Below the pieces are notes generated by a model. It saw only the letters and a list, made by a program, of their open reading frames with translations. It was not told the DNA's origin and did not search any database. From the NCBI GenBank assembly GCA_965237955.1, contig OZ250169.1, positions 4,672,001 to 4,736,000 on the forward strand: a stretch of DNA of 64,000 nucleotides, written 5' to 3'. Shown in pieces: positions 1 through 64,000 of the stretch; positions within the stretch are counted from its first letter, which is position 1; each line of letters begins with the position of its first letter. The stretch comes from Candidatus Marinacidobacterales bacterium. GTDB taxonomy: Bacteria > Acidobacteriota > Vicinamibacteria > Marinacidobacterales > SMYC01. The translations under genes were made by a program, and so were the position numbers.

Positions 1-1
1 G

Positions 2-916
2 ATGGGCGGCCGCGTACCGCTAGGCTATGAGAAGGACGGGCGCACGCTGCGCATCAACGAGGCTGAGGCCGAAACGGTCCGGACGCTCTATGCGCTGTAC
101 CGAAAGCACGAAACGCTCCGGCAGGTGAAGGCCGAGGCGGACCGCCTGAGACTGCGTACCAAGCAACGCTTCACCGCGGATGGAACCCGAACGGGCGGGC
201 TGCCGTTCCGTCGCGGACACCTCCACTGCCTGCTGACCAATCCTCTCTACGCCGGCCGCATCCGGCACCAGAGGCGTGTCTACGAGGGCCAGCATCCATC
301 GATCATTGCTCCGGAGCTCTGGGACGCGGTCCAGGCGCAGCTGCAGGCAGGGGCTGCCAAACCAAGGAGACGCACGACGAAGGGCCGTGCAGCCCGTTCC
401 CCACTGGCAGGCAAGCTCTTCGACGAGACCGGGGACCGGCTGACGCCGAGCCACACCAAAAAGAAAAACGGGCAACGGCTCCGCTACTACGTCTCCCGGC
501 GCCTCATCCAGCACAGTGGCCAAAAGGACCTCTCCGGCTGGCGACTGCCCGCCCCGATGCTGGAACAGACCGTCGTGCATCTCATCCGACAGCATGTGGA
601 TGCCACGACCTTCTCGGCCTCGTTGATCCACACTCCGACGATGCAAGAGCTCGCCTCGGTGCGTCGCTTTTTAGACGGGCTGTGTTCCGGCAGTAATAAT
701 GATAGTGCCTCGGCAGCCCCCCTGCTCCGTCTTATCCGGCGGGTCGACATCAGCCCCGGCTCTGTGTCCATCCTGCTCGACCGCAATGCGTTCGCTGCTT
801 GCCTCTCTATGGGACCCGAACGCATTCGCGAGGATGCACTCCGCATCCTCGCACCGTTCCGCTTGCGTCGACGCGGCGTCGAGACCAAGCTCGTTCTGGG
901 CAACCCCACGAACTGA
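2..916 (+). pseudogene. Large serine (site-specific) recombinase, partial: 5' end outside the window, 3' end cut by an IS3 end
   Basis: MGGRVPLGY, LLTNPLYAGRI..YEGQHPSII, LFDETGDRLTPSHT..RLRYYVS motifs of the recombinase family; the stop codon is supplied by the TGA of the IS3 end at 914. Confidence 0.85.
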
Positions 917-1062
917 ACCGCCCCGGGTTTTCCGGAGACTGTTTTAGTTGAGTCTCGCCATCTCTAGCGAGCCTTCCTGCGACCGATAGTAGTTCATCTC
1001 GTACTCGACCGGAGAGACATTTCCGATCGGCTCCAAGAGTCGTTGCGTGTTGTACCAATGGA
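914..1062 (-). mobile_element. IS3-family right end remnant (IRR plus last codons of orfB)
   Basis: Begins TGAACCGCCCCGGG; near-identical to 6569-6717, where it is continuous with an IS3 orfB fragment. Confidence 0.9.
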
Positions 1063-1065
1063 CCC

Positions 1066-1124
1066 CGTCCTGTGCCAAAACTCGGCCCTTTTGAAATAGA
1101 CCATAAATCAGCAGCTTAGTGTCT
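1066..1124 (+). repeat. rve-element left end, copy 1 (truncated)
   Basis: CGTCCTGTGCCAAAACTCGGCCCTTTTGAAATAGACCATAAATCAGCAGCTTAGTGTCT matches the region upstream of transposase 7708-8778. Confidence 0.95.
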
Positions 1125-1136
1125 ATGGCGCGCTCC

Positions 1137-1203
1137 CGTGAACGGCTTGCCGGGTTGCTACGTTTCTACCATAGGGAAGCCGCATGAGTATTTTGACCTT
1201 ACG
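1137..1203 (+). mobile_element. Right end of a related rve-family IS (last codons plus TIR)
   Basis: Translates RERLAGLLRFYHREAA* (compare [15 protein letters not shown] of 7708-8778), followed by GTATTTTGACCTTACG. Confidence 0.8.
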
Positions 1204-1276
1204 GGCACTCCCACAGGAAACGGGGAGAAACAGATAGGCCGCGCCTACGGAGCACCGTGCCAGCCCTCGACCCTAC
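1204..1276 (+). ncRNA. Group II intron 3' remnant (part of domain 6)
   Basis: Near-identical to the reverse complement of 4539-4611; ends CCCTCGACCCTAC. Confidence 0.85.
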
Positions 1277-1384
1277 CGCGATGGAGCCTGACCAGAAGCC
1301 TGCTGGGCCGGACAGTTCCCCCGCTGATGCCCAGGGTGCCGACTATAATAGTGATGAAGGAGCCTCATCGGTGGGCCTTTTATC

Positions 1385-1460
1385 GGCCCGGTCGCAAACA
1401 CAGACACTAAGCTGCTGATTTATGGTCTATTTCGAAAGGGTCGAGTTTTGGCACAGGACG
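1385..1460 (-). repeat. rve-element left end, copy 2
   Basis: ...CTAAGCTGCTGATTTATGGTCTATTTCGAAAGGGTCGAGTTTTGGCACAGGACG. Confidence 0.95.
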
Positions 1461-1552
1461 GGGTCAGGTCAGCTGAAAGACAGGGTCTGCAAATTGCTGG
1501 CGGAAGAGCCCGGTTTAACGGACCGGAAGACCACCACCGCACTCGGCACATC

Positions 1553-3775
1553 GTGACCGGTGCGGCCAGGCGACAACAGAAAGCGCCAAACCAGGAGGTT
1601 CTGGCTGGCCTCGTCGAGCGGGTGACGTTCCACAACGCCGATAATGGATTCTGCGTTCTGCGCATCAAGGCCCGGGGTCATCGCGATCTTGTGACGGTCG
1701 CCGGGCACGCCGCCATCGTTTCGGCCGGGGAGTGGGTCACGGCAGCGGGGGAATGGGTCAACGATCGCACCCACGGCCAGCAATTCAAGGCGGGCTTCAT
1801 GCGCACCTCGGAGCCATCGTCGATCGACGGCATCGAGAAATACCTTGGCTCCGGCATGATCCACGGCATCGGGCCGGTCTACGCTAGGAAGATGGTCAAG
1901 GCGTTTGGCGAAAAGGTATTCGATATCATCGAGGCCGAGCCGGAACGACTGCGCGAGGTGACCGGCATCGGCCGTGTGCGTGCCAAACGCATCACCGACG
2001 CCTGGGCGGAACAGAAGATCGTTCGCGAGATCATGGTGTTCCTGCACAGCCATGGCATCGGCACGGCGCGCGCGGTGCGGATCTACAAGACCTACGGCGT
2101 GGATGCCGTTCAGGTCATGACCGAGAACCCGTACCGCCTTGCACGAGATATTCGCGGCATCGGGTTCAAGACCGCCGACATGATCGCCATGAAGCTCGGC
2201 ATCGAGAAAACAGCCATGATCCGGGTTCGCGCGGGGATTTCTCATGCGCTCACCGAGGCGATGGACGATGGTCATTGCGGCCTGCCGGCCGAAGAGCTTG
2301 CACCGCTCGCCGTCGAATTATTGGAAGTGTCAAAGGAGTTGGTTCAAGACGCGCTGGACCTCGAACTGGCAGAAGGCACCGTCGTCGCTGCGGCGGTTGC
2401 CGGAACTCCCTGTATATTCCTTGGCGGCCTCTACCGTGCCGAACGGGTGATCGCCGAGAGGGTTCTCCGGATTACGGGCGGCAAGCTTCCTTGGCCGGAT
2501 ATCGATGCCGGCAAGGCGCTACCCTGGGTCGAGGGGAAGACCGGTCTGTCGCTGGCGGCAAGCCAGGCCGAGGCGGTTCGCCTAGCCCTGACCTCCAAGG
2601 CATTGGTCATCACCGGCGGGCCGGGCGTGGGCAAAACGACCATCGTCAACGCCATCCTGCGCATCCTGGCCGCCAAGGGCGTGACCCTGCTGCTCTGCGC
2701 CCCAACCGGCCGCGCCGCCAAGCGGATGACCGAGGCCACCGGGTTCGAGGCGAAAACGATCCACCGGCTACTCGAAGTCGATCCCAAGGGCGGTGGGTTC
2801 AAGCGCAACGGCAACAACCCTCTCGATTGCGGCCTGCTGGTCGTTGACGAGACCTCGATGGTGGACGTCATGCTGATGCAGGCCTTGCTGAAGGCGGTCC
2901 CCGACACTGCCGCGCTACTGATCGTGGGAGATATCGACCAACTGCCCTCGGTCGGTCCGGGCCAGGTACTGGCCAGCATCATCGCCTCCGGTGCCGTCTC
3001 GGTCGTGCGGCTGACCGAGGTTTTCCGTCAGGCCGCGCGAAGCCGGATCGTCACCAGCGCGCACGGGATCAACCGGGGTTCCATTCCCAATCTTTCGAAG
3101 CCCGAGGGCGACAGCGACTTCTACTTCGTGCAGGCGGACAATCCGGAAACCGCGGTGCCGATGATCATCGAATTGGTGAAGACGCGCATCCCAAGGCGCT
3201 TCGGGCTCGATCCGATCCGCGACATCCAGGTACTGTGTCCGATGAACCGCGGCGGCGTCGGCGCCCGCTCGCTCAACATCGAGCTGCAGACCGCCCTCAA
3301 TCCGGCCGGAGAGCGCAAGGTCGAGCGCTTCGGCTGGACCTTCGCGCCCGGCGACAAGGTGATGCAGATCGAAAACGATTATGACAAGGAGGTTTATAAC
3401 GGTGACATCGGCTATATCGACGATGTCGATCCCGAAGTCGGCGAGCTGACCGCGCATGTCGACGGGCGCGCCGTCGCCTATGGCTTCGGCGAGCTTGACA
3501 CGCTGGTTCCGGCATACGCTGCAACCATTCACAAGAGCCAGGGTTCGGAGTATCCCGCCGTCGTCATCCCCGTTCTGACCCAGCACTACGTTATGTTGCA
3601 GCGGAACCTGCTCTACACCGGCGTGACACGCGGCAAACGGCTGGTTGTGCTGGTCGGCCAGAAGAAGGCTGTGGCCATCGCCGTGCGCAATGTCTCGGGA
3701 CGGCGGCGGTGGTCGAAACTGGATGAATGGCTCGGCGATGCGGGAAACCGGCTTGCTCTCTCTTCCGGCAGCTGA
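1553..3775 (+). CDS. recD2: ATP-dependent RecD-like (RecD2) SF1B DNA helicase
   Basis: N-terminal GLVERVTFHN..FCVLR, HhH region, Walker A GGPGVGKT, VVDETSM, YAATIHKSQGSEY, LLYTGVTR; start codon uncertain (the ORF-track start at 1448 lies inside the repeat). Confidence 0.93.
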   Translation: MTGAARRQQKAPNQEVLAGLVERVTFHNADNGFCVLRIKARGHRDLVTVAGHAAIVSAGEWVTAAGEWVNDRTHGQQFKAGFMRTSEPSSIDGIEKYLGSGMIHGIGPVYARKMVKAFGEKVFDIIEAEPERLREVTGIGRVRAKRITDAWAEQKIVREIMVFLHSHGIGTARAVRIYKTYGVDAVQVMTENPYRLARDIRGIGFKTADMIAMKLGIEKTAMIRVRAGISHALTEAMDDGHCGLPAEELAPLAVELLEVSKELVQDALDLELAEGTVVAAAVAGTPCIFLGGLYRAERVIAERVLRITGGKLPWPDIDAGKALPWVEGKTGLSLAASQAEAVRLALTSKALVITGGPGVGKTTIVNAILRILAAKGVTLLLCAPTGRAAKRMTEATGFEAKTIHRLLEVDPKGGGFKRNGNNPLDCGLLVVDETSMVDVMLMQALLKAVPDTAALLIVGDIDQLPSVGPGQVLASIIASGAVSVVRLTEVFRQAARSRIVTSAHGINRGSIPNLSKPEGDSDFYFVQADNPETAVPMIIELVKTRIPRRFGLDPIRDIQVLCPMNRGGVGARSLNIELQTALNPAGERKVERFGWTFAPGDKVMQIENDYDKEVYNGDIGYIDDVDPEVGELTAHVDGRAVAYGFGELDTLVPAYAATIHKSQGSEYPAVVIPVLTQHYVMLQRNLLYTGVTRGKRLVVLVGQKKAVAIAVRNVSGRRRWSKLDEWLGDAGNRLALSSGS

Positions 3776-3848
3776 TCCAGGAAGTGCGGTCGCTAGCGGC
3801 GTGCGGCGGTGGTTGCCGGTGGCCCTGCTGGTGGTCAATGGATGGTAC

Positions 3849-3977
3849 TGGATCTGAAGATAGCACCCTCGGGCCAGACGATTGTAAAGCCCACGGCCCT
3901 TGGCCCGGTCGCAAACACAGACACTAAGCTGCTGATTTATGGCCTATTTCAAAAGGGCCGAGTTTTGGCACAGGACG
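3849..3977 (-). repeat. rve-element left end, copy 3 (complete 129 bp non-coding end)
   Basis: Matches 8778-8906 and stops at the position equivalent to the transposase ATG. Confidence 0.95.
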
Positions 3978-4369
3978 ACATACATTGGGATCCTTTACTG
4001 GCGGTTGCAGTCATAGGTGTGATGGCCTTGCAGGCATCGCATGCGAGAAGTGAGGTTCGAGCGAGAATTGAAGCGCAGATTCTCACCGCAGCGGAGAAGC
4101 TCAACGATGCAGAGTTGGAAGCGGAGAAAAAAGAACTGGTCTCGGATTTAATTCTCGCCGGACTCGTCGGCTGCACTTGGTGGGAGCCCAACGGCCAAGC
4201 GAGGGCGTCGGCGCTGGCAATGCTACTCGAGCAGCTGGCGGAAGGCGATTCGTCTCCGGTGTTCTTAAGAAGCAGGCTCTTTATCCTGCGCTTGTATGAC
4301 GCCCTTCCCGTGAGTCAGGCACGACAATTCTGGCGTGTGCGGAATTTGTTGCGACGGATGAAGTCGTAG
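3978..4369 (+). pseudogene. C-terminal fragment of an unknown helical protein
   Basis: Open frame of about 130 codons with no native start; it begins exactly at the repeat tip. Confidence 0.55.
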
Positions 4370-4451
4370 TGGTGCTTCTGTCATCAGAGGTAAGGGCAGT
4401 CTGTAAGGCGGACGCCCTGGGGGTATTGTCTGGCTGCCGGTCGACCGACCT

Positions 4452-4506
4452 CGTCCTGTGCCAAAACTCGGCCCTCTTGAAATAGACCATAAATCAGCAG
4501 CTTAGT
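4452..4506 (+). repeat. rve-element left end, copy 4 (truncated)
   Basis: CGTCCTGTGCCAAAACTCGGCCCTCTTGAAATAGACCATAAATCAGCAGCTTAGT. Confidence 0.95.
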
Positions 4507-4538
4507 TGTGATCCGCAAAAAAGAAAATCGCGTACCCG

Positions 4539-5440
4539 GTAAGGTCGAGGGCTGGCGCGGTGCTCCGTAGGCGCGGCCTATCTGTTTCTCCCCGTTTCCT
4601 ATGGGAGTGCCTCACTAGCCGCACCGTAAGTCCGTTTCCAGCCCCCGCCACATCGCACGCAGCGTGCGGCTTTCCCGCACTACGCGCTCCTGCACACTTC
4701 CCGCGAAGGGTTATGTGACCTATCGAGCCGGGGCGTCTTTCGGCGAATCTACGAGATATCGAACTCGGTAATCTGTGAACAGTCCGACAGTCGCCTACAT
4801 CCATCGCCTGCTCCATCGCTTCCAGCCGAAACCTTGGCGCAAGAAGCGCCAAGACTTCTCGGCCTTCGCCTTGACGTATATCCTTCATCTCAGCTCCTGC
4901 AGAGTGATGGGTGATTTTGTCATCTCACCCCTGCCTCGCTTGTTGACGAAGGAGTTGTGTGCAGCAGGGCCCCTTTGCTCCACGGGCGTTGCCCCGTTTC
5001 AACGCTACTACGGACCCAGCCGCCACCGTCTCGTCTTCAACCGTTTTCCCGGGGCCTCCGGTTATGCGGTCTACCTTGCTCCGTCGATTTCTCGACGGGA
5101 CGAGGACGGCTTCTCCAGTTGCTTGGCATGTCCTTGTCACCGTGCTGTCCCTACCACCCCGCCAGAGGGATGTGCCTCATCAGATAGTCTGGCGACACAT
5201 CCCTGTTGCCTTCGTCCGACACGAGAAAACTCGGCCTCTGGGGTCTATTTTTTTGTCGGGGCCACCTATGGGTTCACTTGTGTTACGGCCCGGTGACTCG
5301 CTCACCATCCTCAAGATGGCTTTGTCAGTCAGCTTCATCCGTCTCGTTTCCTCCACGAACGTGACTCAAGCTACGGGGCGCTAACTTTTTCCCCGGTGGG
5401 ACTCTCTCCCACTGAACATGCCAGCCTTCGCTGGACGCAC
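4539..5440 (-). ncRNA. Group II intron ribozyme, effectively ORF-less (902 nt)
   Basis: 5' GTGCGTCCAG at 5440; D5-like GCGCGTAGTGCGGGAAAGCCGCACGCTGCGTGC at about 4655-4687; 3' end CGACCTTAC; remnant of the intron-encoded protein (IEP) inside. Confidence 0.9.
4720..4923 (-). pseudogene. Internally deleted group II intron reverse transcriptase/maturase remnant
   Basis: MTKSPITLQELR*RIYVKAKAEKSWRF fused to LRQGFGWKRWSRRWM*ATVGLFTDYRVRY, resembling the N- and C-termini of bacterial IEPs; two in-frame stops and no RT core. Confidence 0.8.
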
Positions 5441-5938
5441 TCGTGTCCAAAAATACAAACGAACTCTAAGACCCGCGCGCCGGGACGTCGCCGAGTTCAT
5501 CTATCATTATCATGGAGAGTGCAACCATCAAGGGCTTGGCAACACGTTTGTATTTTGGACACGACGGCATCGCTTATGAACCACTCTCATCGCAGCCTCC
5601 TTCACGTCGCACCGGCGTGGAGCCCACGAACTTGTAATCTAATAGACGCGCTCAACAATCCAAGCTGGATAGAAAACGCAATTTGGGGTACGCGCAGGAC
5701 TCCCAGCCAAACTTGACAACGGGCTCAGTCGCACCAACGTTGAGCCGACCTCTGAGCCGGTGCCATCTACAGAGACTACCGCGTTTCATTCATACGGGGT
5801 GGCCGTCAGGCCGTGAAAAACTTGACAGTACCATCCGAAACGCTCCGGCTGATGCAAGTCTTGAGTTCGTTCGTGTTTTTTGACACGACGCGCTCACTCA
5901 AACGATTGTGCGGCCGGCAGCGAAAATGTAGCGGGCGC

Positions 5939-6199
5939 CTAAGGGAGTGGACCGATCCGACCGGGAGCCTCGAAACTTCGGGCTCGCTTCCAAGCTCTCA
6001 TGAGCTCATCCTGATGTTGAGAGGCCCACTCCACAACGAGACCGGTCGCGCGAGCGGGAAGGCGGCCTGCCGTCAGCGATAGCGTCTCGATGGCAAAGAG
6101 AGCCTCGTCGGACCCGTAATACGCATGGAAATGAGGAGGGGCATGATCGTTGAAGAACATCCGCACGACGATGCCATAAAACCGGCTTAGCTCAGGCAT
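5939..6199 (-). CDS. DUF4160 family protein (putative toxin)
   Basis: MPELSRFYGIVVRMFFNDHAPPHFHAYY...VVEWASQHQDEL..W family pattern. Confidence 0.85.
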   Translation of the reverse strand: MPELSRFYGIVVRMFFNDHAPPHFHAYYGSDEALFAIETLSLTAGRLPARATGLVVEWASQHQDELMRAWKRARSFEAPGRIGPLP

Positions 6200-6482
6200 C
6201 TACATCGGCGACCGATATTCGAGGAAAAACCTCCTCCGGCTTCTTTCCGGTTAGCTCGAGGTAGATGCTGTCCGGGCATAGCTCGATGTCTTTGTTCCAC
6301 GCGATGCTTCCGTGGGGGCTCACGTGGACGGTCTCGAAGAATGCAGGATCACTCCACGACGAGAATATGCCCTTGCCGACGAAGGGAATGAGGTCCACCT
6401 CGCCTTCGGTGCCATCCTCGTAACGCACCCAAATCTTGTACTTGGGCAACGCTCGAACTTCGCGAACCTTCAACATGCCCAC
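6192..6482 (-). CDS. DUF2442 family protein (putative antitoxin)
   Basis: V..L..YKIWVRYEDGTEGEVDL...GSIAW..IELCPDSIY pattern; overlaps the DUF4160 gene by 8 nt. Confidence 0.85.
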   Translation of the reverse strand: MGMLKVREVRALPKYKIWVRYEDGTEGEVDLIPFVGKGIFSSWSDPAFFETVHVSPHGSIAWNKDIELCPDSIYLELTGKKPEEVFPRISVADVDA

Positions 6483-6568
6483 ATTGTAGCACCTCCGGCT
6501 GTGCCTTCTATATATTCATCCACGCGCACCGAACTTGATCAGTCTCCGGTCTGCCGGCAGAAACAGAC

Positions 6569-7075
6569 TGAACCGCCCTGGGTTTTCCGGAGACTGTTTT
6601 AGTTGAGTCTCGCCATCTCTAGCGAGCCTTCCTGCGACCGATAGTAGTTCATCTCGTACTCGACCGGGGGGACATTTCCGATCGGCTCCAAGAGTCGTTG
6701 CGTGTTGTACCAATGCACCCACTCGAGGGTGGCGAACTCGACGTCCTCAGGACCACGCCAGGGCCCGCGTCGACGGATCACCTCGGTCTTGTAGAGGCCG
6801 ATGATGGATTCAGCCAAAGCGTTATCGTAAGAGTCGCCTCGGCTGCCGACGGACGGCTCAACACCCGCCTCGGCGAGCCGCTCGGTGTAACGGGTCGAGA
6901 CGTACTGCACGCCGCGATCGCTGTGATGCACCAATGGATCTTCTGGGTTTAGTCGGCGCTCGTGCAGCGCCTGCTCCAACGCATCGAGAGCGATGCCGGC
7001 AGTCAACGATGTCGTCGCTCGCCAACCGACGATGAGTCGAGCGAAGATGTCGATGACGAAGGCGACATACACGCC
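6569..7075 (-). mobile_element. IS3-family element, 3' fragment (orfB integrase core plus IRR)
   Basis: VYVAFVIDIFARLIVGW, HHSDRGVQY, GDSYDNALAES, WVHWYN..R motifs; IRR ...GGCGGTTCA. Confidence 0.93.
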
Positions 7076-7440
7076 AGAAGTCGACATCAGAGGCGGACAG
7101 CAAGCTCGCCATCGTCTCGTCTGCGTCGAAGAGTTCGACACCGCGCATAGCATGGAGACAAATTCGCAGTCCAACTCGCCCGGGAAGGCTCTTCAAGCCA
7201 GTTACAAGGCTCCTCGTACGATCTCGATCTAGAATCGCGGCCTGAGGCAAAGAGTCCATCAGCACTCGAACTAAGAAATTAACACCTCCGTGGCCTTCGT
7301 TCTGAACGTGCCCTTCAATAGACGGCACTTCGGAATCGTTGCAGTCATAGTCGTCTGCAATCAGGTCAAGTTCCGATTGCAGTTCAAGAGCGGACTGCAA
7401 TTCAGCGATTGCTAAGTCGAGAATCCGTCCGGCGCGATCC
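7076..7440 (-). pseudogene. Internal fragment of a large protein, possibly SIR2/DSR-like defence protein
   Basis: Open frame (SIEGHVQNE..VNFLV..LPGRVGLRICLHAMR..LFDADE..VDFW) cut at both ends by mobile-element sequence; family assignment is from recalled resemblance only. Confidence 0.4.
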
Positions 7441-7580
7441 CGTCCTGTGCCAAAACTCGGCCCTTTTGAAATAGACCATAAATCAGCAACTTAGTGTCTG
7501 TGTTTGAAATAGACCATAAATCAGCAACTTAGTGTCTGTGTTTGCGACTGGACCAAGGGCCGTGGGCTTTACAATCGTCT
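7441..7580 (+). repeat. rve-element left end, copy 5, with an internal 38 bp tandem duplication
   Basis: TTTGAAATAGACCATAAATCAGCAACTTAGTGTCTGTG at 7465-7502 and 7503-7540. Confidence 0.95.
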
Positions 7581-7707
7581 TGGGCGGGCGGGTCGTCACC
7601 ATGCAGATGACCACCTAGTCGAGAGCGAATATCGAAGCGTGTTCCTGAAGCGGTTTCCACGCTACGCCGGTCGAGCCCGCCGAGGGGCTACCGTCGCCGG
7701 CGACCAT

Positions 7708-8778
7708 CTACGCGGCACGGCAGTAGTAGTTGAGAATGCCCCCAAGTCGCTCTCGCGACACGATGGGGCCAGCGTCATTCGCGCTTGCCGGCAGAGGTGT
7801 GAGGAGCTCGTTGCCGAGACCTTGGTGGTTCCGTTCTGTGTGATAGTGCACTACGTATTCGGTTACTGCTGTGCGCAGGTGTCGCTCACTGAGAGGTACG
7901 AAGCGGTCGAGACACTCTCGACGTATGGAGAGAACGAATCTTTCCGCATATGCGTTCAGATTCGGACTATTAGCGGGAAGGCGAAGGGGCTTCACGCCTG
8001 AATCTCTCAACAGCCCACGTACCGCCTCGGTGAATAGCGGGTCTCGGTCGTGGATGAGGTATCGCTTGCCAAGGAGGAAACCATCCCACATGTCAGTGAG
8101 GTTTCTTGCCACCTGCTTCATCCACTCCCCGTTGGGGTCCGACGTTATCCCACCGATGCACACGCAGCGAGTGGCGATATCGATGACAAACAGGACATGG
8201 TAGCGGACGAGCCCGAACGGGTTCACAACCTCGACGGTGAACAGGTCTGTCGCAGCGATGGCACCCCAATGAGCCTTGATGAAGGTGCTCCACGACATGC
8301 TCCTGCCCCGCTCCGGCGCAGGAGCAATACCGTGCTCGGCGAGGATCCTCTTGATAGTGTTGCGTCCGAGTTCATGTCCTAGGTTCTTGAGTGCGCCTCG
8401 CAGGCGCGTATATCCCCACGTCGGGTTCTCCCGCGCCACGCGCACAATGAGCTCACGGATGTCCTTCGCCGTCGGAGGTCGGCCTGGACTCCGGTTCTTG
8501 CTGCCATCGTACTTGGCTGCGATGAGGTGGCGGTACCAGCGCAGAAGCGTAGCGGGTGTGGCAACGGACGCAATCTGGGCCAGCGCCTCGCGGCCCAAAG
8601 CCTGGGCCTTGACCGCGAGCCTGCGCCGGTCGTCGTCCGAGAGACTGAGACGCTTGCCCCGAAGCCCGGCTCGGAGCACACGGTTCTCCTCTTGCAGGTA
8701 GTCGATCACATCCTGCTGCTGGCGGTTGACCCAGCCAGCTAGAACGAGCAGTAGGAATTGCACGTGGTACGTCATCAT
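7708..8778 (-). CDS. Integrase-core (rve) DDE transposase with N-terminal HTH, IS481-like/unclassified; appears intact
   Basis: [24 protein letters not shown] (D), LIHDRD (D), NAYAERFV (E), [19 protein letters not shown]. Confidence 0.92.
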
Positions 8779-8906
8779 GGATCTGAAGATAACACCCTCG
8801 GGCCAGACGATTGTAAAGCCTACGGCCCTTGGCCCCGGCGCAAACACAGACACTAAGCTGCTGATTTATGGCCTATTTCAAAAGGGCCGAGTTTTGGCAC
8901 AGGACG
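8778..8906 (-). repeat. rve-element left end, copy 6 (native position upstream of the transposase)
   Basis: Directly abuts the transposase ATG; tip reads GAGTTTTGGCACAGGACG. Confidence 0.95.
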
Positions 8907-8909
8907 GGG

Positions 8910-9058
8910 TGCATTGGTACAACACGCAACGACTCTTGGAGCCGATCGGAAATGTCGCCCCCGTCGAGTACGAGATGAACTACTATCGGTCGCAGGAAGG
9001 CTCGCTAGAGATGGCGAGACTCAACTAAAACAGTCTCCGGAAAACCCGGGGCGGTTCA
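8910..9058 (+). mobile_element. IS3-family right end remnant
   Basis: Inverted copy of 914-1062, ending CCCGGGGCGGTTCA. Confidence 0.9.
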
Positions 9059-9174
9059 GGACATCGCCGCCTTGAACTTCTGGGAGACTTTCCGATACGT
9101 CCTTCCCCGCACCACGATGGCCAGGAAGTGGTCGGGGGTCAAGGTGTTCAGAAATAGTGGGAGGATTTTCAAGA

Positions 9175-10266
9175 ATGAGAAAACTACTTTTACTCTTTGG
9201 ATTAACATTATTGATTTCTTGTGTGGGAGTCAAAGTTCAAGATCGGGATACCAGTTCAAAGGCTATAGCTGAGGTAACTCAAACAACTTCAGAAAGCTCG
9301 GCAAATGAAGATACGGTGGCAGACACTTGGGGACAAATTATCGAGGCTCCACCAGAGACATTCTTTGCAGCAGACTTGTCTGATGATGTGCGTAGCGGTT
9401 TAACCAATACATTGCTTGTAGCAACTTCTGAATGGGGAAACTACGGCCCGCTGGAGTATTGGGTGCTGGGGACGGATCTAAAGGCCGCCCAGGAGCTTAC
9501 TGAACTCTTCTGCGAACGTCGCTCAGAGCTTGGGCAGTGGGAAAAATCTGAATGTTTAAGTCGTCACAGGGACGAGCATGACTTTGAGTCCTATCGGAAG
9601 ATAGGCGCTGATGCCATTGAACGTAGGAAGGCGAGTGGCTCCATGGGCTGGAATGGTAATCGAGAATGGGGTATTCATTTTTATACCTCTTCGTATCCTC
9701 TCGGCTTTGATAGACTTTTTGGTTCAAGTCCAGGAGGGGAGCAAAAAGGCGTATTTCATGAGTACTTTCACGCAGTACAGCAAGCTCACATTTTTGCTCA
9801 AGATAATGATGAAAGGAAAGCACTCTCGGGACTCGTATGGTTTATAGAAGGTGGAGCTGACTACATGGCGCAAACTGCTACCAGAAAGTTGTGGGCTTCA
9901 GGTAAGTTGACCACGATCGACAATAGTAGTTTAAGCTCCCTCGAACAGACCTTTGAAAACAAAATGAAGAAGGGTAAGAAGACGATCGAAAAGAACTGCC
10001 CTGGGGTCAAGTTACATGAACTTACTTACGACAATGATTGTTCGGGTGCGGCCTATGATTTGGGTGCCTGGGCAATGGGTTATCTGCTAAACAAGGTAGG
10101 CCAGGAAGCGCTACTAGACACCTTCTATCCCAGTCTCAACGAACTTGGGTGGGAGGGAGCGTTCCAAAAAACCTTCGGGATGTCATCGGAGGATTTCTCC
10201 GCCGAATTTAACCTCTTCTTGGAAAAACCTCTTGCCGATCAATTGGCCATACTTCCCAAAATATGA
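9175..10266 (+). CDS. Putative lipoprotein zinc metallopeptidase (HEXXH), horizontally acquired
   Basis: Signal peptide with lipobox LLISC, HEYFH plus downstream WFIEGGADY; RBS GGAGG; visibly lower GC than the host. Confidence 0.75.
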   Translation: MRKLLLLFGLTLLISCVGVKVQDRDTSSKAIAEVTQTTSESSANEDTVADTWGQIIEAPPETFFAADLSDDVRSGLTNTLLVATSEWGNYGPLEYWVLGTDLKAAQELTELFCERRSELGQWEKSECLSRHRDEHDFESYRKIGADAIERRKASGSMGWNGNREWGIHFYTSSYPLGFDRLFGSSPGGEQKGVFHEYFHAVQQAHIFAQDNDERKALSGLVWFIEGGADYMAQTATRKLWASGKLTTIDNSSLSSLEQTFENKMKKGKKTIEKNCPGVKLHELTYDNDCSGAAYDLGAWAMGYLLNKVGQEALLDTFYPSLNELGWEGAFQKTFGMSSEDFSAEFNLFLEKPLADQLAILPKI

Positions 10267-10309
10267 CTAGAAAAGATGCTGCTAGCCTACCAGCATATCG
10301 AAGGAGTCT

Positions 10310-10548
10310 GTAAGCGAGTACCGGGAGTTCGTCCAACTTCGGCTGCGTAAGCGGGTACTGGAGGCGATCGAGGTCGTGCTCGAGGAAGAAGTCAACCAAG
10401 CGCTGGGGTGTGGTAGCTACGAGCGTGCGGAAGACCGCCGTGGATATCGCAACGGAGCCGAAACCCGTCGCGTGACGACGTCGGTGGGAACTCGCGAGCT
10501 CCGGGTGCCACGAGCCCGCGTGCGAGACGAGGAAACGGGAGAAACGAT
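10310..10548 (+). pseudogene. IS256-family transposase N-terminal fragment
   Basis: LEEEVNQALG..YER..RRGYRNG..R.VTTSVG..ELRVPR motif; cut by the IS5 TIR. Confidence 0.8.
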
Positions 10549-11634
10549 GCCTTGGTGCACAACTCCGATAGAGGCCGAGAGCTCGCTTGGCCCCGACTCC
10601 CATCATCCGATCATCTCGCTATCAGGCATCCCGAGCGCCGTCATCGTGTTGAGAATCTTGCACCCGATCCTTGCCTCGACTCTCTGTGCCGCCAACCCTC
10701 TCGCTCGCATCGCTGAGCCCACGATAGCCTTGTAGCGATGGAACGTTGTCTCGACTTTGCTCCGTTTGCTGTAGCCCGATTCTGTGTGCCACTTTCGTTT
10801 GCCGAGCCGAGCTTGTGCTGCAATGTTGCGATTGCGCTGTCGGCTGCTCGCCGGCCCCGATGCGAGCTGGGCGCCCTTGCGCGGCGGTATCAGCACCCTC
10901 GGCGAGCAATGAGCGCTGTGATTCTCGATTGCCTCATAGACGCCGCCGGCGTCGTATGCGGTGTCAGCTCTGGCCGATGAGATGGGACTGTCGATCTGTC
11001 CGACAAGCGATGCAACCCGCGATGAATCGCGGGCTCTTTTGCTCGTCAGCTCGCCGGCGACGACTTCGCCACTCTGCTCGTCGACACACAGATGGAGCTT
11101 GCGATAGTCCCTGCTCTTTGGTGCTCTGCGCAGCTGGCCGGCGTGGACAGCGAGACCGCTGCTGTCGATCAAGATGTGCAACGGCGTCTTCTGCTTGTCT
11201 TGGTAAGAAGGGGACCTTACCCAGCTTCGCCTTGCGCCTCGAGATCGTGGTGTGATCGGGCACATCATTGTCTAGCTTCATCAGAGCGAACAACGATCGC
11301 AGCAATCCCTCGCTCTGCCTAGATGACAGATGAAACACCATGCCCAGGGTGACAGCCGTCTCGATGGCGTGGTTCGAGTACTTGCGTTGACGGCCCGGTT
11401 TCCTCCTCCTTGGCCGGGGCGCGTCCCAGTTCACAAGCTTGCCGGCGGTGAGCGAGATCCAGACGGTCAGGCTCCCACGGTTGCGTAGACCCGCCTCATA
11501 TTCACGCCAATTCCTCACGCGATAGGCCTTCTTCACATACTTCCGCTGAGTGCGTTTGAAAATGCTCATGGGGAACCTCGAATCCGTGAGTAAAGGACAA
11601 TTGTGGCCCGAGATCGCGAGTTGTGCACCAAGGC
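10549..11634 (-). mobile_element. IS5-family (IS903-like) element with frameshifted transposase (10603-11569)
   Basis: 17 bp perfect TIR GCCTTGGTGCACAACTC; YRVRNWREYEAGLRNRGSLTVW, PDHTTISRR, IDSSG, YRKLHL, GYSKRSKVET; one extra base near 11206 splits the ORF. Confidence 0.92.
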
Positions 11635-12971
11635 ACACATACACCGGCAAATCACATGGCCGAGAGACCCGAAGAGCCCCCCGGATGTCTTCCCCGTCAC
11701 GGGGTCAAAAAGGCCGATGGTCTGGTCAGGGTTGTTGGGAGTGTCGTCAATAAACTCCTTCCACTGCCGGTTGTACTTGACGTCCAGAATGGTGTCATCG
11801 CCAAACAGATGCGTGAAATTGAAATTCAAGATCTGCTGGTTCCGGTGGTGGCTGTTCCAGGTCTCCGGGCTGTCGGCGTTACCAAAACCCACACGGAACG
11901 GATAAACATCTAGGTCCCGAGTTGTCAACGAGCCGTGAAGCCGGGTGGCCGCGGCCAACTGAGCCGTGACCTTGACGAAGGTATGGGTCTGATTGATCTC
12001 GAATGGCTGGGTGGGGAAGAAGGGTTCTTGCAGCTCGTGGTTCAGCCGACGGATATTGCCGAAGAACCAGATAGTATCTCGCTTGATCGGTCCCCCAAAC
12101 GTTCCGCCTATGTCCTGGTCCTTGACCACACTCGATCCGACCCCGATTTGCTTCTCGAGCTCGGGCGTGAGGTTGTCCCACTCCGTGCCTTCGCCCTGGT
12201 AGTAAATGTACGCTCCACCGGTGAAGTCGTTCCCTCCTGACTTGGTCACGAAGTTGAAAACCCCACCGGGGGCCATGCCAAACTCCGCCGTTTGACCCGA
12301 GGTCGTGACCTGGACTTCCTCGATCATGTCGATCGGGATTTCCGTCAAGATGTAGCCGACCACGGTGTCATTGGCAACCGCTCCATCGATGGTGTACAGG
12401 TTGGCCCGGGGGTCGCTCCCGTGAACCGTTTGTGCCGGAGCGAAAAGATACTCAGAATCCAGGACGCCCGCCATCGACGTGAGGAGATCGTCATAACTGC
12501 GTCCCAGGGGGGATGTTCTCGAGCCGCTCCTGCTCGAGCGTCCGCATCGCCTGCGCGCTCTTGACATCGAGGAGCGGCGTTTCTCCAATGACGGTCACGC
12601 GCTCCTGCAGTCCGGCCGGGGCCAGTTGCGCATCCACCGCAATGAACTGCCCGGCACGCACGATCACCTCTTCAAAGGTGACGGTTCCAAATCCTCCCAA
12701 CTCCACCACCACGGTATAGTGGCTCGAGGGTGTTAGCCGCTGGACACGGTAGGTACCCTCCATGGTGGTCACTCGAAGTTCGGTCGAAATGTGCTGTGGA
12801 CTCGAGATCGTCACCGTCGCGCCCGGTACCGCAAGCCCCTGCGGATCCGTGACCGTGCCGTAGATGCCTCCCGTGATTTCCTGCGCGAAGGCCGCCCCGC
12901 AGGCCAGCACAAGGGCCAGCGGCACCACCATCAAAGCGCGTCGTGGTGGCCCACCTGGAGCAATTGCCTTA
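11635..12971 (-). pseudogene. TonB-dependent receptor (carboxypeptidase-regulatory-like N domain plus plug), truncated and frameshifted
   Basis: AQEITGGIYGTVTDPQG..VPGATVTI, IEEVQVTTSGQTAEFG..GGVFNFVTKSGGNDFTG, GGPIKRDTIWFF; frameshift in G6 at 12507-12512; cut by IS5 and ISAzo13. Confidence 0.85.
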
Positions 12972-14897
12972 GGGCCGGCGACAAAATAAGTTCCCGTTTT
13001 CAAGACGGTCGGATGGTGTAGTTCCATTTGGGTAGAGTCTGGTCCTTTGTAACGGAAAGCGCCTGCATCCGCTCGTCAGTGATTTTGACGCCCTTCGGAT
13101 AACGACGCCGGATAAGGTGTGCGCGTACTCGCAAACCGGAAGAGGTGGTGGTCGTGCGGATGTATTTGAGGATGGTTTCGTAGCTGTCGAGAGGCCTGCC
13201 CGCCCAGTTCTTGCTGATCTCGCTGAACAGACGGTGCTCCACTGGATTCCACTTGGATGTACCGGACGGATAGTGGGCTATGGTGATAGCGATGTCGTGG
13301 CGATTGCAAATCCGCGTTTGAAGCCCGTGCTTCCAACCCCGACACCGATAGCCATTGCTGCCCCCGGCGTCTGCCAATATCGCGAGGTCACGGGCTGCAG
13401 GATAGCGTCGCCGTCCTTCCGTTCGCCACCACTTCTCGATGGCATTCACGGCGAAGTCCGGGGTGTTGTACGAGGTACCAATGAACACTGTCCCGCGGTT
13501 CGCGAGCAGATCGTAGACGCCGTAGGGGATTGCGATGCCGTTCGATTCGGAACGGAAGTCATGGTCTTTGACGAGAGTCGGCTCGCGGTTCCAGGCCTGC
13601 CCGCCGTTTTTGAATAATCCCACCAGCTCCCGTTTCTTCGTGTCTACGCTGATGATGGGATGACCAGCTGCGGCAAAACGCTCGCGCAGTTCGGCGATAC
13701 ACGCGAATTGGGTATCGCGATCTTCGGACGTGGCACCGCACAGCTTCTTGTGGTTCACCCGCAACGAGAAGCCGAGCTGTTTGAGCAGTCGACCGACGGT
13801 TTTGCTGCTGACGTTCACACCGAGGCTTCTTAGCTCGCAAGCAATCTTGTCGGTGGTCCGCCGCGTCCATTTCACTCCCGTCATCGGATCGCCCGCGGTG
13901 TCGTGCTTCATGAGTTCTTCGATCTTGGCGATGACTTCTGGCGTTTTTTTTGCACGGCGCGCCGTCCGCCACCCTTTCGCCGAACTCCGTCGAGCTCAAC
14001 ATCTCTCATTAGTAATTCCCTACGACCTCTGGCTACCGTGCTCGGATCCATCCCGAGCAGTTCGGCAATCTGTTGGTCGCCACCGTGACCGAGCTTCATG
14101 GCCTCGACTCCCGCGTAGAGACGGCGCTGCTTTTCATCGAGCAGGCTGTAGAAAAGAACGATCGCAGCCTTCAACTCCACGGGGAGCACGCGGACTCCCC
14201 CGACCCAGCCCAACGTGGAAGGTGACGCCTCATGTACCTGGCGGGCCGAGAGCTGTTGCTTGCGCGTGCTCACATCGGTGGCCAGATACAGATATCGGCC
14301 GAACACCTGCTCGCGCGCCAATCTTTTCTCTCGGACCAGTTTCAACAGAGGAGCCTTGACGTCAACCTGCACCTCGTCCTCGAGCTCGTCGACGTAGTAG
14401 CCTGCCTCACAGGCCGCGACCAACGCTTTTACCGTCGCAAGCAACGTCCCGTACTTCGAGAACCACACTGAGCGCAACGACCAAAGACCTTTTCGATCGA
14501 ACTGGGCGATCTCGTCCAACGTGTAGTAGCTACCACGGTGGGAGTAGCTTGTCCGATACGCCAACTCATTGAGCTTTCGGAAGACGGTCGAGTCCACATC
14601 GGTACCCAACACTGCCTTCAAATCATCGAGGGTAGCTATTTTGTGCTTCCTCAACAGGCGGTCGAGATCTTCAGACTGATAGCTCGTAGGTCTCATAATA
14701 GGAGAAGTGCTCCTTGATAGGCGTAATCCTCCCTAAAATGAGGACCGTTCGTCAAACACGCGCTGGTTGCTGAAGATCTACAAATGTTCCGTTTCTAGGG
14801 AGCTTGCCAGGCTCTCGTGATGCCAGACGACATCGCGATCACGACCTGAAACAGGAAGAGTGTGCTCAAAACCAGACAGTTATTTTGTCGGCGGCCC
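12972..14897 (-). mobile_element. ISAzo13-family element; two ORFs (13908-14696 and about 13000-13950) joined by a probable -1 frameshift
   Basis: TIR GGGCCG(G/C)CGACAAAATAA at both ends, each flanked by TA; TAGDPM..KWT, ISVDTKKRELVG, HYPSGTSKWNPVEHRLFS; A8 slippery run at 13944-13951. Confidence 0.92.
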
Positions 14898-17458
14898 TAA
14901 GTGCGGACGTTGAATAAGCCGTACAACGCGGCGATGCTGAAGAGCACGTTCGGGGCCCACGCCGCCATGAACGGCGGCAGCATTGCCGTTTCACCCATGA
15001 ACGCGAAGATACGCGTGGTCACGTAGTAGGAAAGACCGATCGCGATCGCGATGCCGATCCCGTAGAGGGCACCCTTCTTCCCTGGTGCGAACGAGAACGG
15101 CACGCCGATGAGCACCGTGACCATCGCTGCGAGCGGGAACGAGAACTTGGCTTGCCGGGCCACTTCGAGCGGAACCACGTCGTAGCCGGCCTGCTTGAGA
15201 TCCTCTACATAGCGAGTCAGCTCGAGGTAGGTCATCTGATTGGAGCGTTTTTGCTCCTTGACGAAATAGGACGGGGGCTCCATGTCGTGCACCGGAAGCG
15301 CCTCGAAGCGCTCGATCTGCCGACCTTCGGCGAAGTTGCGCTTCCACCCTTTGCTGAACACCCACGCGCCGATGTCGGACTCCCACTTCGCCTCCTCGGT
15401 GTAAAACCGCTCGGTGATCTCGAAGGGATTCGTAGCGTATTTGTAGACGGCGAGCCCGCTGAACTTCCGTGAGTTGGGATCGTAGTAGGCGTAGTTGTAG
15501 AGCTCCTGGCTCTCTCCCATCATCCACTTGCGGTTCAAAACGTTGTGCGTTTGGACCGGACGCTTTTTGATCTCGTCCCGAAGCTCGGCGGCGCGCCGGT
15601 TGGCGTAGGGAAGGAGGTATTCCTGAAGCGCGAAACAGCCCGCGCTCACGACCACACCCATGAGGACCACGGGCACCGCGAGTCGATAGAGGCTGATGCC
15701 GCCGGCCTTCGCTGCTGTCAGCTCACTCGTCTTCGTCAAAATCGCGAAGCAAACCAGCGTCGCCATGAGCGTTGCGAGCGGGAGCATATGAAATAAGATC
15801 TGCGGCTGGGCGAACGCGAGGTACTCGAGAACGACTTTCCCTTGAATGTTGTGCTCGAACGCGTCCGCGATCACATCGATGAGGAGCCCGAGCATGTACA
15901 CGCTCACGAGCGCCGCGAGGATGAGAAGAAAAAAGCGGGTGAACTCCCGGCTGATGTAGCGGTCGAGCGTGTTGGGAAAGCGCAGGCTCATACGGAGCAA
16001 GATCACGAAGCAAACCAACGTTGCCACGAGCGTTGCGAGCGGGAGCATGTGAAAGAAGATCTGCAGTAGGGCGAACGCGAAGTTAACGAGAACGACTTTC
16101 CCTTGAAAGTTGTTCTTGAACGCGTCCGCGATCACATAGATGAGGAGCCCGCTCACGAGCGCGGCGAGGATGAGAAGAAAAAAGCGGGTGAACTCCCGGG
16201 TAATGTAGCGGTCGAGCGTGTTGGGAAAGCGCAGGCTCATGCGAGGGATGCGGAGCAGGATCACGGTGCGGCTCCGGGGGTGCTGTGAGCTCTTTCGCAA
16301 CGAACGGAGCTTCGAACCGAGCAGGGGCCACAATGTGTCGACGCCGAACAAACCTCGCTGGGATTCGCGGGCGGCGCGAACCAGAAGTGCTATCGCCCCT
16401 GCACCAAGGACGATGTTCGGAGTCCACATACCCCAAAACGGCGACAAGCGTTCGCCGATTGCCATGTTCTCGCCAACATCGATGAGGACGTAGTAAATGA
16501 AAATGACGGCGAGGCTCATGACGAAGCCCCAGGAGCGGCCGTCGCGCCGGTTGCGAATCCCGAGAGCGAGTCCTAAAACTCCGAACACGAAGCACGCGAA
16601 TGGGATGGAAAACTTCTTGTGGATCTCGGTCAAGTAGACGGGAAGCTCGGTCTCCCGATAGGACGTACGAAGCTCGGCAAGGCTGAGCTCGCGCGCGCCT
16701 CGCGGCACGTTGATGTCTTCGGGCGGAAAGAACGTTTCCGTCGGAAGCGGCAGGAAGATCTCCTTCGATAGCTGGCGTTGATACTCCGCGGGCCGGCGGT
16801 GCGAGACTTGATGGAGCTCCGCGTCCCGCAAGTAAAACATGACCGTCCGCGCCTCCGGGTCGATGAGGAGCCGTCCCTGGTCGGCGAACGTCACCCGCGG
16901 GGATTGGGGCTCGGACAAATCAGCAAGAATGACGTTTTCCCAATAGTCCGAGTCTGTCGGTGTATCGAGAACGAGGAACATCAGATTCGGGAAGAGGCGA
17001 TCGTAGAACACCCGCGGTCGTACTTCCGTCCCGGCGTGAGACGTCAACACCTTGAAGAACAGCTGGCGCACCCGCTGATTCGAGTCCGGTAAAACGTTGA
17101 TGATGAGGTAGGAGGTCGCGCCCCACGCGAGGGTGGCGGCGACGAGGATTGGTGTGAGCAAGCGATAGAGGCTCACGCCGCTCGCGCGCATCGCGATGAT
17201 CTCGCTATCGGCGGCGAGGCGCCCGAGCGCTATCAGGACGCCCAGCAGAAACCCCATCGGGATCGTCAGGCACAGGACACTGGGCAACAAGTTCAACAGG
17301 ATGCCGAGCGTGTCCGAGAGCGACGCGGACTGGGTGACCAGGCGCTGCGCGAAACGCAAGATCTCGTTCAGGAGAATGACGAACGTGAAGACGCAGATTC
17401 CGAGGATGAAGCTCGGGATGATTTCCCTGAAGACGTAGCGGTCGAGGATCCGCATCAT
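14897..17458 (-). CDS. lptFG: Fused LptF-LptG LPS export permease with an internal 83-codon duplication
   Basis: Two YjgP/YjgQ halves (RILDRYV..., TLDRYI...), DSEIIAMRASGVS and TSELTAAKAGGIS, AAWAPN. Confidence 0.9.
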   Translation of the reverse strand: MMRILDRYVFREIIPSFILGICVFTFVILLNEILRFAQRLVTQSASLSDTLGILLNLLPSVLCLTIPMGFLLGVLIALGRLAADSEIIAMRASGVSLYRLLTPILVAATLAWGATSYLIINVLPDSNQRVRQLFFKVLTSHAGTEVRPRVFYDRLFPNLMFLVLDTPTDSDYWENVILADLSEPQSPRVTFADQGRLLIDPEARTVMFYLRDAELHQVSHRRPAEYQRQLSKEIFLPLPTETFFPPEDINVPRGARELSLAELRTSYRETELPVYLTEIHKKFSIPFACFVFGVLGLALGIRNRRDGRSWGFVMSLAVIFIYYVLIDVGENMAIGERLSPFWGMWTPNIVLGAGAIALLVRAARESQRGLFGVDTLWPLLGSKLRSLRKSSQHPRSRTVILLRIPRMSLRFPNTLDRYITREFTRFFLLILAALVSGLLIYVIADAFKNNFQGKVVLVNFAFALLQIFFHMLPLATLVATLVCFVILLRMSLRFPNTLDRYISREFTRFFLLILAALVSVYMLGLLIDVIADAFEHNIQGKVVLEYLAFAQPQILFHMLPLATLMATLVCFAILTKTSELTAAKAGGISLYRLAVPVVLMGVVVSAGCFALQEYLLPYANRRAAELRDEIKKRPVQTHNVLNRKWMMGESQELYNYAYYDPNSRKFSGLAVYKYATNPFEITERFYTEEAKWESDIGAWVFSKGWKRNFAEGRQIERFEALPVHDMEPPSYFVKEQKRSNQMTYLELTRYVEDLKQAGYDVVPLEVARQAKFSFPLAAMVTVLIGVPFSFAPGKKGALYGIGIAIAIGLSYYVTTRIFAFMGETAMLPPFMAAWAPNVLFSIAALYGLFNVRT

Positions 17459-17615
17459 GGTAGCTTCACGTGCAACTTAACATAGCGCATCGGCAAAGCG
17501 CCAAGATATTGGAGCCTCATTTTGGGGTAACCCTTTGAATATCTACTATATCTGGTAGTTTTTGCCTTGGCTCGCCTTCTGGCCGTGTGCTAGGATTAAT
17601 TTTTCCGGGGTCAAC

Positions 17616-20600
17616 ATGAAACTCGAGCGGGTCGACATCAGTGGGTTCAAGAGCTTCGGTGAGAAGGCGGAGCTGACGTTTCACGAGGGCGTGACTGCCG
17701 TCGTGGGTCCGAACGGGTGCGGTAAGAGCAACATCGCCGACGCCATCGGGTGGGTCCTGGGCGAGCAGAGCGCTAAATCGTTGCGCGGTCAGAAGATGGA
17801 AGATCTCATTTTCAACGGCAGCGAGTCCCGCCCTCCTCTCTCTCTAGCCGAAGTAAATCTTCGGGTATCGAATGTCATCGTCCCGGGGCGCCAGAATAGA
17901 GACAAATCGAATGCCCCCAAAGGCGAAGTCCTGGTCACGCGCCGGCTGAACCGTGCCGGCGATAGCGAGTATTTGCTCGACGGCGTCGTAAGCCGGCTCC
18001 GGGACGTTCAGGATCTCTTCATGGGGACGGGTGTGGGCTCGAAAGCGTACGCGATCATCGAGCAGGGCACAATCGGGCTCATTCTTTCGAGCAAGCCCAC
18101 CGATCGCCGTATGATCATCGAAGAGGCGGCCGGGATCACGAAATACAAGTCCAGGCGCCGTTCGGCCGAGCTCAAGCTGACGGCGGCGCAGCAGAACCTT
18201 TTCCGCGTCAACGACATCGTCTACGAAATCACTCGTCAGATGAACTCGTTGAAACGCCAGGCGGGGAAAGCCCGCCGGTATCGCCGCTTGCGCGACGCCA
18301 GGGATCGGTTGGAGAAAGTGTTCTCGGTGAAGCGCGCCGAGCACCAAGAGCGAACGCTTCGCCACGTGCGCGCTCGACTCGAGGCGGTCTCCGATGAGGA
18401 GTTGCGCCGCTCGACGAGTCTAACCATGGTGGAGGGCCATCTCGAGCGGACTCGACTTCGGCAAGCCGAGCTCGAAGTCGAGCTCACCGATGCGCGTGAG
18501 AGCGTGCACCAACTCGAGCTCACCATCGAGCGCCTCGACCAGACGATCGAGGGCGACCAACAGCAGCTCGTCGAGTTGGACTCGCGTCGCGATCAGCTCG
18601 AAACGGAGATGAACGAGCTCGAAGCGCGGCGGGGGCCCGTGATCGAGCACCTCGAGAGCCGGCAACGAGAAGAAGCGGAGCTTGCCGGTGAGCTCGAAGG
18701 ACGCGAGCAGCAGACACAGAAGCAACAAACACTTTTGAAAGAGGCGAATCTGTCGCTCTCGGAGCTCGAGTCGAGGATCGAAGAGCGTCGCTCCGAAATC
18801 GTACACCGCATCAGCAAGATTGCCGCGCTGAACAACTTCCTCCAGGGTGTGCTCGCGAACGCCGACAAGGTTTCCGCGGAGCTCCTCAAACTCTCCGAAG
18901 AAGTGCGGGAGGCCGATGCGGAGCGTGGTCGAGTCGAAGGCTCGTTCGCGGAGGTGCGGAGCGATCTCGACAGCCTGAAACAAAACGCGGAAACGCTCTT
19001 GGGAGAGCGCACGGAGCTCGACGAGAAAGCCGAGAGCGTCCGTCGGCGGCTCGAAGCGATCGACGAGCGCGTGAGCTCCGACAAAGATGAGCTCGCAGCA
19101 CTCACCGCACGCCTTGCCTCGCTCGAGGAGCTCGTCTCCGCTCGGGCGCATTTTGCCAGCGGCGCCCGGCTCCTTCTGGAGAAGGGCAACGCTCACGGCG
19201 TTCACACGAAGGGGTCGATCGCGGACGCGATCGAAGTCGAAGAGCGTTTCGAGCGCGCGGCGGAAGCGTTTTTTGATACCGCTCTCCAGCGAGTTCGGGT
19301 CGAGAGCGAGGACGACGTCCGCAAGGCTCGCGATCTGCTGCAGGGAGACGAGGAGGCTACCCGTTCGGAGCTTCTCGTCGAATCACTTGCGACGTCGTCC
19401 CGCGTGAAACCATCGGATCTGCCGAAACTACCGTCCCTGCCAACATTGAAAGACACGCTCGAGCGGTTGCGGAGCCTCGGTATCTCGGGACTCATAGGGC
19501 TTCTCAGCGACTACATCCGATGGACCTCGGAACCGCTCACGTCGGCGCTGCCGAACGCCATCGTTGTGGAAAACCTCGAGGTCGCGCTTCGCTGCTACCG
19601 GGACGAACAAGCGTCGTACGTCACTCTCGATGGCGAGGTGGTAAGCCCTCGCGGCGTCGTGGGGCTCGGACCGGGTGGCGCCAGTGAGGGGCTTCTCCAA
19701 ACGAGGCGCGAGATCCGCGAGCTCGAAGGCACGGTGTCTGCCAAGAGAGAGCGCCTCGAAACGTCGACGGGGGAGCGTGGCTCTCTGCAAGAGGAGCTCG
19801 ATAGTTTATGGGCGCGCCTCGAGCAGGTGCGCGACTCCCAACATGCGCTCGACAAGACGCTCGTAGGGCTCGAGCACAGACGTGAACAGCTCGACGAGGA
19901 GTCGGAGCGACTCCGTCGCAAGCACGACGTGTTGGCGAGCGAGCGCGCACGCTCGGAATCGGAGAAGGGCTCGCTCGCGGCCAAACGCACCGAGATGGAA
20001 ACTGCGCTCGAAGTCGAAGAGGGGCAGAAGAACGTCGCGGACACTAGCCTCGAGGCGATGCGAGGAGAGTTGGCGAACCGCCGCACCGGCGTCGAGGAGC
20101 TGCAGGTCAAAGCAGCCGAGGAAGCGTCACGACTCGCGGCGCTCAAGGAACGCCGCGACGCGATTCGCGTCGACGTCGAGCGGTTGAAAGAAGGTGTCGA
20201 AGAGCTGGGCACTCGCCTCGACACCAATGTTTCAGAGCAGCAGGGCCTCACCGATCGCAAAGCGAGCCTCAAGGACGAGATCGCGCGCGCGGAAGACGAG
20301 CTGAAGGCCTCGGTCGCGTCGCGGGCCGCGAAGGAAACGCTCACCCGCGCGCTCGAAGACAGCGTGAACGAGCTTCGGGACCGCGTCGATGTGACCGAAA
20401 ACGCTCTCAAAGCGCGCCGCAAGGAGCTCGAGGATGTCCGCGAGCGACGCTCCGCCGAGGAGGTGGTTCTCGCGAAGGAAGAAAACGACTTTCGACATCT
20501 GAAGGAGGGGTTCGAGACCAGCCACGACATGACGCTCGAAGAAGCAGCGTCGATCCTGAATCCCGTCGAGCTTCTGCGTGACGACGCCGAGACGCGCGAC

Positions 20601-21269
20601 GAGCTCGATGACCTCAAGGAGAAGATCGACGCGATCGGCCCCGTGAATCCCATGGCCGACGAAGAGTACCGCGAGCTCGAGACGCGCCACGAGTTCGTGA
20701 CCAAACAGCGACAGGATCTCCTGGATTCGATCCAGAGCACCGAGACCGCCATCAGCCGTATCGACCGCACCTCCCGGCAGCGGTTCAAGGAAGCGTTCGA
20801 AGCCATCAACCAGGAATTCGCCGTCACGTTCCGTCAGCTCTTCGGCGGCGGAAGCGCGGGACTTCGGCTAATAGACGAACAAGACACTCTCGAAAGCGGT
20901 ATCGACATCATCGCGCAGCCCCCGGGAAAGAAGCTCCAGAACGTTTTGCTTTTGTCCGGCGGCGAGAAGGCGATGACGGCGATTGCGCTCCTGTTCGCTA
21001 TTTTTCGCTACCGGCCCTCTCCGTTTTGCCTCCTCGACGAGGTCGATGCCCCGCTCGACGATGCGAATGTGGGTAGGTTTCTCGCCATGGTCAAAGAGCT
21101 TCGTGATACGACCCAGTTCATCGTCATCACCCACCACCGCAAGACCATGGAAATGGCCGACCACCTCTTCGGGATCACGATGGAAGAGCCGGGTGTCTCG
21201 AAGCTCGTATCGGTGAATTTTGGCGAACCTGAGCCGCTGGCCACCGAGGCGGTAGCGTCGCCTTCTTAG
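17616..21269 (+). CDS. smc: Chromosome segregation protein SMC
   Basis: [14 protein letters not shown], coiled coils and hinge, [16 protein letters not shown]. Confidence 0.97.
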
Positions 21270-21348
21270 CCGCTACCCGCTTTCCGCTTTCCGCCCTCCG
21301 GCGCGCGATTGCGCCGCGTGAAACCCGCGGTCTACACTGCGCATCCAC

Positions 21349-21933
21349 GTGACGATTCAGCTCGAACAGGAAGTGAAGTTTCCTTTGCCCTCGATCGACG
21401 CGGGCGCTTCCAAGCTTGCCGCGCTCGGCGCTCGCGTCGAAACGAAACGCCACTTCAAAGCGAACATACACTACGACTTTCCCGATGGACGGTTGTCGAA
21501 ACGCGACGAAGCACTTCGCCTGAGGCGTGTCGGTGACGACGCCTGGCTCACGTGGAAAGGACCCCAACACGGCGTTTCACGTATCAAACAACGCCGCGAG
21601 CTCGAGTCCCTGCTCGAAGATGGTGACGCGGTGGAAGGGATCCTCGAGGCCCTCGGCGTCGAGGAGTGTTTCCGCTACGAGAAGTACCGTACGTCGTACC
21701 GTCTCCACCGTCTAGAAGATGCGGTGTTGACGTTGGACGAGACACCCATTGGTGCGTTCATGGAAATTGAGGCTGCCCCCGCACGCATCACCGAGCTGGC
21801 CGAAAAGCTCGGGCTCGATATGGCCGATGCCATCAGCGTCAGCTATCCGCGTTTGTACGAGCGTTTCCGGCTCGAAACCCCAGATGCGCCGGAATTCATG
21901 GTGTTCCCGGAGAACGCGTCACCAGCATCATGA
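21349..21933 (+). CDS. CYTH-domain protein (class IV adenylate cyclase/triphosphatase-like)
   Basis: EQEVK, ALRLR, LTWKGP, YEKYR, LDETPIG.FMEIE. Confidence 0.88.
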   Translation: MTIQLEQEVKFPLPSIDAGASKLAALGARVETKRHFKANIHYDFPDGRLSKRDEALRLRRVGDDAWLTWKGPQHGVSRIKQRRELESLLEDGDAVEGILEALGVEECFRYEKYRTSYRLHRLEDAVLTLDETPIGAFMEIEAAPARITELAEKLGLDMADAISVSYPRLYERFRLETPDAPEFMVFPENASPAS

Positions 21934-23003
21934 GCTTTCGGATTAAAAAGGCCATGGTCCTGGCGGCGGGCTTTGGCAAACGGTTGCGACCACTTACCGT
22001 CCACACGGCGAAGCCGGCGTTCCCGCTCATGGGGCGTCCTGTCATCGAGTACATCCTCCGGCGGTTGGCGAGAGCCGGCGTTGGTGAGGTGATCGTCAAC
22101 TTGCACCATCATGTGGAAACGGTGACGCCGTCACTCGAGCGCGCGCCGGCGGAACTTTCCATCCATCGCTCGGTCGAGGCCGAGCTTCTCGGCACTGGCG
22201 GTGGCTTGAAGAAAGTCGAGTGCCATTTCGCGTCGGAAGACGCGTTCCTACTTTTGAACGCCGACACGCTCGTCGATTTCGATCTGGACGCGATGATGCG
22301 TGTGCATCGAGATTCCGGAGCGTTGGCGACGCTGCTTTTGAGGCCCAAGCCGTCGCGCAGCCCCTATTCCACGGTTGATGTGGGAGCGGATGGACGGATC
22401 AACTCCATCGTGACTGGGGGTAGCGACGGGGAGTGGATGTTCGCAGGTGTGTGGGTCCTTTCACCGAAGATACTGGAGCGGCTTTCCGGCGCGCCTTGTG
22501 GACTCGAAAAAGAGCTCTTGCCTGGACTCATAGCAGAAAGAGCCGCGTACGCGTGTCCGCAGGAACCAAACTGGATTACCATCGACACCCCCAGCCGGTA
22601 CTGGGGCGCGTGCCTGACGATGGCCCGCGAGCGACTCTTCGAAGACGATTGGAACGTAGAGCTGGTATCGGATTACGAACCGACCAAGGTGTGGGCCGGC
22701 CCCGGGACTTGCATCGAACCGGGTGTTGACTTTCACGGCGATGTCGTCCTGGGTGCGGGGTGTCGCGTCGCTCGCGGCGCCCACATCGAGCGTGCCGTTT
22801 GCTGGGACGAGGTGGACGTTCCCAAAGGCACGCGACTCGAGAACTGCGTGATTACCGAAGGGGTACGGCTTCGAGCAGGGATGGAGCTCACCGACCGGCT
22901 GGTGATGCAAGTAGCTGGCGACGAGTCGGAGCTCAGAAAACGGGAGATTCGGGACAAGCTCCTGATTGCGAATCTGAGGAGCGGACGGACGCGAGGACTG
23001 TGA
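21930..23003 (+). CDS. NDP-sugar pyrophosphorylase/nucleotidyltransferase (MurU-like) with C-terminal left-handed beta-helix
   Basis: KAMVLAAGFGKRLRPLT..KP, LGTGGGL, LNAD. Confidence 0.85.
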   Translation: MSFRIKKAMVLAAGFGKRLRPLTVHTAKPAFPLMGRPVIEYILRRLARAGVGEVIVNLHHHVETVTPSLERAPAELSIHRSVEAELLGTGGGLKKVECHFASEDAFLLLNADTLVDFDLDAMMRVHRDSGALATLLLRPKPSRSPYSTVDVGADGRINSIVTGGSDGEWMFAGVWVLSPKILERLSGAPCGLEKELLPGLIAERAAYACPQEPNWITIDTPSRYWGACLTMARERLFEDDWNVELVSDYEPTKVWAGPGTCIEPGVDFHGDVVLGAGCRVARGAHIERAVCWDEVDVPKGTRLENCVITEGVRLRAGMELTDRLVMQVAGDESELRKREIRDKLLIANLRSGRTRGL

Positions 23004-24010
23004 GCCTGACCGGAGTCGAGCCACTCGAGCGCATGCGCCGATTTCTGGCCGGCATCTCCGAGTTTGACGTCGCGCGCATCGAGTCTCTCGTCGGTGACGC
23101 GTCGAATCGAGCCTATTTTCGCATCGTGCTCGACGACGACGACACTCGGGTCGTCGCGCTCTTGCCGGAAGCATTCGAGACGGAGTCGCTCCCGTTTCTC
23201 AATGTCGCTCGGCTACTATCGGCGATCCCGGTTCGAGTTCCCGAAGTGATTCACGTAGCCGGCGAACAGGGAGTTCTGGTTCTGGAGGATCTCGGCGACA
23301 ACATATTGCAGGACGTCGTTGACGGAGCCACGATCGGACACAAGACCGAGCTCTACGAGGAGGCGATCGACATCCTGGCGAGGCTACAGCGAAGAGGCGC
23401 CGAGCTTAAAAGCGAGCGCTTCCTTCCGTATCGGGTCGCGTTCGATCCGGAAAAGTTCACGTGGGAGCTCGACTTCTTCCGCGAGCATTTCTTGGAGGGT
23501 TTCCGCGGATGTGTGATCGAGCCCGCCGACCGCGAAGGTCTCGAGACCGCGTTCCAAGCTCTCAGCGCGGAGCTTTGCGCACAGACGTTCGTGCTATGCC
23601 ATCGTGACTACCATTCCAGAAACTTGATGATCGTTTCCGGTGATTCCTCCGCCGCCGAGCTCGCCGTGATCGACTTTCAAGACGCGCGCCAGGGTCCTCG
23701 CGCGTACGATTTGGTGTCGCTTCTGAACGACTCGTACGTTGCGCACACACCGGAGTTAATAGGCGTGATGACGGAGCGGTTCGAGCGTGCGGTCGATGCC
23801 GACGTGTCGGAGGACTACGACGTAGCGGCGCTTCAGCGCAATCTCAAGGCGCTGGGCACGTTCGGCTACCAGATCGGACGCCGTGACAACGCCGTCTACG
23901 AACGCTACCTGGACGGAACGCTTTCGATGGTGCGAGCGAATCTAGAGCGGAACCCTAGGTGGGACTCACTGCGACGTATACTGGCACGTCATTGCGAGGA
24001 GATAGGATGA
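23000..24010 (+). CDS. APH-family phosphotransferase (AmgK-like anomeric MurNAc/GlcNAc kinase)
   Basis: [54 protein letters not shown]. Confidence 0.85.
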
Positions 24011-25308
24011 CAGGCGACAAACAGGTCTACATCTCGGAGCTCGCCGAGCACAACCGCGAATCCGTGACCATGCGCGGATGGCTTCACAACCGGCGATCGA
24101 GTGGCAAGCTCCAGTTTCTGATCTTCCGCGACGGCTCGGGGTTCATGCAGGCGGTGGTTTCGAAGGCGGACGTTTCCGAGGACGCGTGGAACGACACCTT
24201 GGCGCTCACTCACGAGAGCTCGATCGAGCTCTCGGGGACCGTCCGCGAAGATGTGCGCGCGCCGGGTGGGTACGAGCTCACCGTGGCCGACGTGAAGGTC
24301 TTTCAAGTCGCGGAAGAATTTCCGATCACCCCCAAAGAGCACGGGGTCAATTTTCTCCTCGACCACCGGCACCTGTGGCTTCGCTCCAAACGGCAGCACG
24401 CAATCCTGCGCATCCGGAACGAAGTCGTCATGGCGGCGCGGCGCTACCTCGACGATCAGGGTTTTCTCTGCAGCGATACGCCCATCTTTACACCGAATGC
24501 GTGCGAAGGCACGACGACACTCTTCGAAACGCAGTATTTCGACGACAAGGCGTTCTTGGCCCAAAGCGGGCAGCTCTACAACGAGGCGATTGCAATGGCC
24601 GTCGGCAAGACTTACTGCTTCGGACCAACGTTCCGCGCCGAGAAATCGAAGACCCGCCGGCATCTCATCGAGTTCTGGATGATCGAGCCCGAAGTCGCGT
24701 ACCACGAGCTTGACGACACCATCGACCTCGCGGAGAACCTCATCTGCACCATCATCGAGACCGTTGTCGAGCGCCGACGTACCGAGCTCGACGTGCTAGA
24801 GCGCGACGTGTCGAAGCTCGCCTCCATCAAGAAGCCGTTTCATCGCATGACCTATGACGATGCCGCGGCGAAACTGAAGGAGAAGGGGACGGAGTTCACG
24901 CCCGGCGACGACTTTGGAGCACAGGACGAGACTGCCCTGACCGACGACCTCGACCGGCCCCTGGTGGTGACGCACTACCCGACGAACATCAAGGCGTTCT
25001 ACATGCAGCCCGATGCGGAGCGGCCCGATCGCGTCCTCTGCGTCGACATCCTCGCCCCCGAGGGCTACGGCGAGATCGTCGGCGGCGGACAACGGATCCA
25101 CGACCACGAGCTGATCGAAAAGCGCCTGAAAGAGCACGAACTGCCGCAGGATCAGTTCCAGTGGTATCTGGATCTTCGCCGCTACGGGAGCGTGCCCCAT
25201 TCGGGGTTCGGGATGGGGATCGAGCGATTCATCTCGTGGATTTGCAAGTTAGAGCATCTCAGGGAAGCGATACCGTTCCCGAGAATGCTGTACCGCTTGA
25301 CGCCGTAG
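24007..25308 (+). CDS. asnS: Asparagine--tRNA ligase
   Basis: OB fold, [47 protein letters not shown]. Confidence 0.96.
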
Positions 25309-25324
25309 CTGCCACTCAAAAACA

Positions 25325-25400
25325 AACGCAAAGACGCAAGGGCGCAAAGAAACCGAGCTCTTTGCGTCTTTGCGTCTTCGCGCCCCTGCGCCTTTGCGTT
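25325..25400. repeat. Octamer-based inverted repeat hairpin between convergent genes
   Basis: (CGCAAAGA/GG)n followed by (CTTTGCGT/CC)n. Confidence 0.85.
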
Positions 25401-25405
25401 TTTTT

Positions 25406-26539
25406 CTAATCGGTCGACTGCCCTTCCAGAAACGGTTCGGGTCGAATGGACTCGGCGCCGTTTTCCGTGCACAACGCAAAGCGCGATCTCTCCGACGAGT
25501 ACATCGAGACACCAGCGTGCTCGCCCTTCTTGTTGAGAATGTAGAAGCTCAGCCCGAAGTTCGGGAGGCCTTTCTCGTTCAGCAGACGTTTTTCCACCGT
25601 CGTCTCCTGGACGCGCCGTAGCGCTTCCATGCCTGCGTCTTTCGGATGCTTTCCGCGGCGCATCTCTTCGACGATCAGAAACGAGCACAGCCCGTAGAGG
25701 TTCGCTTCACCGCGCCCGGTCGAGCCGCAGGCGCCGACTTCGTTGTCCACCCACAGCCCGGCGCCAAGAATCGGGGAATCGCCCACCCGCCCCGGTATCT
25801 TCCACGCTAGACCACTGGTGGTGGTCACGCCACAGATGTCGCTGTTCGCGTTGATGCCGTCGCAGTTGATGGTGCCCCAGAACGATTCCTCGTCGACGAG
25901 GCCCTCTTTCAGCATCTGGCGGGCCGCGGTGAGGCCGGCGTCGGCTCGCTTCTTCGGATCCAGGTAATGTTCCGGATCGATCCGGCGTTTCCACTCGAGC
26001 CACATCTTGCGGGAGCGCTCGGTGTTCAAGTCGTCTTCGATCTCGAAACCCATGTTCCGAGCGAACTCTTGCGCGCCATCGCCGACGAGCAGGTGATGGT
26101 CGGTGTACTCCATGACCGCGTGCGCGACCTTGGACGGGGTGCGTACACCCTCGATGGCGCCCACGCCGCCCGCGCGTTTTTTCGGTCCGTGCATGCAGCA
26201 CGAGTCGAGCTGCACGACTCCATCAGCGTTCGGGCGTCCCCCGTAACCGACCCCGCTATCTTCGGGGTCGAGCTCGACGATGTTGACTCCAGCGATCAAC
26301 GACTCGAGCACGTCCTTTCCCTCGGTCATCATCTCGAACGCGGTCTCGACGCGCGTCTTCGTCCCGCCGTTTTTGACCGTATTGCCGTTTCCGGAAGCGA
26401 TCACCAGCGGCTTGACTTCGCTTGGGACGATCATGGTGGGCATGGTCGGAGACGACCCGAACGCAGCGGCCGGGGTAGCAGCCGCGACACCAGCGGCACT
26501 CCTCAAAACGAAATAACCCCGACTGATTTTCTTCTTCAT
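25406..26539 (-). CDS. N(4)-(beta-N-acetylglucosaminyl)-L-asparaginase / type 2 asparaginase (Ntn hydrolase)
   Basis: VGYGG.PNADGVVQLD, GTINC, TTTSGLAWKIPGRVGDSPILGAG, TGRGE. Confidence 0.9.
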   Translation of the reverse strand: MKKKISRGYFVLRSAAGVAAATPAAAFGSSPTMPTMIVPSEVKPLVIASGNGNTVKNGGTKTRVETAFEMMTEGKDVLESLIAGVNIVELDPEDSGVGYGGRPNADGVVQLDSCCMHGPKKRAGGVGAIEGVRTPSKVAHAVMEYTDHHLLVGDGAQEFARNMGFEIEDDLNTERSRKMWLEWKRRIDPEHYLDPKKRADAGLTAARQMLKEGLVDEESFWGTINCDGINANSDICGVTTTSGLAWKIPGRVGDSPILGAGLWVDNEVGACGSTGRGEANLYGLCSFLIVEEMRRGKHPKDAGMEALRRVQETTVEKRLLNEKGLPNFGLSFYILNKKGEHAGVSMYSSERSRFALCTENGAESIRPEPFLEGQSTD

Positions 26540-27033
26540 TCTGGGTCCTTCCGACAAATGCCCGACAAATTTTTGTCCAGCGCGGATAGTACTTCTTGGA
26601 TCCGGCTCGGGCAACCCTGTAGTCAGCTAGCTGCGTACCCCTCCATTCTTCCCTGTCCCGAGCCGACGACGCCTAGTTCACCTGAACAAAGGCTGCGTTG
26701 AGTAGAAGGCCCTTGGGCGTCTCGAGAGCCTCCATCCCTCTCCGACGCCATCGAAACCGCCCCGCCGTCAAACCGGCACATATGTGCCACCCTACAGGAC
26801 AGGTAGGAATTATCCGGAGGGGCTCGACGCACAGCCTCGCGACCTATTCCAACCACCCCCGTTCGGGCCCATTTCAGCCCTCAAAACCGTTAAGCACCCG
26901 AGGCGAGCTCCTCGAGTACCAGCACGGACTCATCCATGCATCGGACATGCGACAAAACTATCCTGACAAAGGGGGAGACCTTCACAAAGAGCTAATGGCC
27001 GAAAGGCGAATCTTGCGCTACTCTAGCGTCTTC

Positions 27034-28383
27034 ATGAGCAAGAAAGTCGGGTTCGTAAGCTTGGGTTGCCCGAAGAACCTCCTCGACACCGAGGTGATGT
27101 TGGGGCATTTGACGAAGTCCGGCTACGAGCTTACCCAGGCTCCTGAGGACGCGGAAGTTCTGGTCGTCAACACCTGCGGCTTCATCGACGCCGCTAAACA
27201 AGAGAGCATCGACACCATCCTGGAGATGGCCCGTTACAAGAAAGACGGTAACTGCCGCCGGCTCGTGGTCACCGGTTGCCTGGCGCAGCGGTATTCTCAA
27301 AACATCAGCGCCGAGTTCCCCGAAGTCGATGCCGTCATCGGGCTCGATCAGCTGCACACGATTGTGGATGCGTCCGAAGGCAAGGAGCGACGGGTGGAAT
27401 CGCTCCGCGCGGACGGTTCGGCTGCCTACCTTTATGACCACTTAGCACCTCGGGTGTTGACAACACCGACTCACTACGCCTACGTCAAGATTTCCGAAGG
27501 GTGTGACTACCCGTGTACGTTCTGCATCATCCCGAAGATTCGAGGCGCGTACCGAAGCCGCCAGCCGGACTCGATTTTGGCAGAAGCAGAAGCGCTCGCC
27601 GCGCAAGGCGTCAAGGAATTGTGCCTCATCGCCCAGGACACGACCCGCTACGGGGACGAGATCGGGCTCCGGCACGGGCTTTCGGATCTTTTGCGCCAGC
27701 TCGCTCGAGTCGACGGGATCGAGTGGGTGCGTTTTCTCTACGCCTACCCGACGACGGTGGATGACGCCGTGCTCTCCGCGATGGCGGAAGAGCCCGAGCT
27801 TTGCCGTTACGTGGATATCCCGCTTCAGCACGCGAGCAACCGCGTGCTCAAAGCCATGAAACGGCCCGGAACCGGTGACAGCAACAAAGCGTTGATCCAG
27901 AGGATTCGAGACGCGGTTCCGGGAGTCGCGGTGCGCAGCTCCTTCATCACAGGCTTTCCCGGTGAGACCGAGGAAGACTTCGAAGAGCTCCTCGATTTCT
28001 GTCGGGACGTCGAGCTCGACCACCTCGGCGTATTCACGTACTCCAATGAGGAAGGGACCGAGGCGTACGTGCCCATCGAGACCGTCTCGGACGAGGAGAA
28101 GGCGCGTCGCCGGGACAGCCTCATGGAGTGCCAGCGTGAGATCTCTTTGAGGAAGAACCAGCGGCGGATCGGCTCACGGGTGCGCGTGCTCGTCGAGGGG
28201 CTCGCGGATGAGACCGACCTGCTGCTCCAGGGGCGTACCGAGCATCAGGCCCCGGGTATCGATGGGGTGGTTCTCATTAATGATGGTGAGGCCCAGCCCG
28301 GCAGCTTCGCCGATGTCGAGCTCACCGAAGCCCATCCTTACGACTTGATCGGACACGTCGTCCAGCCGGAAATGACGGGTTGA
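27034..28383 (+). CDS. rimO: Ribosomal protein S12 methylthiotransferase
   Basis: VSLGCPKNLLDTE, NTCGFI, CDYPCTFC radical SAM motif, TRAM domain APGIDG. Confidence 0.95.
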   Translation: MSKKVGFVSLGCPKNLLDTEVMLGHLTKSGYELTQAPEDAEVLVVNTCGFIDAAKQESIDTILEMARYKKDGNCRRLVVTGCLAQRYSQNISAEFPEVDAVIGLDQLHTIVDASEGKERRVESLRADGSAAYLYDHLAPRVLTTPTHYAYVKISEGCDYPCTFCIIPKIRGAYRSRQPDSILAEAEALAAQGVKELCLIAQDTTRYGDEIGLRHGLSDLLRQLARVDGIEWVRFLYAYPTTVDDAVLSAMAEEPELCRYVDIPLQHASNRVLKAMKRPGTGDSNKALIQRIRDAVPGVAVRSSFITGFPGETEEDFEELLDFCRDVELDHLGVFTYSNEEGTEAYVPIETVSDEEKARRRDSLMECQREISLRKNQRRIGSRVRVLVEGLADETDLLLQGRTEHQAPGIDGVVLINDGEAQPGSFADVELTEAHPYDLIGHVVQPEMTG

Positions 28384-28432
28384 ATTCAAGATCGCCCTAG
28401 TCTATAGTTGGGGTCTAATTTACGGGACCACG

Positions 28433-28461
28433 GAGTGGGCGCTCGTTTGCCCACTTTTTTT
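28433..28461 (+). promoter_or_regulatory. rimP-leader hairpin / attenuator-like terminator
   Basis: AGTGGGC-gctcgttt-GCCCACT followed by a U-tract upstream of rimP-nusA-infB, as in the widely conserved rimP leader. Confidence 0.75.
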
Positions 28462-28579
28462 ATGGCTTTGAACGCTCGAACGTCCTTTCGCGCGACCCCA
28501 TAGACAGTCGAGGTGTTTTTTCGAGGTGATTGGAACCCTAGCGCCTTCTTTAGACGCTGCAGCTTGAGCACATGGAATC

Positions 28580-29119
28580 ATGACGACCCCTGATAACGTC
28601 GACGTCGACGCGAATCTGCTTCGAGAGCTCGAGGGCTTGGCTCGTTCTGCGGCCTCCGCGGAAGGCGTCGATGTGGCCTGGTGCGAGCTGAAGGGGAAGC
28701 ACGGCTCCCGGGTGTTGCGCGTGTTCATCGAGAGAACCGATGGCGACGTCGGTCTGGCCGAGTGTGAGCGCGTGTCGAAGAAGCTCGGAGTCGTGCTCGA
28801 CGTTGAAGATCCCATCGATTCGGCGTACACCCTCGAAGTCAGCACTCCCGGGCTGGATCGACCTCTGCACGACGAGCGTGACTACCTGCGGTTTACGGGC
28901 AAACTCGCGCAGGTGAAAACGAATCGAGCGGTCGACGGCCGGAAACGGTTCGTCGGGCGGCTCGCCGGGATTTCGGGAGGGTTCTTGTCGCTCGATGGAG
29001 AGGGGGCAACGGCCCGCCTACCTTGGTCGGCGGTCGAAAGTGGACGGCTCGAGGTCGAGCTCGACCCGCCGGGCATCTTCAACCGGTCCAACCGGGCTCG
29101 TTCGAGGAAGCGCGCATGA
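28580..29119 (+). CDS. rimP: Ribosome maturation factor RimP
   Basis: LRVFIE, LDVEDPI..YTLEVSTPGLDRPL; operon context. Confidence 0.95.
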   Translation: MTTPDNVDVDANLLRELEGLARSAASAEGVDVAWCELKGKHGSRVLRVFIERTDGDVGLAECERVSKKLGVVLDVEDPIDSAYTLEVSTPGLDRPLHDERDYLRFTGKLAQVKTNRAVDGRKRFVGRLAGISGGFLSLDGEGATARLPWSAVESGRLEVELDPPGIFNRSNRARSRKRA

Positions 29120-30540
29120 GCCTGCTCTTCCAGCACATCGAGCAGATGAGCCGCGACAAGGGCGTGGATGCGGCGATCATCGTCGAGGCTGTCGAAGATG
29201 CCATTCTGACGGCGGTCAAGAAGTACTACGCCACCGAAGAGCCTTACCAGGCTCGCTTCAACAAAGAGACCGGGCAGGTCGAAGTCTTCCTCGTCAAGAC
29301 CGTGGTCGAAACCGTCACCGACCCCGAGACCGAGATTGCGCTTCCAGACGCCGAGCGCGTCGTGCGCTCGGCAACGCTCGGTAGCCAAGTGGAGCTTCAT
29401 AAACCGACCGACGTGCTCGGACGTATCGCTGCCCAGACGGCGAAGCAAGTCATCTTTCAGAAGGTTCGTGAGGCCGAGCGCGATCACATCTTCAGCGAGT
29501 ACGGCGATCGTGTAGGACAGCTCGTCACCGGCTTGGTGAAACACGCCGAGAGCGGTGACCTCGTCGTCGACCTCGGAAAGACGGAAGCGCTCTTGCCACG
29601 ACGCGAGCAGTCGCGCGCCGAGATCTTCAACCCGGGTGAGAGGATTCGGGTGGTCATCACCAGGGTGTCGAGAACCGCGCGTGGCCCGCAAGTCATCGTT
29701 TCTCGCACCGACCCGGCGCTTCTCGCAAGGCTCTTCGAGATGGAGGTTCCGGAAATCTACGAAGGCACCGTCATCGTGAAGAACGCCGTTCGCGAGCCGG
29801 GGGACCGCGCCAAAGTCGCCGTGTTCTCCAAGGAAAAGGACGTCGATCCCGTTGGAGCGTGCGTCGGCATCAAAGGAGCGCGCGTGCAGAACATCATCCG
29901 CGAGCTTCGGGGCGAGAAGATCGACATCGTGGAATGGAACGACGATGCACGGAACTACGCGCTCAACGCGCTTAATCCTGCCAAGGTCAGCCGCGTCTCC
30001 ATCGTGGACGAGAAAGACAAGGTGATGGAAGTGATCGTCGAGGAGAAGCAGCTTTCGCTTGCTATCGGCAAGCGTGGACAGAACGTCCGGCTGGCCGCGA
30101 GGCTCCTCGGATGGCGCATCGACATCAAGGGCGAGGAGGAGAAAAAGCTCGAGATCCAGACGCAAATGGACGCGGCCATGGCGCCGTCCGTAGGGACGGA
30201 TATTCGCGTCATCGAGGGCATCGGTGAGAAGACGATGAGAAAGCTCATCGCGCACGGGTTCACCTCGCTCGAGAAGGTGGTCGCGACGCCCGAAGCGGTG
30301 ACCGACGTCCCCGGTGTCGGTGTCAAGACGGCTGAAAAGCTCGTCGCCCAAGCCCGTGCGTCTCTCGGCAGTGCCGAGACGCCGGTAATAAGCGACGACT
30401 CGGCGCCGAAAGACGGCGAACCAGTCAACGAAGAGGAAGTAGTGGCGATGTCGGTTGCAGATGGCACCGGCGGCATTGCCGAAGTGGAGCCGGGGCCCGA
30501 TTTGAGCGGGCTCGACGAAGCTTCTGGGAGTGAGCGCTGA
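29116..30540 (+). CDS. nusA: Transcription termination factor NusA
   Basis: [15 protein letters not shown]1, KH domains [24 protein letters not shown]. Confidence 0.97.
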
Positions 30541-33344
30541 TGGACAAGGTCAGAGTCTACGAGCTCGCTCGCGAGCTCGGCATCACGAGCCCGAAGACAA
30601 TTGCGCTTCTCAAAGAGAAGCTCAAGATTCGGGTGAAGTCGGCGTCGAGCACGATCGAGGAAGACACTGCCATCAAATTGAAACGGCTGCTGCGTCTCGA
30701 AGGCTCGTCCGCGATGCGGAAGAAAGCCGAAAAAACGGAAGCGGCCGCTGCGGGAGATGGCAAAGGCGACGCTCGGTCGGCGCGTAAGCGCCGCGCCGAA
30801 AAGGCCCGGCTCGCGTTGCTCCAGGAGATGGACGACGAGGACCGCGCCGAGAGAGAGAAAATCGAAAAGGCGGCGCGCGAAAAAAGAGAACGAGAGCGTC
30901 TCGAGGCCGAAGAGGCAGCACGGAAGGCCGCCGAAGCAGAGCGCGAGAGGGAGGCCGCCGCCGATGCCACTGCTCTCGCCGAGCTCGAAGCCATTGGCGA
31001 GGACGATGCGGAAGCGCCAGCAGGAGTTGGCGAAGATGGTGTCGTCCATGTAGGGCAGGTGGGGCCGGTGGCAAATGCGCCGGTCGAGCTACCCGCATCC
31101 GACGGGCCTGCTCAGCCTGGTCAGTCTGTCCAGGCGGCGCCCATGCCGGGGCCGATGGATCGTAGAGTTGATCTGTTGCGAAAGCCCTCCGTTTCAGCCC
31201 ACGTGCCAAAAGCCACGCCGGCTCCCAAGCTGCCTCCCGCGCCAGCGACTCCTCCTGCCGCGGCGCCGCCCGTCGCGACGACGGCGCTGCCCGCTCCGGG
31301 TCGAGAGTCGTTCGTCCCCGGACCGACGGCGCAATACGTTCGCACGCGGCCGGCGCTGCCACGGCCAACGCCCAGTGCTCGACGTGATCAGCCCAGGCCG
31401 GCGCCGTCACGTCCGCGGCCCGCAGCACCGATCAAGCGCGTTCCCGCACGCGCCGATGAAGGCAAGCCCAAATCCAAGCGGAAGGGGAAACGGCCCCAGC
31501 GTGCCGCCGCCGTGCCCGATGCCGCCGAACAGGCTCTGCCCGAGCCCATGCCTCGGCTCGACGAGCGCAATCAGGCCGCGCCTAAGATCTTCCGCAAGAT
31601 CGCATTGACAGAAGGACTTACCGTGAAGGAGCTTGCGGAGAAACTCGAGGTCAAGCACAAAGACGTCATCAAGGTTCTTCTTGGTCGCGGCGTTCTCGCG
31701 ACGATCAATCAGACGCTGACTGCCGACACCGCCAAAGAGCTAGCAAAGCAGTTCGGCGCGGAAGCGGAAATTCTCTCGTTCGAGGAGGACGTTCTCCGCG
31801 AAGAGGCAAGCGAAGAGAAGCCGGAAGATCTCGTGAGCCGCGCTCCGGTGGTTACGGTGATGGGCCACGTCGATCATGGAAAGACGAGCTTGCTCGATGC
31901 CATCCGGGAGACGAAGGTCGTCGAAAAAGAGGCCGGCGGCATTACCCAACACGTTGGCGCGTATAGCGTCACCGTGAACGAGCGGAGTGTCGTCTTCCTC
32001 GATACGCCTGGCCACGAAGCGTTCACCATGATGCGGGCCCGTGGCGCCGGGGTGACCGATCTCGTGGTTCTCGTCGTGGCGGCGGATGACGGCGTCATGC
32101 CGCAAACGCGAGAGGCGATCGACCACGCGCGTGCCGCCAAAGTCCCTGTCCTCGTCGCCATCAACAAGATCGACAAGCCAAACGTCAACCCCGATCGGGT
32201 CAGACAGCAGCTCAACGAGCTCGAGCTCGTGCCCGAAGATTGGGGCGGTAACACCGTGTTCGTCGAGGTCTCAGCGAAGAAGCGGGAGGGTTTGGATCTC
32301 CTGTTGGAGATGATCCTTCTCGTCGCGGACCTCCGTGAGCTCAAAGCGAATCCCGAACGCGCGGGCATGGGCACGGTGCTCGAAGCCAAGCTCGACAAGG
32401 GCAAAGGTCCGGTGGCTCACGTGCTCATCCAGAACGGAAGCGTCGAGATCGGCGATCCGTTCATCGCGGGGGCGGTTCACGGAAAAGTTCGCGCCATGCT
32501 GGACGATCGCGGGCACAAGGTCAAAAAGGTCGGGCCTTCGTCTCCAGTGGAGATCCTCGGGCTGACCTCGCTTCCCCAAGCCGGCGATCAGTTCCAGGTC
32601 TTCGGCGACAGCTTCAAGGCGCGACAGATTTCGGAGTTGCGCCAACAGAAGCTCCGCGAGCGTGAATTGGCGTCGTCGGCGCGCCTAACCCTGGACCACC
32701 TGCACCAGCAAGTCCAGGAAGGTAATGTTAAGGACCTTCCGATTATCGTCAAGGCGGACGTGCAAGGCTCGGCCGAGGTTCTAACCAACACTTTGCAAAA
32801 ACTCTCCACCGAAAAAGTGAAGATCAAGATCATTCTTGCCGGCGTCGGCGCCATCACCGACAACGACGTCACCCTCGCGCTGGCTTCGAACGCCGTCATC
32901 ATCGGTTTCAACATCCGGCCCGAGCGCTCGGCCGAGGAGCTGGCCGCCAAAGAGAACATCGATATCCGTCTGCACACGGTCATCTACAACATCACTGACG
33001 AGCTCAAGAAAGCCATGGAAGGTCTTCTCGAACCTACGTTCACAGAGGTCACGTTGGGCCGCGCCGAAGTTCGCGACACCTTCAAGGTGCCCAAAATCGG
33101 TGTCGTCGCTGGCTGCTACGTGTCGGACGGCAAAGTGCTGCGCAACGCGGACGTTCGGCTGCTTCGCGACAACGTCGTCGTGTTCGAAGGCAAAATCGGA
33201 AGCCTCAGGCGCTTCAAGGACGACGCGGGTGAGGTCAAAGAGGGCTTCGAGTGCGGTATCGGTCTTGCCGGCTACAACGACATCAAAGTCGGTGATGTGA
33301 TTGAAGCCTTCACGATGGAGAAGGTGCAGCCTACGACTGCGTAA
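30540..33344 (+). CDS. infB: Translation initiation factor IF-2
   Basis: [26 protein letters not shown]. Confidence 0.98.
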
Positions 33345-33349
33345 GATTC

Positions 33350-33496
33350 GGCATCCAGCATTCAGTATCCAGCATTCAGTTCAACTTGCGCGGTGCCGGT
33401 ACTAATCGGGTTCGCTTACCGGCAGGGACGGTGGTCAATTGACAGCGCTACCCACCAGCAGGGCTTGATGTGAACTGAATGCTGGATGCTGAATTC
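33350..33496. repeat. Heptamer-bounded inverted-repeat element
   Basis: CATCCAGCATTCAGTATCCAGCATTCAGTTCA ... TGAACTGAATGCTGGATGCTGAAT. Confidence 0.8.
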
Positions 33497-33513
33497 CAAT
33501 GCAGCGAAGCACC

Positions 33514-33831
33514 ATGAGCAGCAAAGCATCCAAAGAAGCAGGACGCCCCATCATCGGCCTGCTTACAGTCGAGCTTCATTTCCCGGAGGCGCAGTCGTTG
33601 AAGACGAAGCGCATGGTGGTCAAGTCCATCAAAGACCGCATCCGGCGAAAGTTCAACGTATCCATCGCCGAGACGGGCTATCTCGATTTATGGCAGCGGT
33701 CCGAGCTCGCGGTGGTCTCGGTGTCGGGAGCGCGCCCGGTGCTGGAATCACAGCTCGAAGCGGTCACCCGCGATCTCGAGGTCGAATTCAGCTCCGAGCT
33801 CGTTAAGACGAGCTTTGAGCTCATCGAGTAG
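33514..33831 (+). CDS. DUF503 (YlxP) family protein
   Basis: SLKTKRMVVKSIKDR..FNVSIAE..DLWQR; position between infB and rbfA. Confidence 0.9.
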   Translation: MSSKASKEAGRPIIGLLTVELHFPEAQSLKTKRMVVKSIKDRIRRKFNVSIAETGYLDLWQRSELAVVSVSGARPVLESQLEAVTRDLEVEFSSELVKTSFELIE

Positions 33832-33837
33832 AACCGA

Positions 33838-34254
33838 ATGGCTAGGCAGCGCGGCGAGAGAATCCGACCCGGACGGGTGGCCGAACAACTACGTATGGAC
33901 GTTGCGGATATTCTCCAAAACGATCTGAAGGATCCACGGCTTGGTCTCGTGACTTGCACGAGAGTCGACCTGACGAACGATCTTCGTCACGCAAAGGTTT
34001 ACGTGAGCGTGCTCGGCGAGGAGAAGGACAGCTCGATGCAGGCGCTCGAAAGCGCGACCGGATACGTTCGGCGCCAACTCGCCGGGCGCCTGGGACTGAG
34101 AGTGTCCCCCGAGATCGTCTTCGTGTTCGATCCTTCGGTAGAGTACAGCATCCGACTCGAGGGGCTGATCGAAGAGACCAAACGACGGAGTCCCTCCGAC
34201 GATGATTCGCCCGCGCCGGAGTCGCCCGACGACGGCTTCGCCGAGGAAAGCTGA
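33838..34254 (+). CDS. rbfA: 30S ribosome-binding factor A
   Basis: LKDPRL..VT.TRVDLTNDL..AKVYVS, PEIVFVFD.S. Confidence 0.95.
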   Translation: MARQRGERIRPGRVAEQLRMDVADILQNDLKDPRLGLVTCTRVDLTNDLRHAKVYVSVLGEEKDSSMQALESATGYVRRQLAGRLGLRVSPEIVFVFDPSVEYSIRLEGLIEETKRRSPSDDDSPAPESPDDGFAEES

Positions 34255-34280
34255 CGGTCCCTCGCGGCCGATGACGCTGA

Positions 34281-35198
34281 ATGAATGGCGTTCTGCTAGT
34301 CGACAAGCCGTCCGGACCGACGTCGTACGATATCGTGGCACGCGTCCGGCGCATTCTCGATGAGAAACGTTGCGGTCATACCGGCACCCTCGATCCGTTC
34401 GCGACCGGACTCTTGATTTTGTGCCTCGGCCGTGCAACGCGGTTGTCTCGATTTCTCACGGCCGCTTTCAAGAGCTACGTGGCGACGATCCGATTCGGCT
34501 ACGCGACCGATACGTACGATCGCACGGGCACGCCGCTCGGTGATGTCCGCGACTACGAGCCCGAGCGGGACGTCCTCGTGCGCGCACTCTCGAGCTTCGA
34601 GGGCCGCCAGATGCAACGTCCGCCGGCGTTTTCCGCCAAGAAACTCGGCGGCAAACGCCTGTATCAGCTCGCACGGGAAGGCGTCCCGGCCACCGCGCGT
34701 CCCGTCGAGGTCGAGATCCGGGAGCTCGAGCTTCTCGATGTCGAAGGTGCCGAGGCTCGCATCCGGGTAACGGTTTCGAGCGGGACCTATATCCGCTCGC
34801 TGGCGCACGACGTCGGTGAGAAGCTCGGAGCCGGTGCTCATCTCAAAGAGCTCCGGAGGACCGCTATTGCGTCGTTCTCCGTGTCCGAGGCGGTCGATAT
34901 GGAGACGCTCGAGACATTCGGGACATTCGGGACAGGGGGCGCGGTTGCGTCGCTGCTATCGCCCGAAGACGCTTTGAGAGATCTACCCAGCGTCCACGTC
35001 GGGCCCGATGCCGCCCGACGGCTCGTGAACGGCCAACCCCCACGATGGGACGAGATTGGCTCGACTTGGGACGTCCAGGCTGCGCCCCGCCATATTCGCG
35101 TGCTCGGTCCCTCGGGCGAGCTGTTAGCGGTGGGTGGGCCCGATGAACGGGGCATTCGCCCGCTGGTCGTTTGGGGGCAAAGCGCGAAAAACACCTAA
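34281..35198 (+). CDS. truB: tRNA pseudouridine(55) synthase
   Basis: DKPSGPTS, GHTGTLDPFATG, SSGTYIRSLAHD. Confidence 0.96.
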   Translation: MNGVLLVDKPSGPTSYDIVARVRRILDEKRCGHTGTLDPFATGLLILCLGRATRLSRFLTAAFKSYVATIRFGYATDTYDRTGTPLGDVRDYEPERDVLVRALSSFEGRQMQRPPAFSAKKLGGKRLYQLAREGVPATARPVEVEIRELELLDVEGAEARIRVTVSSGTYIRSLAHDVGEKLGAGAHLKELRRTAIASFSVSEAVDMETLETFGTFGTGGAVASLLSPEDALRDLPSVHVGPDAARRLVNGQPPRWDEIGSTWDVQAAPRHIRVLGPSGELLAVGGPDERGIRPLVVWGQSAKNT

Positions 35199-35208
35199 AA
35201 CGTAACTC

Positions 35209-35237
35209 TTTACAGCCCTTTGGCGCTGTGCTACGAT
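35209..35237 (+). promoter_or_regulatory. Putative sigma70 promoter of rpsO
   Basis: TTTACA-N17-TACGAT with extended -10 TG. Confidence 0.55.
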
Positions 35238-35288
35238 GCCGGAGATAGTATAGGAAAGGAAAAAGAGTAGAATCGCGGAGGACCTTAT

Positions 35289-35558
35289 TTGACGCTCACC
35301 AAGGACAAAAAGACCGATCTGATCGGAGAATACCAGCTTCACGGCTCGGACACAGGCTCACCAGAAGTACAAATTGCCATTCTAAGTGAGCGCATTGGCT
35401 ACCTCACCGAGCACTTCAAGACCCACAGCAAAGACCATCATTCGCGTCGCGGCCTCTTGAAAATGGTCGGCCAGAGGCGCCGATTGCTGGACTACCTGAA
35501 GAAGAAAGACGTTAGCCGCTATCGAGGCGTTATCCAGCGGCTCGGAATCCGCAAATAA
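35289..35558 (+). CDS. rpsO: 30S ribosomal protein S15
   Basis: [30 protein letters not shown]. Confidence 0.98.
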
Positions 35559-35812
35559 AATGGATTCATCACCTGGCTCGATTGCCATGTGGTGTCGTTT
35601 GACTTCGGGCGGACTCTTAGCCCGCTCCCGTGCGCCGGTCTTCGTTTATCCGATATACCCTCGGTCCTCCGGTCCCTGCTAACTGGCGAGACCATCCTTG
35701 GTTTGGACGTCGTCCCGATGACGATGCCCCCCGTCCCAGCGTGGCGCTTCCTGTGTAATCGCCTCGTGCCATTTTCGGCGGGGCCTCCGATTGGATTCGA
35801 GAGGAGAATTAA

Positions 35813-38029
35813 ATGATTCATCGAAAAGAGGTGGAGATAGGCGGAACCACCGTGTCCATCGAAATGGGCAAACTCGCCAAACAAGCCAACGGTGCAGCCG
35901 TCGTGCGCATGGGCGACACGGTCGTGCTCGTCACCGCCTGTATGTCCAAAGATGCACGGGAGGGCGTCACCTTTCTGCCGCTCACCGTCGACTACCGCGA
36001 GAGCTTCTATGCCGCCGGCAAGATCCCCGGCGGTTTCTTCAAACGGGAAGGGCGTCCGAACGAAAAAGAGGTCTTGACCAGCCGTTTGATTGATAGACCG
36101 CTCCGACCCCTTTTCCCGGACGGATGGCACTACGAGACCCAGGTCATTGGGCTCGTGCTTTCCACCGACAAGGAGAACGACGCCGACGTTCTCGCGCTGA
36201 CGGGTGCATCGACGGCTCTCTACTGCTCGGACATCGCGTTCACGACGCCGATCGCGGCCGTGCGAATAGGTATCATCGGCGGTGAGTTCGTTGCCAACCC
36301 GACGTTCGAACAGGTCAAGAGCAGCGATCTCGACCTTATCGTCGCGGGCTCCAAGGAAGCGATCGTCATGGTCGAGGCCGGCGCGAACGACGTGTCCGAA
36401 GCGAAGATGGTAGAAGCTCTCGGTTTCGCGCACGAGGAGATCAAGAAACTCGTCACGCTCCAGGAAGAGCTCTATAAAGCCATCGCTCCGGTAAAGCGGG
36501 AAGTCGCGCCTCGGGAGCAAAACGTTGCTCTGGAAAAAGAGATCGAAGAAAAACTCTACACCAAGCTCCAGGAAGCGATGCGCACGGAGGGCAAACTTGC
36601 TGCCGAGAGTGCCGTCGATGTCATCAAGGCCGAGCTGAAGGAAGAATTTGCGGAGAGGGAGCCCGAAGAGCTCGCCCTGGTCTCTGGGATCTTCAAGGGG
36701 CTTCAAGAGAAAGCGCTACGGCAAGAAGTCCTCGAAAAGCGTCAGCGGCTCGATGGGCGCGCGTTCGACGCGGTGCGCGAGATCACGTGTGAGGTCGGCG
36801 TGTTGCCGCGAACCCACGGCTCCTCGGTGTTCACCCGCGGGGAAACGCAAGCGCTCGTCACCGTGACTTTGGGAACGTCGGACGATGCGCAGCGTATGGA
36901 CTTCCTCGAGGGAGATTTCCAGAAGCGCTTCATGCTCCACTACAATTTCCCTCCTTTTTCCGTCGGCGAAGCGCGCTTTCTGCGCGGGCCCGGTCGCCGG
37001 GAGATTGGGCACGGCGCGCTCGCCGAACGAGCGCTGGTTCCGGTCATTCCGTCAGACACGGATTTTCCTTACACGATCCGGATCGTGTCGGACATTCTCG
37101 AGTCGAACGGCTCGTCCTCGATGGCGTCGGTCACCGGCGGGTGTCTCGCGTTGATGGACGCGGGTGTTCCCCTCAAGGCTCCCATTGCGGGTATCGCCAT
37201 GGGTCTCGTCAAAGAAGGTGACAACTACGCCATCCTGACGGACATCGCCGGCGCCGAAGATCACTACGGCGATATGGATTTCAAGGTGGCGGGAACGGTG
37301 AACGGCATCACCGCGCTCCAGATGGACATCAAGATCACCGGTCTGACGCAAGTGCTCGTGGCGGAGGCGCTCGAGCAGGCACGTCAAGCGCGCATGTTCA
37401 TCCTCGAGAAGATGGCGAGCGCTCTTCCGGCGCCGCGGGAGGAGATTTCGACGTTCGCGCCGCGCATCTTCACCCTGCAGATCCCTACCGACAAAATCCG
37501 CGACGTCATCGGACCCGGCGGCAAGATGATTCGGAGCATCATCGAGCGAACCGGTGTGAAGATCGACGTCGAGGACAACGGCACGGTGTCGATCGCTTCG
37601 TCGGACGGAGACGCCGCGAAAAAAGCGATCCAAATCATCGAAGAGCTCACCGCTGTCCCCGAGGTCGGCAAGAAATACTTGGGCAAGGTGGCGCGGATCG
37701 TCGACTTCGGCGCGTTCGTCGAGATCATTCCGGGGACGGATGGGCTGGTTCACGTCTCGGAAGTCGCCGACTACCGCGTCAACGACGTCCATGACGAGCT
37801 GTCCGAGGGAGATCAGATCCTGGTCAAGGTCATCAACATCGATCCCCAGGGGAAAGTGAAGCTTTCGAGGAAAGCGGTGATCCGTGAGCAGGCCGGTTTG
37901 CCGCCGGAGCCTCCTCAAGAGCCGCGACCGCGACGCGATCGTGACGGTCGGGATGGCCGAGGCGATGGTGGCGGAAGATCGAGGCGCCGTCGCCCAGGAG
38001 GCGGAGGCGGCCGCGAAGGTCGAGCCTAA
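35813..38029 (+). CDS. pnp: Polyribonucleotide nucleotidyltransferase
   Basis: Two RNase PH domains, RREIGHG, GDMDFKVAG, KH and S1. Confidence 0.98.
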   Translation: MIHRKEVEIGGTTVSIEMGKLAKQANGAAVVRMGDTVVLVTACMSKDAREGVTFLPLTVDYRESFYAAGKIPGGFFKREGRPNEKEVLTSRLIDRPLRPLFPDGWHYETQVIGLVLSTDKENDADVLALTGASTALYCSDIAFTTPIAAVRIGIIGGEFVANPTFEQVKSSDLDLIVAGSKEAIVMVEAGANDVSEAKMVEALGFAHEEIKKLVTLQEELYKAIAPVKREVAPREQNVALEKEIEEKLYTKLQEAMRTEGKLAAESAVDVIKAELKEEFAEREPEELALVSGIFKGLQEKALRQEVLEKRQRLDGRAFDAVREITCEVGVLPRTHGSSVFTRGETQALVTVTLGTSDDAQRMDFLEGDFQKRFMLHYNFPPFSVGEARFLRGPGRREIGHGALAERALVPVIPSDTDFPYTIRIVSDILESNGSSSMASVTGGCLALMDAGVPLKAPIAGIAMGLVKEGDNYAILTDIAGAEDHYGDMDFKVAGTVNGITALQMDIKITGLTQVLVAEALEQARQARMFILEKMASALPAPREEISTFAPRIFTLQIPTDKIRDVIGPGGKMIRSIIERTGVKIDVEDNGTVSIASSDGDAAKKAIQIIEELTAVPEVGKKYLGKVARIVDFGAFVEIIPGTDGLVHVSEVADYRVNDVHDELSEGDQILVKVINIDPQGKVKLSRKAVIREQAGLPPEPPQEPRPRRDRDGRDGRGDGGGRSRRRRPGGGGGREGRA

Positions 38030-38062
38030 ATCAAGACGTCCCCGCGAAGCGGGGACATCCGA

Positions 38063-38121
38063 ACACCCCTCTCCCCGATGGGGAGAGGGTCCCGAGCGCA
38101 AGCGAGGGGGGTGAGGGGTGC
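38063..38121. repeat. REP-like GC-rich palindrome between convergent genes
   Basis: CACCCCTCTCCCCGATGGGGAGAGGG...GGGTGAGGGGTG. Confidence 0.65.
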
Positions 38122-38169
38122 CCCCCCAAAACTCCGCGCTTCCCGGCACAACGGGGAAGCACCTGGCCT

Positions 38170-38463
38170 TTACTTACCGACGACGGCGAGGATATCGTCC
38201 TCGCGCAAGATCAAGTATTCGTTCCCCTCGATCTTGACTTCAGTGCCGGCGTACTTGCCGAAAAGCACCTTGTCGCCTTTTTTCACTTCGAGCGCGACCC
38301 GAGTCCCGTTGTCCAGGGTCGTGCCGTTTCCCACCGCGGTGACTTTTCCGCGTTGGGGTTTTTCTTTGGCGGTGTCGGGAATGATGATGCCGCCTCCGGA
38401 CTTCTCTTGGGTTTCCTCGAGACGTTGCACGAGGATACGATCGTGCAGTGGCCGAACCTTCAT
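38170..38463 (-). CDS. groES: Co-chaperonin GroES (no adjacent groEL)
   Basis: [35 protein letters not shown]. Confidence 0.97.
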
Positions 38464-38533
38464 CGAACCTCCTTTCGTGAGCGAACGAACTGAAGACTAT
38501 AGTAGGAATTGGACTAAGGATCAATTCTGCCTT

Positions 38534-38640
38534 CAGCCGTCGGCCATCAGCTAGCCTTCGCTTTGGCTGTCGTGCCGTGCCGGTACCGGCGAGGGCGTCC
38601 CAACGCCTCAGTCCCGCTGATGGCGGATGGCCGATGGCAG
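38534..38640. repeat. Heptamer (GCCATCA/GCCATCG)-bounded inverted-repeat element
   Basis: CAGCCGTCGGCCATCAGC ... GCTGATGGCGGATGGCCGATGGC. Confidence 0.75.
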
Positions 38641-38642
38641 AT

Positions 38643-38846
38643 CTAACGACGTATCTTCAATTCCTGAAGCTTCTTACTCAACGTGTTTCGGTGAATATGC
38701 AACACCCTTGCGGCGCGGGAGAGGTTGCCTTTCTCGCGTTCGATGACTCGAGAGAGAAATCGCTTTTCGAACTCGCGTTTGGCTTCGGGATAGCGGATGC
38801 CGCCTTCGATCATCTCCATGATCAGCTCGTCCAGCTTCTGCTTCAT
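38643..38846 (-). CDS. Small Fis-type HTH protein
   Basis: EFEKRFL..GNLSRAARVLHIHRNTLSKKL. Confidence 0.85.
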   Translation of the reverse strand: MKQKLDELIMEMIEGGIRYPEAKREFEKRFLSRVIEREKGNLSRAARVLHIHRNTLSKKLQELKIRR

Positions 38847-38886
38847 CGAAGCTCTGCCGTCGGTGGACTTCCGGCTACCCATTTTT

Positions 38887-39789
38887 TTACAAGTCGCTCT
38901 TGCCCGTCAGAGAACGGTAGGCGTGCAGGTAGCGTTCGCGTGTGCCCTCGACGACGTCGGCGGGGAGCTCGGGTCCGGGAGGCTTCTTGTCCCAATCCAA
39001 CGTCTCGAGGAATTCGCGCACGAACTGCTTGTCGAAGCTCGGCTGGTCATGTCCCGGTTCGTAGTCGACCCGCGGCCAAAAGCGCGATGAATCAGGTGTG
39101 AGCACTTCATCGATGAGATAGAGCTCGCCGGTATGTGGATCGCTTCCGAACTCGAACTTGGTGTCGGCGATGATGATGCCCTTGTCCGCGGCTTCGCGCC
39201 GCCCGAGCTCATATAGTTGTAAAGAGATGTTTTTGAGCCGCGCGGTGAGCTCTTCGCCCAAGGCGTCCGCCATGACGGTCTCACTGACGTTGACATCGTG
39301 CCCCGACGTCGCTTTGGCCGCGGGCGTGAACAACGGCGCTTCGAACTTGTCGGCGAGCCGCATGCCCTCGGGCAGCGAGATACCGCACACGCTCTGTTTC
39401 TGCTGGTACTCCTTCCATCCCGAACCGTAGAGATAGCCGCGGACGACACATTCGAACGGCACCGGTTCGAGCTTCGCGACCAACATCGAGCGGAGCGCGA
39501 GCTGTTCGCGGTAGGGTGCCAGCTCGTCCGGGTAGGCGTCGACGTCGCTAGTGACGACGTGGTTTTCGACGAGGTCACGACTCTTGTCGAACCAATACAT
39601 CGAGAGTTGGTTTAGTACTTTTCCTTTGTCGGGAATCCCGTTAGGGAGCACGACATCGAACGCGGATATGCGGTCGGTGGCGACGAGTAACAGATGCTTC
39701 CCGATCTCGTAAATGTCTCGAACCTTGCCCCGCGCGCGCGGAACGAGCCCGCCCAAGTCTGTTTCGATGACAACATTGGCTACCGCCAC
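38887..39789 (-). CDS. purC: SAICAR synthetase
   Basis: GKVRDIY, TDRISAFD, ECVVRGYL.GS, ADTKFEFG, DEVLTPDSSRFW, DKQFVR. Confidence 0.97.
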   Translation of the reverse strand: MAVANVVIETDLGGLVPRARGKVRDIYEIGKHLLLVATDRISAFDVVLPNGIPDKGKVLNQLSMYWFDKSRDLVENHVVTSDVDAYPDELAPYREQLALRSMLVAKLEPVPFECVVRGYLYGSGWKEYQQKQSVCGISLPEGMRLADKFEAPLFTPAAKATSGHDVNVSETVMADALGEELTARLKNISLQLYELGRREAADKGIIIADTKFEFGSDPHTGELYLIDEVLTPDSSRFWPRVDYEPGHDQPSFDKQFVREFLETLDWDKKPPGPELPADVVEGTRERYLHAYRSLTGKSDL

Positions 39790-39917
39790 GATAGAATCGA
39801 CGCCTTCTTAGTAGGTTCAGTTGGCTCAGGCGGCTATTTCGAGCCGCAGCGACCCGGTGTTCTCCAATCCAGAGACGCCGACGACTGTACCCCCGACCCC
39901 TCGAGCTGAGGCGGCGT

Positions 39918-39946
39918 ATTGTAGGGAACGTGCGCGAGGACGTCAA
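39918..39946 (-). promoter_or_regulatory. Putative sigma70 promoter upstream of the purC leader
   Basis: TTGACG-N17-TACAAT on the minus strand. Confidence 0.7.
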
Positions 39947-39965
39947 GTACTTGTGTGGATCAGTG

Positions 39966-40156
39966 CGGCATACGGCATACGGGTCAGACCAAGGCTTCGC
40001 CGCTAAGAAACGACGCGTTGTCGACAACCACGTCGCCGATCAGGCACGTTGTTTCGGTCGGAGTTCGTGCGAAACGTTGCCGAAGACGGGCACGGTAAGC
40101 ACCGGCGTGCCTTTCCTTGACGGCAAGGCGCGGTTTGACCCGTACGCCGTATACCG
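39966..40156. repeat. Heptamer (CGGCATA)-bounded inverted-repeat element
   Basis: CGGCATACGGCATACGGGTCAGACC ... GGTTTGACCCGTACGCCGTATACCG (25 bp imperfect inverted repeat). Confidence 0.75.
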
Positions 40157-40157
40157 A

Positions 40158-41057
40158 CTAAGACTCCTTCAGCACGATCCTGCCATCCATCGTCGTTACC
40201 AAAATAAGTCGACCGCCGGTGCCAAGGGTTCCTTTCACGCGGTTTCGATGTTCGGTACCTTCGAAATGGGAGAGGTTGTTGATGACGCGGCCGTCGCCCG
40301 TGGTCGCGTCGAGCTGCGCGCCAAGGCTTGCGGGGAGGGCGAGCTCGATCGAGCCATCCGATGTGCGAATGCTCCAGTCATTCGAGATCGTCGTGATGTC
40401 GCGCCCGCTCACGCGAACACTGCCATCGGCGGACACCACCCTCAACTGCCCGAAGGTTCCGCCGAGCCGGATGCGGCCATCGCCAGAGAGGACGTCGAAA
40501 TCACCGGCGAGGTTCCTACCGGTGATGGAGCCGTCGCGCGTCCGGAGTCTCACGGTGCCTTCGACGTCCGTAATCCGAATACGACCGTCTCCAGTCTCGG
40601 CGACGATCGTTCCGGAGACACCTCCGATCTCGATGCGGCCGTCCTCGGTGCGGATATCGAGCTCCGTCGACTCCGGTGGAACTCGAATCGCGACGTCGGT
40701 CCAGACGTTTCCACCGAGCGTTACCGCGCTGCGGCCGGTGCGAGCCTTCACCCGCACGACATCGCCGTGTTGAACCGCCTCGGCCCGGATGTTCTCGAGA
40801 AGCGACCGGGCCCCCGCACTATCGGCGGCGCGCGCCCGGTTCTTGAAAACGACCTCGACCACACCCGGTGCTCCGCCGACGACTTCCACGCGTCCATCGT
40901 CGATGCGTACTTCTACGACGGTGCGCTCACCGGTGTCGAACCGAAGCTTCTCGGTCGTGGACTCCTCCACCCGCTGGTGGTCACAGCCGAAGGCGATGAA
41001 CGCGCCGAGGGCCCCGAACAAGACGACGAGCGCCATGGAATCACGCATTTGCCTCAC
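40158..41057 (-). CDS. DUF4097 (adhesin-like beta-repeat) putative lipoprotein
   Basis: Signal peptide ending AFGC; repeated T.DG.I units. Confidence 0.8.
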   Translation of the reverse strand: MRQMRDSMALVVLFGALGAFIAFGCDHQRVEESTTEKLRFDTGERTVVEVRIDDGRVEVVGGAPGVVEVVFKNRARAADSAGARSLLENIRAEAVQHGDVVRVKARTGRSAVTLGGNVWTDVAIRVPPESTELDIRTEDGRIEIGGVSGTIVAETGDGRIRITDVEGTVRLRTRDGSITGRNLAGDFDVLSGDGRIRLGGTFGQLRVVSADGSVRVSGRDITTISNDWSIRTSDGSIELALPASLGAQLDATTGDGRVINNLSHFEGTEHRNRVKGTLGTGGRLILVTTMDGRIVLKES

Positions 41058-42670
41058 CTGGGACCAACCCGCGTCAGAACGATGTCACCGTAGCTGGTGA
41101 CGATCGTCAGCGGATGCGTCCCCGATCCGAGAACGCCTTCCCACCGTTGTTGCCGCAGCTCGGCGCCTTCGGTGCTCGTGAGGGATTGAAACTCGGAGCG
41201 GAGCTCCCCGTCTCGTGTGCTCGCGGTGATGCGCGCCGAGGCATCGGCCGGCAAGCCGATCGTCACATCTCCGCGTGACGTCTCCACCCGCACGGTGTCG
41301 GTGAGTCGTTTTGCAGTGACATCGACATCCGCGTCCGATGCCCGAATGTCGAGGCTTGCGCTGAGCTCCGAAACCAGGATGTCATCATGCGTGGTCGTGA
41401 TCGTGATCGCGCCGTCGACGGCGTCGACCTCTACTGAACACTTCTCGCCGGTCACGGACACGCTCCCGCGGACATCGGCAACGCTCACCGGCCGGTGAAG
41501 GTTCTCAATCGAAACGTCTCGTGCGACACCGCGCACGATGACGCGCGCGTATCGCGACACGAGGTCGAGACGTCCTCCGACGTCGTGCACGAAGACGGGA
41601 CGATGGCTCGACGCGATCGTCACACTTCCCCCGGCGCGCTCCACCGATACTTCGGAGTAAGGGCTCTCGATGTCGACGCCGCCGGTAATGTTGGTTGCTC
41701 GCACGGTGCCGTGCTCGGTTTTGAGAGCGACGTTACCGGTGACGTCCTCGATGGTTATCGAGCTGTGCTCGGTTTCCGCCGTCACATCTCCGTCGACACC
41801 GACCGCGCGCACGGCCCCGTGCTCGTTCCTCGCTACGATCGATCCTGAAATCCGTTCGAGACGAATCGTCGCGTGGCTCGTCTGGACTTCGATGCCGGAC
41901 GACAAGTTAGAGACCTCCACGCCTCCGTGTGTGGTGCTGACGTCCGCCGGCGCGTTCAGATCCTCGAGACGAACGGCGCCTCTGCGATTGGCCACTCTCA
42001 CTGACATCGTTCGGGGGACTCTGATTTCCAGATGCGTGAGCACGGCGCGTCCTCCCTGTCCCCGTGACGTGTGTAACTTGGCTTCGTCACCCGACTGGAG
42101 CTCAAGACTCACCTGCGACAGGGCGCGCTCCGCACCGGCTGCGGAGAAACTGTGAATTTGCTTCGTCATATTGACTTCGAGGTCCGGGTTATCGGAACCG
42201 ATGACGACGACTTCGCCACGTTGGTTCTCGATGATGAGAACCGAGGCTCCGTCGAGGTCGAACGATTCGGTCTCCACGACGCGGTGCGCCGGGCCGAGAA
42301 GATCGGGGCCCAGCACGAAAGCGAAGCCGTCGAGCGAAACTTCCGTCGCTATCTCTTCCATTGCCCGCTGCGCACCCCGAATGACGAGGCCGGAGACGAG
42401 GATCCAGGCGAGTACGACGATCTCGGCGGCGGTGACGTAGGAACGCTCCGGATGCACGATACGCTGGTACACCTTGTAGATGCCCCACGCGACCAGGAGT
42501 AGCGGCCAATAGGCCCCGAACCAGATGAGCACTTGCGTTCCCACTCGAACGGGAGAAACGCCGATGAAGCTCAACACGTTGTGCGCCAAAAAAAGCGAGC
42601 CTACCGCGATGAGGAACACGCCGGACACAACGGCGCATCCGGTTCTCGGCGGGCTCGGCGCTCTAGCCAT
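41054..42670 (-). CDS. Membrane-anchored DUF4097 beta-repeat protein with LiaF-like N-terminal TM region
   Basis: GVFLIAVG..YWPLLL TM segments; many T.HG.V/I repeats. Confidence 0.8.
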   Translation of the reverse strand: MARAPSPPRTGCAVVSGVFLIAVGSLFLAHNVLSFIGVSPVRVGTQVLIWFGAYWPLLLVAWGIYKVYQRIVHPERSYVTAAEIVVLAWILVSGLVIRGAQRAMEEIATEVSLDGFAFVLGPDLLGPAHRVVETESFDLDGASVLIIENQRGEVVVIGSDNPDLEVNMTKQIHSFSAAGAERALSQVSLELQSGDEAKLHTSRGQGGRAVLTHLEIRVPRTMSVRVANRRGAVRLEDLNAPADVSTTHGGVEVSNLSSGIEVQTSHATIRLERISGSIVARNEHGAVRAVGVDGDVTAETEHSSITIEDVTGNVALKTEHGTVRATNITGGVDIESPYSEVSVERAGGSVTIASSHRPVFVHDVGGRLDLVSRYARVIVRGVARDVSIENLHRPVSVADVRGSVSVTGEKCSVEVDAVDGAITITTTHDDILVSELSASLDIRASDADVDVTAKRLTDTVRVETSRGDVTIGLPADASARITASTRDGELRSEFQSLTSTEGAELRQQRWEGVLGSGTHPLTIVTSYGDIVLTRVGPR

Positions 42671-43181
42671 TGTCGGATTCGGTAGTACCGTCCGGCGTAT
42701 CGTTTTGTGACGGGGTTGCATCGTTTTGTGACGGCAACGGAGGTCCGATCGCTGGTGGCGCCGACGCTGGCTTCTTCAAAATGTAGACACCCATCGCGAT
42801 GATGGCGACCGGCCATAGGTCCAAAATCCAATCGATTTCGAACCATCCGTAGTTGTCGACGGTGAACACCACCCCGACGACGATGAGCGCCCATCCCCAC
42901 CCCTTGCTGAACGCGAAGACCTCGGTTTGGGTCGGCAGCGGCTGGCCAGTATCCACGAGGTGGTTGAGCTCGACTGCGCTGCGGTGCGCGTCGATCATCG
43001 AAAAGATCCACAGAAACGGAATGATGATCCCGACGAAAGCACCGGCTCCCTCCGACGCGAGATACATGGCGCTCGCGACGGACACGATGAGCACGAGACC
43101 TTTCGTGGGTTGACCGACATAAACATGCCCGGCGCCTGGAAGCAAAGACAGCCAGAAAGCCGCGGCGGGAGAGCGTTTCAT
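42663..43181 (-). CDS. Membrane protein (TM2-like plus DUF5668/LiaF-like)
   Basis: KRSPAAAFWLSLLPGAGHVYVGQ..KG; GWALIVVG..LWPVAII. Confidence 0.7.
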   Translation of the reverse strand: MKRSPAAAFWLSLLPGAGHVYVGQPTKGLVLIVSVASAMYLASEGAGAFVGIIIPFLWIFSMIDAHRSAVELNHLVDTGQPLPTQTEVFAFSKGWGWALIVVGVVFTVDNYGWFEIDWILDLWPVAIIAMGVYILKKPASAPPAIGPPLPSQNDATPSQNDTPDGTTESDNG

Positions 43182-43873
43182 AAAAGACTCCTTGAAGAAC
43201 GTTCTGAAAGGAAGCCGAGGTCATTCCTCGTTGCCATGGGGTGCGAGCCAGATTCGCCCTCGGGTTCGCCCTCGGTTTCTAAATGACGCCTCGAGTGTTC
43301 GTCGTCGTCTTCGGTGGACCGGCGGCCCGCGTTCTCCAGGTCACGCAGCTGTTCGTTGAGCTGGTCGAGGCGATCTTCGAAGGCCACGCCGACGGTCATG
43401 CGGAGCACGTTCAAATCCTCGATCCACCGTTCGGTTTGATCGTGAGTCCGAATCGCGAAACTGTAGATGTGGCGCGCCGTTCGTGATGTCTTCCGGTACA
43501 CCTCCGATGCGAGCTCCGGTGGAGCGAACAAGAGCACCATCGCGAGAACTGCCGCAACGGCGAGCCAACTCGTGCCCGCGACGAGCCGTGGAGAAGGTAC
43601 GGTGAAACGTGTCCCTTCGCGTGTCGTTCTGAGCGCCGTCGGCTCGGTCCGGGCGCTCCGGGCAAAATCGACGACGAGCTTTCCCGTGAGCGCGTCAGGC
43701 GTAGCGGGAACCGACATCGCTCCGAGTGCGTCGGTTACCTCTTGAAACGTCTGGTACAGGCCCCGGCACTCGTCGCAGGTATCGAGATGCGCCGAGAGCT
43801 CCCGCTCGATCGGCGGCGTGAGCACGCCCTCGCGCTCGTCCGAAAAAAGCTCCTCCGCCCGCCGACAGTTCAC
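43178..43873 (-). CDS. Zinc-finger (zf-HC2) anti-sigma factor
   Basis: HLDTCDEC motif plus one TM segment; overlaps the ECF sigma stop. Confidence 0.85.
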   Translation of the reverse strand: MNCRRAEELFSDEREGVLTPPIERELSAHLDTCDECRGLYQTFQEVTDALGAMSVPATPDALTGKLVVDFARSARTEPTALRTTREGTRFTVPSPRLVAGTSWLAVAAVLAMVLLFAPPELASEVYRKTSRTARHIYSFAIRTHDQTERWIEDLNVLRMTVGVAFEDRLDQLNEQLRDLENAGRRSTEDDDEHSRRHLETEGEPEGESGSHPMATRNDLGFLSERSSRSLL

Positions 43874-44481
43874 CGATCGCCTCCCTCGAGATTTTCCCGA
43901 AAACGATCGCTCCACTCCGCTCTTCGCCGCTTCAGCCGGCGCGCGAGCGCGACGCGCCCGCGGTTGATACGCGATTTGACAGTACCGAGCGGAACGCTGA
44001 GCTCTTGTGCCATGTCTTCGTAGCTCATCTCTTGAAGATCGCGAAGGATGACGGCTTGGGCGAGCTCGACGGGAAGTCTGTCGATGGTGTCACGGAGCCA
44101 GCCGGACAAGTCCTTTTGTTCGAGAGCGCGATGAGGGTCCGCGGTTGCATCTGCGTCTTCGGTAAAACGCACGGCGTTGTCGAACTCTTCGCCGTCGGTG
44201 ACGAGAGAGCGCTCCCTGCGTCGGCGCCGATAGTGATCGATCGCGTAGTTGCGTGCCACGCGCTGAATCCATGCCGGCAAGCTTCCCGAGCTGTCGAAAC
44301 TCTCGAGCGCGGCGAGGAGGTGCAAGAAGATCTCCTGAGTGAGCTCTTCTGCTTCGTCCGCTCGTCCGGTGAACTGGTACGCCACATGCCAAATCCTCCG
44401 CTGATATCGCTCGACGAGCACCGTCCAGGCACGCTCGTCGCCCTTCGCGCAGCGACGAGCCAGATCGGCTTCCTCTACCAA
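43870..44481 (-). CDS. ECF RNA polymerase sigma factor
   Basis: AEELTQEIF, WIQRVARNYAID, SYEDMA..L.VPLGTVKSRINRGR. Confidence 0.93.
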   Translation of the reverse strand: MVEEADLARRCAKGDERAWTVLVERYQRRIWHVAYQFTGRADEAEELTQEIFLHLLAALESFDSSGSLPAWIQRVARNYAIDHYRRRRRERSLVTDGEEFDNAVRFTEDADATADPHRALEQKDLSGWLRDTIDRLPVELAQAVILRDLQEMSYEDMAQELSVPLGTVKSRINRGRVALARRLKRRRAEWSDRFRENLEGGDR

Positions 44482-44748
44482 CTCGCCTGGTCTCCGCTCT
44501 TTCTCTCTAACTCACACCCCGAAACGCACTTCGTCCACGGAATGTTCCATCTGTCGCAGCGTCTTGGATCGGTATTCGAGTAATTCCTCTAAATCGTAGC
44601 GACGGTTGACTTTCGGCCTGTATTCTAGTAAATCTAGCATCCCGTAGGGCACCGCCTAGTGCGTAGTGCGCCGACGTCGCGGTTTCTGGCTCACCGGAGG
44701 GGGGGCGATGAAACGACCTCGACCTCCACAGCATCCTTGAACTGAAGA

Positions 44749-45777
44749 GTGTCCGACCGACCGAAGCTCTCGTCTGCGACCACGCAGGCCCTCCTGGGTG
44801 CCGCGCTTGCGGCGGTGCTGATGTGGCTGTTTTTCCGTGGCACCGATTTGGGCGCCATCTGGCAACACCTTGCCGAAGCAAAACCCGCCCTCCTTCTTGC
44901 CGCGGTGGCGATGACGCTCGTGACCAACCTGTGGCGCGCGCTACGGTGGAAGGTGCTTCTCGCCCCACTCGGCCGGGCCGGACTTTGGAATTGTTTTGCA
45001 ATGACCATCATCGGCTTCATGGTCAACTTTCTCGTGCCTCCTGGTCGGCTCGGCGAGATCGCGCGTCCGTATCTGTTGGCACGCAAGGAGGGTTTTTCCG
45101 CTTCGAGCACCTTTGCCACCATTTTTCTCGAGCGCATCCTCGATTTGGTCACGGTCGTTCTGTTGATTGGATTGTGGCTCGTGGTCGCGGATCTTCCGTC
45201 GTCGAGCGAGGAAGTGATGCTCGGCCTGAAAACCGGCGGGTTGGTGGGCTTCGTCGGAGCCGTGGGAGCTCTGGGGGTGATGTTCTCTCTCGCGCGGGAT
45301 CGCTCGCGGGCAAAACGGTTGTTCGAGCGAATCTTTCGTATACTGCCCGCGAAACTCGAGGCCAAAGCGACGTGGTTCGCGGAGACCTTCACTGCGGGTC
45401 TCGCGGTTCTCGTCGACGCGGCTAGTTTTCTGAAAGCCATCGTGTTATCGATCTGCGTGTGGTTCAGCATCGGGGCCGGGTTCTACTTCGGGGCGCGCGC
45501 CCTGGGCGTCGACTACCCGTTTGGAGACACGTCTCTCATCATCGGATTTCTCACTGTAGGTGTCGCCGTCCCGACGCCGGGCGCGGTAGGTGGCTACCAC
45601 TACATGGCCGCGTTGGCGCTCACGAAACTCCTTGGTGTCGAGCCCAGCGTAGCCGGGGCGGTCGCCCTGGTGAACCATGCCATCGCTTATCTGCCGGTCA
45701 CGGTGATCGGTATTTTTCTGTTTCCGGGCTCGGCCGGAAGCTTCCGTCAGCTGAAGACGATTTCCAGTGAAACTTGA
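44749..45777 (+). CDS. Lysylphosphatidylglycerol synthase TM-domain (UPF0104) membrane protein
   Basis: RALRWKVLL, N..PPGRLGEIARP, ERILD, VPTPGAVGGY. Confidence 0.88.
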   Translation: MSDRPKLSSATTQALLGAALAAVLMWLFFRGTDLGAIWQHLAEAKPALLLAAVAMTLVTNLWRALRWKVLLAPLGRAGLWNCFAMTIIGFMVNFLVPPGRLGEIARPYLLARKEGFSASSTFATIFLERILDLVTVVLLIGLWLVVADLPSSSEEVMLGLKTGGLVGFVGAVGALGVMFSLARDRSRAKRLFERIFRILPAKLEAKATWFAETFTAGLAVLVDAASFLKAIVLSICVWFSIGAGFYFGARALGVDYPFGDTSLIIGFLTVGVAVPTPGAVGGYHYMAALALTKLLGVEPSVAGAVALVNHAIAYLPVTVIGIFLFPGSAGSFRQLKTISSET

Positions 45778-45792
45778 ACAGGAGTAGCAAGG

Positions 45793-46260
45793 GTGAAATG
45801 TCCGTTTTGTGGTCATTCGGCAGACAAGGTGGTCGATTCGAGAGAGAGCAAGGAAGGTGAGGCAATCCGCCGCCGCCGCCAGTGCCTGAAGTGTGGGCGT
45901 CGTTTTACCAGCTACGAGCGCATCGACCGCATCGACTACCGCGTCGTCAAAAAAGACGGCTCCCGCGAGCGCTTCGACCGCGAGAAGCTGATGAACGGAA
46001 TTCTCAAGGCGTGTGAAAAGCGAGCGATTCCTCTCACCCGACTCGAGGCGATCGTGGACCAAATCGAGCATCGACTCCACGACACCTCCGACAAAGAGGT
46101 GTCGACGACCGAGGTCGGAGAGCACGTGATGTCGGAGCTCAAAGCGCTCGATCAAGTCGCCTACGTACGGTTCGCTTCGGTGTACCGGGAGTTCAAGGAC
46201 GCCAATGAATTCGTCGAGACCATTCGCTCACTTCTGGGACGGCAAGAACCCGCGGAATGA
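45793..46260 (+). CDS. nrdR: Transcriptional repressor NrdR
   Basis: CPFC..KVVDSR..IRRRRQC..C..RFTSYE, ATP cone, VAYVRFASVY. Confidence 0.97.
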   Translation: MKCPFCGHSADKVVDSRESKEGEAIRRRRQCLKCGRRFTSYERIDRIDYRVVKKDGSRERFDREKLMNGILKACEKRAIPLTRLEAIVDQIEHRLHDTSDKEVSTTEVGEHVMSELKALDQVAYVRFASVYREFKDANEFVETIRSLLGRQEPAE

Positions 46261-46814
46261 AACGTCGAGTGCCAAAGACGATTGCCGGATGCGCTGTCGC
46301 GCTGGCGTTGTCGTTTACGATATCGGCGACGATCTCGGCCGCCGAGATCGTCGAGCTCGTCCCCGTGATCCGGAGCGAAGGGATTCTCGTCAGTTTTCGC
46401 GTCGAGGAAGCTTTCGACGAGGATATCGTGCAAGCGATCGAGACCGGGCTCGAGGTCAGCTTTCGCTACAATGTGGAGTTGAGGCGGGTTCGGCGTGCCT
46501 GGTTCGACGACAAAGCCGCGTCGCGTCAGATCCAGACCACCGTCGCTTATGACAACTTGACGAAACGCTACAGCCTGACGCGCGAGATTGATGGTGAGAT
46601 CGACGCCACCGAGGTCGCCGATAACCCGGATGCGATGAGACGCTTCATGACGTCGTTCGAATCACTCCTGCTGTTCGACGTTTCGTTTATGGAGCCGAAC
46701 GAGGAGTACTATCTGCGAGCGAACGGTGTCATGAGAGATCGCAACGTGTTGCTCCTCATTCCATGGAACGTCGGCGCCGATTGGCGCGAGGCGCACTTCA
46801 CGTATCTACCGTAG
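46257..46814 (+). CDS. DUF4390 family exported protein
   Basis: Signal peptide; AIETGL..F.Y.VEL, YDNLTKRY; typical position upstream of NtrY-like kinases. Confidence 0.7.
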   Translation: MKRRVPKTIAGCAVALALSFTISATISAAEIVELVPVIRSEGILVSFRVEEAFDEDIVQAIETGLEVSFRYNVELRRVRRAWFDDKAASRQIQTTVAYDNLTKRYSLTREIDGEIDATEVADNPDAMRRFMTSFESLLLFDVSFMEPNEEYYLRANGVMRDRNVLLLIPWNVGADWREAHFTYLP

Positions 46815-46824
46815 GCCTCGCACC

Positions 46825-49128
46825 ATGAGTGATAACGGGAGCTCGTCTTCAAACAAAGGGAAAAAAGCGAAAAAAGAGTCCAGGGGCAACCTCCGTCTTG
46901 TTGCGGTCACCGTACTTCTGCTGCTTTCGGTGACGCTGGTGAGCACGTATCTCATCGGCAAGGCGGAGTCGTTCAAACCGGACTACATGGCCCGCGCCTT
47001 TCTCTTCGGCTTCACCCTGGTGATTTGGGCTTTGCTCCTCGTCCTGGCGTTCGTTCTCGGAAGAAACCTCATCAAGCTCTTCCTGGAGCGAAAGCACTCG
47101 GTGAGAGGTGCCAAGCTCAAGACGAAGCTCGTTATCATTTTTATCGGCTTCGCCCTCCTTCCCTCCGCGCTGATCGTTCTAATAGGGAGCCGCTTGATAT
47201 CGGCGTCGGTGGATCGGTGGTTTTCGCACCCTGTCGAAGAAGTTCTCGTCGGAGCCCAGGAGGTGGTGGAGCACTATTTTCAGGAAAAACACGCGAGCGC
47301 CACGTTCTACGCGCGCAGCCTGTCACGCGAGATCGGAGAATCGAGGCTTCTCACCCCGGCGCGGCTTTCACGTTTGAGCCGCACGATGAACGACCGGCTC
47401 ACTCGGTATCGTTTGGATATGGTGACGGTGCTTTCGGCCGACGGGCCGCTGTGGACGTCCGCTCGGCCGGGCCTGCCCCAATACAACCCCGACTCCACCC
47501 TTCGTCTCGCGGAGACGGGTCTCGGTGGAGAGGAAACGTTGCTTCAGGACTCGCTCGGTGACGGAACGCTGGTGCAATACGTTTCACCCATCTATCGAGC
47601 CGGAACTCGCGAAGTGCCCGAAGTGGAAGGCGCCGTCGTGGTGTCGTACTTCGTGCCCAAGAACTTGGCCACGATCCTGGACGACGTGAATCGCCAGGCC
47701 AACGTCTATCAACAGGCCGAGGCGCAGAAGGAGCCGATTCAAGACCTCTATCTATCGTTCTTCGTGATGGTGTCGTTGCTCCTTTTGTTGTCGTCGACGT
47801 GGATCGGGCTCTATCTCGCCAAGCGCATCACCGGTCCCGTGGGCCAGCTCGTCGAAGCGACCGAGCGCATCATGGCCGGGGATCTCGATCATCCGGTGTC
47901 GGGGGCCGCGGTCGACGACCTTGGATTGTTGATGGAATCGTTCAACCGCATGACTGCCCAGGTGAAGGCCAGCCAAGAGCGGCTGGAGTCGTCCCGTCAG
48001 GATCTCGAGATGAAGAACCTCGAGTTGGACCGCCGCCGCGGCTACATGGAAACCGTTCTCGAGAACATCACCACCGGGATCATCTCGCTCGGTCGCGAAG
48101 GGTTCGTCACCCGCATCAACCAGGCGGCGCTCAAAATGCTCCAACTCGACGCGACCCTCGTGGGTCAACACTATCGCGAGCTGTTCCGGGACGAAGAGCT
48201 GTCCGCGCTTCGTTTGTTGCTCGATGAGATGGGCGGCATCGACTCTCGCGCTCCCCTCGAAGAAGAGCTCGATGTGTCCGTTCAAGGACGTGAGCTCCAC
48301 CTGTCGGTCTACATCACCACGCTCACCGGCGTCGACGATGTGCCGTCGGGGCTCCTGATGGTCTTGGACGATTTAACGCAGCTTCTGCGTGCCCAAAAAG
48401 TGGCGGCGTGGCGCGAAGTCGCGCGCCGGCTCGCGCACGAGATCAAGAACCCGCTCACCCCCATTCAGCTCTCGGCGCAGCGGATCCGCAAACATTTCCG
48501 CGAGCGCTCCAAGGATCTCTCGCGGGTCGTGGAAGAAGGTACCGGCACCATCATCGAAGAAGTGGACTCGTTGAAGAATCTCGTGGACGAGTTCTCGCAG
48601 TTTGCACGGATGCCCACCGTGTCCCCGGAGCCTCAACCTCTTGTTCCTCTCGTCCGGGGGACGCTCGAGCTCTACGATGGCTTGTTCGACGGGCTCGTCA
48701 TCACCAGACGCTTCGCGGACGACATTCCCCGTGTGCTCGTGGATCCGGAGCTCATCCGGCGCGTCTTTATCAATATTATCGACAACGCCATCGAAGCGAA
48801 CGGCGGCAAGGGTGAGGTCATCGTCGAGACGAGCTACCAGCCGGAGCTCAACCTGGCGCGGGTGGCCGTGGCCGACGACGGGCCGGGGGTCTCGCCGGAA
48901 GAGCAGGACAAGTTGTTCATGCCGTACTACTCGACGAAACGACGGGGGAGTGGTCTCGGCCTCGCCATCGTCAAACGCATCGTCGCCGAGCACCGCGGGC
49001 ACGTCCGTGTCGAGAAGAACCAACCCCGAGGCGCGCGCTTCATCGTCGAGCTCCCAGTAGAGACCGGAGACACCCCCACCGGTGACCGTGACGAAAAGCA
49101 CGTAACGAGCAGGACATCGAGTGCTTAA
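46825..49128 (+). CDS. NtrY-like sensor histidine kinase (HAMP, PAS)
   Basis: AWREVARRLAHEIKNPLTPIQLSA, NIIDNA, DDGPG, GSGLGLAIV. Confidence 0.93.
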   Translation: MSDNGSSSSNKGKKAKKESRGNLRLVAVTVLLLLSVTLVSTYLIGKAESFKPDYMARAFLFGFTLVIWALLLVLAFVLGRNLIKLFLERKHSVRGAKLKTKLVIIFIGFALLPSALIVLIGSRLISASVDRWFSHPVEEVLVGAQEVVEHYFQEKHASATFYARSLSREIGESRLLTPARLSRLSRTMNDRLTRYRLDMVTVLSADGPLWTSARPGLPQYNPDSTLRLAETGLGGEETLLQDSLGDGTLVQYVSPIYRAGTREVPEVEGAVVVSYFVPKNLATILDDVNRQANVYQQAEAQKEPIQDLYLSFFVMVSLLLLLSSTWIGLYLAKRITGPVGQLVEATERIMAGDLDHPVSGAAVDDLGLLMESFNRMTAQVKASQERLESSRQDLEMKNLELDRRRGYMETVLENITTGIISLGREGFVTRINQAALKMLQLDATLVGQHYRELFRDEELSALRLLLDEMGGIDSRAPLEEELDVSVQGRELHLSVYITTLTGVDDVPSGLLMVLDDLTQLLRAQKVAAWREVARRLAHEIKNPLTPIQLSAQRIRKHFRERSKDLSRVVEEGTGTIIEEVDSLKNLVDEFSQFARMPTVSPEPQPLVPLVRGTLELYDGLFDGLVITRRFADDIPRVLVDPELIRRVFINIIDNAIEANGGKGEVIVETSYQPELNLARVAVADDGPGVSPEEQDKLFMPYYSTKRRGSGLGLAIVKRIVAEHRGHVRVEKNQPRGARFIVELPVETGDTPTGDRDEKHVTSRTSSA

Positions 49129-49284
49129 TGCTCAAGATGCAGAGCTCTTCGCTCATTCGCTCGGCCTCTCGTCGGTGCACTCATCAGTGGGCGCTCTCTC
49201 TTCGTACTGCCGAGCGCCCCGTCCTCCGCTCGCAGGCTCGCTGCGGACGGCGGCTGGAAGCTGGCGACTGGTGACTGGCGACTG

Positions 49285-50637
49285 ATGAGCCAGGAGCGGA
49301 TTCTCATTGTCGATGACGAGGCCGGGGTGCGGTCGTCGCTTCAGGGGATTCTCGAGGACGAAGGGTACCGTGTCGACACGGACGCGAGCGCCGAAGGTGC
49401 GCTCAGTCGTCTCGCGCACGACGAATACGATCTCGTCCTCCTCGACATCTGGCTTCCCAACATGGACGGTATGGAGGCCCTCGAGAAGATGCGCGACGAG
49501 GATCTCGATACGCCCGTCATCATGATCTCGGGCCACGCGACGATCGAAAGCGCGGTGAAAGCGATCCAGCTCGGCGCGTACAATTTTGTGGAAAAACCGC
49601 TGTCGCTCGCCAAGACCGTCATCGCGGTCAAGAATGCGCTCCGCCAAGGAAAGCTTGAGCAAGAGAACCGCGACTTGCGCGAGCGGGTCCAATCACGTCA
49701 GGCGTTGATCGGTGAAAGCCCGGCGATGCACGAGCTGAAGAAGCAAATCGGGATCGCCGCCCCGACGAACGGACGTGTCCTCATCTTCGGGGAGAACGGC
49801 ACCGGTAAGGAGCTCGTCGCGCACGCGGTGCACGCGCAGTCGCTTCGGAGCAAAGGCGCGTTCGTCGAAGTCAACTGCGCCGCCATTCCCGAGGAGCTCA
49901 TCGAAAGCGAGCTGTTTGGTCATATGAAAGGCTCTTTCACCGGCGCCGTCTCCGACAAGGAAGGTAAATTTCGGGCGGCGGATGGGGGCACACTCTTTCT
50001 CGACGAGATCGGGGACATGAGCCTCAAGACACAGGCGAAGGTTCTCCGCGTGCTTCAAGAGCAAAAATTCGAACCGGTGGGAAGCACCCAATCCATTGGA
50101 GTCGATTGCCGCGTTATCGCTGCCACCAACAAAGAGCTCGCGGAAGAGATTCGCGCCGGGAATTTCCGCGAAGACCTCTTCTTTCGATTGAACGTGATCC
50201 CGTTCCAAATGCCGCCCCTTCGCGATCGCCGCGAGGACGTACCGCTTCTGGCGACGCACTTCATCGTTGCCTTCTGCGCCGAGTATGGCAAGAAAGCGAA
50301 AGAGATGAGCCCGTCGGCTTTGGATCGGCTCCTCGCCTATGGGTGGCCGGGCAACGTGCGCGAGTTGAAAAACGTCATCGAGCGGTTGGTGATCATGGTC
50401 CCGGGGGACGTCATCGAAGCCGACGATCTGCCCGTCGCAGTGTCACCGACGGATGACGAGGGATTCGAAGCTTTCAATGACTATCCGAGCTTGTCGAGTG
50501 CGCGCGAGGCTTTCGAAACGCAGTACATCGTCAACAAGCTCCGTGCCAACAAAGGCAACGTCTCGAAAACGGCGGAAGCGCTCGGGATCGAGCGCTCGCA
50601 TTTGTATAGGAAGATGAAGGCATTCGGAATCAGGTAG
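49285..50637 (+). CDS. NtrX-like sigma54-type response regulator (REC, AAA+, Fis HTH)
   Basis: LLDIW, GENGTGKE, ESELFGH.KGSFTGA, FLDEIGDM, WPGNVREL. Confidence 0.93.
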   Translation: MSQERILIVDDEAGVRSSLQGILEDEGYRVDTDASAEGALSRLAHDEYDLVLLDIWLPNMDGMEALEKMRDEDLDTPVIMISGHATIESAVKAIQLGAYNFVEKPLSLAKTVIAVKNALRQGKLEQENRDLRERVQSRQALIGESPAMHELKKQIGIAAPTNGRVLIFGENGTGKELVAHAVHAQSLRSKGAFVEVNCAAIPEELIESELFGHMKGSFTGAVSDKEGKFRAADGGTLFLDEIGDMSLKTQAKVLRVLQEQKFEPVGSTQSIGVDCRVIAATNKELAEEIRAGNFREDLFFRLNVIPFQMPPLRDRREDVPLLATHFIVAFCAEYGKKAKEMSPSALDRLLAYGWPGNVRELKNVIERLVIMVPGDVIEADDLPVAVSPTDDEGFEAFNDYPSLSSAREAFETQYIVNKLRANKGNVSKTAEALGIERSHLYRKMKAFGIR

Positions 50638-50641
50638 CTGT

Positions 50642-50781
50642 GGCCATCGGCCGTTGGCCATCAGCCATTGGCAGGGCTGAGCTGCTCGCGCTTGACGGAA
50701 GGTCCTTGTTGCTTGCCCATGTCCGCACCGCCGGAGCGCGAGCGACTCGAGCCTGCTGATGGCCGATGGCTGATGGCTGAA
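50642..50781. repeat. Heptamer-bounded inverted-repeat element
   Basis: GGCCATCGGCCGTTGGCCATCAGCCATTGG ... GCTGATGGCCGATGGCTGATGGCTGA. Confidence 0.8.
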
Positions 50782-50971
50782 TCAACCCCCCCTTCAGCTC
50801 GCCCCAACCTTTTTCAGACGTTCTTCCAGAATCCCGGGCTCCTCTGTCAATCTCAGTCTACTGACCATGATGTTGGGTATCGCTTCAATCAACATTTGCA
50901 ATGTCATTCCGGCAAAATCAGGCAACACACTACCATTCGGCCTCGTTTGGCAGTATATTTCTTGAGACGCC

Positions 50972-51931
50972 ATGGGAGGCGAGAGCACTACGGACTTGGA
51001 TCGAAAAGAGAAAGAGCTCGGCAAGGACGGTAAAGCCACCGCCGAAGCCGTCTCTCCCGGCGTCCCCCAACCCGAAGTAAGCCCCACAAAGAAACCACCG
51101 AAAAACGACGAACTGTTTCGCCAAGGCGAAAATCTCTATGCGCTGGGAATGTACCAGCAGGCGATACACGTCTGGACGCGCATTCTCTTCCTCGAGCGAG
51201 GGGACACACGCGCCAAGAGCGCTATCGAACGGGCGAAACGTGCCGTCTCCGAGCGTCAGCGTGAGCTCGATGTCGAGCTCGCCGCGGCAGCGGAGCTTCT
51301 CGATACAGGCGATATCGAGGCGGCAGCCAGCGGAGTCCGACACGTCCTTTCCATCGACCCTCGGTATGCGGAAGGCCATCAACTAGCGGAGCGCATCGCC
51401 GCGCGGAACCGGCGGAACGATGTGATTCCGACGAACGCGGTCGTGGACGAGGACGCGAGCGAGAGCCCCCCGTCAAAAAAACGCGGTCTCCTCCTGCGGG
51501 TCTCCCGCAAGGCGCCACCAACTCTGCGCCCGAGGAGCAACGCGTCGTCTAGCAAGATGGCGGGGTTCAAGATGGGGGGCTTCGGGCTGGGTGTGATCCT
51601 CGTGTTCGCGTCGGGTGCTCTCTACCTACATCTCAATTGGGAGTCCATCGTCAGCGACGGTGCGTTCGTCACTGGGAGCGCGCTCGCTCCGGGCGGTCGA
51701 GGGCCGACGGATGCCAGCGTGCCCGGGGCTTCGGAGCTCCGTTACTACAACGGGGCGAGGCTCTACGCGAAAGGCCGCTACCGTGAGGCCCTGGCTGAGC
51801 TCAGCCTCGTCGGGCGGGACGACGCCGTTTTTGAACGAGCGCGGAGTCTCATCTTGCGAATCGAAGACCGGCTCTTGCGCGGTGGAGAGTTTCCGCCGAG
51901 CTCCGACGATACGGTACAACCAGGGCAGTGA
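50972..51931 (+). CDS. Hypothetical TPR-like single-pass membrane protein
   Basis: TPR-like helices (GENLYALGMYQQAIHVW; GARLYAKGRYREAL) on both sides of one TM segment. Confidence 0.65.
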   Translation: MGGESTTDLDRKEKELGKDGKATAEAVSPGVPQPEVSPTKKPPKNDELFRQGENLYALGMYQQAIHVWTRILFLERGDTRAKSAIERAKRAVSERQRELDVELAAAAELLDTGDIEAAASGVRHVLSIDPRYAEGHQLAERIAARNRRNDVIPTNAVVDEDASESPPSKKRGLLLRVSRKAPPTLRPRSNASSSKMAGFKMGGFGLGVILVFASGALYLHLNWESIVSDGAFVTGSALAPGGRGPTDASVPGASELRYYNGARLYAKGRYREALAELSLVGRDDAVFERARSLILRIEDRLLRGGEFPPSSDDTVQPGQ

Positions 51932-51943
51932 GGTAGCGTCACC

Positions 51944-52933
51944 GTGGTTTGCGAAAGCTGTCAGTCCGAGCTCGAACCGGTCATGGTTATCTGCCCCGCT
52001 TGCGGCGTTCGCGTTCAGCACGGGCGCGAAGACGTTCATTGGCGACAGCAAGTCAGAGAAACCGTGGAGCGCCACAAAGCGAAGCGAAGACGCGAGCAAA
52101 CGAAACACGACGACGAGGCACGTCAACTCACGATTTTTCCGGAAACTTCGGAGCAAGACGAGGAAGACCGAGCAGCACGAGCGCGCCGGGCCGAGATCCG
52201 AGCGCGTGTCGAAGAGCGGATGTCGAAGCGACATACCCGGTCTCTCGACGCTCGTTCTCATGCTGGCGAAGTCCCTTCGCGTGGGGGAGCGGTCGCTGCC
52301 CGAGCGCTTTCTAGATCGGCGCATGCTCATTCCGCTCAATCGGATCCGGTGGCCCGCATGGAATCGACGGCGGACGTCGCGGTCGAGCGCGCAATCGATC
52401 CTACTACCCTAGAGTTCGGTTCTGACGAGCTCGCCCGGGGAGCTGATTTCGAGATCGCCCGCGACGCTCCCATGCCCGATTTATCGTCACCGTCTGCCGA
52501 GCCGTTCATCGCCTTTGGACTCGCCTCGCCGGGTGAACGGGTGCTCTCCGGGTGCATCGACATGGCGTTCGTTTCGCTCATTCAGCTCATGCTCTTCTAT
52601 CTCACCACGCACCTCGTCGCGCAGCGCCTCGGTGCTCTTCCTACGTCGGCGCTCGTAGCCATGGGTCTCGTGGGAGCCGTACTCGCGGCGGGCTACTTCT
52701 TGTTCTTCTGGAGTCTTTCGGGACAGACGTTGGGAAAGCTTCTCACGGGTGGCCGTGTCGTCGACTGCAGTGGCGGCGGCGGCGCGCTCGGTGCGAGCCG
52801 CGCGGCGCTCAGACTGGTTGGTGCTGTTCTCTCGGCTGTGCCTCTCGGTGCAGGCTTTCTCGGTTTGTGGACGGATACGGAGCGGCGCGGCTGGCACGAT
52901 CGTCTCGCGGGCACCAAAGTCGTCCGCGGCTGA
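51944..52933 (+). CDS. RDD family membrane protein with N-terminal zinc ribbon
   Basis: CESC..CPAC; ASPGERV..ID, GQTLGK, RRGWHDRLAGTKVV. Confidence 0.85.
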   Translation: MVCESCQSELEPVMVICPACGVRVQHGREDVHWRQQVRETVERHKAKRRREQTKHDDEARQLTIFPETSEQDEEDRAARARRAEIRARVEERMSKRHTRSLDARSHAGEVPSRGGAVAARALSRSAHAHSAQSDPVARMESTADVAVERAIDPTTLEFGSDELARGADFEIARDAPMPDLSSPSAEPFIAFGLASPGERVLSGCIDMAFVSLIQLMLFYLTTHLVAQRLGALPTSALVAMGLVGAVLAAGYFLFFWSLSGQTLGKLLTGGRVVDCSGGGGALGASRAALRLVGAVLSAVPLGAGFLGLWTDTERRGWHDRLAGTKVVRG

Positions 52934-52975
52934 ACGCGCCGCTATCCGTCGTCATCTTTTATTTGGCCAGTCATC

Positions 52976-54736
52976 GTGGATCGTCTCTTTCTAGCCGGGC
53001 TCGTGCGTGAGATCGATTCTGCGGTTGCCGGGGCTCGTGTTCGCGGGGTTCGAGTCGATAGCAACGGGCGGTCGCTGACGCTGTCGTTGAACAAGTCTGG
53101 GAACAAGTCTGGGAAGAAATCTGGAGCGTCCTCAGAGCTCGAGCTACATCTGGGTCCGGGAAGCGCGGGCGTGTTCATGCGACCGAGCGAGATCGCACGA
53201 AAAACAGGTCGCGCTCGGCCGCGTGAGGCGAAACTCGAAAAGTTACTGGCGTCGTCGGTGATCGTATCCGTCGACATGTCGGAGCTCGATCGCGTCGTCA
53301 CCATCGTCCTCGAACAAACACGTCTCAGCGGAAAGAAGCGCCATCTTGCGCTCGTGCTCGAGCTCATGGCCGTGCGCAAGAGCGTTTATGTCATCGACGT
53401 CGACTCGTCGAACGTCGTCGATTGTTTGTCGACGGGAACCGCACGTCTCAACCCAGGCGATCGTTACCGTGCGCTCGATCCGCCGCCGTACGCGTCCTTG
53501 CCCGCGGCGAATGCCGACGAGCTCGAGCGGCGGATTGCGGAAGCGACGCCAGAAGGGCCGAATAAGCCGAATAAGCCGAATAAGGAAGACGAGCTCGACA
53601 ACGCCACGCTCTTGTCCGCGACCGGATGGACGCCTCTGCTCGTGAAAGAGATGCAGTTCTTGATCAAAGAAAAAGGCGAGTCGCCGGCCTCGGCCTTCGA
53701 TAATTTGCAGAATCGACTCAGGGCGTCCCGGCCGGTGATGTACGTCAATCCCGAGCGAACGTCTATTGTGCTGTTGTCGCCAATCACTTTGGAGAGCGAG
53801 ACCGAGCTCGAGCCACGCCCGATGGCAAGCTTCGATGCGGTGATGGCGGAGGCGGTGCGACTCACCGGCGACGCCGAGCGATCACAGGCTCTCGGTCAAC
53901 GGCTCGGTTCTGCTGTTTCGCGACGCGACAAGAGCTTGCGCACGCTTCGGCAGAAACTCGTTAGGCAGCAAGGCCAGCTGCTACAGCCGGCCGAGCTCCG
54001 CCAAAAAGGCGAGACGCTACTCGCGGGGCTCCGACAAGCGGAGCGCATCGATGACACTCACGTTCGCTTGCCGGATCCGTTTCATCCCGAAGGGCGTCCG
54101 ATCGAAATGGAGATCGATCCGAGGCTGGGCCTGCCCGAAAACGCCGAGCGCATGTTCCGTCGCTCGCGCAAAGTCGAAAGAACAGAGATCGAGCTTCGGA
54201 GGCGACTCGAACAAGTGGAGCAACAGTTGACGTACGCCGAGGGCGTGCGCGTGAGTCTCGACGATGCGACCGCGCTCGACGAGCTCGAGTCGATTCGGCG
54301 AGAAATGGAAGAGCAACATCTCCTCGCTCCGGAGAAAACCCGCGTTCGTTCAGACGATGGCACCAAGCGGCTTCCACCACGGAGCTTTACCACCCATCGC
54401 GGGAACGTCGTTCTCGTCGGACGATCGGCGCGCTCGAACGCCGAGCTCACCTTTCGCTTGGCCAAGCCGGACGACTTGTGGCTGCACGCATCGGGCATGC
54501 CTGGCTCCCACGTGGTGTTGAAGCGCTCGGGGTCCATCGAACCCGACGAAGAGGAGATCTCAGAGGCTGCCGGCTACGCGGCCTACTTCAGCAAGGGACG
54601 AAACGACACTTACGTCGATGTCATGGTCACCGCGCGTCGCAACGTGAGCAAGATCAAAGGCGCGCCACCCGGTCTCGTCAGAGTATCCAACATGAAGACG
54701 GTGCGTGTGCGCCCGAAACCGCCTCCTGCTTCGTGA
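52976..54736 (+). CDS. NFACT family protein (RqcH/FbpA-like)
   Basis: DRVVTI..LVLELM, ENAERMF, VGRSARSN.ELT, DLWLHA..PGSHVV, AAYFSK. Confidence 0.88.
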   Translation: MDRLFLAGLVREIDSAVAGARVRGVRVDSNGRSLTLSLNKSGNKSGKKSGASSELELHLGPGSAGVFMRPSEIARKTGRARPREAKLEKLLASSVIVSVDMSELDRVVTIVLEQTRLSGKKRHLALVLELMAVRKSVYVIDVDSSNVVDCLSTGTARLNPGDRYRALDPPPYASLPAANADELERRIAEATPEGPNKPNKPNKEDELDNATLLSATGWTPLLVKEMQFLIKEKGESPASAFDNLQNRLRASRPVMYVNPERTSIVLLSPITLESETELEPRPMASFDAVMAEAVRLTGDAERSQALGQRLGSAVSRRDKSLRTLRQKLVRQQGQLLQPAELRQKGETLLAGLRQAERIDDTHVRLPDPFHPEGRPIEMEIDPRLGLPENAERMFRRSRKVERTEIELRRRLEQVEQQLTYAEGVRVSLDDATALDELESIRREMEEQHLLAPEKTRVRSDDGTKRLPPRSFTTHRGNVVLVGRSARSNAELTFRLAKPDDLWLHASGMPGSHVVLKRSGSIEPDEEEISEAAGYAAYFSKGRNDTYVDVMVTARRNVSKIKGAPPGLVRVSNMKTVRVRPKPPPAS

Positions 54737-54762
54737 GGCGGGGCGAGATAAGATGATCGGCG

Positions 54763-56001
54763 ATGACAGCCGCCATTCTCGCGATCGGTGACGAGCTTTT
54801 CGCTCCCGGGCGCGTCGAGTCCAATTCCGTTTTCTTGACCGAGCAGCTCGCGCGATACGGAATTCCGGTGGGTTTCCGCGCGGTTGTCGGTGATGACGAA
54901 CAAGCCATCGCGCTTGCGACCGAGAGCGCGCTGAAGGCGAACGACCTCGTTTTTCTTACGGGCGGGCTCGGGCCGACGTCCGATGACTTGACTCGGGATG
55001 CGGTGTCGCGCGCGCTCGAGCTCGAGTTGTCCCTCGACGAAACGATTCTCGACGGCATCCGCGCCCGCTTCGAGCGGCGTGGCATCACCATGCCCGAGGT
55101 GAATCGGTGCCAGGCGATGGTGCCAAAAGAAGCCACCGTACTCCCGAATCGTCGCGGCACCGCGCCCGGGCTGTGGATTCCAATAGGATCGGGCAAGGCC
55201 GTGGTGCTTCTTCCCGGACCTCCCCCCGAGCTCGAACCCATGTTTCGGGATCACGTCGCACCGCGGCTTAACCCGTTCTCGTCGGGGGCGGTGTACGAGG
55301 TGAAAAAACTCCGGGTGGCTGGGCTTGCCGAGTCTTCGGTGGAACAGAAGATCGCATCTACTTACCGGAGTGTAGCGAACCCGTCGACGACGATCCTCGC
55401 GTCGGCGGGACAAGTCGAAATTCGGCTGACGGCGACCGATCAAACTTCCGAAGCTGCAGCCGCGAAGAACGAAATCTTGGCGTCGAGCCTGCGAGAGATC
55501 CTCGGAGATGCGATCTTCACCGAGAACGAGGAAGAGCTAGAGGACGTCGTAGGATCTCTGCTTGTGTCGAGCGGGAAACGCATCACCGTCGCCGAGTCTC
55601 TAACGGGCGGACTCATTGCTGAGCGTATCACCGACGTGCCGGGCTCGAGCCGATACTTCGATGAAAGCTTCGTCACCTACAGCAACGAAGCGAAGAGCGC
55701 GCTCCTCGGCGTGCCGGCGGAGCTTTTCGAGCGCGTCGGAGCCGTCAGTGAGGAAGTCGCGCGCGCGATGGCAACGGGTGCATGGGAGCGAAGCGGGGCC
55801 GACATCGCTGTCGCGGTCACCGGCGTCGCCGGCCCGACCGGTGGAAGCGAGCGAAAACCGGTCGGCCTCGTGTACATCGCGCTCGCGGCCGAAAATGGTG
55901 TTCACGTCGAGCGATTCCAATTCCCCGGCGCCCGCCGCCAAGTCAAACGCTGGACGTCCCAAGCGGCCCTCAACATGGTCCGCCTCGCGTTGCTCCGGTG
56001 A
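54763..56001 (+). CDS. cinA: Competence/damage-inducible protein A (MoCF-like plus NMN deamidase)
   Basis: IGDEL, GGLGPTSDDLT, AESLTGG, TYSNEAK, GAVSEEVA, TGVAGPTGG. Confidence 0.95.
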   Translation: MTAAILAIGDELFAPGRVESNSVFLTEQLARYGIPVGFRAVVGDDEQAIALATESALKANDLVFLTGGLGPTSDDLTRDAVSRALELELSLDETILDGIRARFERRGITMPEVNRCQAMVPKEATVLPNRRGTAPGLWIPIGSGKAVVLLPGPPPELEPMFRDHVAPRLNPFSSGAVYEVKKLRVAGLAESSVEQKIASTYRSVANPSTTILASAGQVEIRLTATDQTSEAAAAKNEILASSLREILGDAIFTENEEELEDVVGSLLVSSGKRITVAESLTGGLIAERITDVPGSSRYFDESFVTYSNEAKSALLGVPAELFERVGAVSEEVARAMATGAWERSGADIAVAVTGVAGPTGGSERKPVGLVYIALAAENGVHVERFQFPGARRQVKRWTSQAALNMVRLALLR

Positions 56002-56013
56002 CCGCTTTTTTTC

Positions 56014-56112
56014 AACGCAAAGGCGCAAAGGCGCAAAGGCGCAAAGGGCGCAAAGATCTGGGTTCGGATGCTCGTTTTTCTTTGCGTCTTTGCGCCTTAG
56101 CGTCTTTGCGTT
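56014..56112. repeat. Octamer-based inverted repeat hairpin
   Basis: (CGCAAAGG)x4 ... CTTTGCGTCTTTGCGCCTTAGCGTCTTTGCGTT; same family as 25325-25400. Confidence 0.85.
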
Positions 56113-56122
56113 GTTCTTTTCG

Positions 56123-56698
56123 ATGATGAGAGTTTTCCTCGCGGTTGAGCTTTCCTCGACCGTGCGAGACCGTATCGCAGCGTTTCAGGATGAATGGAAG
56201 CCCCGGATTCAGTCGGCCCGGTGGGTTCGTGGGGAGAATCTGCATCTCACGCTTCGTTTCCTTGGGGAGGTCGAGCCGTCGGTTGTGGCGGCGCTCGTCG
56301 CCACGCTTCCACAAAGTGTCCGTGGCTGTCAGCCGTTCAGCTTCTCGTTGCGAGGCGGCGGGTGTTTCCCCAACGCGAAGCGTCCTCGGGTCGTTTGGGT
56401 TGGCGTCGATCCCGTTCCCGACGAGCTCCACCGCCTGCAGCGAGCCGCGGACAAGGCGGTGCAACCGCACGGGTTCGGGCCGGAAGGCCGTGGTTTCGAG
56501 CCGCATCTCACCATCGCCCGATTCAAAACGTCCAAACCGTCCAAACCGCCCGAAAAGTCAGTGGCACCTCTCATGAAGGCGCTCGAGGGGCGCGATTTCG
56601 GCGAGACTCGCGTATCCGAAGTCGTTCTCTTCGAAAGCCGGCTTTCCCCACGAGGCGCCAGCTATCACGCCGTCGAGCGATTCAGATTGGGTCCTTAG
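56123..56698 (+). CDS. thpR: RNA 2',3'-cyclic phosphodiesterase (2H family)
   Basis: MRVFLAV, two HLT motifs (LHLTLRFLG, PHLTIAR), GGCFP..PRVVW. Confidence 0.92.
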   Translation: MMRVFLAVELSSTVRDRIAAFQDEWKPRIQSARWVRGENLHLTLRFLGEVEPSVVAALVATLPQSVRGCQPFSFSLRGGGCFPNAKRPRVVWVGVDPVPDELHRLQRAADKAVQPHGFGPEGRGFEPHLTIARFKTSKPSKPPEKSVAPLMKALEGRDFGETRVSEVVLFESRLSPRGASYHAVERFRLGP

Positions 56699-56764
56699 GG
56701 CCCGCAAGAATAGCTGGTATAATACGAAGTTACAGGGATCTGTCGTTTCTAACCATCGCGCCAT

Positions 56765-58354
56765 ATGTACGAGTTAGCGTTTCACGAGGACGGGAGTGAG
56801 CAAGTAGTACCCATCCGTCCCGCGGGCGTCGTGATGGGCCGCTCGCCGGATTGCGACGTCGTGATCAAGGATTTCGGCGTTTCGCGCCGTCACGCCGAAG
56901 TCGTCGTCGACGGCCAGAGCTGCCGGCTCGTCGACCTCAAGAGCAAAAACGGCACCCAGGTCAACGGGGTGCGGGTGCCAGAGGCACTTCTCGCCGACGG
57001 CGACCAGATTCTTCTCGGGAAGTTCCTGGTCTATTTTCGAAAGACACTCGACGAAAAGGTCGTCCTCGACGAAGAGAAACCGATGCTCGAGGAGGCGGGG
57101 ACCATCATCCGGAGCGTCGGCGAGCTCTCGAAGTTTTTTCTCGATGAGAAGCCACCCAAGGACGAGACCAAGCCGCGCGCTCCTTCTCCCAAGGAAGACG
57201 ACGAGCTCGCCAAGATCAATCGCGTTCTCAGAAGCTTGTCCGAGCTCGCGAAAGCTCTGATTTCGGCTCAGCCCGAGGAAGTGCCGGCCCGCGTGATGGA
57301 CGCCGTGTTCGAGCACATACCCGCGGATCGTGGTTTCCTCATGCTGTACGACGACGAGGGCAACTTGAAGCCGCGCGTGGTCCATCATCGTCACGGTGAC
57401 GATGAGAAGATCACGATCAGCAAGACGATTGCCGACCGCGTCGTTCAGGATCGCGTCGCGATTCTGACGTCGGACGCTCAAGTCGATCCGCGATTCGCCT
57501 CCGGCGACAGCATCCGCTTCCACGGCATTCGCTCCGCCATGTGCGCGCCCCTGTGGAAGGGCGACGCGGTCATCGGCATCATCCATGTAGATTCGCCAAT
57601 GCAGACGAAGACGTTCACCCCAGACGATCTCGAGCTACTGTCAGCGCTTTCGAACTACGCGGCGGTGGCAATCCAACAGGCGAGCTTGAACAAGAAGGTT
57701 CAGGAAGAAAGAGTGGCGCGCGAGCGGCTCGAGAAATACTTTTCGCCGAACGTCGCGACCCGGATTCTTTCGGAAGGTGAAAAGGAAGTTCAAGAGCTCG
57801 AAGTTTCGGTGCTGTTCGCGGATATCGTCGGCTTCACGCCGATGGCGGAGAAGATGAGCCCGCCGTCGGTGGCCAAGCTCTTGAACGAGTACTTCTCACG
57901 CATGGAAGAGCCGATCTTCGAGCACGAGGGAACGCTCGACAAGTTCATCGGCGACTGCATCATGGCGGTGTTCGGCGCTCCGTACCCTCAAGAGGATCAC
58001 GCCGTACGGGCGGTGCAAGTGGCTCTCGATATGCGCCAGCGGCTGAACGAGCTCAACACCGAGCGAGGTGGCAGTGCCCCCATCCAAATGCGGATGGGTA
58101 TCCACAGCGGCCGGGCCGTGTCCGGGCCGATGGGCTCGGAAAAACGCCGGGAGTTCACCGTGCTCGGCGACACCGTCAACATCGCTTCCCGCATCGAGTC
58201 GATGGTCGCGAAGAAGGGGCAAATCGTCATCGGTGCTCGTACCCACGATCTCGTGGAGGGCAAGTTCGAAATGAACGATCTCGGCGAGGTGACGCTGAAG
58301 GGAAAGAGCAAGACCGTTCAGGTCTACGAAGTGGTGTCGGAGAAAACCCATTGA
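56765..58354 (+). CDS. FHA-GAF-class III adenylate/guanylate cyclase
   Basis: MGRS..VSRRHA..DLKSKNGT (FHA); IRSAMCAPL (GAF); FADIVGFT, DKFIGDCIM, GDTVNIASR. Confidence 0.92.
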   Translation: MYELAFHEDGSEQVVPIRPAGVVMGRSPDCDVVIKDFGVSRRHAEVVVDGQSCRLVDLKSKNGTQVNGVRVPEALLADGDQILLGKFLVYFRKTLDEKVVLDEEKPMLEEAGTIIRSVGELSKFFLDEKPPKDETKPRAPSPKEDDELAKINRVLRSLSELAKALISAQPEEVPARVMDAVFEHIPADRGFLMLYDDEGNLKPRVVHHRHGDDEKITISKTIADRVVQDRVAILTSDAQVDPRFASGDSIRFHGIRSAMCAPLWKGDAVIGIIHVDSPMQTKTFTPDDLELLSALSNYAAVAIQQASLNKKVQEERVARERLEKYFSPNVATRILSEGEKEVQELEVSVLFADIVGFTPMAEKMSPPSVAKLLNEYFSRMEEPIFEHEGTLDKFIGDCIMAVFGAPYPQEDHAVRAVQVALDMRQRLNELNTERGGSAPIQMRMGIHSGRAVSGPMGSEKRREFTVLGDTVNIASRIESMVAKKGQIVIGARTHDLVEGKFEMNDLGEVTLKGKSKTVQVYEVVSEKTH

Positions 58355-58384
58355 CGTTAACCACTTGGATATCGAGGTGAAGCC

Positions 58385-60265
58385 ATGAGGCCGAGCGGGA
58401 CGACTTCGCCCACGCGCGTGAGACGACGAGGGAAGATTCTCTACTCGCTGATGGGCGTCATGCTCGCCGCCGGTCTCATTCCTCTCGTGCTGATGACGAT
58501 CTGGATTTTCGGGCGAAACCGCGACGCGCTGGAAGCGTCGGAGAGACTCCTCCAAATCGACCAGACACGCTCCATTGCGCAGCAGGCGCGTCTCTATTTG
58601 CAGTCGATGCACGATCAGATCTCCGCGATCGCCGAGACGCTCGAGCTTGCATCGAGCCCCGGAGCGGTGCAGGCGCGCATCGCGTCGGTCACTCCCGAGG
58701 CGCTTGCAGATTTCGTCGAAGAAGACCGGGTTCGCTCCATCACCGTGTTCGATCGCGAAGGACGATTTGACGTCGCCGGCTACACGCTCGACGACCAGGC
58801 CATCGAGAACTCGCTTCATCAATCACTCGTGGAAGCGCTTCAAGGCAACTCATGGGTGTCGGAGCCTCACATCTCCGAGCCGCTTCTCGACACCGTCGTC
58901 ATCATGTCGGCGCCGGTACGCGCCTCCTACGGGGGAGAGGGAGAGCCGATCGTCGCCGGTGTCGTCTCCGCCGTGGTCAGCCTGAAGCCGATCGAGGAGA
59001 TCGTTCGGCAGAAAGGCAACGATCGGCGCTCGGTGTATGTGGTCGACGCGAGCGGACAGCTGGTGACGCACTCGGACCCCGAGACCCTCTATGAAGGGGT
59101 CGACGTCTCGAACACCGCGATCGTGAAAGCGTTTCAAGACTCTCGCGGCCAGGCGAGCGGTTCGGTCAACTTCGAGCTCACCCAGGACGGCCGGGTCCAA
59201 CGACTCTTGGGCACGTATACACCCATCGGGGATCGGAACTCCTCGGTCTCGTTTCTGACGACGCTCGGCTGGGGCGCGATCGTGCAAGCCGAGGAGGAAG
59301 CGGTGTTTTTCTCGGTGCGCGAGATCATGACCGACAGTATCGTCATCGCCGTGATCGCGGCTGGGTTTGCCGTGTTCTTGGCGGTTCTGTCGGCAGGCCG
59401 ACTCTCACAGCCCGTCGCCGAGCTCGCCGAAGGCGCGCGCCGTATCGCATCCGGCGACTTCACTCAGAACATCGACGTTACCAGTGGCAACGAGATCGGT
59501 GAGTTCGCCGAGACGTTCAACTTCATGATGCTCGAGATCCGCCGTTTCATCGAGCGTCTCCGCAAAGCCGCCGAGGAGAACAAGCAAATGTTTCTCGGTG
59601 CGGTGAGCTCGTTGGCAGCGGCGATCGACGCGAAGGACCCTTACACCGCAGGCCACTCCGAGCGCGTTGCGCACTACTCGGCGACGATCGCAGCCATTCT
59701 CGACCTTCCGGAAGAGGACGTCGAGAACGTCCGCGTTTCGGCTCTGATGCACGATGTCGGGAAGATCGGTATCGAGGACAGCATTCTCCGCAAGGCAGGC
59801 CCGCTCACCGACTCAGAGTTCGAGATCATGAAGACTCATCCGTCGGTCGGCGCTGCGATCATGGATCACGTTCCCCAGCTGGAAGCCATGATGGCTGGCA
59901 TCAAGTGCCACCACGAAAACGTGAACGGCACGGGCTATCCCGACGGGCTCAAAGGAGATCAGATCCCGCTACAAGCGAAGATCGTGAGCGTCGCCGACAC
60001 GTTCGATGCGATGACGACGAATCGTCCCTATCAGAAAGCCATGGAGATTACCTACGTGTTCGCACGCATGCGGAGCTTCATCGGCAAGAAGTTCGACCAG
60101 AGGATCGTCGAAGCGCTGATCACCGCCTACGAAGAGGGACTGGTTCGGCCGAACATGAAGGTCAAGAGCGTCATCAAAACGTCGCCCACGGTCGCCAAAC
60201 AGCCGCCACCGCCGCCGGACGATCTTCCGGGCTCCCTCGTTTCAATCCCCGACGGGCGGTGGTGA
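58385..60265 (+). CDS. Cache-HAMP-HD-GYP cyclic dinucleotide phosphodiesterase
   Basis: Two TM segments, HAMP, DPYTAGHSERV, HDVGKIG, HHE..NGTGYP, ADTFDAMT..RPY. Confidence 0.92.
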   Translation: MRPSGTTSPTRVRRRGKILYSLMGVMLAAGLIPLVLMTIWIFGRNRDALEASERLLQIDQTRSIAQQARLYLQSMHDQISAIAETLELASSPGAVQARIASVTPEALADFVEEDRVRSITVFDREGRFDVAGYTLDDQAIENSLHQSLVEALQGNSWVSEPHISEPLLDTVVIMSAPVRASYGGEGEPIVAGVVSAVVSLKPIEEIVRQKGNDRRSVYVVDASGQLVTHSDPETLYEGVDVSNTAIVKAFQDSRGQASGSVNFELTQDGRVQRLLGTYTPIGDRNSSVSFLTTLGWGAIVQAEEEAVFFSVREIMTDSIVIAVIAAGFAVFLAVLSAGRLSQPVAELAEGARRIASGDFTQNIDVTSGNEIGEFAETFNFMMLEIRRFIERLRKAAEENKQMFLGAVSSLAAAIDAKDPYTAGHSERVAHYSATIAAILDLPEEDVENVRVSALMHDVGKIGIEDSILRKAGPLTDSEFEIMKTHPSVGAAIMDHVPQLEAMMAGIKCHHENVNGTGYPDGLKGDQIPLQAKIVSVADTFDAMTTNRPYQKAMEITYVFARMRSFIGKKFDQRIVEALITAYEEGLVRPNMKVKSVIKTSPTVAKQPPPPPDDLPGSLVSIPDGRW

Positions 60266-60374
60266 GCAAAGTGCCCCCGCTGGCCAGCCAGTCTCGAATC
60301 GGATTCGGCAGTAGTATCTAAGTCCTTGTTTGCGCTACAATACGGCCTTCTTGAACAGCACAAGGAGGTCATGG

Positions 60375-61148
60375 ATGGCGTCACGGAAGGTTTCCGCCCT
60401 CGTCGTCTTGGGTCTTTGGTTGGGTCTTTGGGCGACGACCCTCGCTCAGGCTCAAACCGACGCTGAGATCGAGGAAGCGATCTCGATCTTCAATCGGTGG
60501 AAAACGCTTCACCAAGAGAAGCGATACGCGGAAGCGATTTCGGAGTATCGAGCTTCGCTCAAGCTCGACCCCGAGAGTCCGTTCGCTCATAACGCTATGG
60601 GACTCGCGCTCGCTGCCGTTGGTGACTTGAAGGGAGCGCTGAAGGCCTTCAACAAAGCGCTCGCGCTCAATCCGGATTTGACCGATGTCTACAACAACAT
60701 TGGCGTGGTCTACAATGAGTTGGGCGAACGCGACAAGGCGTTCGAAGCGTTCGGCCGTGCCGTCAGAAACCCGACCTACCTGACGCCGGAGAAAGCGCTC
60801 TACAACATCGGCAACTTGTATCTCGAAGACGGGAACGCCGAGCTCGCGATGATGCACTTCAAACGCGCCGTCGAGAAGAAGCCGAAGTTCAGTCTAGGCT
60901 ACCGAGGCCTTGGTAAGGTCCATCTCATGATGAACGATCCCGACTTGGCGATGCGGGAGTTCCATAAGGCTATCGAGATCACCGAAGATGATACCGAGAG
61001 CCTCTATCAGCTCGCCCGTTTGCACCAAGAACGCGGCGAGTCCGCCGAAGCGTCCGAGTTCTATCGACGTGTGGTGGAGGTCGACCGCTTTTCTCCGATT
61101 GGAGAGCTGGCGCTCGCTCGTCTGGACTCTTTGAAAAGCGGCAGTTAG
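60375..61148 (+). CDS. Exported tetratricopeptide repeat protein
   Basis: RBS AAGGAGG, signal peptide, multiple TPR units. Confidence 0.85.
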   Translation: MASRKVSALVVLGLWLGLWATTLAQAQTDAEIEEAISIFNRWKTLHQEKRYAEAISEYRASLKLDPESPFAHNAMGLALAAVGDLKGALKAFNKALALNPDLTDVYNNIGVVYNELGERDKAFEAFGRAVRNPTYLTPEKALYNIGNLYLEDGNAELAMMHFKRAVEKKPKFSLGYRGLGKVHLMMNDPDLAMREFHKAIEITEDDTESLYQLARLHQERGESAEASEFYRRVVEVDRFSPIGELALARLDSLKSGS

Positions 61149-61184
61149 AACAGCCATCAGCCATCAGCCGTCAGCCATCGGCAG

Positions 61185-62054
61185 TTGCACTTGGTAGCCT
61201 CCGGGACCTTTCGCGAGCGGTTGAAGGCTGGTCTTGCTCGGACCAGGGAAGTCCTTTCCCTTGGGGTTTCCGAGACGCCGGATTGGGACGCTCTCGAGGA
61301 ATCTCTTGTTCTTGCGGACGTTGGGATTCCGGCGACTAAGGAAATCCTCGAGCGGTTGCGGGCTCGCGGTAGCGCCGAGGGTCTTCGGGACGAGTTGCTT
61401 GCCATTGTAAACGGTCCCGCGCGCGCGGCCAAGCCCGCTGCTCCGCCGCGGGTCACCATGATCGTGGGCGTCAACGGGGTCGGGAAGACGACGACGGTTG
61501 CGAAGCTCGCAGGATTGGTCGTCGGGAGCGGCGCGAGTGCGATCGTCGTGGCCGCCGATACGTTTCGCGCGGCCGCGCAAGAGCAGCTCGCGACCTGGGC
61601 CGGAAGAGTCGGTGTGGACGTCATCGGCGGCTCGTCTGGACGCGACCCGGCGTCCATCGTGCACGACGGTGTTCAAGCGGGCCTCGCTCGCGGTATCGAC
61701 GAGGTTTTTGTCGACACCGCCGGGCGACTCCACACGAAACAACCGCTCATGGACGAGCTCGCCAAGATCGAGCGCGTCGCGACCCGCGTGGTCCCCGAAG
61801 CCCCTCACGAAACGTTCCTCGTCATGGACGCCACAATAGGAAGCAACGGTCTGATGCAAGCCCGCCAATTCGCACAGGCACTGAACCTTACCGGGATCAT
61901 CCTCACCAAGATGGACGGCACCGCGAAGGGCGGGGTGGTGCTCGCGATTGCGAAAGAGCTGGAGCTCCCGGTGCGTTATGTGGGCGTGGGAGAGAACGTG
62001 GATGATTTGTTGGAGTTCGACGCGGAGGAATTCGTAGACGCGTTGATAGGCTGA
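61185..62054 (+). CDS. ftsY: SRP receptor FtsY (compact NG form)
   Basis: GVNGVGKTTT, DTFRAAA, DTAGRL, TKMDGTAKGG. Confidence 0.95.
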   Translation: MHLVASGTFRERLKAGLARTREVLSLGVSETPDWDALEESLVLADVGIPATKEILERLRARGSAEGLRDELLAIVNGPARAAKPAAPPRVTMIVGVNGVGKTTTVAKLAGLVVGSGASAIVVAADTFRAAAQEQLATWAGRVGVDVIGGSSGRDPASIVHDGVQAGLARGIDEVFVDTAGRLHTKQPLMDELAKIERVATRVVPEAPHETFLVMDATIGSNGLMQARQFAQALNLTGIILTKMDGTAKGGVVLAIAKELELPVRYVGVGENVDDLLEFDAEEFVDALIG

Positions 62055-62062
62055 GTAAGATC

Positions 62063-62209
62063 CGCCATCGGCCATCAGCCGTCGGCCATCAGCCCTCCGG
62101 TATTGACTTCACCTTCGGGTGAAGCGACGGAGTCGATAGCGAAGGTGTTCCTTCCGAGGCGCGGGCGACACGATTCTGCTGATGGCTGATGGCTGATGGC
62201 CGATGGCTG
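62063..62209. repeat. Heptamer-bounded inverted-repeat element upstream of ribD
   Basis: GCCATCGGCCATCAGCCGTCGGCCATCAGC ... GCTGATGGCTGATGGCTGATGGCCGATGGCTG. Confidence 0.8.
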
Positions 62210-62228
62210 CAGTACTATCCGGATCGAA

Positions 62229-63323
62229 ATGCACACTGACGAAAAACACATGCGGCGCGCCCTCGCTCTCGCGACGCTGGGGCGAGGGACGACGACGCCG
62301 AACCCGCTCGTCGGTGCGGTCGTGGCGCGCGGTGCGCGCGTGCTCGGCCAGGGGTATCACCGGCGTCCCGGCGAGCCTCATGCCGAGGCTCTCGCCCTGG
62401 GGCAAGTCAAAAGTGCGCACGGGGCCACCCTCTACACGAATCTCGAGCCGTGCTGTCACACCGGACGAACACCGCCGTGCGTGGACGAGATCGTCCGCTC
62501 ACGGATTAGCCGTGTGGTTGCAGCGATGCGGGATCCGAACCCACGGGTGAACGGCGGCGGCTTCCGAGCGCTCAGAAGCCACGGCATCGAAGTCGAGATC
62601 GGGCTCCTGCGGGATGAAGCGTCCCAACTGAACGAAGGGTTCACGAAGCGAGCTAAGACGGGGCTTCCGTTCGTGACGCTCAAGGGAGCTCTCAGCCTCG
62701 ATGGGCGCATTGCGACGCGCACCGGCGATTCCAAGTGGATCACTTCGCTCACCGCTCGACGACATGCACGGGTGCTGCGAGCAGAAAACGACGCAATCGT
62801 GGTCGGTATCGGCACTGCGTTGGCCGACGACCCGAGGTTGAATCGTCGACCACGCCTTCCGGGGGCGGCACCGTTCGTGCGGGTGGTGCTCGACGGATCG
62901 TTGCGCCTGCCGCTCGGCGCCAGGCTGGTCACGACCCTTCGGGAAGGACCGGTGGTGGTGTTTTGCGGGCCCAACGGGGCGCCGTCGAAGCGCCGCCGGC
63001 TGTCGGCCGCCGGTATCGACGTCGAGACCGTCGGCCGTCGGCGAGGAAAACTCGACCTCGAAGCGGTTTTGCGGAAGCTCGCCGAGCGCGGTTTGACCAA
63101 GGTTCTCGTCGAAGGCGGGGGAGAGGTCCACGCGAGCTTTCTCGAGCAGGGCCTCGCGGATCGTTTGGTCCTCTACGTAGCGCCGCGCCTCATCGGTGGG
63201 ACGTCGGCGCGGGCGCTCATTGGCGGCCACGGCGTCGGAGGCGTCGGCGAAGCGTCGGTGCTCCGGCAGGCTCGGTGTACGCGCGTGGGAGACGAGTGGA
63301 TGATCGAAGGAGAGCTCGGCTGA
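62229..63323 (+). CDS. ribD: Bifunctional riboflavin biosynthesis deaminase/reductase
   Basis: PNPLVGAV, HAE, LEPCCH.GRTPPC, SLDGRIA, DDPRL, VEGG. Confidence 0.96.
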   Translation: MHTDEKHMRRALALATLGRGTTTPNPLVGAVVARGARVLGQGYHRRPGEPHAEALALGQVKSAHGATLYTNLEPCCHTGRTPPCVDEIVRSRISRVVAAMRDPNPRVNGGGFRALRSHGIEVEIGLLRDEASQLNEGFTKRAKTGLPFVTLKGALSLDGRIATRTGDSKWITSLTARRHARVLRAENDAIVVGIGTALADDPRLNRRPRLPGAAPFVRVVLDGSLRLPLGARLVTTLREGPVVVFCGPNGAPSKRRRLSAAGIDVETVGRRRGKLDLEAVLRKLAERGLTKVLVEGGGEVHASFLEQGLADRLVLYVAPRLIGGTSARALIGGHGVGGVGEASVLRQARCTRVGDEWMIEGELG

Positions 63324-63964
63324 TGTTCACCGGACTGGTGGAGGCTATGGGAACCATCGAGAGCATCGAGCGCACCGAGCTCAATGAGCCCGATGAGCCC
63401 AACGACAAAGTCGAGCTCGTCGAGCTAACGATCGAAAGCCAAGAGATAGCGCCCTTGCTGAACCTCGGTGATAGCGTCGCCGTTTCCGGGGTCTGTCTCA
63501 CTGCGACGCGTATCGAACCACCCCGGTTTCGAGTCGACGTTGCTCGGGAGACGCTTCGGCGCAGCACGCTCGGCCAGCTGGCCCTGGGTGACGCTGTCAA
63601 TCTCGAGCTTCCGCTCTGTTTCGATGCCCGCCTCGGTGGTCACTTCGTTCAGGGCCACGTCGATGCCCCCGGTCGGGTGACGCACGCGGGTCCTCGAGAC
63701 GGGGACTACGTGCTTTCGATCGAGCACGCCGAAGAGGCGGACCCTCTCGTCGTCGAGAAAGGCTCGATCGCCATCGATGGTGTCAGTCTCACCGTGACCG
63801 GCTGTGGGCCGTCGTGGCTAGAGGTGATGCTCATTCCTCATACACTCGACGTGACCACCCTCGGGCTGCTCACGCCTGGCGACGGCGTCAATCTCGAGTA
63901 CGATATACTGGCAAAATATATGGTTCGGCTCGCGGAGCCTTATCTGGGGAAGCGGTCCGAGTGA
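63323..63964 (+). CDS. ribE: Riboflavin synthase (alpha chain)
   Basis: MFTGLVE, GDSVAVSGVCLT, LGGHFVQGHVD, KGSIAIDGVSLT. Confidence 0.95.
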   Translation: MFTGLVEAMGTIESIERTELNEPDEPNDKVELVELTIESQEIAPLLNLGDSVAVSGVCLTATRIEPPRFRVDVARETLRRSTLGQLALGDAVNLELPLCFDARLGGHFVQGHVDAPGRVTHAGPRDGDYVLSIEHAEEADPLVVEKGSIAIDGVSLTVTGCGPSWLEVMLIPHTLDVTTLGLLTPGDGVNLEYDILAKYMVRLAEPYLGKRSE

Positions 63965-64000
63965 CGTTTTAACGGGGGTTGCTTTCATGGAACCGCAGAA

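Follow-up and report, generated by a model that had tools for sequence, protein, structure and literature searches.

Dispersed Ends of a CGT-Ended IS481/IS3-like Insertion Sequence and Their Joints in a Marinacidobacterales Genome

Features of the window

The window is a 64,000-nucleotide stretch of the Candidatus Marinacidobacterales genome referred to here as G000; its features are listed in Table 1. A sequence-only reading of the window had reported six exact tips of one insertion sequence end. All six were found, as 19-nucleotide matches at positions 1066 (+), 1460 (−), 3977 (−), 4452 (+), 7441 (+), and 8906 (−), with a chance expectation of 0.03. The inner extents are unequal, as described in that reading, and copies 1 to 4 are 62, 76, 129, and 55 bp in length. 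Copy 5 contains an internal 38-nucleotide duplication, and copy 6 is located on a full-length element. The inner ends are fixed rather than ragged in copies 1 and 2, where they belong to junction types common to 16 and 7 tips, and the inner end of copy 3 recurs in five loci. A seventh tip is located 1,172 bp to the left of the window.

Table 1. Positions of the tips, genes, and remnants described in the text.
Feature	Position	Strand	Description
Large serine recombinase gene, 3’ part	2..912	+	Pfam Recombinase; cut here by an IS3-like end
IS3-like right end	914..1065	+	Its AYCC site is the target joined by copies 1 and 6; 215-bp inverted repeat with 8845-9059
Two-tip non-autonomous element (MITE), 395 bp	1066..1460		Copies 1 and 2; interior with group II intron 3’ end, about 1204-1278
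Tip copy 1	1066..1127	+	62-bp end, left arm of the MITE; class of 16 tips
Tip copy 2	1385..1460	-	76-78-bp end, right arm of the MITE
recD2 helicase ORF	1448..3775	+	TTG start inside tip 2; TIGR01448 874 bits (cut-off 500), profile match to residues 54-761; cargo between tips 1 and 3
Tip copy 3	3849..3977	-	129-bp left-end type; inner joint fixed, outer flank differs at every locus seen
Remnant between back-to-back tips 3 and 4	3978..4451	+	3’ end of a gene with 629 or more codons
Tip copy 4	4452..4506	+	55 bp; directly adjoined by the end of a different repeat family (TGTGATCCGC..., 4507)
Group II intron without RT gene	4539..5440	-	Rfam RF02003 above cut-off, RF00029 weak; both ends, 3 copies
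DUF4160/DUF2442 gene pair	5939..6482	-	Neighbours: sibling tips (5566, 5890), end of another repeat (6500)
IS3-like remnant, 505 bp	6569..7073	+	Recurs in the genome; shows the target site of tips 1 and 6 in its empty form
Dsr1-like (sirtuin defence) internal piece, about 120 codons	7074..7440	-	Right side cut by tip 5; NF041818 E 2e-6, PADLOC Dsr1 E 2e-5
Full-length element	7441..8906	-	1,428 bp plus a 38-nucleotide duplication in the right end (1466 = 1428 + 38); right end is copy 5, left end is copy 6; without target duplication
Transposase	7708..8778	-	356 aa, single ORF; HTH domains and integrase core, D178/D244/E279 (D-35-E)
Second IS3-like right end	8907..9058	-	Outer flank of copy 6

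All six repeats trace to a single abundant DDE insertion sequence of IS481/IS3-like type: they are ends either of the element itself or of derivatives that are miniature or carry cargo. Full-length elements of 1.43 kb number only 23 in the genome, and the transposase gene is intact in 20 of 21 full-length gene copies. Residues D178, D244, and E279 are invariant in 18 transposase sequences. The best NCBIfam match is NF033577 (IS481) with an E value of 5e-29 and 101.7 bits, below its cut-off of 224; the score against NF033516 (IS3) is 82.9 bits, below a cut-off of 160. The best Foldseek matches of the structural model (pLDDT 68) are IstA and retroviral integrases, and a PDB sequence search with the transposase returned nothing below E 0.07.

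The tip had been taken for a left end only. It is present at both ends of all 23 full-length genome copies and of 26 copies from related-genome loci, and the termini of these copies are CGT...ACG, with one showing AGT. The IRL and IRR are near-identical along about 102 bp. Because both element ends bear this same inverted repeat, copy 5 is the native right end with its 38-nucleotide duplication, and the element is not closed by a second left end as had been supposed.

Each segment between tips had been described as holding a single unrelated item. The recD2 gene, the Dsr1-like fragment, the group II intron, and the gene fragment do lie between tips, but the description fails for the segment between copies 4 and 5, which contains at least six different pieces. 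The intron, previously read as pieces, has both ends (902 nucleotides, no RT) and lies within a sibling tip of CGT type, inside its terminal GA|CG. The gene behind the remnant at 3978..4451 is intact and tip-free in G015, and its remainder is missing from G000. The Dsr1-like gene of G018 exceeds 1,100 codons and is also tip-free. The DUF4160/DUF2442 pair is found in G021 at 99% identity. Destroyed genes account for three segments; capture of cassettes between back-to-back or direct tips finds no support in these truncated genes, which are intact and tip-free in relatives and have lost their remaining parts here.

The recombinase part at the left edge belongs to a tip-led derivative that starts at the seventh tip and is composed of a 54-bp end, a small upstream ORF, and the recombinase. 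The inner junction of this derivative is shared by 80 tips with 75 different outer 12-mers, and about 33 copies of the recombinase part are present.

Tips and two-tip units across genomes

A genome-wide census, which the sequence-only reading had suggested, extended the six copies to 508 tips (two or fewer mismatches) alongside the 23 full-length elements. The tips of the window are real but not special. Thirty non-overlapping clusters in the genome contain six or more tips within 8 kb; the window belongs to these roughly 30 rubble fields and is not an ordered array. Tip orientation is random, the successive pairs being ++ (123), −− (102), +− (141), and −+ (141). Most ends lie off full-length copies, and most are unpaired. 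Hundreds of these solo ends keep an intact tip: fragments of the TIR start at positions 1–5 in 471 of 488 cases and elsewhere in 17.

Tips are confined to roughly 30% of the chromosome. When tip-dense bins of 100 kb (25 in all) were marked out from the tips themselves, 12 of the 508 tips fell outside them. For four other IS, the ends outside these bins were 24 of 70, 24 of 50, 114 of 220, and 46 of 64. The bins hold 10 of 54 tRNA genes, where 16.5 are expected, and are probably dispensable islands.

Junctions can be sorted into 174 classes, of which 39 abut the terminus of another repeat and 92 lead into low-copy DNA, where microhomology could not be judged. At inner breaks into repeat interiors, microhomology is 0–1 nucleotides in 18 of 27; the 80-copy junction class has 11 nucleotides. 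The ends may have been shortened from the inside by insertions of other IS and by blunt internal deletions.

Twelve families of two-tip units are recurrent, with almost all flanks differing. Families without a transposase contain 15, 6, 5, 3, and 3 short units, and 7 units of 3.4–3.9 kb. In G000 the MITE of the window occurs as six copies of 391–395 bp, all 12 flanks of which differ, and it is present in G013, G008, and G015 as well. The recD2 gene is found at 96–99% identity along most of its length in four other genomes. The unit composed of the MITE, recD2, and copy 3 recurs with new outer flanks in G013, G015, and G008, which are other genera, so trans-mobilised cargo units exist. The earlier proposal that ends are acted on in trans agrees with this unit and with the 12 families, in which the DNA between two inward-facing tips moves. 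Mobilisation would be by the cognate transposase, since tips and target motif are shared and 20 intact transposase genes are present. None of the larger two-tip pairs of the window is recurrent in G000. The end represented by copy 2 is joined 273 bp further out in G008, at an ACCC|ACT site inside recD2.

The tip occurs in nine other genomes, six of which have at least 200 copies. The transposase family, with members in many phyla, includes no fewer than 7,998 database proteins, which is how many were scored; within the phylum, 8 of 301 genomes passed E 1e-80 with six candidates scored per genome, a figure that is not a census. Distant members with recognisable ends (n = 25, 34–86% identity) all have a duplication of 2 bp or less and the same flank bias. 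A 2-bp match is present in 5 of the 25, although some distant-member ends, including one of these five, were mis-trimmed by the script. Because several of these matches fit AY[SS]RT, a rare normal insertion with a 2-bp duplication may occur. Some relatives at 34–38% identity, on Streptomyces and Bradyrhizobium plasmids, appear to begin with TGT.

Joints with target DNA and their explanation

The flanks of 88 two-tip units, tested to 30 bp, match by 0, 2, and 3 bp in 79, 6, and 3 units, compared with 79.4, 6.2, and 2.3 in shuffled pairs; a target duplication above chance was found in none of the 88. Long direct duplications were present around 0 of 464 inward pairs. A clean empty site could be rebuilt for none of the 24 G000 units and none of the 197 inward pairs that were testable. 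In the same genome, this test gave 15 of 18 for an IS21-like control (6–7 bp) and 4 of 7 for an IS3-like control (3 bp). An IS5-like element gave 0 of 12 clean sites, so loss of the duplication is not unique to the CGT-ended family. The empty-site test replaced naive TSD counts, which were set aside for the IS5-like, ISAzo13-like, and 505-bp IS3 references because their boundaries are uncertain or the reference is a fragment. In the empty-site test, two further references (734 and 1,017 bp) were partial elements, and five other end types had no recurrent full-length unit. The missing duplications and empty sites support the one-ended or adjacent-deletion-like appearance of the joints that had been noted from the window.

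The target motif is one-sided and reads AYCC|NGT. Position −2 is C in 91% of 108 left ends and 80% of 65 right ends, and A or T in only 4 of 508 tips. For every stagger from −8 to +12, a partner end is predicted to show CC in no more than 14%, and the observed figure is 73%. No mirror half-site was found within 110 bp in a set of 141 empty targets (score at the cut 2.2, best mirror −3.2). Simple one-ended insertion into the site was rejected because the lost target side was not found inward of the tip (29 of 258, compared with 31 in the control). Reciprocal partner junctions at a fixed offset were also sought, and none stands out between −40 and +40. Repeated outward deletion should produce pairs with nested flanks, but such pairs show no excess within end classes (0.0032 versus 0.0033). 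At loci L001 and L004, full elements replace 1,152 and 706 bp of target, and at locus L129 two tips 12 bp apart each have their own motif.

All of the evidence on joining comes from finished genomes. Each end was probably joined to new DNA singly, by individual strand transfers, a process that would leave no target duplication and would lose the other side of the target. The transposase, which may be supplied in trans by about 20 intact copies, would nick the tip after ...ACG-3’. The freed 3’-OH would be transferred to a site similar to the junction between the tip and its flank (on this strand, ACN|GGRT), and the branched product may be resolved by replication into a deletion or a fusion. Relocation of a unit would take two separate joints, or one joint and homologous recombination at any shared repeat. 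An end attaching alone would delete or fuse whatever adjoins it, and loss of the other target side would thereby confine tips to dispensable islands.

A broader claim is less likely than not to be true. The widespread CGT-ended clade may have lost paired insertion altogether, its integrase-type transposase having become a one-ended flank-swapping enzyme that joins any DNA with a tip of about 20 bp to AYCC|NGT sites. Genomes would be shredded and cargo (recD2, the serine-recombinase module, and MITEs) shuffled across genera, with about one third of such chromosomes in permanent rearrangement. A transposase of the integrase type would be expected to insert both ends at once, with a duplication left behind. 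If true, the joining of single ends at a short, asymmetric target would represent another way of using the same chemistry, in a very large family. It would also explain the megabase-scale rubble fields of such genomes and the passage of genes like recD2 between genera at 96–99% identity.

An ordinary two-ended IS whose duplications have since been lost, through repeated adjacent deletion and through homologous recombination involving about 500 near-identical ends and other repeats, is unlikely but is the alternative most deserving of weight; if it holds, the region is an IS graveyard with MITEs and of modest interest. Both causes are documented for absent duplications (PMC11708052), and a comparison of G000 with G013 shows such recombination at the 215-bp repeat, through which G013 has the MITE-recD2 unit joined to the 9059-10010 side of the window. 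The IS5-like result and the 2-bp matches fitting AY[SS]RT can be read in the same way. Recombination, however, exchanges flanks without changing which tip-flank joints are present, and partner half-sites ought then to persist; they are missing at every stagger tested. A symmetric reaction should not prefer CC on the kept side alone. The IS21-like and IS3-like copies retain duplications in the same genome, and distant relatives in other phyla share the lack of duplication. Improbable, in turn, is a core-matching strand exchange in which the transposase exchanges the flanks of the tip junction and of a site that resembles it, with a 1–2-nucleotide CC overlap from the donor and a scarless reciprocal joint, a manner of exchange likened to the crossover cores of IS110 and IS607. 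The lost target side does resemble the tip (C/A, G, and T at +1 to +3), and the inner joint of copy 3, ATCC|AGT, is the top-scoring tip-less joint. Differences at −1/−2 between tip flank and empty allele are changes to C in 10 of 11 cases (4 of 26 at −20 to −5), but these may stem from preferred use of C-bearing alleles. Tip-less joints scoring 5 or more number 8 of 123, where 2.2% is expected, and three of the eight are variant or sibling tips that passed the filter; the motif shows no clear enrichment. Scarless reciprocal joints were not in clear excess. The core is a retroviral-type DDE core and belongs to neither a serine nor a RuvC recombinase.

The integron-like array of the sequence-only reading, in which solo left ends delimit captured and reordered cassettes, has very little probability left. 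Tips do stand at segment borders, and the recD2 cargo unit moves with its bounding tips, but these are the inward-facing tips 1 and 3 rather than the direct copies 2 and 3. The ends are not left-specific, 30 clusters are equally dense, three segments are destroyed genes, and the larger pairs of the window do not recur in G000; random orientation by itself argues against such an array. Least credible of all is an origin of the junctions in misassembly, as chimeras formed at a high-copy repeat. In its favour are the great abundance of the repeat, a contamination estimate of 6.2% for the genome, and the lack of any listed public contig that spans the whole stretch (runs X10 and X17–X19, with little or none of the stretch, were left out). 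Against this, the repeats are only 55–130 bp in a single-contig genome, and the junctions recur in other assemblies. Neither outcome that the sequence-only reading had named as refuting it, unspanned junctions or ends always on full-length copies, was observed. Positions 913-3977 are colinear at 98.5% in G013, another genus (3,075 bp across copies 1–3), and contigs from other runs cross 3849 (3557-3894 and 3671-3894) and 7074 (7018-7460). The nine other genomes with the tip argue the same way. Single-end joining is the preferred reading.

Comparison with known systems

No description of CGT-ended, duplication-free elements was found in the literature searched, which did not extend to ISfinder/TnPedia or subscription journals. 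The likeness to integrons is superficial and limited to repeats between unrelated genes. Here orientation is random, segments are truncated rather than intact single-gene cassettes, and a Pfam scan of the 17 ORFs of positions 1-14,700 found no integron integrase (IntI).

In the one-ended transposition of ISEcp1, IS91, and Tn3, one specific end drives the reaction and both target sides are kept. One specific end also drives telomeric transposons, which need a telomere (10.1101/2024.11.13.623437). In the present element both ends are present and equivalent, and the lost target side was not found inward of the tip.

MITEs, mobile insertion cassettes (MICs), and TIMEs normally bear the target duplication of their parent. 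The units described here have no target duplication, and most ends are unpaired. They otherwise resemble these elements in having two inward-facing IS ends, no transposase, varied flanks, and in some cases cargo such as the recombinase module or recD2 (PMC3913671, PMC4133298, PMC11602168). IS5-deletion and IS481-duplication are cases in which an IS lies at rearrangement joints without a duplication, as exceptions beside normal copies, and such joints have been attributed to insertion at breaks or to adjacent deletion (PMC11708052). The family described here differs in that normal copies were not found and the target motif of every end is strict.

Prokaryotic IS481 termini are TGT...ACA. The present element is like IS481 in its single-ORF transposase of about 350 aa, its HTH domains, its D-35-E integrase core, and its terminal inverted repeats. 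The differences are the CGT...ACG ends, repeats of about 102 bp, the one-sided target, and the absence of a duplication. The termini of IS481EU are TGT, and IS481 members are described as making target duplications of 2–15 bp, mostly 6 bp (PMC10045372).

The IS3 family (IS629/IEE model) shares the same integrase fold. It differs in its two-ORF (orfA/orfB) frameshift and 3–5 bp duplication, where the present element has one open frame and no duplication. Circle junctions with abutted ends were not found, although they are unstable and dropped by assemblies, so that their absence there carries little weight. Across 31 genomes none had a spacer shorter than 12 bp, the one 12-bp case being the pair of tips with two separate motifs; JGI metagenome contigs had none with a spacer of up to 8 bp, and none is listed in four runs. 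The AEP-TOTE domain PF22548, used as a proxy for IEE, had no match in G000. In copy-out-paste-in transposition of IS3, the first transfer is asymmetric and involves one strand, and it may miss the partner end and lead to deletions (10.1101/2023.06.07.543989). A ‘sloppy’ attack of a single end on non-end DNA has been proposed for IS3-family deletions, with a further resolving step needed because the attack alone is insufficient (10.1101/2023.06.07.543989). Compared with this sloppy attack, the single-end joint appears to be the rule in the CGT-ended element.

The tip and the full-length element

The 19-nucleotide tip occurs six times without mismatch in the window, as the sequence-only reading had it, against 0.03 occurrences expected by chance. 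The island begins outside the window, at a seventh tip 1,172 bp to its left. The source genome (G000; 8.13 Mb, single contig) contains 508 tips at two or fewer mismatches, 403 of them exact. Their median spacing is 2.1 kb, 30 non-overlapping clusters hold at least six tips in 8 kb, and successive tips have random relative orientation. All but 12 of the 508 tips fall in 25 dense bins; for four other IS, 34–72% of ends lie outside them. The tip is present in 9 of 30 relatives, with 200–470 copies in six of the nine. The closest transposase matches (97–99%) are in MAGs of Ca. Marinacidobacterales, and several sequencing runs containing the window stretch are labeled sponge metagenome. Because the window junctions recur in independent data, an assembly chimera is unlikely, though no single listed contig covers the whole stretch.

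The full element is 1,428 bp in length and has one ORF of 356 amino acids with Pfam-type domains HTH_32, HTH_21, and rve_3. An alignment of 18 homologues shows no variation at D178, D244, or E279, and the open frame and triad are retained in 20 of the 21 full-length transposase genes. The predicted structure is of moderate confidence (pLDDT 68) and resembles those of IS21 IstA and retroviral integrases. Profile scores fall under the cut-offs for IS481 (101.7 against 224) and IS3 (82.9 against 160). The tip is found at both termini in all 23 full copies of G000 and in 26 from related loci, and left and right ends are near-identical across approximately 102 bp. This makes copy 5, which had been taken for a left end closing the transposase, the native right end, carrying a 38-nucleotide duplication, and the left-end-only reading of the copies falls.

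Features in and around the window (window coordinates unless marked G000)
Feature	Position	Description
Tips, copies 1 to 6	1066(+), 1460(-), 3977(-), 4452(+), 7441(+), 8906(-)	
recD2 unit	1066-3977	MITE and recD2, bounded by tips 1 and 3
Full element	7441-8906(-)	
Largest end class	G000 4,670,828 to window 912	54-bp tip, 11-nt microhomology joint, two-gene module that terminates in a large serine recombinase; about 80 sites
Inverted repeat	913-1127 / 8845-9059	215 bp
Copy 3 inner joint	3849	ATCC|AGT; coincides exactly with the tip-joined site of another copy (G000 460,797)
Other end families	4507, 5566, 5890, 6500	TGTGATCCGC, TGTGCTCCGC, TGTGCCTTC, and sibling CGTCGTGTCC; 65-156 copies each
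RT-less group II intron	4539-5440 (-)	900-902 nt; G000 copies near 2,041,985 and 2,998,914
Peptidase-like gene	9148-10162	weak Peptidase_M9, below cut-off; second 96% copy at G000 4,146,561
IS5-like element	10548-11635	80 full copies over the entire chromosome
Two direct repeats	15737-16243	154 bp (88%) and 94 bp (96%), separated by ~250-260 bp; part of a gene seems to be duplicated
Heptamer/octamer intergenic repeats	25318-25403, 38524-38647, 50633-50794, 56014-56119, 61136-61184, 62054-62212	GCCATCA/GCCGTCG type and TTTGCGTC type; both orientations

Solo ends, two-tip units, and window segments

Terminal-repeat fragments begin at the tip in 471 of 488 cases; 17 do not. The 457 non-full tips sort into 174 inner-junction classes, and 119 classes are singletons. 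Large classes share one inner joint while their outer flanks differ (75/80, 16/16, 15/16, and 14/15). Of the 174 classes, 39 adjoin the terminus of another repeat, 28 run into a repeat, 15 stay in the same IS, and 92 meet low-copy DNA. Breaks into repeat interiors have 0–1 nucleotide of microhomology in 18 of 27. Among 464 inward-facing pairs, 77 belong to 12 recurrent families, which include the IS, MITEs of 134, 317, 329, 345, and 395 bp, and 3.4–3.9-kb units with a serine-recombinase module. The module of the 54-bp-tip class is closed at its far end by varying tips at 3.4–3.9 kb, and the ORF upstream of its recombinase is one we take to be DUF2924-like.

Copies 1 and 2 form one 395-bp MITE, which has six copies whose flanks differ in 12 of 12 cases. 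Four of the five related genomes that were searched carry recD2 at 96–99% identity across most of the gene. The tip 1–tip 3 unit has the same left flank and a new right flank in G013, and is internally deleted with both flanks new in G015. In G008 a new left flank adjoins the MITE, and the joint of tip 2 lies within recD2, 273 bp farther outward, and reads ACCC|ACT. This recurrence supports recD2 as probable cargo mobilized in trans, bounded by inward-facing tips. At locus L080 of G013, the MITE-recD2 unit is joined to the 9059–10010 side of the window via the inverted repeat, an arrangement such as inversion of 913–9059 would give.

The other segments are gene remnants. Tips 3 and 4 enclose 474 bp from the tail of a gene; in G015 that gene is complete, free of tips, and at least 629 codons long. 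The Dsr1-like piece comes from the middle of another gene, which exceeds 1,100 codons and is complete in G018. The remainders of both genes are absent from G000. Segment 4–5 consists of other ends stacked with the RT-less intron, a DUF4160/DUF2442 pair, and an IS3 remnant. Mobilization of segments in trans, as first proposed, is thus supported for the recD2 unit, with inward-facing tips setting the mobile unit; the integron-like array of cassettes does not survive random tip orientation and truncated genes. The local array is ordinary rubble.

The other end families are 88–97% confined to the same tip-dense bins and have biased flanks; no recurrent full-length unit above 700 bp was found for them. 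In each of its three complete copies the intron sits within the tip of a sibling CGT-type IS, with GA on one side and the terminal CG on the other. Of the 24 distinct 6-mers that follow its 3’ end, 18 begin with CG. The 2.6 kb upstream of 43 such ends contained no RT frame. It possibly homes into IS tips.

Target joints and proposed single-end joining

The outer flanks show A (67%), C/T, C (89%), and C (76%) across positions -4 to -1, and left and right ends are alike. Empty alleles (131 junctions, each represented by three or more alleles) continue with C/A, G, and T after the cut and are flat from +4. The motif is one-sided, and no mirror half-site was found within 110 bp of the target. Target duplication in 88 two-tip units was the same as in shuffled pairs. 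A clean empty site could be rebuilt for none of 24 testable G000 units and none of 197 testable pairs; in the same test an IS21-like element of G000 gave 15 of 18 rebuilt sites and an IS3-like one 4 of 7, and an ISAzo13-like element had only one testable copy. If insertion were paired, the partner end would carry CC in at most 14% at any stagger between -8 and +12, against 73% observed. Flanks that both map to a single repeat are separated by 706 or 1,152 bp. Among distant loci, 25 of 36 had recognizable ends (a few mis-trimmed) and 11 were left out for weak or missing ends; 20 of the 25 lack a duplication and five have a 2-bp match, with flank bias as in G000.

We infer from these comparisons that the transposase joins single ends. 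The 3’-OH of each tip would be transferred alone, to a site mimicking the tip-flank junction, and replication would turn the branched product into a deletion or fusion. Units would move by two separate joints, or by one joint and homologous recombination. Nearly all events would then be destructive, which would explain why tips are confined to dense bins. Simple one-ended insertion was rejected by a search for the lost target side. No abutted circle junction was found in 31 genomes or in JGI metagenome contigs, assemblies from which such unstable junctions tend to drop out.

Several observations weigh against single-end joining: nested deletions are not in excess, homologous recombination at repeats is visible, the five 2-bp matches are possible duplications, and a second family, the IS5-like element, likewise lacks duplications (0 of 12 empty sites rebuilt). 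There is one hint of a core-matching variant, in that changes at -1/-2 go to C in 10 of 11 cases against 4 of 26 further out, but a search among tip-less joints for excess motif was negative. The inner joint of copy 3 is the top motif match among tip-less joints and is a possible reciprocal or precise-loss product. With single-end joining preferred, the joint chemistry of the CGT-ended family appears unusual and is directly testable. That this clade has an obligately one-ended integrase-type transposase is conceivable, if somewhat doubtful.

Comparison with known systems

Prokaryotic IS481 elements generally have TGT termini; the window element departs from them in termini, duplication, and profile score, and from IS3 in having neither two ORFs nor a duplication. 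IS481 duplications are described as 2–15 bp, mostly 6 (PMC10045372). Missing duplications have been attributed to recombination, adjacent deletion, or rearrangement-linked insertion (PMC11708052), and sloppy single-end attack has been proposed, with a caveat by the authors (10.1101/2023.06.07.543989). A search of openly accessible papers returned no account of the ends of this clade. The window array lacks the integron features that were looked for: an integron integrase among 17 ORFs scanned in 1–14,700, a common site orientation, and intact cassettes. The element itself behaves as a member of the IS481/IS3 superfamily, with MITE and MIC derivatives.

Follow-up and report, generated by a model that had tools for sequence, protein, structure and literature searches.

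A protein-less group IIB intron whose lineage likely homes two bases inside the ends of rve-type insertion sequences and MITEs

The intron and its features

On the minus strand of the window (the whole 64,000-nucleotide stretch of Candidatus Marinacidobacterales DNA that was analysed) lies a group II intron of 902 nt, which starts with GTGCG, ends with TAC and interrupts one terminal repeat of a MITE (Table 1). Its coordinates, proposed in an initial annotation made from the sequence alone, hold, and its domain I region matches the Rfam model group-II-D1D4-4 (RF02003) with 120 bits against a gathering score of 49 (E 2.6e-26); none of the Rfam domain V/VI models reaches its gathering score on the 902-nt intron. 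The predicted fold contains a domain V hairpin and a domain VI with a bulged A, and the domain V triad may be read as CGC with a G-U wobble. The GUGYG start, the AY end and the group II domain I match are those of subgroup IIB, and the 5-nt domain V loop present in the fold is a feature of class E/F ribozymes (Nagy et al. 2013, PMC3753933). Nearly all relatives have C or T as the exon base at position +1, which, from the exon base alone, fits EBS3 = G. The intron does not conform to the IIC type found at terminators or attC sites, as its EBS2 is present and covaries with the target. A search for a terminator-like site in 5400-6100 found none, and there is no upstream sigma-70 promoter match.

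The intron retains two fused remnants of the gene for its intron-encoded protein (IEP), the N-terminal part being 81% and the C-terminal part 76% identical to the protein of a full-length relative, L021; with L021 as reference, about 1,119 nt of the gene have been deleted at about 4843. The 902-nt copy therefore lacks the intact IEP that characterises an autonomous mobile intron. The L021 protein has 436 aa, carries RFADD, lacks an endonuclease domain and scores 343.7 bits with TIGR04416. An RT-X protein without endonuclease domain and with FADD in RT5 corresponds to class F/g2, and FADD is listed as characteristic of g2 (Toro and Martinez-Abarca 2013, PMC3552965). In pairwise comparison, the L021 protein is 47.9% identical to a g2 reference (pBMB67) and 35.2% and 28.4% identical to two g3 references. 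The intron is thus likely class F/g2-like, an assignment made by pairwise identity and motif rather than by a tree with the reference classes. In the source genome (G000) there are three complete copies, with 99-100% identity.

Table 1. Features of the intron, its host element and related sequences in the window
Feature	Position	Strand	Basis or comment
Group IIB intron, 902 nt, ORF with internal deletion	4539..5440	-	Sequence and Rfam domain I match
Domain I 5' part (RF02003)	5278..5414	-	Rfam, 120 bits
EBS2 CAAAAA, in A-rich loop 5245-5256	5250..5255	-	Pairing and fold
EBS1 UCGUGU	5219..5224	-	Covariation across the clade
Fused IEP gene remnants (first 27 and last 38 codons)	4726..4923	-	Comparison with L021 protein
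Domain V hairpin, 5-nt loop, 2-nt bulge	4651..4689	-	Predicted fold, -21.5 kcal/mol
Domain VI, branch A predicted as a bulge at 4545 (7 nt before 3' end)	4539..4649	-	Fold
5' exon: IBS1 and IBS2 within right terminal repeat of MITE	5441..5453	-	Sequence, pairing
3' exon: terminal CG of MITE, 902 nt away from remaining repeat	4537..4538	-	End conservation
Host MITE body (128 bp counting displaced CG)	5441..5566	.	Intact 129-bp copies elsewhere in genome
Opposite terminal repeat of MITE, intact	5545..5566	+	Sequence
Further unoccupied end, same family as MITE end	5863..5890	+	Sequence, end search
73-nt 3' fragment of same intron, then CG	1204..1276	+	In 395-bp composite 1066-1460
rve-transposase IS, family B, related but not target family	7441..8906	-	ORF 7708-8853, Pfam rve_3

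The host element and its terminus

Excision of the intron in silico yields a 128-bp element with near-perfect inverted ends, and the restored right end equals the left end save for one extra base in an A/T run; apart from that base, the restored terminal repeat described in the initial annotation stands. The end family to which it belongs has 188 genome copies when up to three mismatches are allowed, and the two bases that follow the insertion point are C in 177 and G in 183 of them, whereas beyond this CG conservation drops and leaves a loose target preference. The possibility that CG is a target duplication was considered and rejected, since among 148 distinct flanks examined none of the 42 element-free flank copies is preceded by CG. 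Hence CG forms the terminus of the element itself, and the intron lies two bases in from the tip, splitting the terminal A^CG as had been proposed. No target site duplication is visible in the paired ends, and the search for empty sites succeeded for none of 19 and none of 74 pairs.

The element interrupted in the window is a MITE without transposase. An autonomous partner is found in the same genome (G000 C1:3072772-3074119): a 1,348-bp element with ends of the MITE's family and a 360-aa rve ORF, the latter 54.5% identical to the rve_3 transposase of the window. With an integrase-core ORF between inverted ends, the host elements are rve-type DDE IS; the earlier view of an rve-IS host is therefore right for the end family, which bounds an rve element, but not for the particular element interrupted here. 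The family-B transposase scores 101 bits with NF033577 (IS481) against a cut-off of 224 and 82.5 with the IS3 model against 160, and the target family's own transposase enters this comparison only through its pairwise identity to the family-B protein. Because these scores are below both cut-offs, the elements are named rve-type here, without family assignment, and those at 7441-8906 and G000 C1:3072772-3074119 possibly represent an unclassified group. Elements of rve type are very abundant, with 464 family-B and 169 family-A ends, and end in CG.

Other parts of the surrounding IS mosaic include a DUF4160 and DUF2442 gene pair (5939-6482), presumably a toxin-antitoxin-like arrangement, and the 395-bp composite at 1066-1460, which is bounded by ends of a related element. 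Beside the mosaic, the regions 1448-3775 and 2-916 hold an ORF that we take to be a RecD2-like helicase and a serine-recombinase fragment (Pfam Recombinase), respectively.

Guide pairing and its covariation with the target

The proposed guides UCGUGU and CAAAAA pair with exon positions -6..-1 and -13..-8, respectively, at 6 of 6 positions each, as had been claimed. Their expected placement in open loops was borne out for EBS2 alone: in the minimum-energy fold of the single sequence EBS2 is open, but most of EBS1 is paired in a shifted register. Since the single-sequence fold misplaces EBS1, its position rests on covariation and not on the fold.

Covariation was scored over 16 intron-exon sets of the RNA-tree clade described below, with 13 distinct EBS1 and with G-U counted as a pair, leaving out L005, L032 and the L021/L022 set. 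EBS1 and IBS1 pair at 94 of 96 positions, compared with 56.8 +/- 5.2 for shuffled exons (0 of 5000 shuffles reach 94), and EBS2 and IBS2 pair at 85 of 96, compared with 77.4 +/- 2.0 (0 of 5000 reach 85) under a best-window search that lifts the shuffled baseline; the sets are related by descent, and the shuffle figures are not independent-sample probabilities. Judged against shuffled exons, these 6-bp EBS1-IBS1 and EBS2-IBS2 pairings are those of a IIB intron. The predicted covariation of EBS1 with variants of the terminal repeat is thus found across the clade, and it recurs within the source genome, where copy 3 has EBS1 UCCUGU and exon ACAGGA, and copies 1 and 2 have UCGUGU and ACACGA. L032 and L034 carry EBS1 UCCUGU against exon ACACGA, with 5 of 6 positions paired (one mismatch each).

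Relatives and their insertion sites

Relatives were identified by a search with the L021 protein in part of the genome collection, and the best 80 of 586 confirmed loci were used. In an RNA tree built from 82 sequences after masking of the two EBS loops, from which duplicates and short fragments had been dropped and in which the relatives come from the best 80 of 586 loci, the introns of the tip type group together at a support of 0.98. In a protein tree of 62 IEP sequences, 10 clade members stand together (SH-aLRT 99.6); L088 is inside the RNA-tree clade and outside the clade in the protein tree.

Within the order, 33 intron 5' ends are present in 55 genomes, and 30 of them were fetched. Twenty-nine of these 30 junctions are at rve-IS tips, one of them displaced by a later IS: 23 follow the MITE end family or a close variant, with one more if the later IS is allowed for, five are at ends of a second family, and the remaining junction is that of an intron that falls outside the clade. 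L005, considered as an off-target insertion, was rejected as such, as its end is normal and was displaced when a later IS inserted, with a 6-bp duplication. The proposed specialisation on rve-IS tips is therefore supported within the order, but it extends over several related end families and not one.

Intron-free copies locate the tip in further target families. In genome G442, all nine free copies continue for two bases, CG (8) or CA (1), and then diverge, and they are arranged as inverted pairs that flank rve ORFs at a spacing of about 1.4 kb. Free copies read CA in 15 of 15 cases in G009/G012/G013, in 10 of 11 in G346 (whose intron, L129, is a 5' fragment absent from the trees), in two of three in G441, the third reading TA, and in the one copy of G444. 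For the five target families that have intron-free copies, these copies, in which two conserved bases are followed by divergence, place the insertion point once more at two bases from the tip (^CG or ^CA). Homology to rve within 1.6 kb upstream is found at 4 of 10 clade loci outside the order and at 0 of 64 non-clade loci, among the best 80 of 586. Across the clade as a whole, the claim of specialisation is less complete: L126, a member of the RNA-tree clade, lies beside a tRNA-like fragment (with short direct repeats in its neighbourhood), without an rve signal and not at an evident IS tip, and L060, L041 and L088 have no intron-free copy in their genomes. The L126 site is perhaps the end of an integrative element and not of an IS. 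The exon site of L042 has two copies in its genome, both occupied.

Outside the clade, L097 (genome G462) is inserted at the end of a different inverted repeat with 74 copies. It was considered as a second -2 case and rejected, since free copies show that the insertion is flush with the repeat end; it is a second origin of end targeting, in a different register. At least 23 of 66 non-clade relatives, among the best 80 of 586 loci, are inserted at one position in the domain V 3' strand of other group II introns and carry variants of AACCGU/AACCGG as EBS1; they include L044, L051, L055, L063, L075, L076, L083, L095, L111, L116, L121, L123 and L128. No description of the domain V of other introns as a target was found in the literature searched. 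Together, the domain V insertions and L097 indicate that the wider class parasitises mobile DNA in several ways, and that the -2 register is a property of the clade.

Two smaller groups have other sites. L056, L085 and L093 form a small clade just 3' of a CCGG-loop-CCGG hairpin, with EBS1 CUUCAU, and L087, L090, L091, L115 and L346-L351 form an Acidobacteriaceae clade sharing an AT-rich exon motif; the exons of L087, L090, L091 and L115, tested as possible element ends, have a low copy number in their genomes. A pattern scan of viral contigs gave no match, one metagenome scan, with a pattern that was too narrow, gave a single locus (L138), and a phylum-wide DNA search gave matches in 10 of 401 genomes, few of them informative.

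Spread of the protein-less form

The same deleted intron is complete (896-902 nt, 98-99% identity) in five genomes from two families (G000, G012, G015, G021 and G033), where seven distinct 3' flanks follow it and ends of several subtypes precede it. Judging from these sequences, the protein-less derivative has spread across genera and families, and the occurrence of one deleted form at seven 3' flanks suggests that it was likely mobilised in trans. No intact cognate IEP was found in the source genome, where the best intact matches are about 31% identical, and matches to the cognate protein at E<=1e-120 occur in only 3 of the 55 genomes of the order; on both grounds, the window copy is probably immobile now. 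Other internally deleted introns of the clade (L008, 766 nt; L024, 869 nt; G000 C1:886182-886404) have different breakpoints, which indicates that the ORF was lost more than once.

An excess of 3' ends

Across the order, intron 3' ends outnumber 5' ends by 189 to 33 (5.7-fold), in a count for which the search patterns differ between the two ends and which includes amplified composites. The 3'-end fragments are mostly shorter than 150 nt and have recurring breakpoints near intron positions 795, 830-833 and 844-846. In the source genome, the first 650 nt of the intron are covered 3-5x and the last 70 nt 32-36x, and 26 distinct 3' flanks, 22 starting with CG and four with CA, are found together with three 5' junctions. 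Among 110 fetched loci, the lineage has 67 distinct 3' flanks, 62 of which start with CG, and upstream its fragments often adjoin intact ends that belong to several IS families. A 73-nt fragment with one and the same flank is present at 10 fetched loci in five genomes, and eight times in the source genome, in which copies 2 and 3 also have a common 3' flank. Thus, intron fragments travel as cargo in larger composites.

An unrelated intron of the same genome (G000 C1:373357-374637 and 3588750-3590021) has an intact-looking ORF and an approximately twofold 3' excess; one of its copies precedes the 3' end of a transposase gene of the rve type. Relative to replication, with an uncertain placement of the origin, the strand ratio is 6:11 for introns and 65:104 for ends, so the introns show no more bias than the ends themselves.

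Simple 5'-truncated integration as the source of the 3' fragments was rejected, as none was seen by eye to be joined to a CG-less end. Possible sources of the excess are one-sided erosion, aborted homing healed by IS insertion, homing coupled to transposition, and use of the intron tail as a substitute end. Insertion of IS into existing breaks is another route to IS-bounded fragments (Ngan et al., PMC11708052).

The initial annotation allowed that the intron either immobilises its host or rides on it. Only three of the 188 ends read A-GT, and all three are the intron copies themselves; hence there is no sign of an occupied end that moved after being cut two bases into the intron. The comparison, which draws on three occupied ends, leans towards immobilisation.

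How the lineage may home

Given the site, the guide pairings, the way these covary over related ends and the fact that one deleted intron has inserted separately several times, we favour, with a probability of roughly 0.8, the reading that this is a protein-less IIB intron of a lineage that retrohomes by EBS-IBS pairing two bases inside the ends of rve-type IS and MITEs. The lineage is likely a parasite specialised on another parasite. Read-through transcription outward across the element end would be the source of the RNA, and a full-length relative would supply the endonuclease-less reverse transcriptase in trans. The RNP would then reverse-splice into the strand ending in CG or CA, and priming would come from host replication, as in endonuclease-less class D introns (PMC4615759). 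The tip would make a good target, being multi-copy, dispensable and kept constant by the transposase, and as ends diverge, EBS1 and EBS2 would follow. Insertion would part the terminal dinucleotide from the repeat and inactivate that end, so movement of the intron from genome to genome would rely on retrohoming and on transport as cargo in larger composites, and not on the occupied end.

Plain homing of this kind gives no explanation for the 189:33 excess of 3' ends. One alternative, which we consider unlikely, is that homing is coupled to transposition: the intron would enter open ends held by the transposase and prime from the 3'-OH of the target DNA after strand transfer, this 3'-OH would replace the missing endonuclease, and aborted events would leave 3' fragments. 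If true, it would account for both the fixed register and the large 3' junction excess, and it agrees with a protein that has no endonuclease domain, with a -2 register and an outward orientation that are constant over end families of different sequence, and with 3' flanks that carry the base signature of free-end flanks. However, the ends are homologous, so one inherited register accounts for the constancy, C or T at +1 is found in almost all introns of the class, and L097, an independent relative, is flush with its repeat end and not at -2. The flank signature is also predicted by plain homing, and the tabulated 3' fragments, inspected by eye, include none joined to a CG-less end.

We give a considerably smaller chance to riding, in which the intron's 3' tail and the displaced CG would serve as a substitute end that the transposase joins to targets, amplifying 3' fragments. 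The steep 3'-terminal coverage does resemble the terminal peaks of active elements, and 22 distinct CG-starting 3' flanks stand against three 5' junctions in one genome. Yet DDE transposases require a binding site adjoining the cut, and the T-tract seen in the repeat is missing from the intron tail. Moreover, the recurrence of one 3' flank with various 5' breakpoints points to erosion after insertion, the unrelated intron also has a 3' excess, though only about twofold, and IS-bounded fragments could arise through IS insertion into existing breaks (PMC11708052). It is least probable of all, and hardly credible, that there is no specialisation, so that a few old insertions were copied within composites and the clade pattern reflects IS-end abundance. 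Copying has certainly occurred, as seen for the amplified 73-nt fragment with its flank and for the common 3' flank of copies 2 and 3. But 67 distinct 3' flanks were counted among the fetched 3' ends, 62 of them starting with CG, the 13 distinct EBS1 each match a different end, a covariation that largely refutes this explanation, and the rve association is 0 of 64 in non-clade introns from the best 80 of 586 loci, many of them from comparable metagenome-assembled genomes.

Relation to known introns and significance

The initial annotation knew of no description of such a pairing, but targeting of IS inverted repeats is published: in Sinorhizobium meliloti GR4, the inverted repeats of ISRm17 are the homing target of the intron RmInt2 (Martinez-Rodriguez et al. 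2014, PMC4615759; PMC5894124). Both RmInt2 and the lineage described here are endonuclease-less IIB introns with IS inverted repeats as multi-copy targets, and RmInt2 uses EBS1/2/3 pairing and can use both IS ends (PMC4615759). RmInt2, however, is a class D intron and a case of one intron and one IS, whereas here a class F/g2-like clade has 13 EBS1 variants and several ends at a fixed -2. RmInt1 homes into ISRm2011-2 and has been proposed to block the spread of that element (review PMC5894124); a block in the present case would, in contrast, act on the DNA end in cis, at a target common to autonomous elements and MITEs.

In Thermosynechococcus elongatus, mobilisation in trans has been demonstrated for the TeI3 introns (Mohr et al. 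2010, PMC2882425). As in TeI3 introns that lack the ORF, one deletion has left N- and C-terminal remnants of the ORF and, in the present case probably, was followed by proliferation in trans, and the TeI families likewise have diverging EBS and other mobile elements as targets (PMC2882425). The TeI introns, however, have an endonuclease domain and are described in one genome, whereas the deleted form here is found in genomes of two families, with no driver protein in the source genome. Specialisation of whole lineages on recurring sites is also known from IIC introns at terminators and attC sites (PMC4424553) and from a IIB1 clade at start and stop codons (PMC12584367). IIC introns recognise a hairpin and do without EBS2, whereas the present lineage keeps a 6-bp EBS1 together with EBS2 and tracks its target by sequence change. 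Within class F/g2, B.th.I3 on pBMB67 is an intron of about 2 kb with an RT-X protein of about 435 aa and FADD (47.9% identity to the L021 protein), and neither the text nor the table of PMC3552965, as far as available, describes IS-end specificity for g2 introns. A clade tracking the ends of rve elements at -2 is not described in the available portions of the literature searched, including PMC4424553, PMC7923331, PMC12584367, PMC8643678, PMC3753933, PMC3522654, PMC2504315 and PMC8919778.

In summary, IS-end targeting was already known from RmInt2, and a clade with re-tuned guides at one register is an extension of it, which widens such targeting from one described intron to a clade whose guides have been re-tuned many times while the register stayed fixed. 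The clade is a natural series for the coevolution of a parasite on a parasite at base-pair resolution. Because target, intron and transposase are all defined, it is directly testable whether an endonuclease-less intron borrows a transposition intermediate. Since every insertion would inactivate one transposon end in cis, the introns may act as a brake on very active elements.
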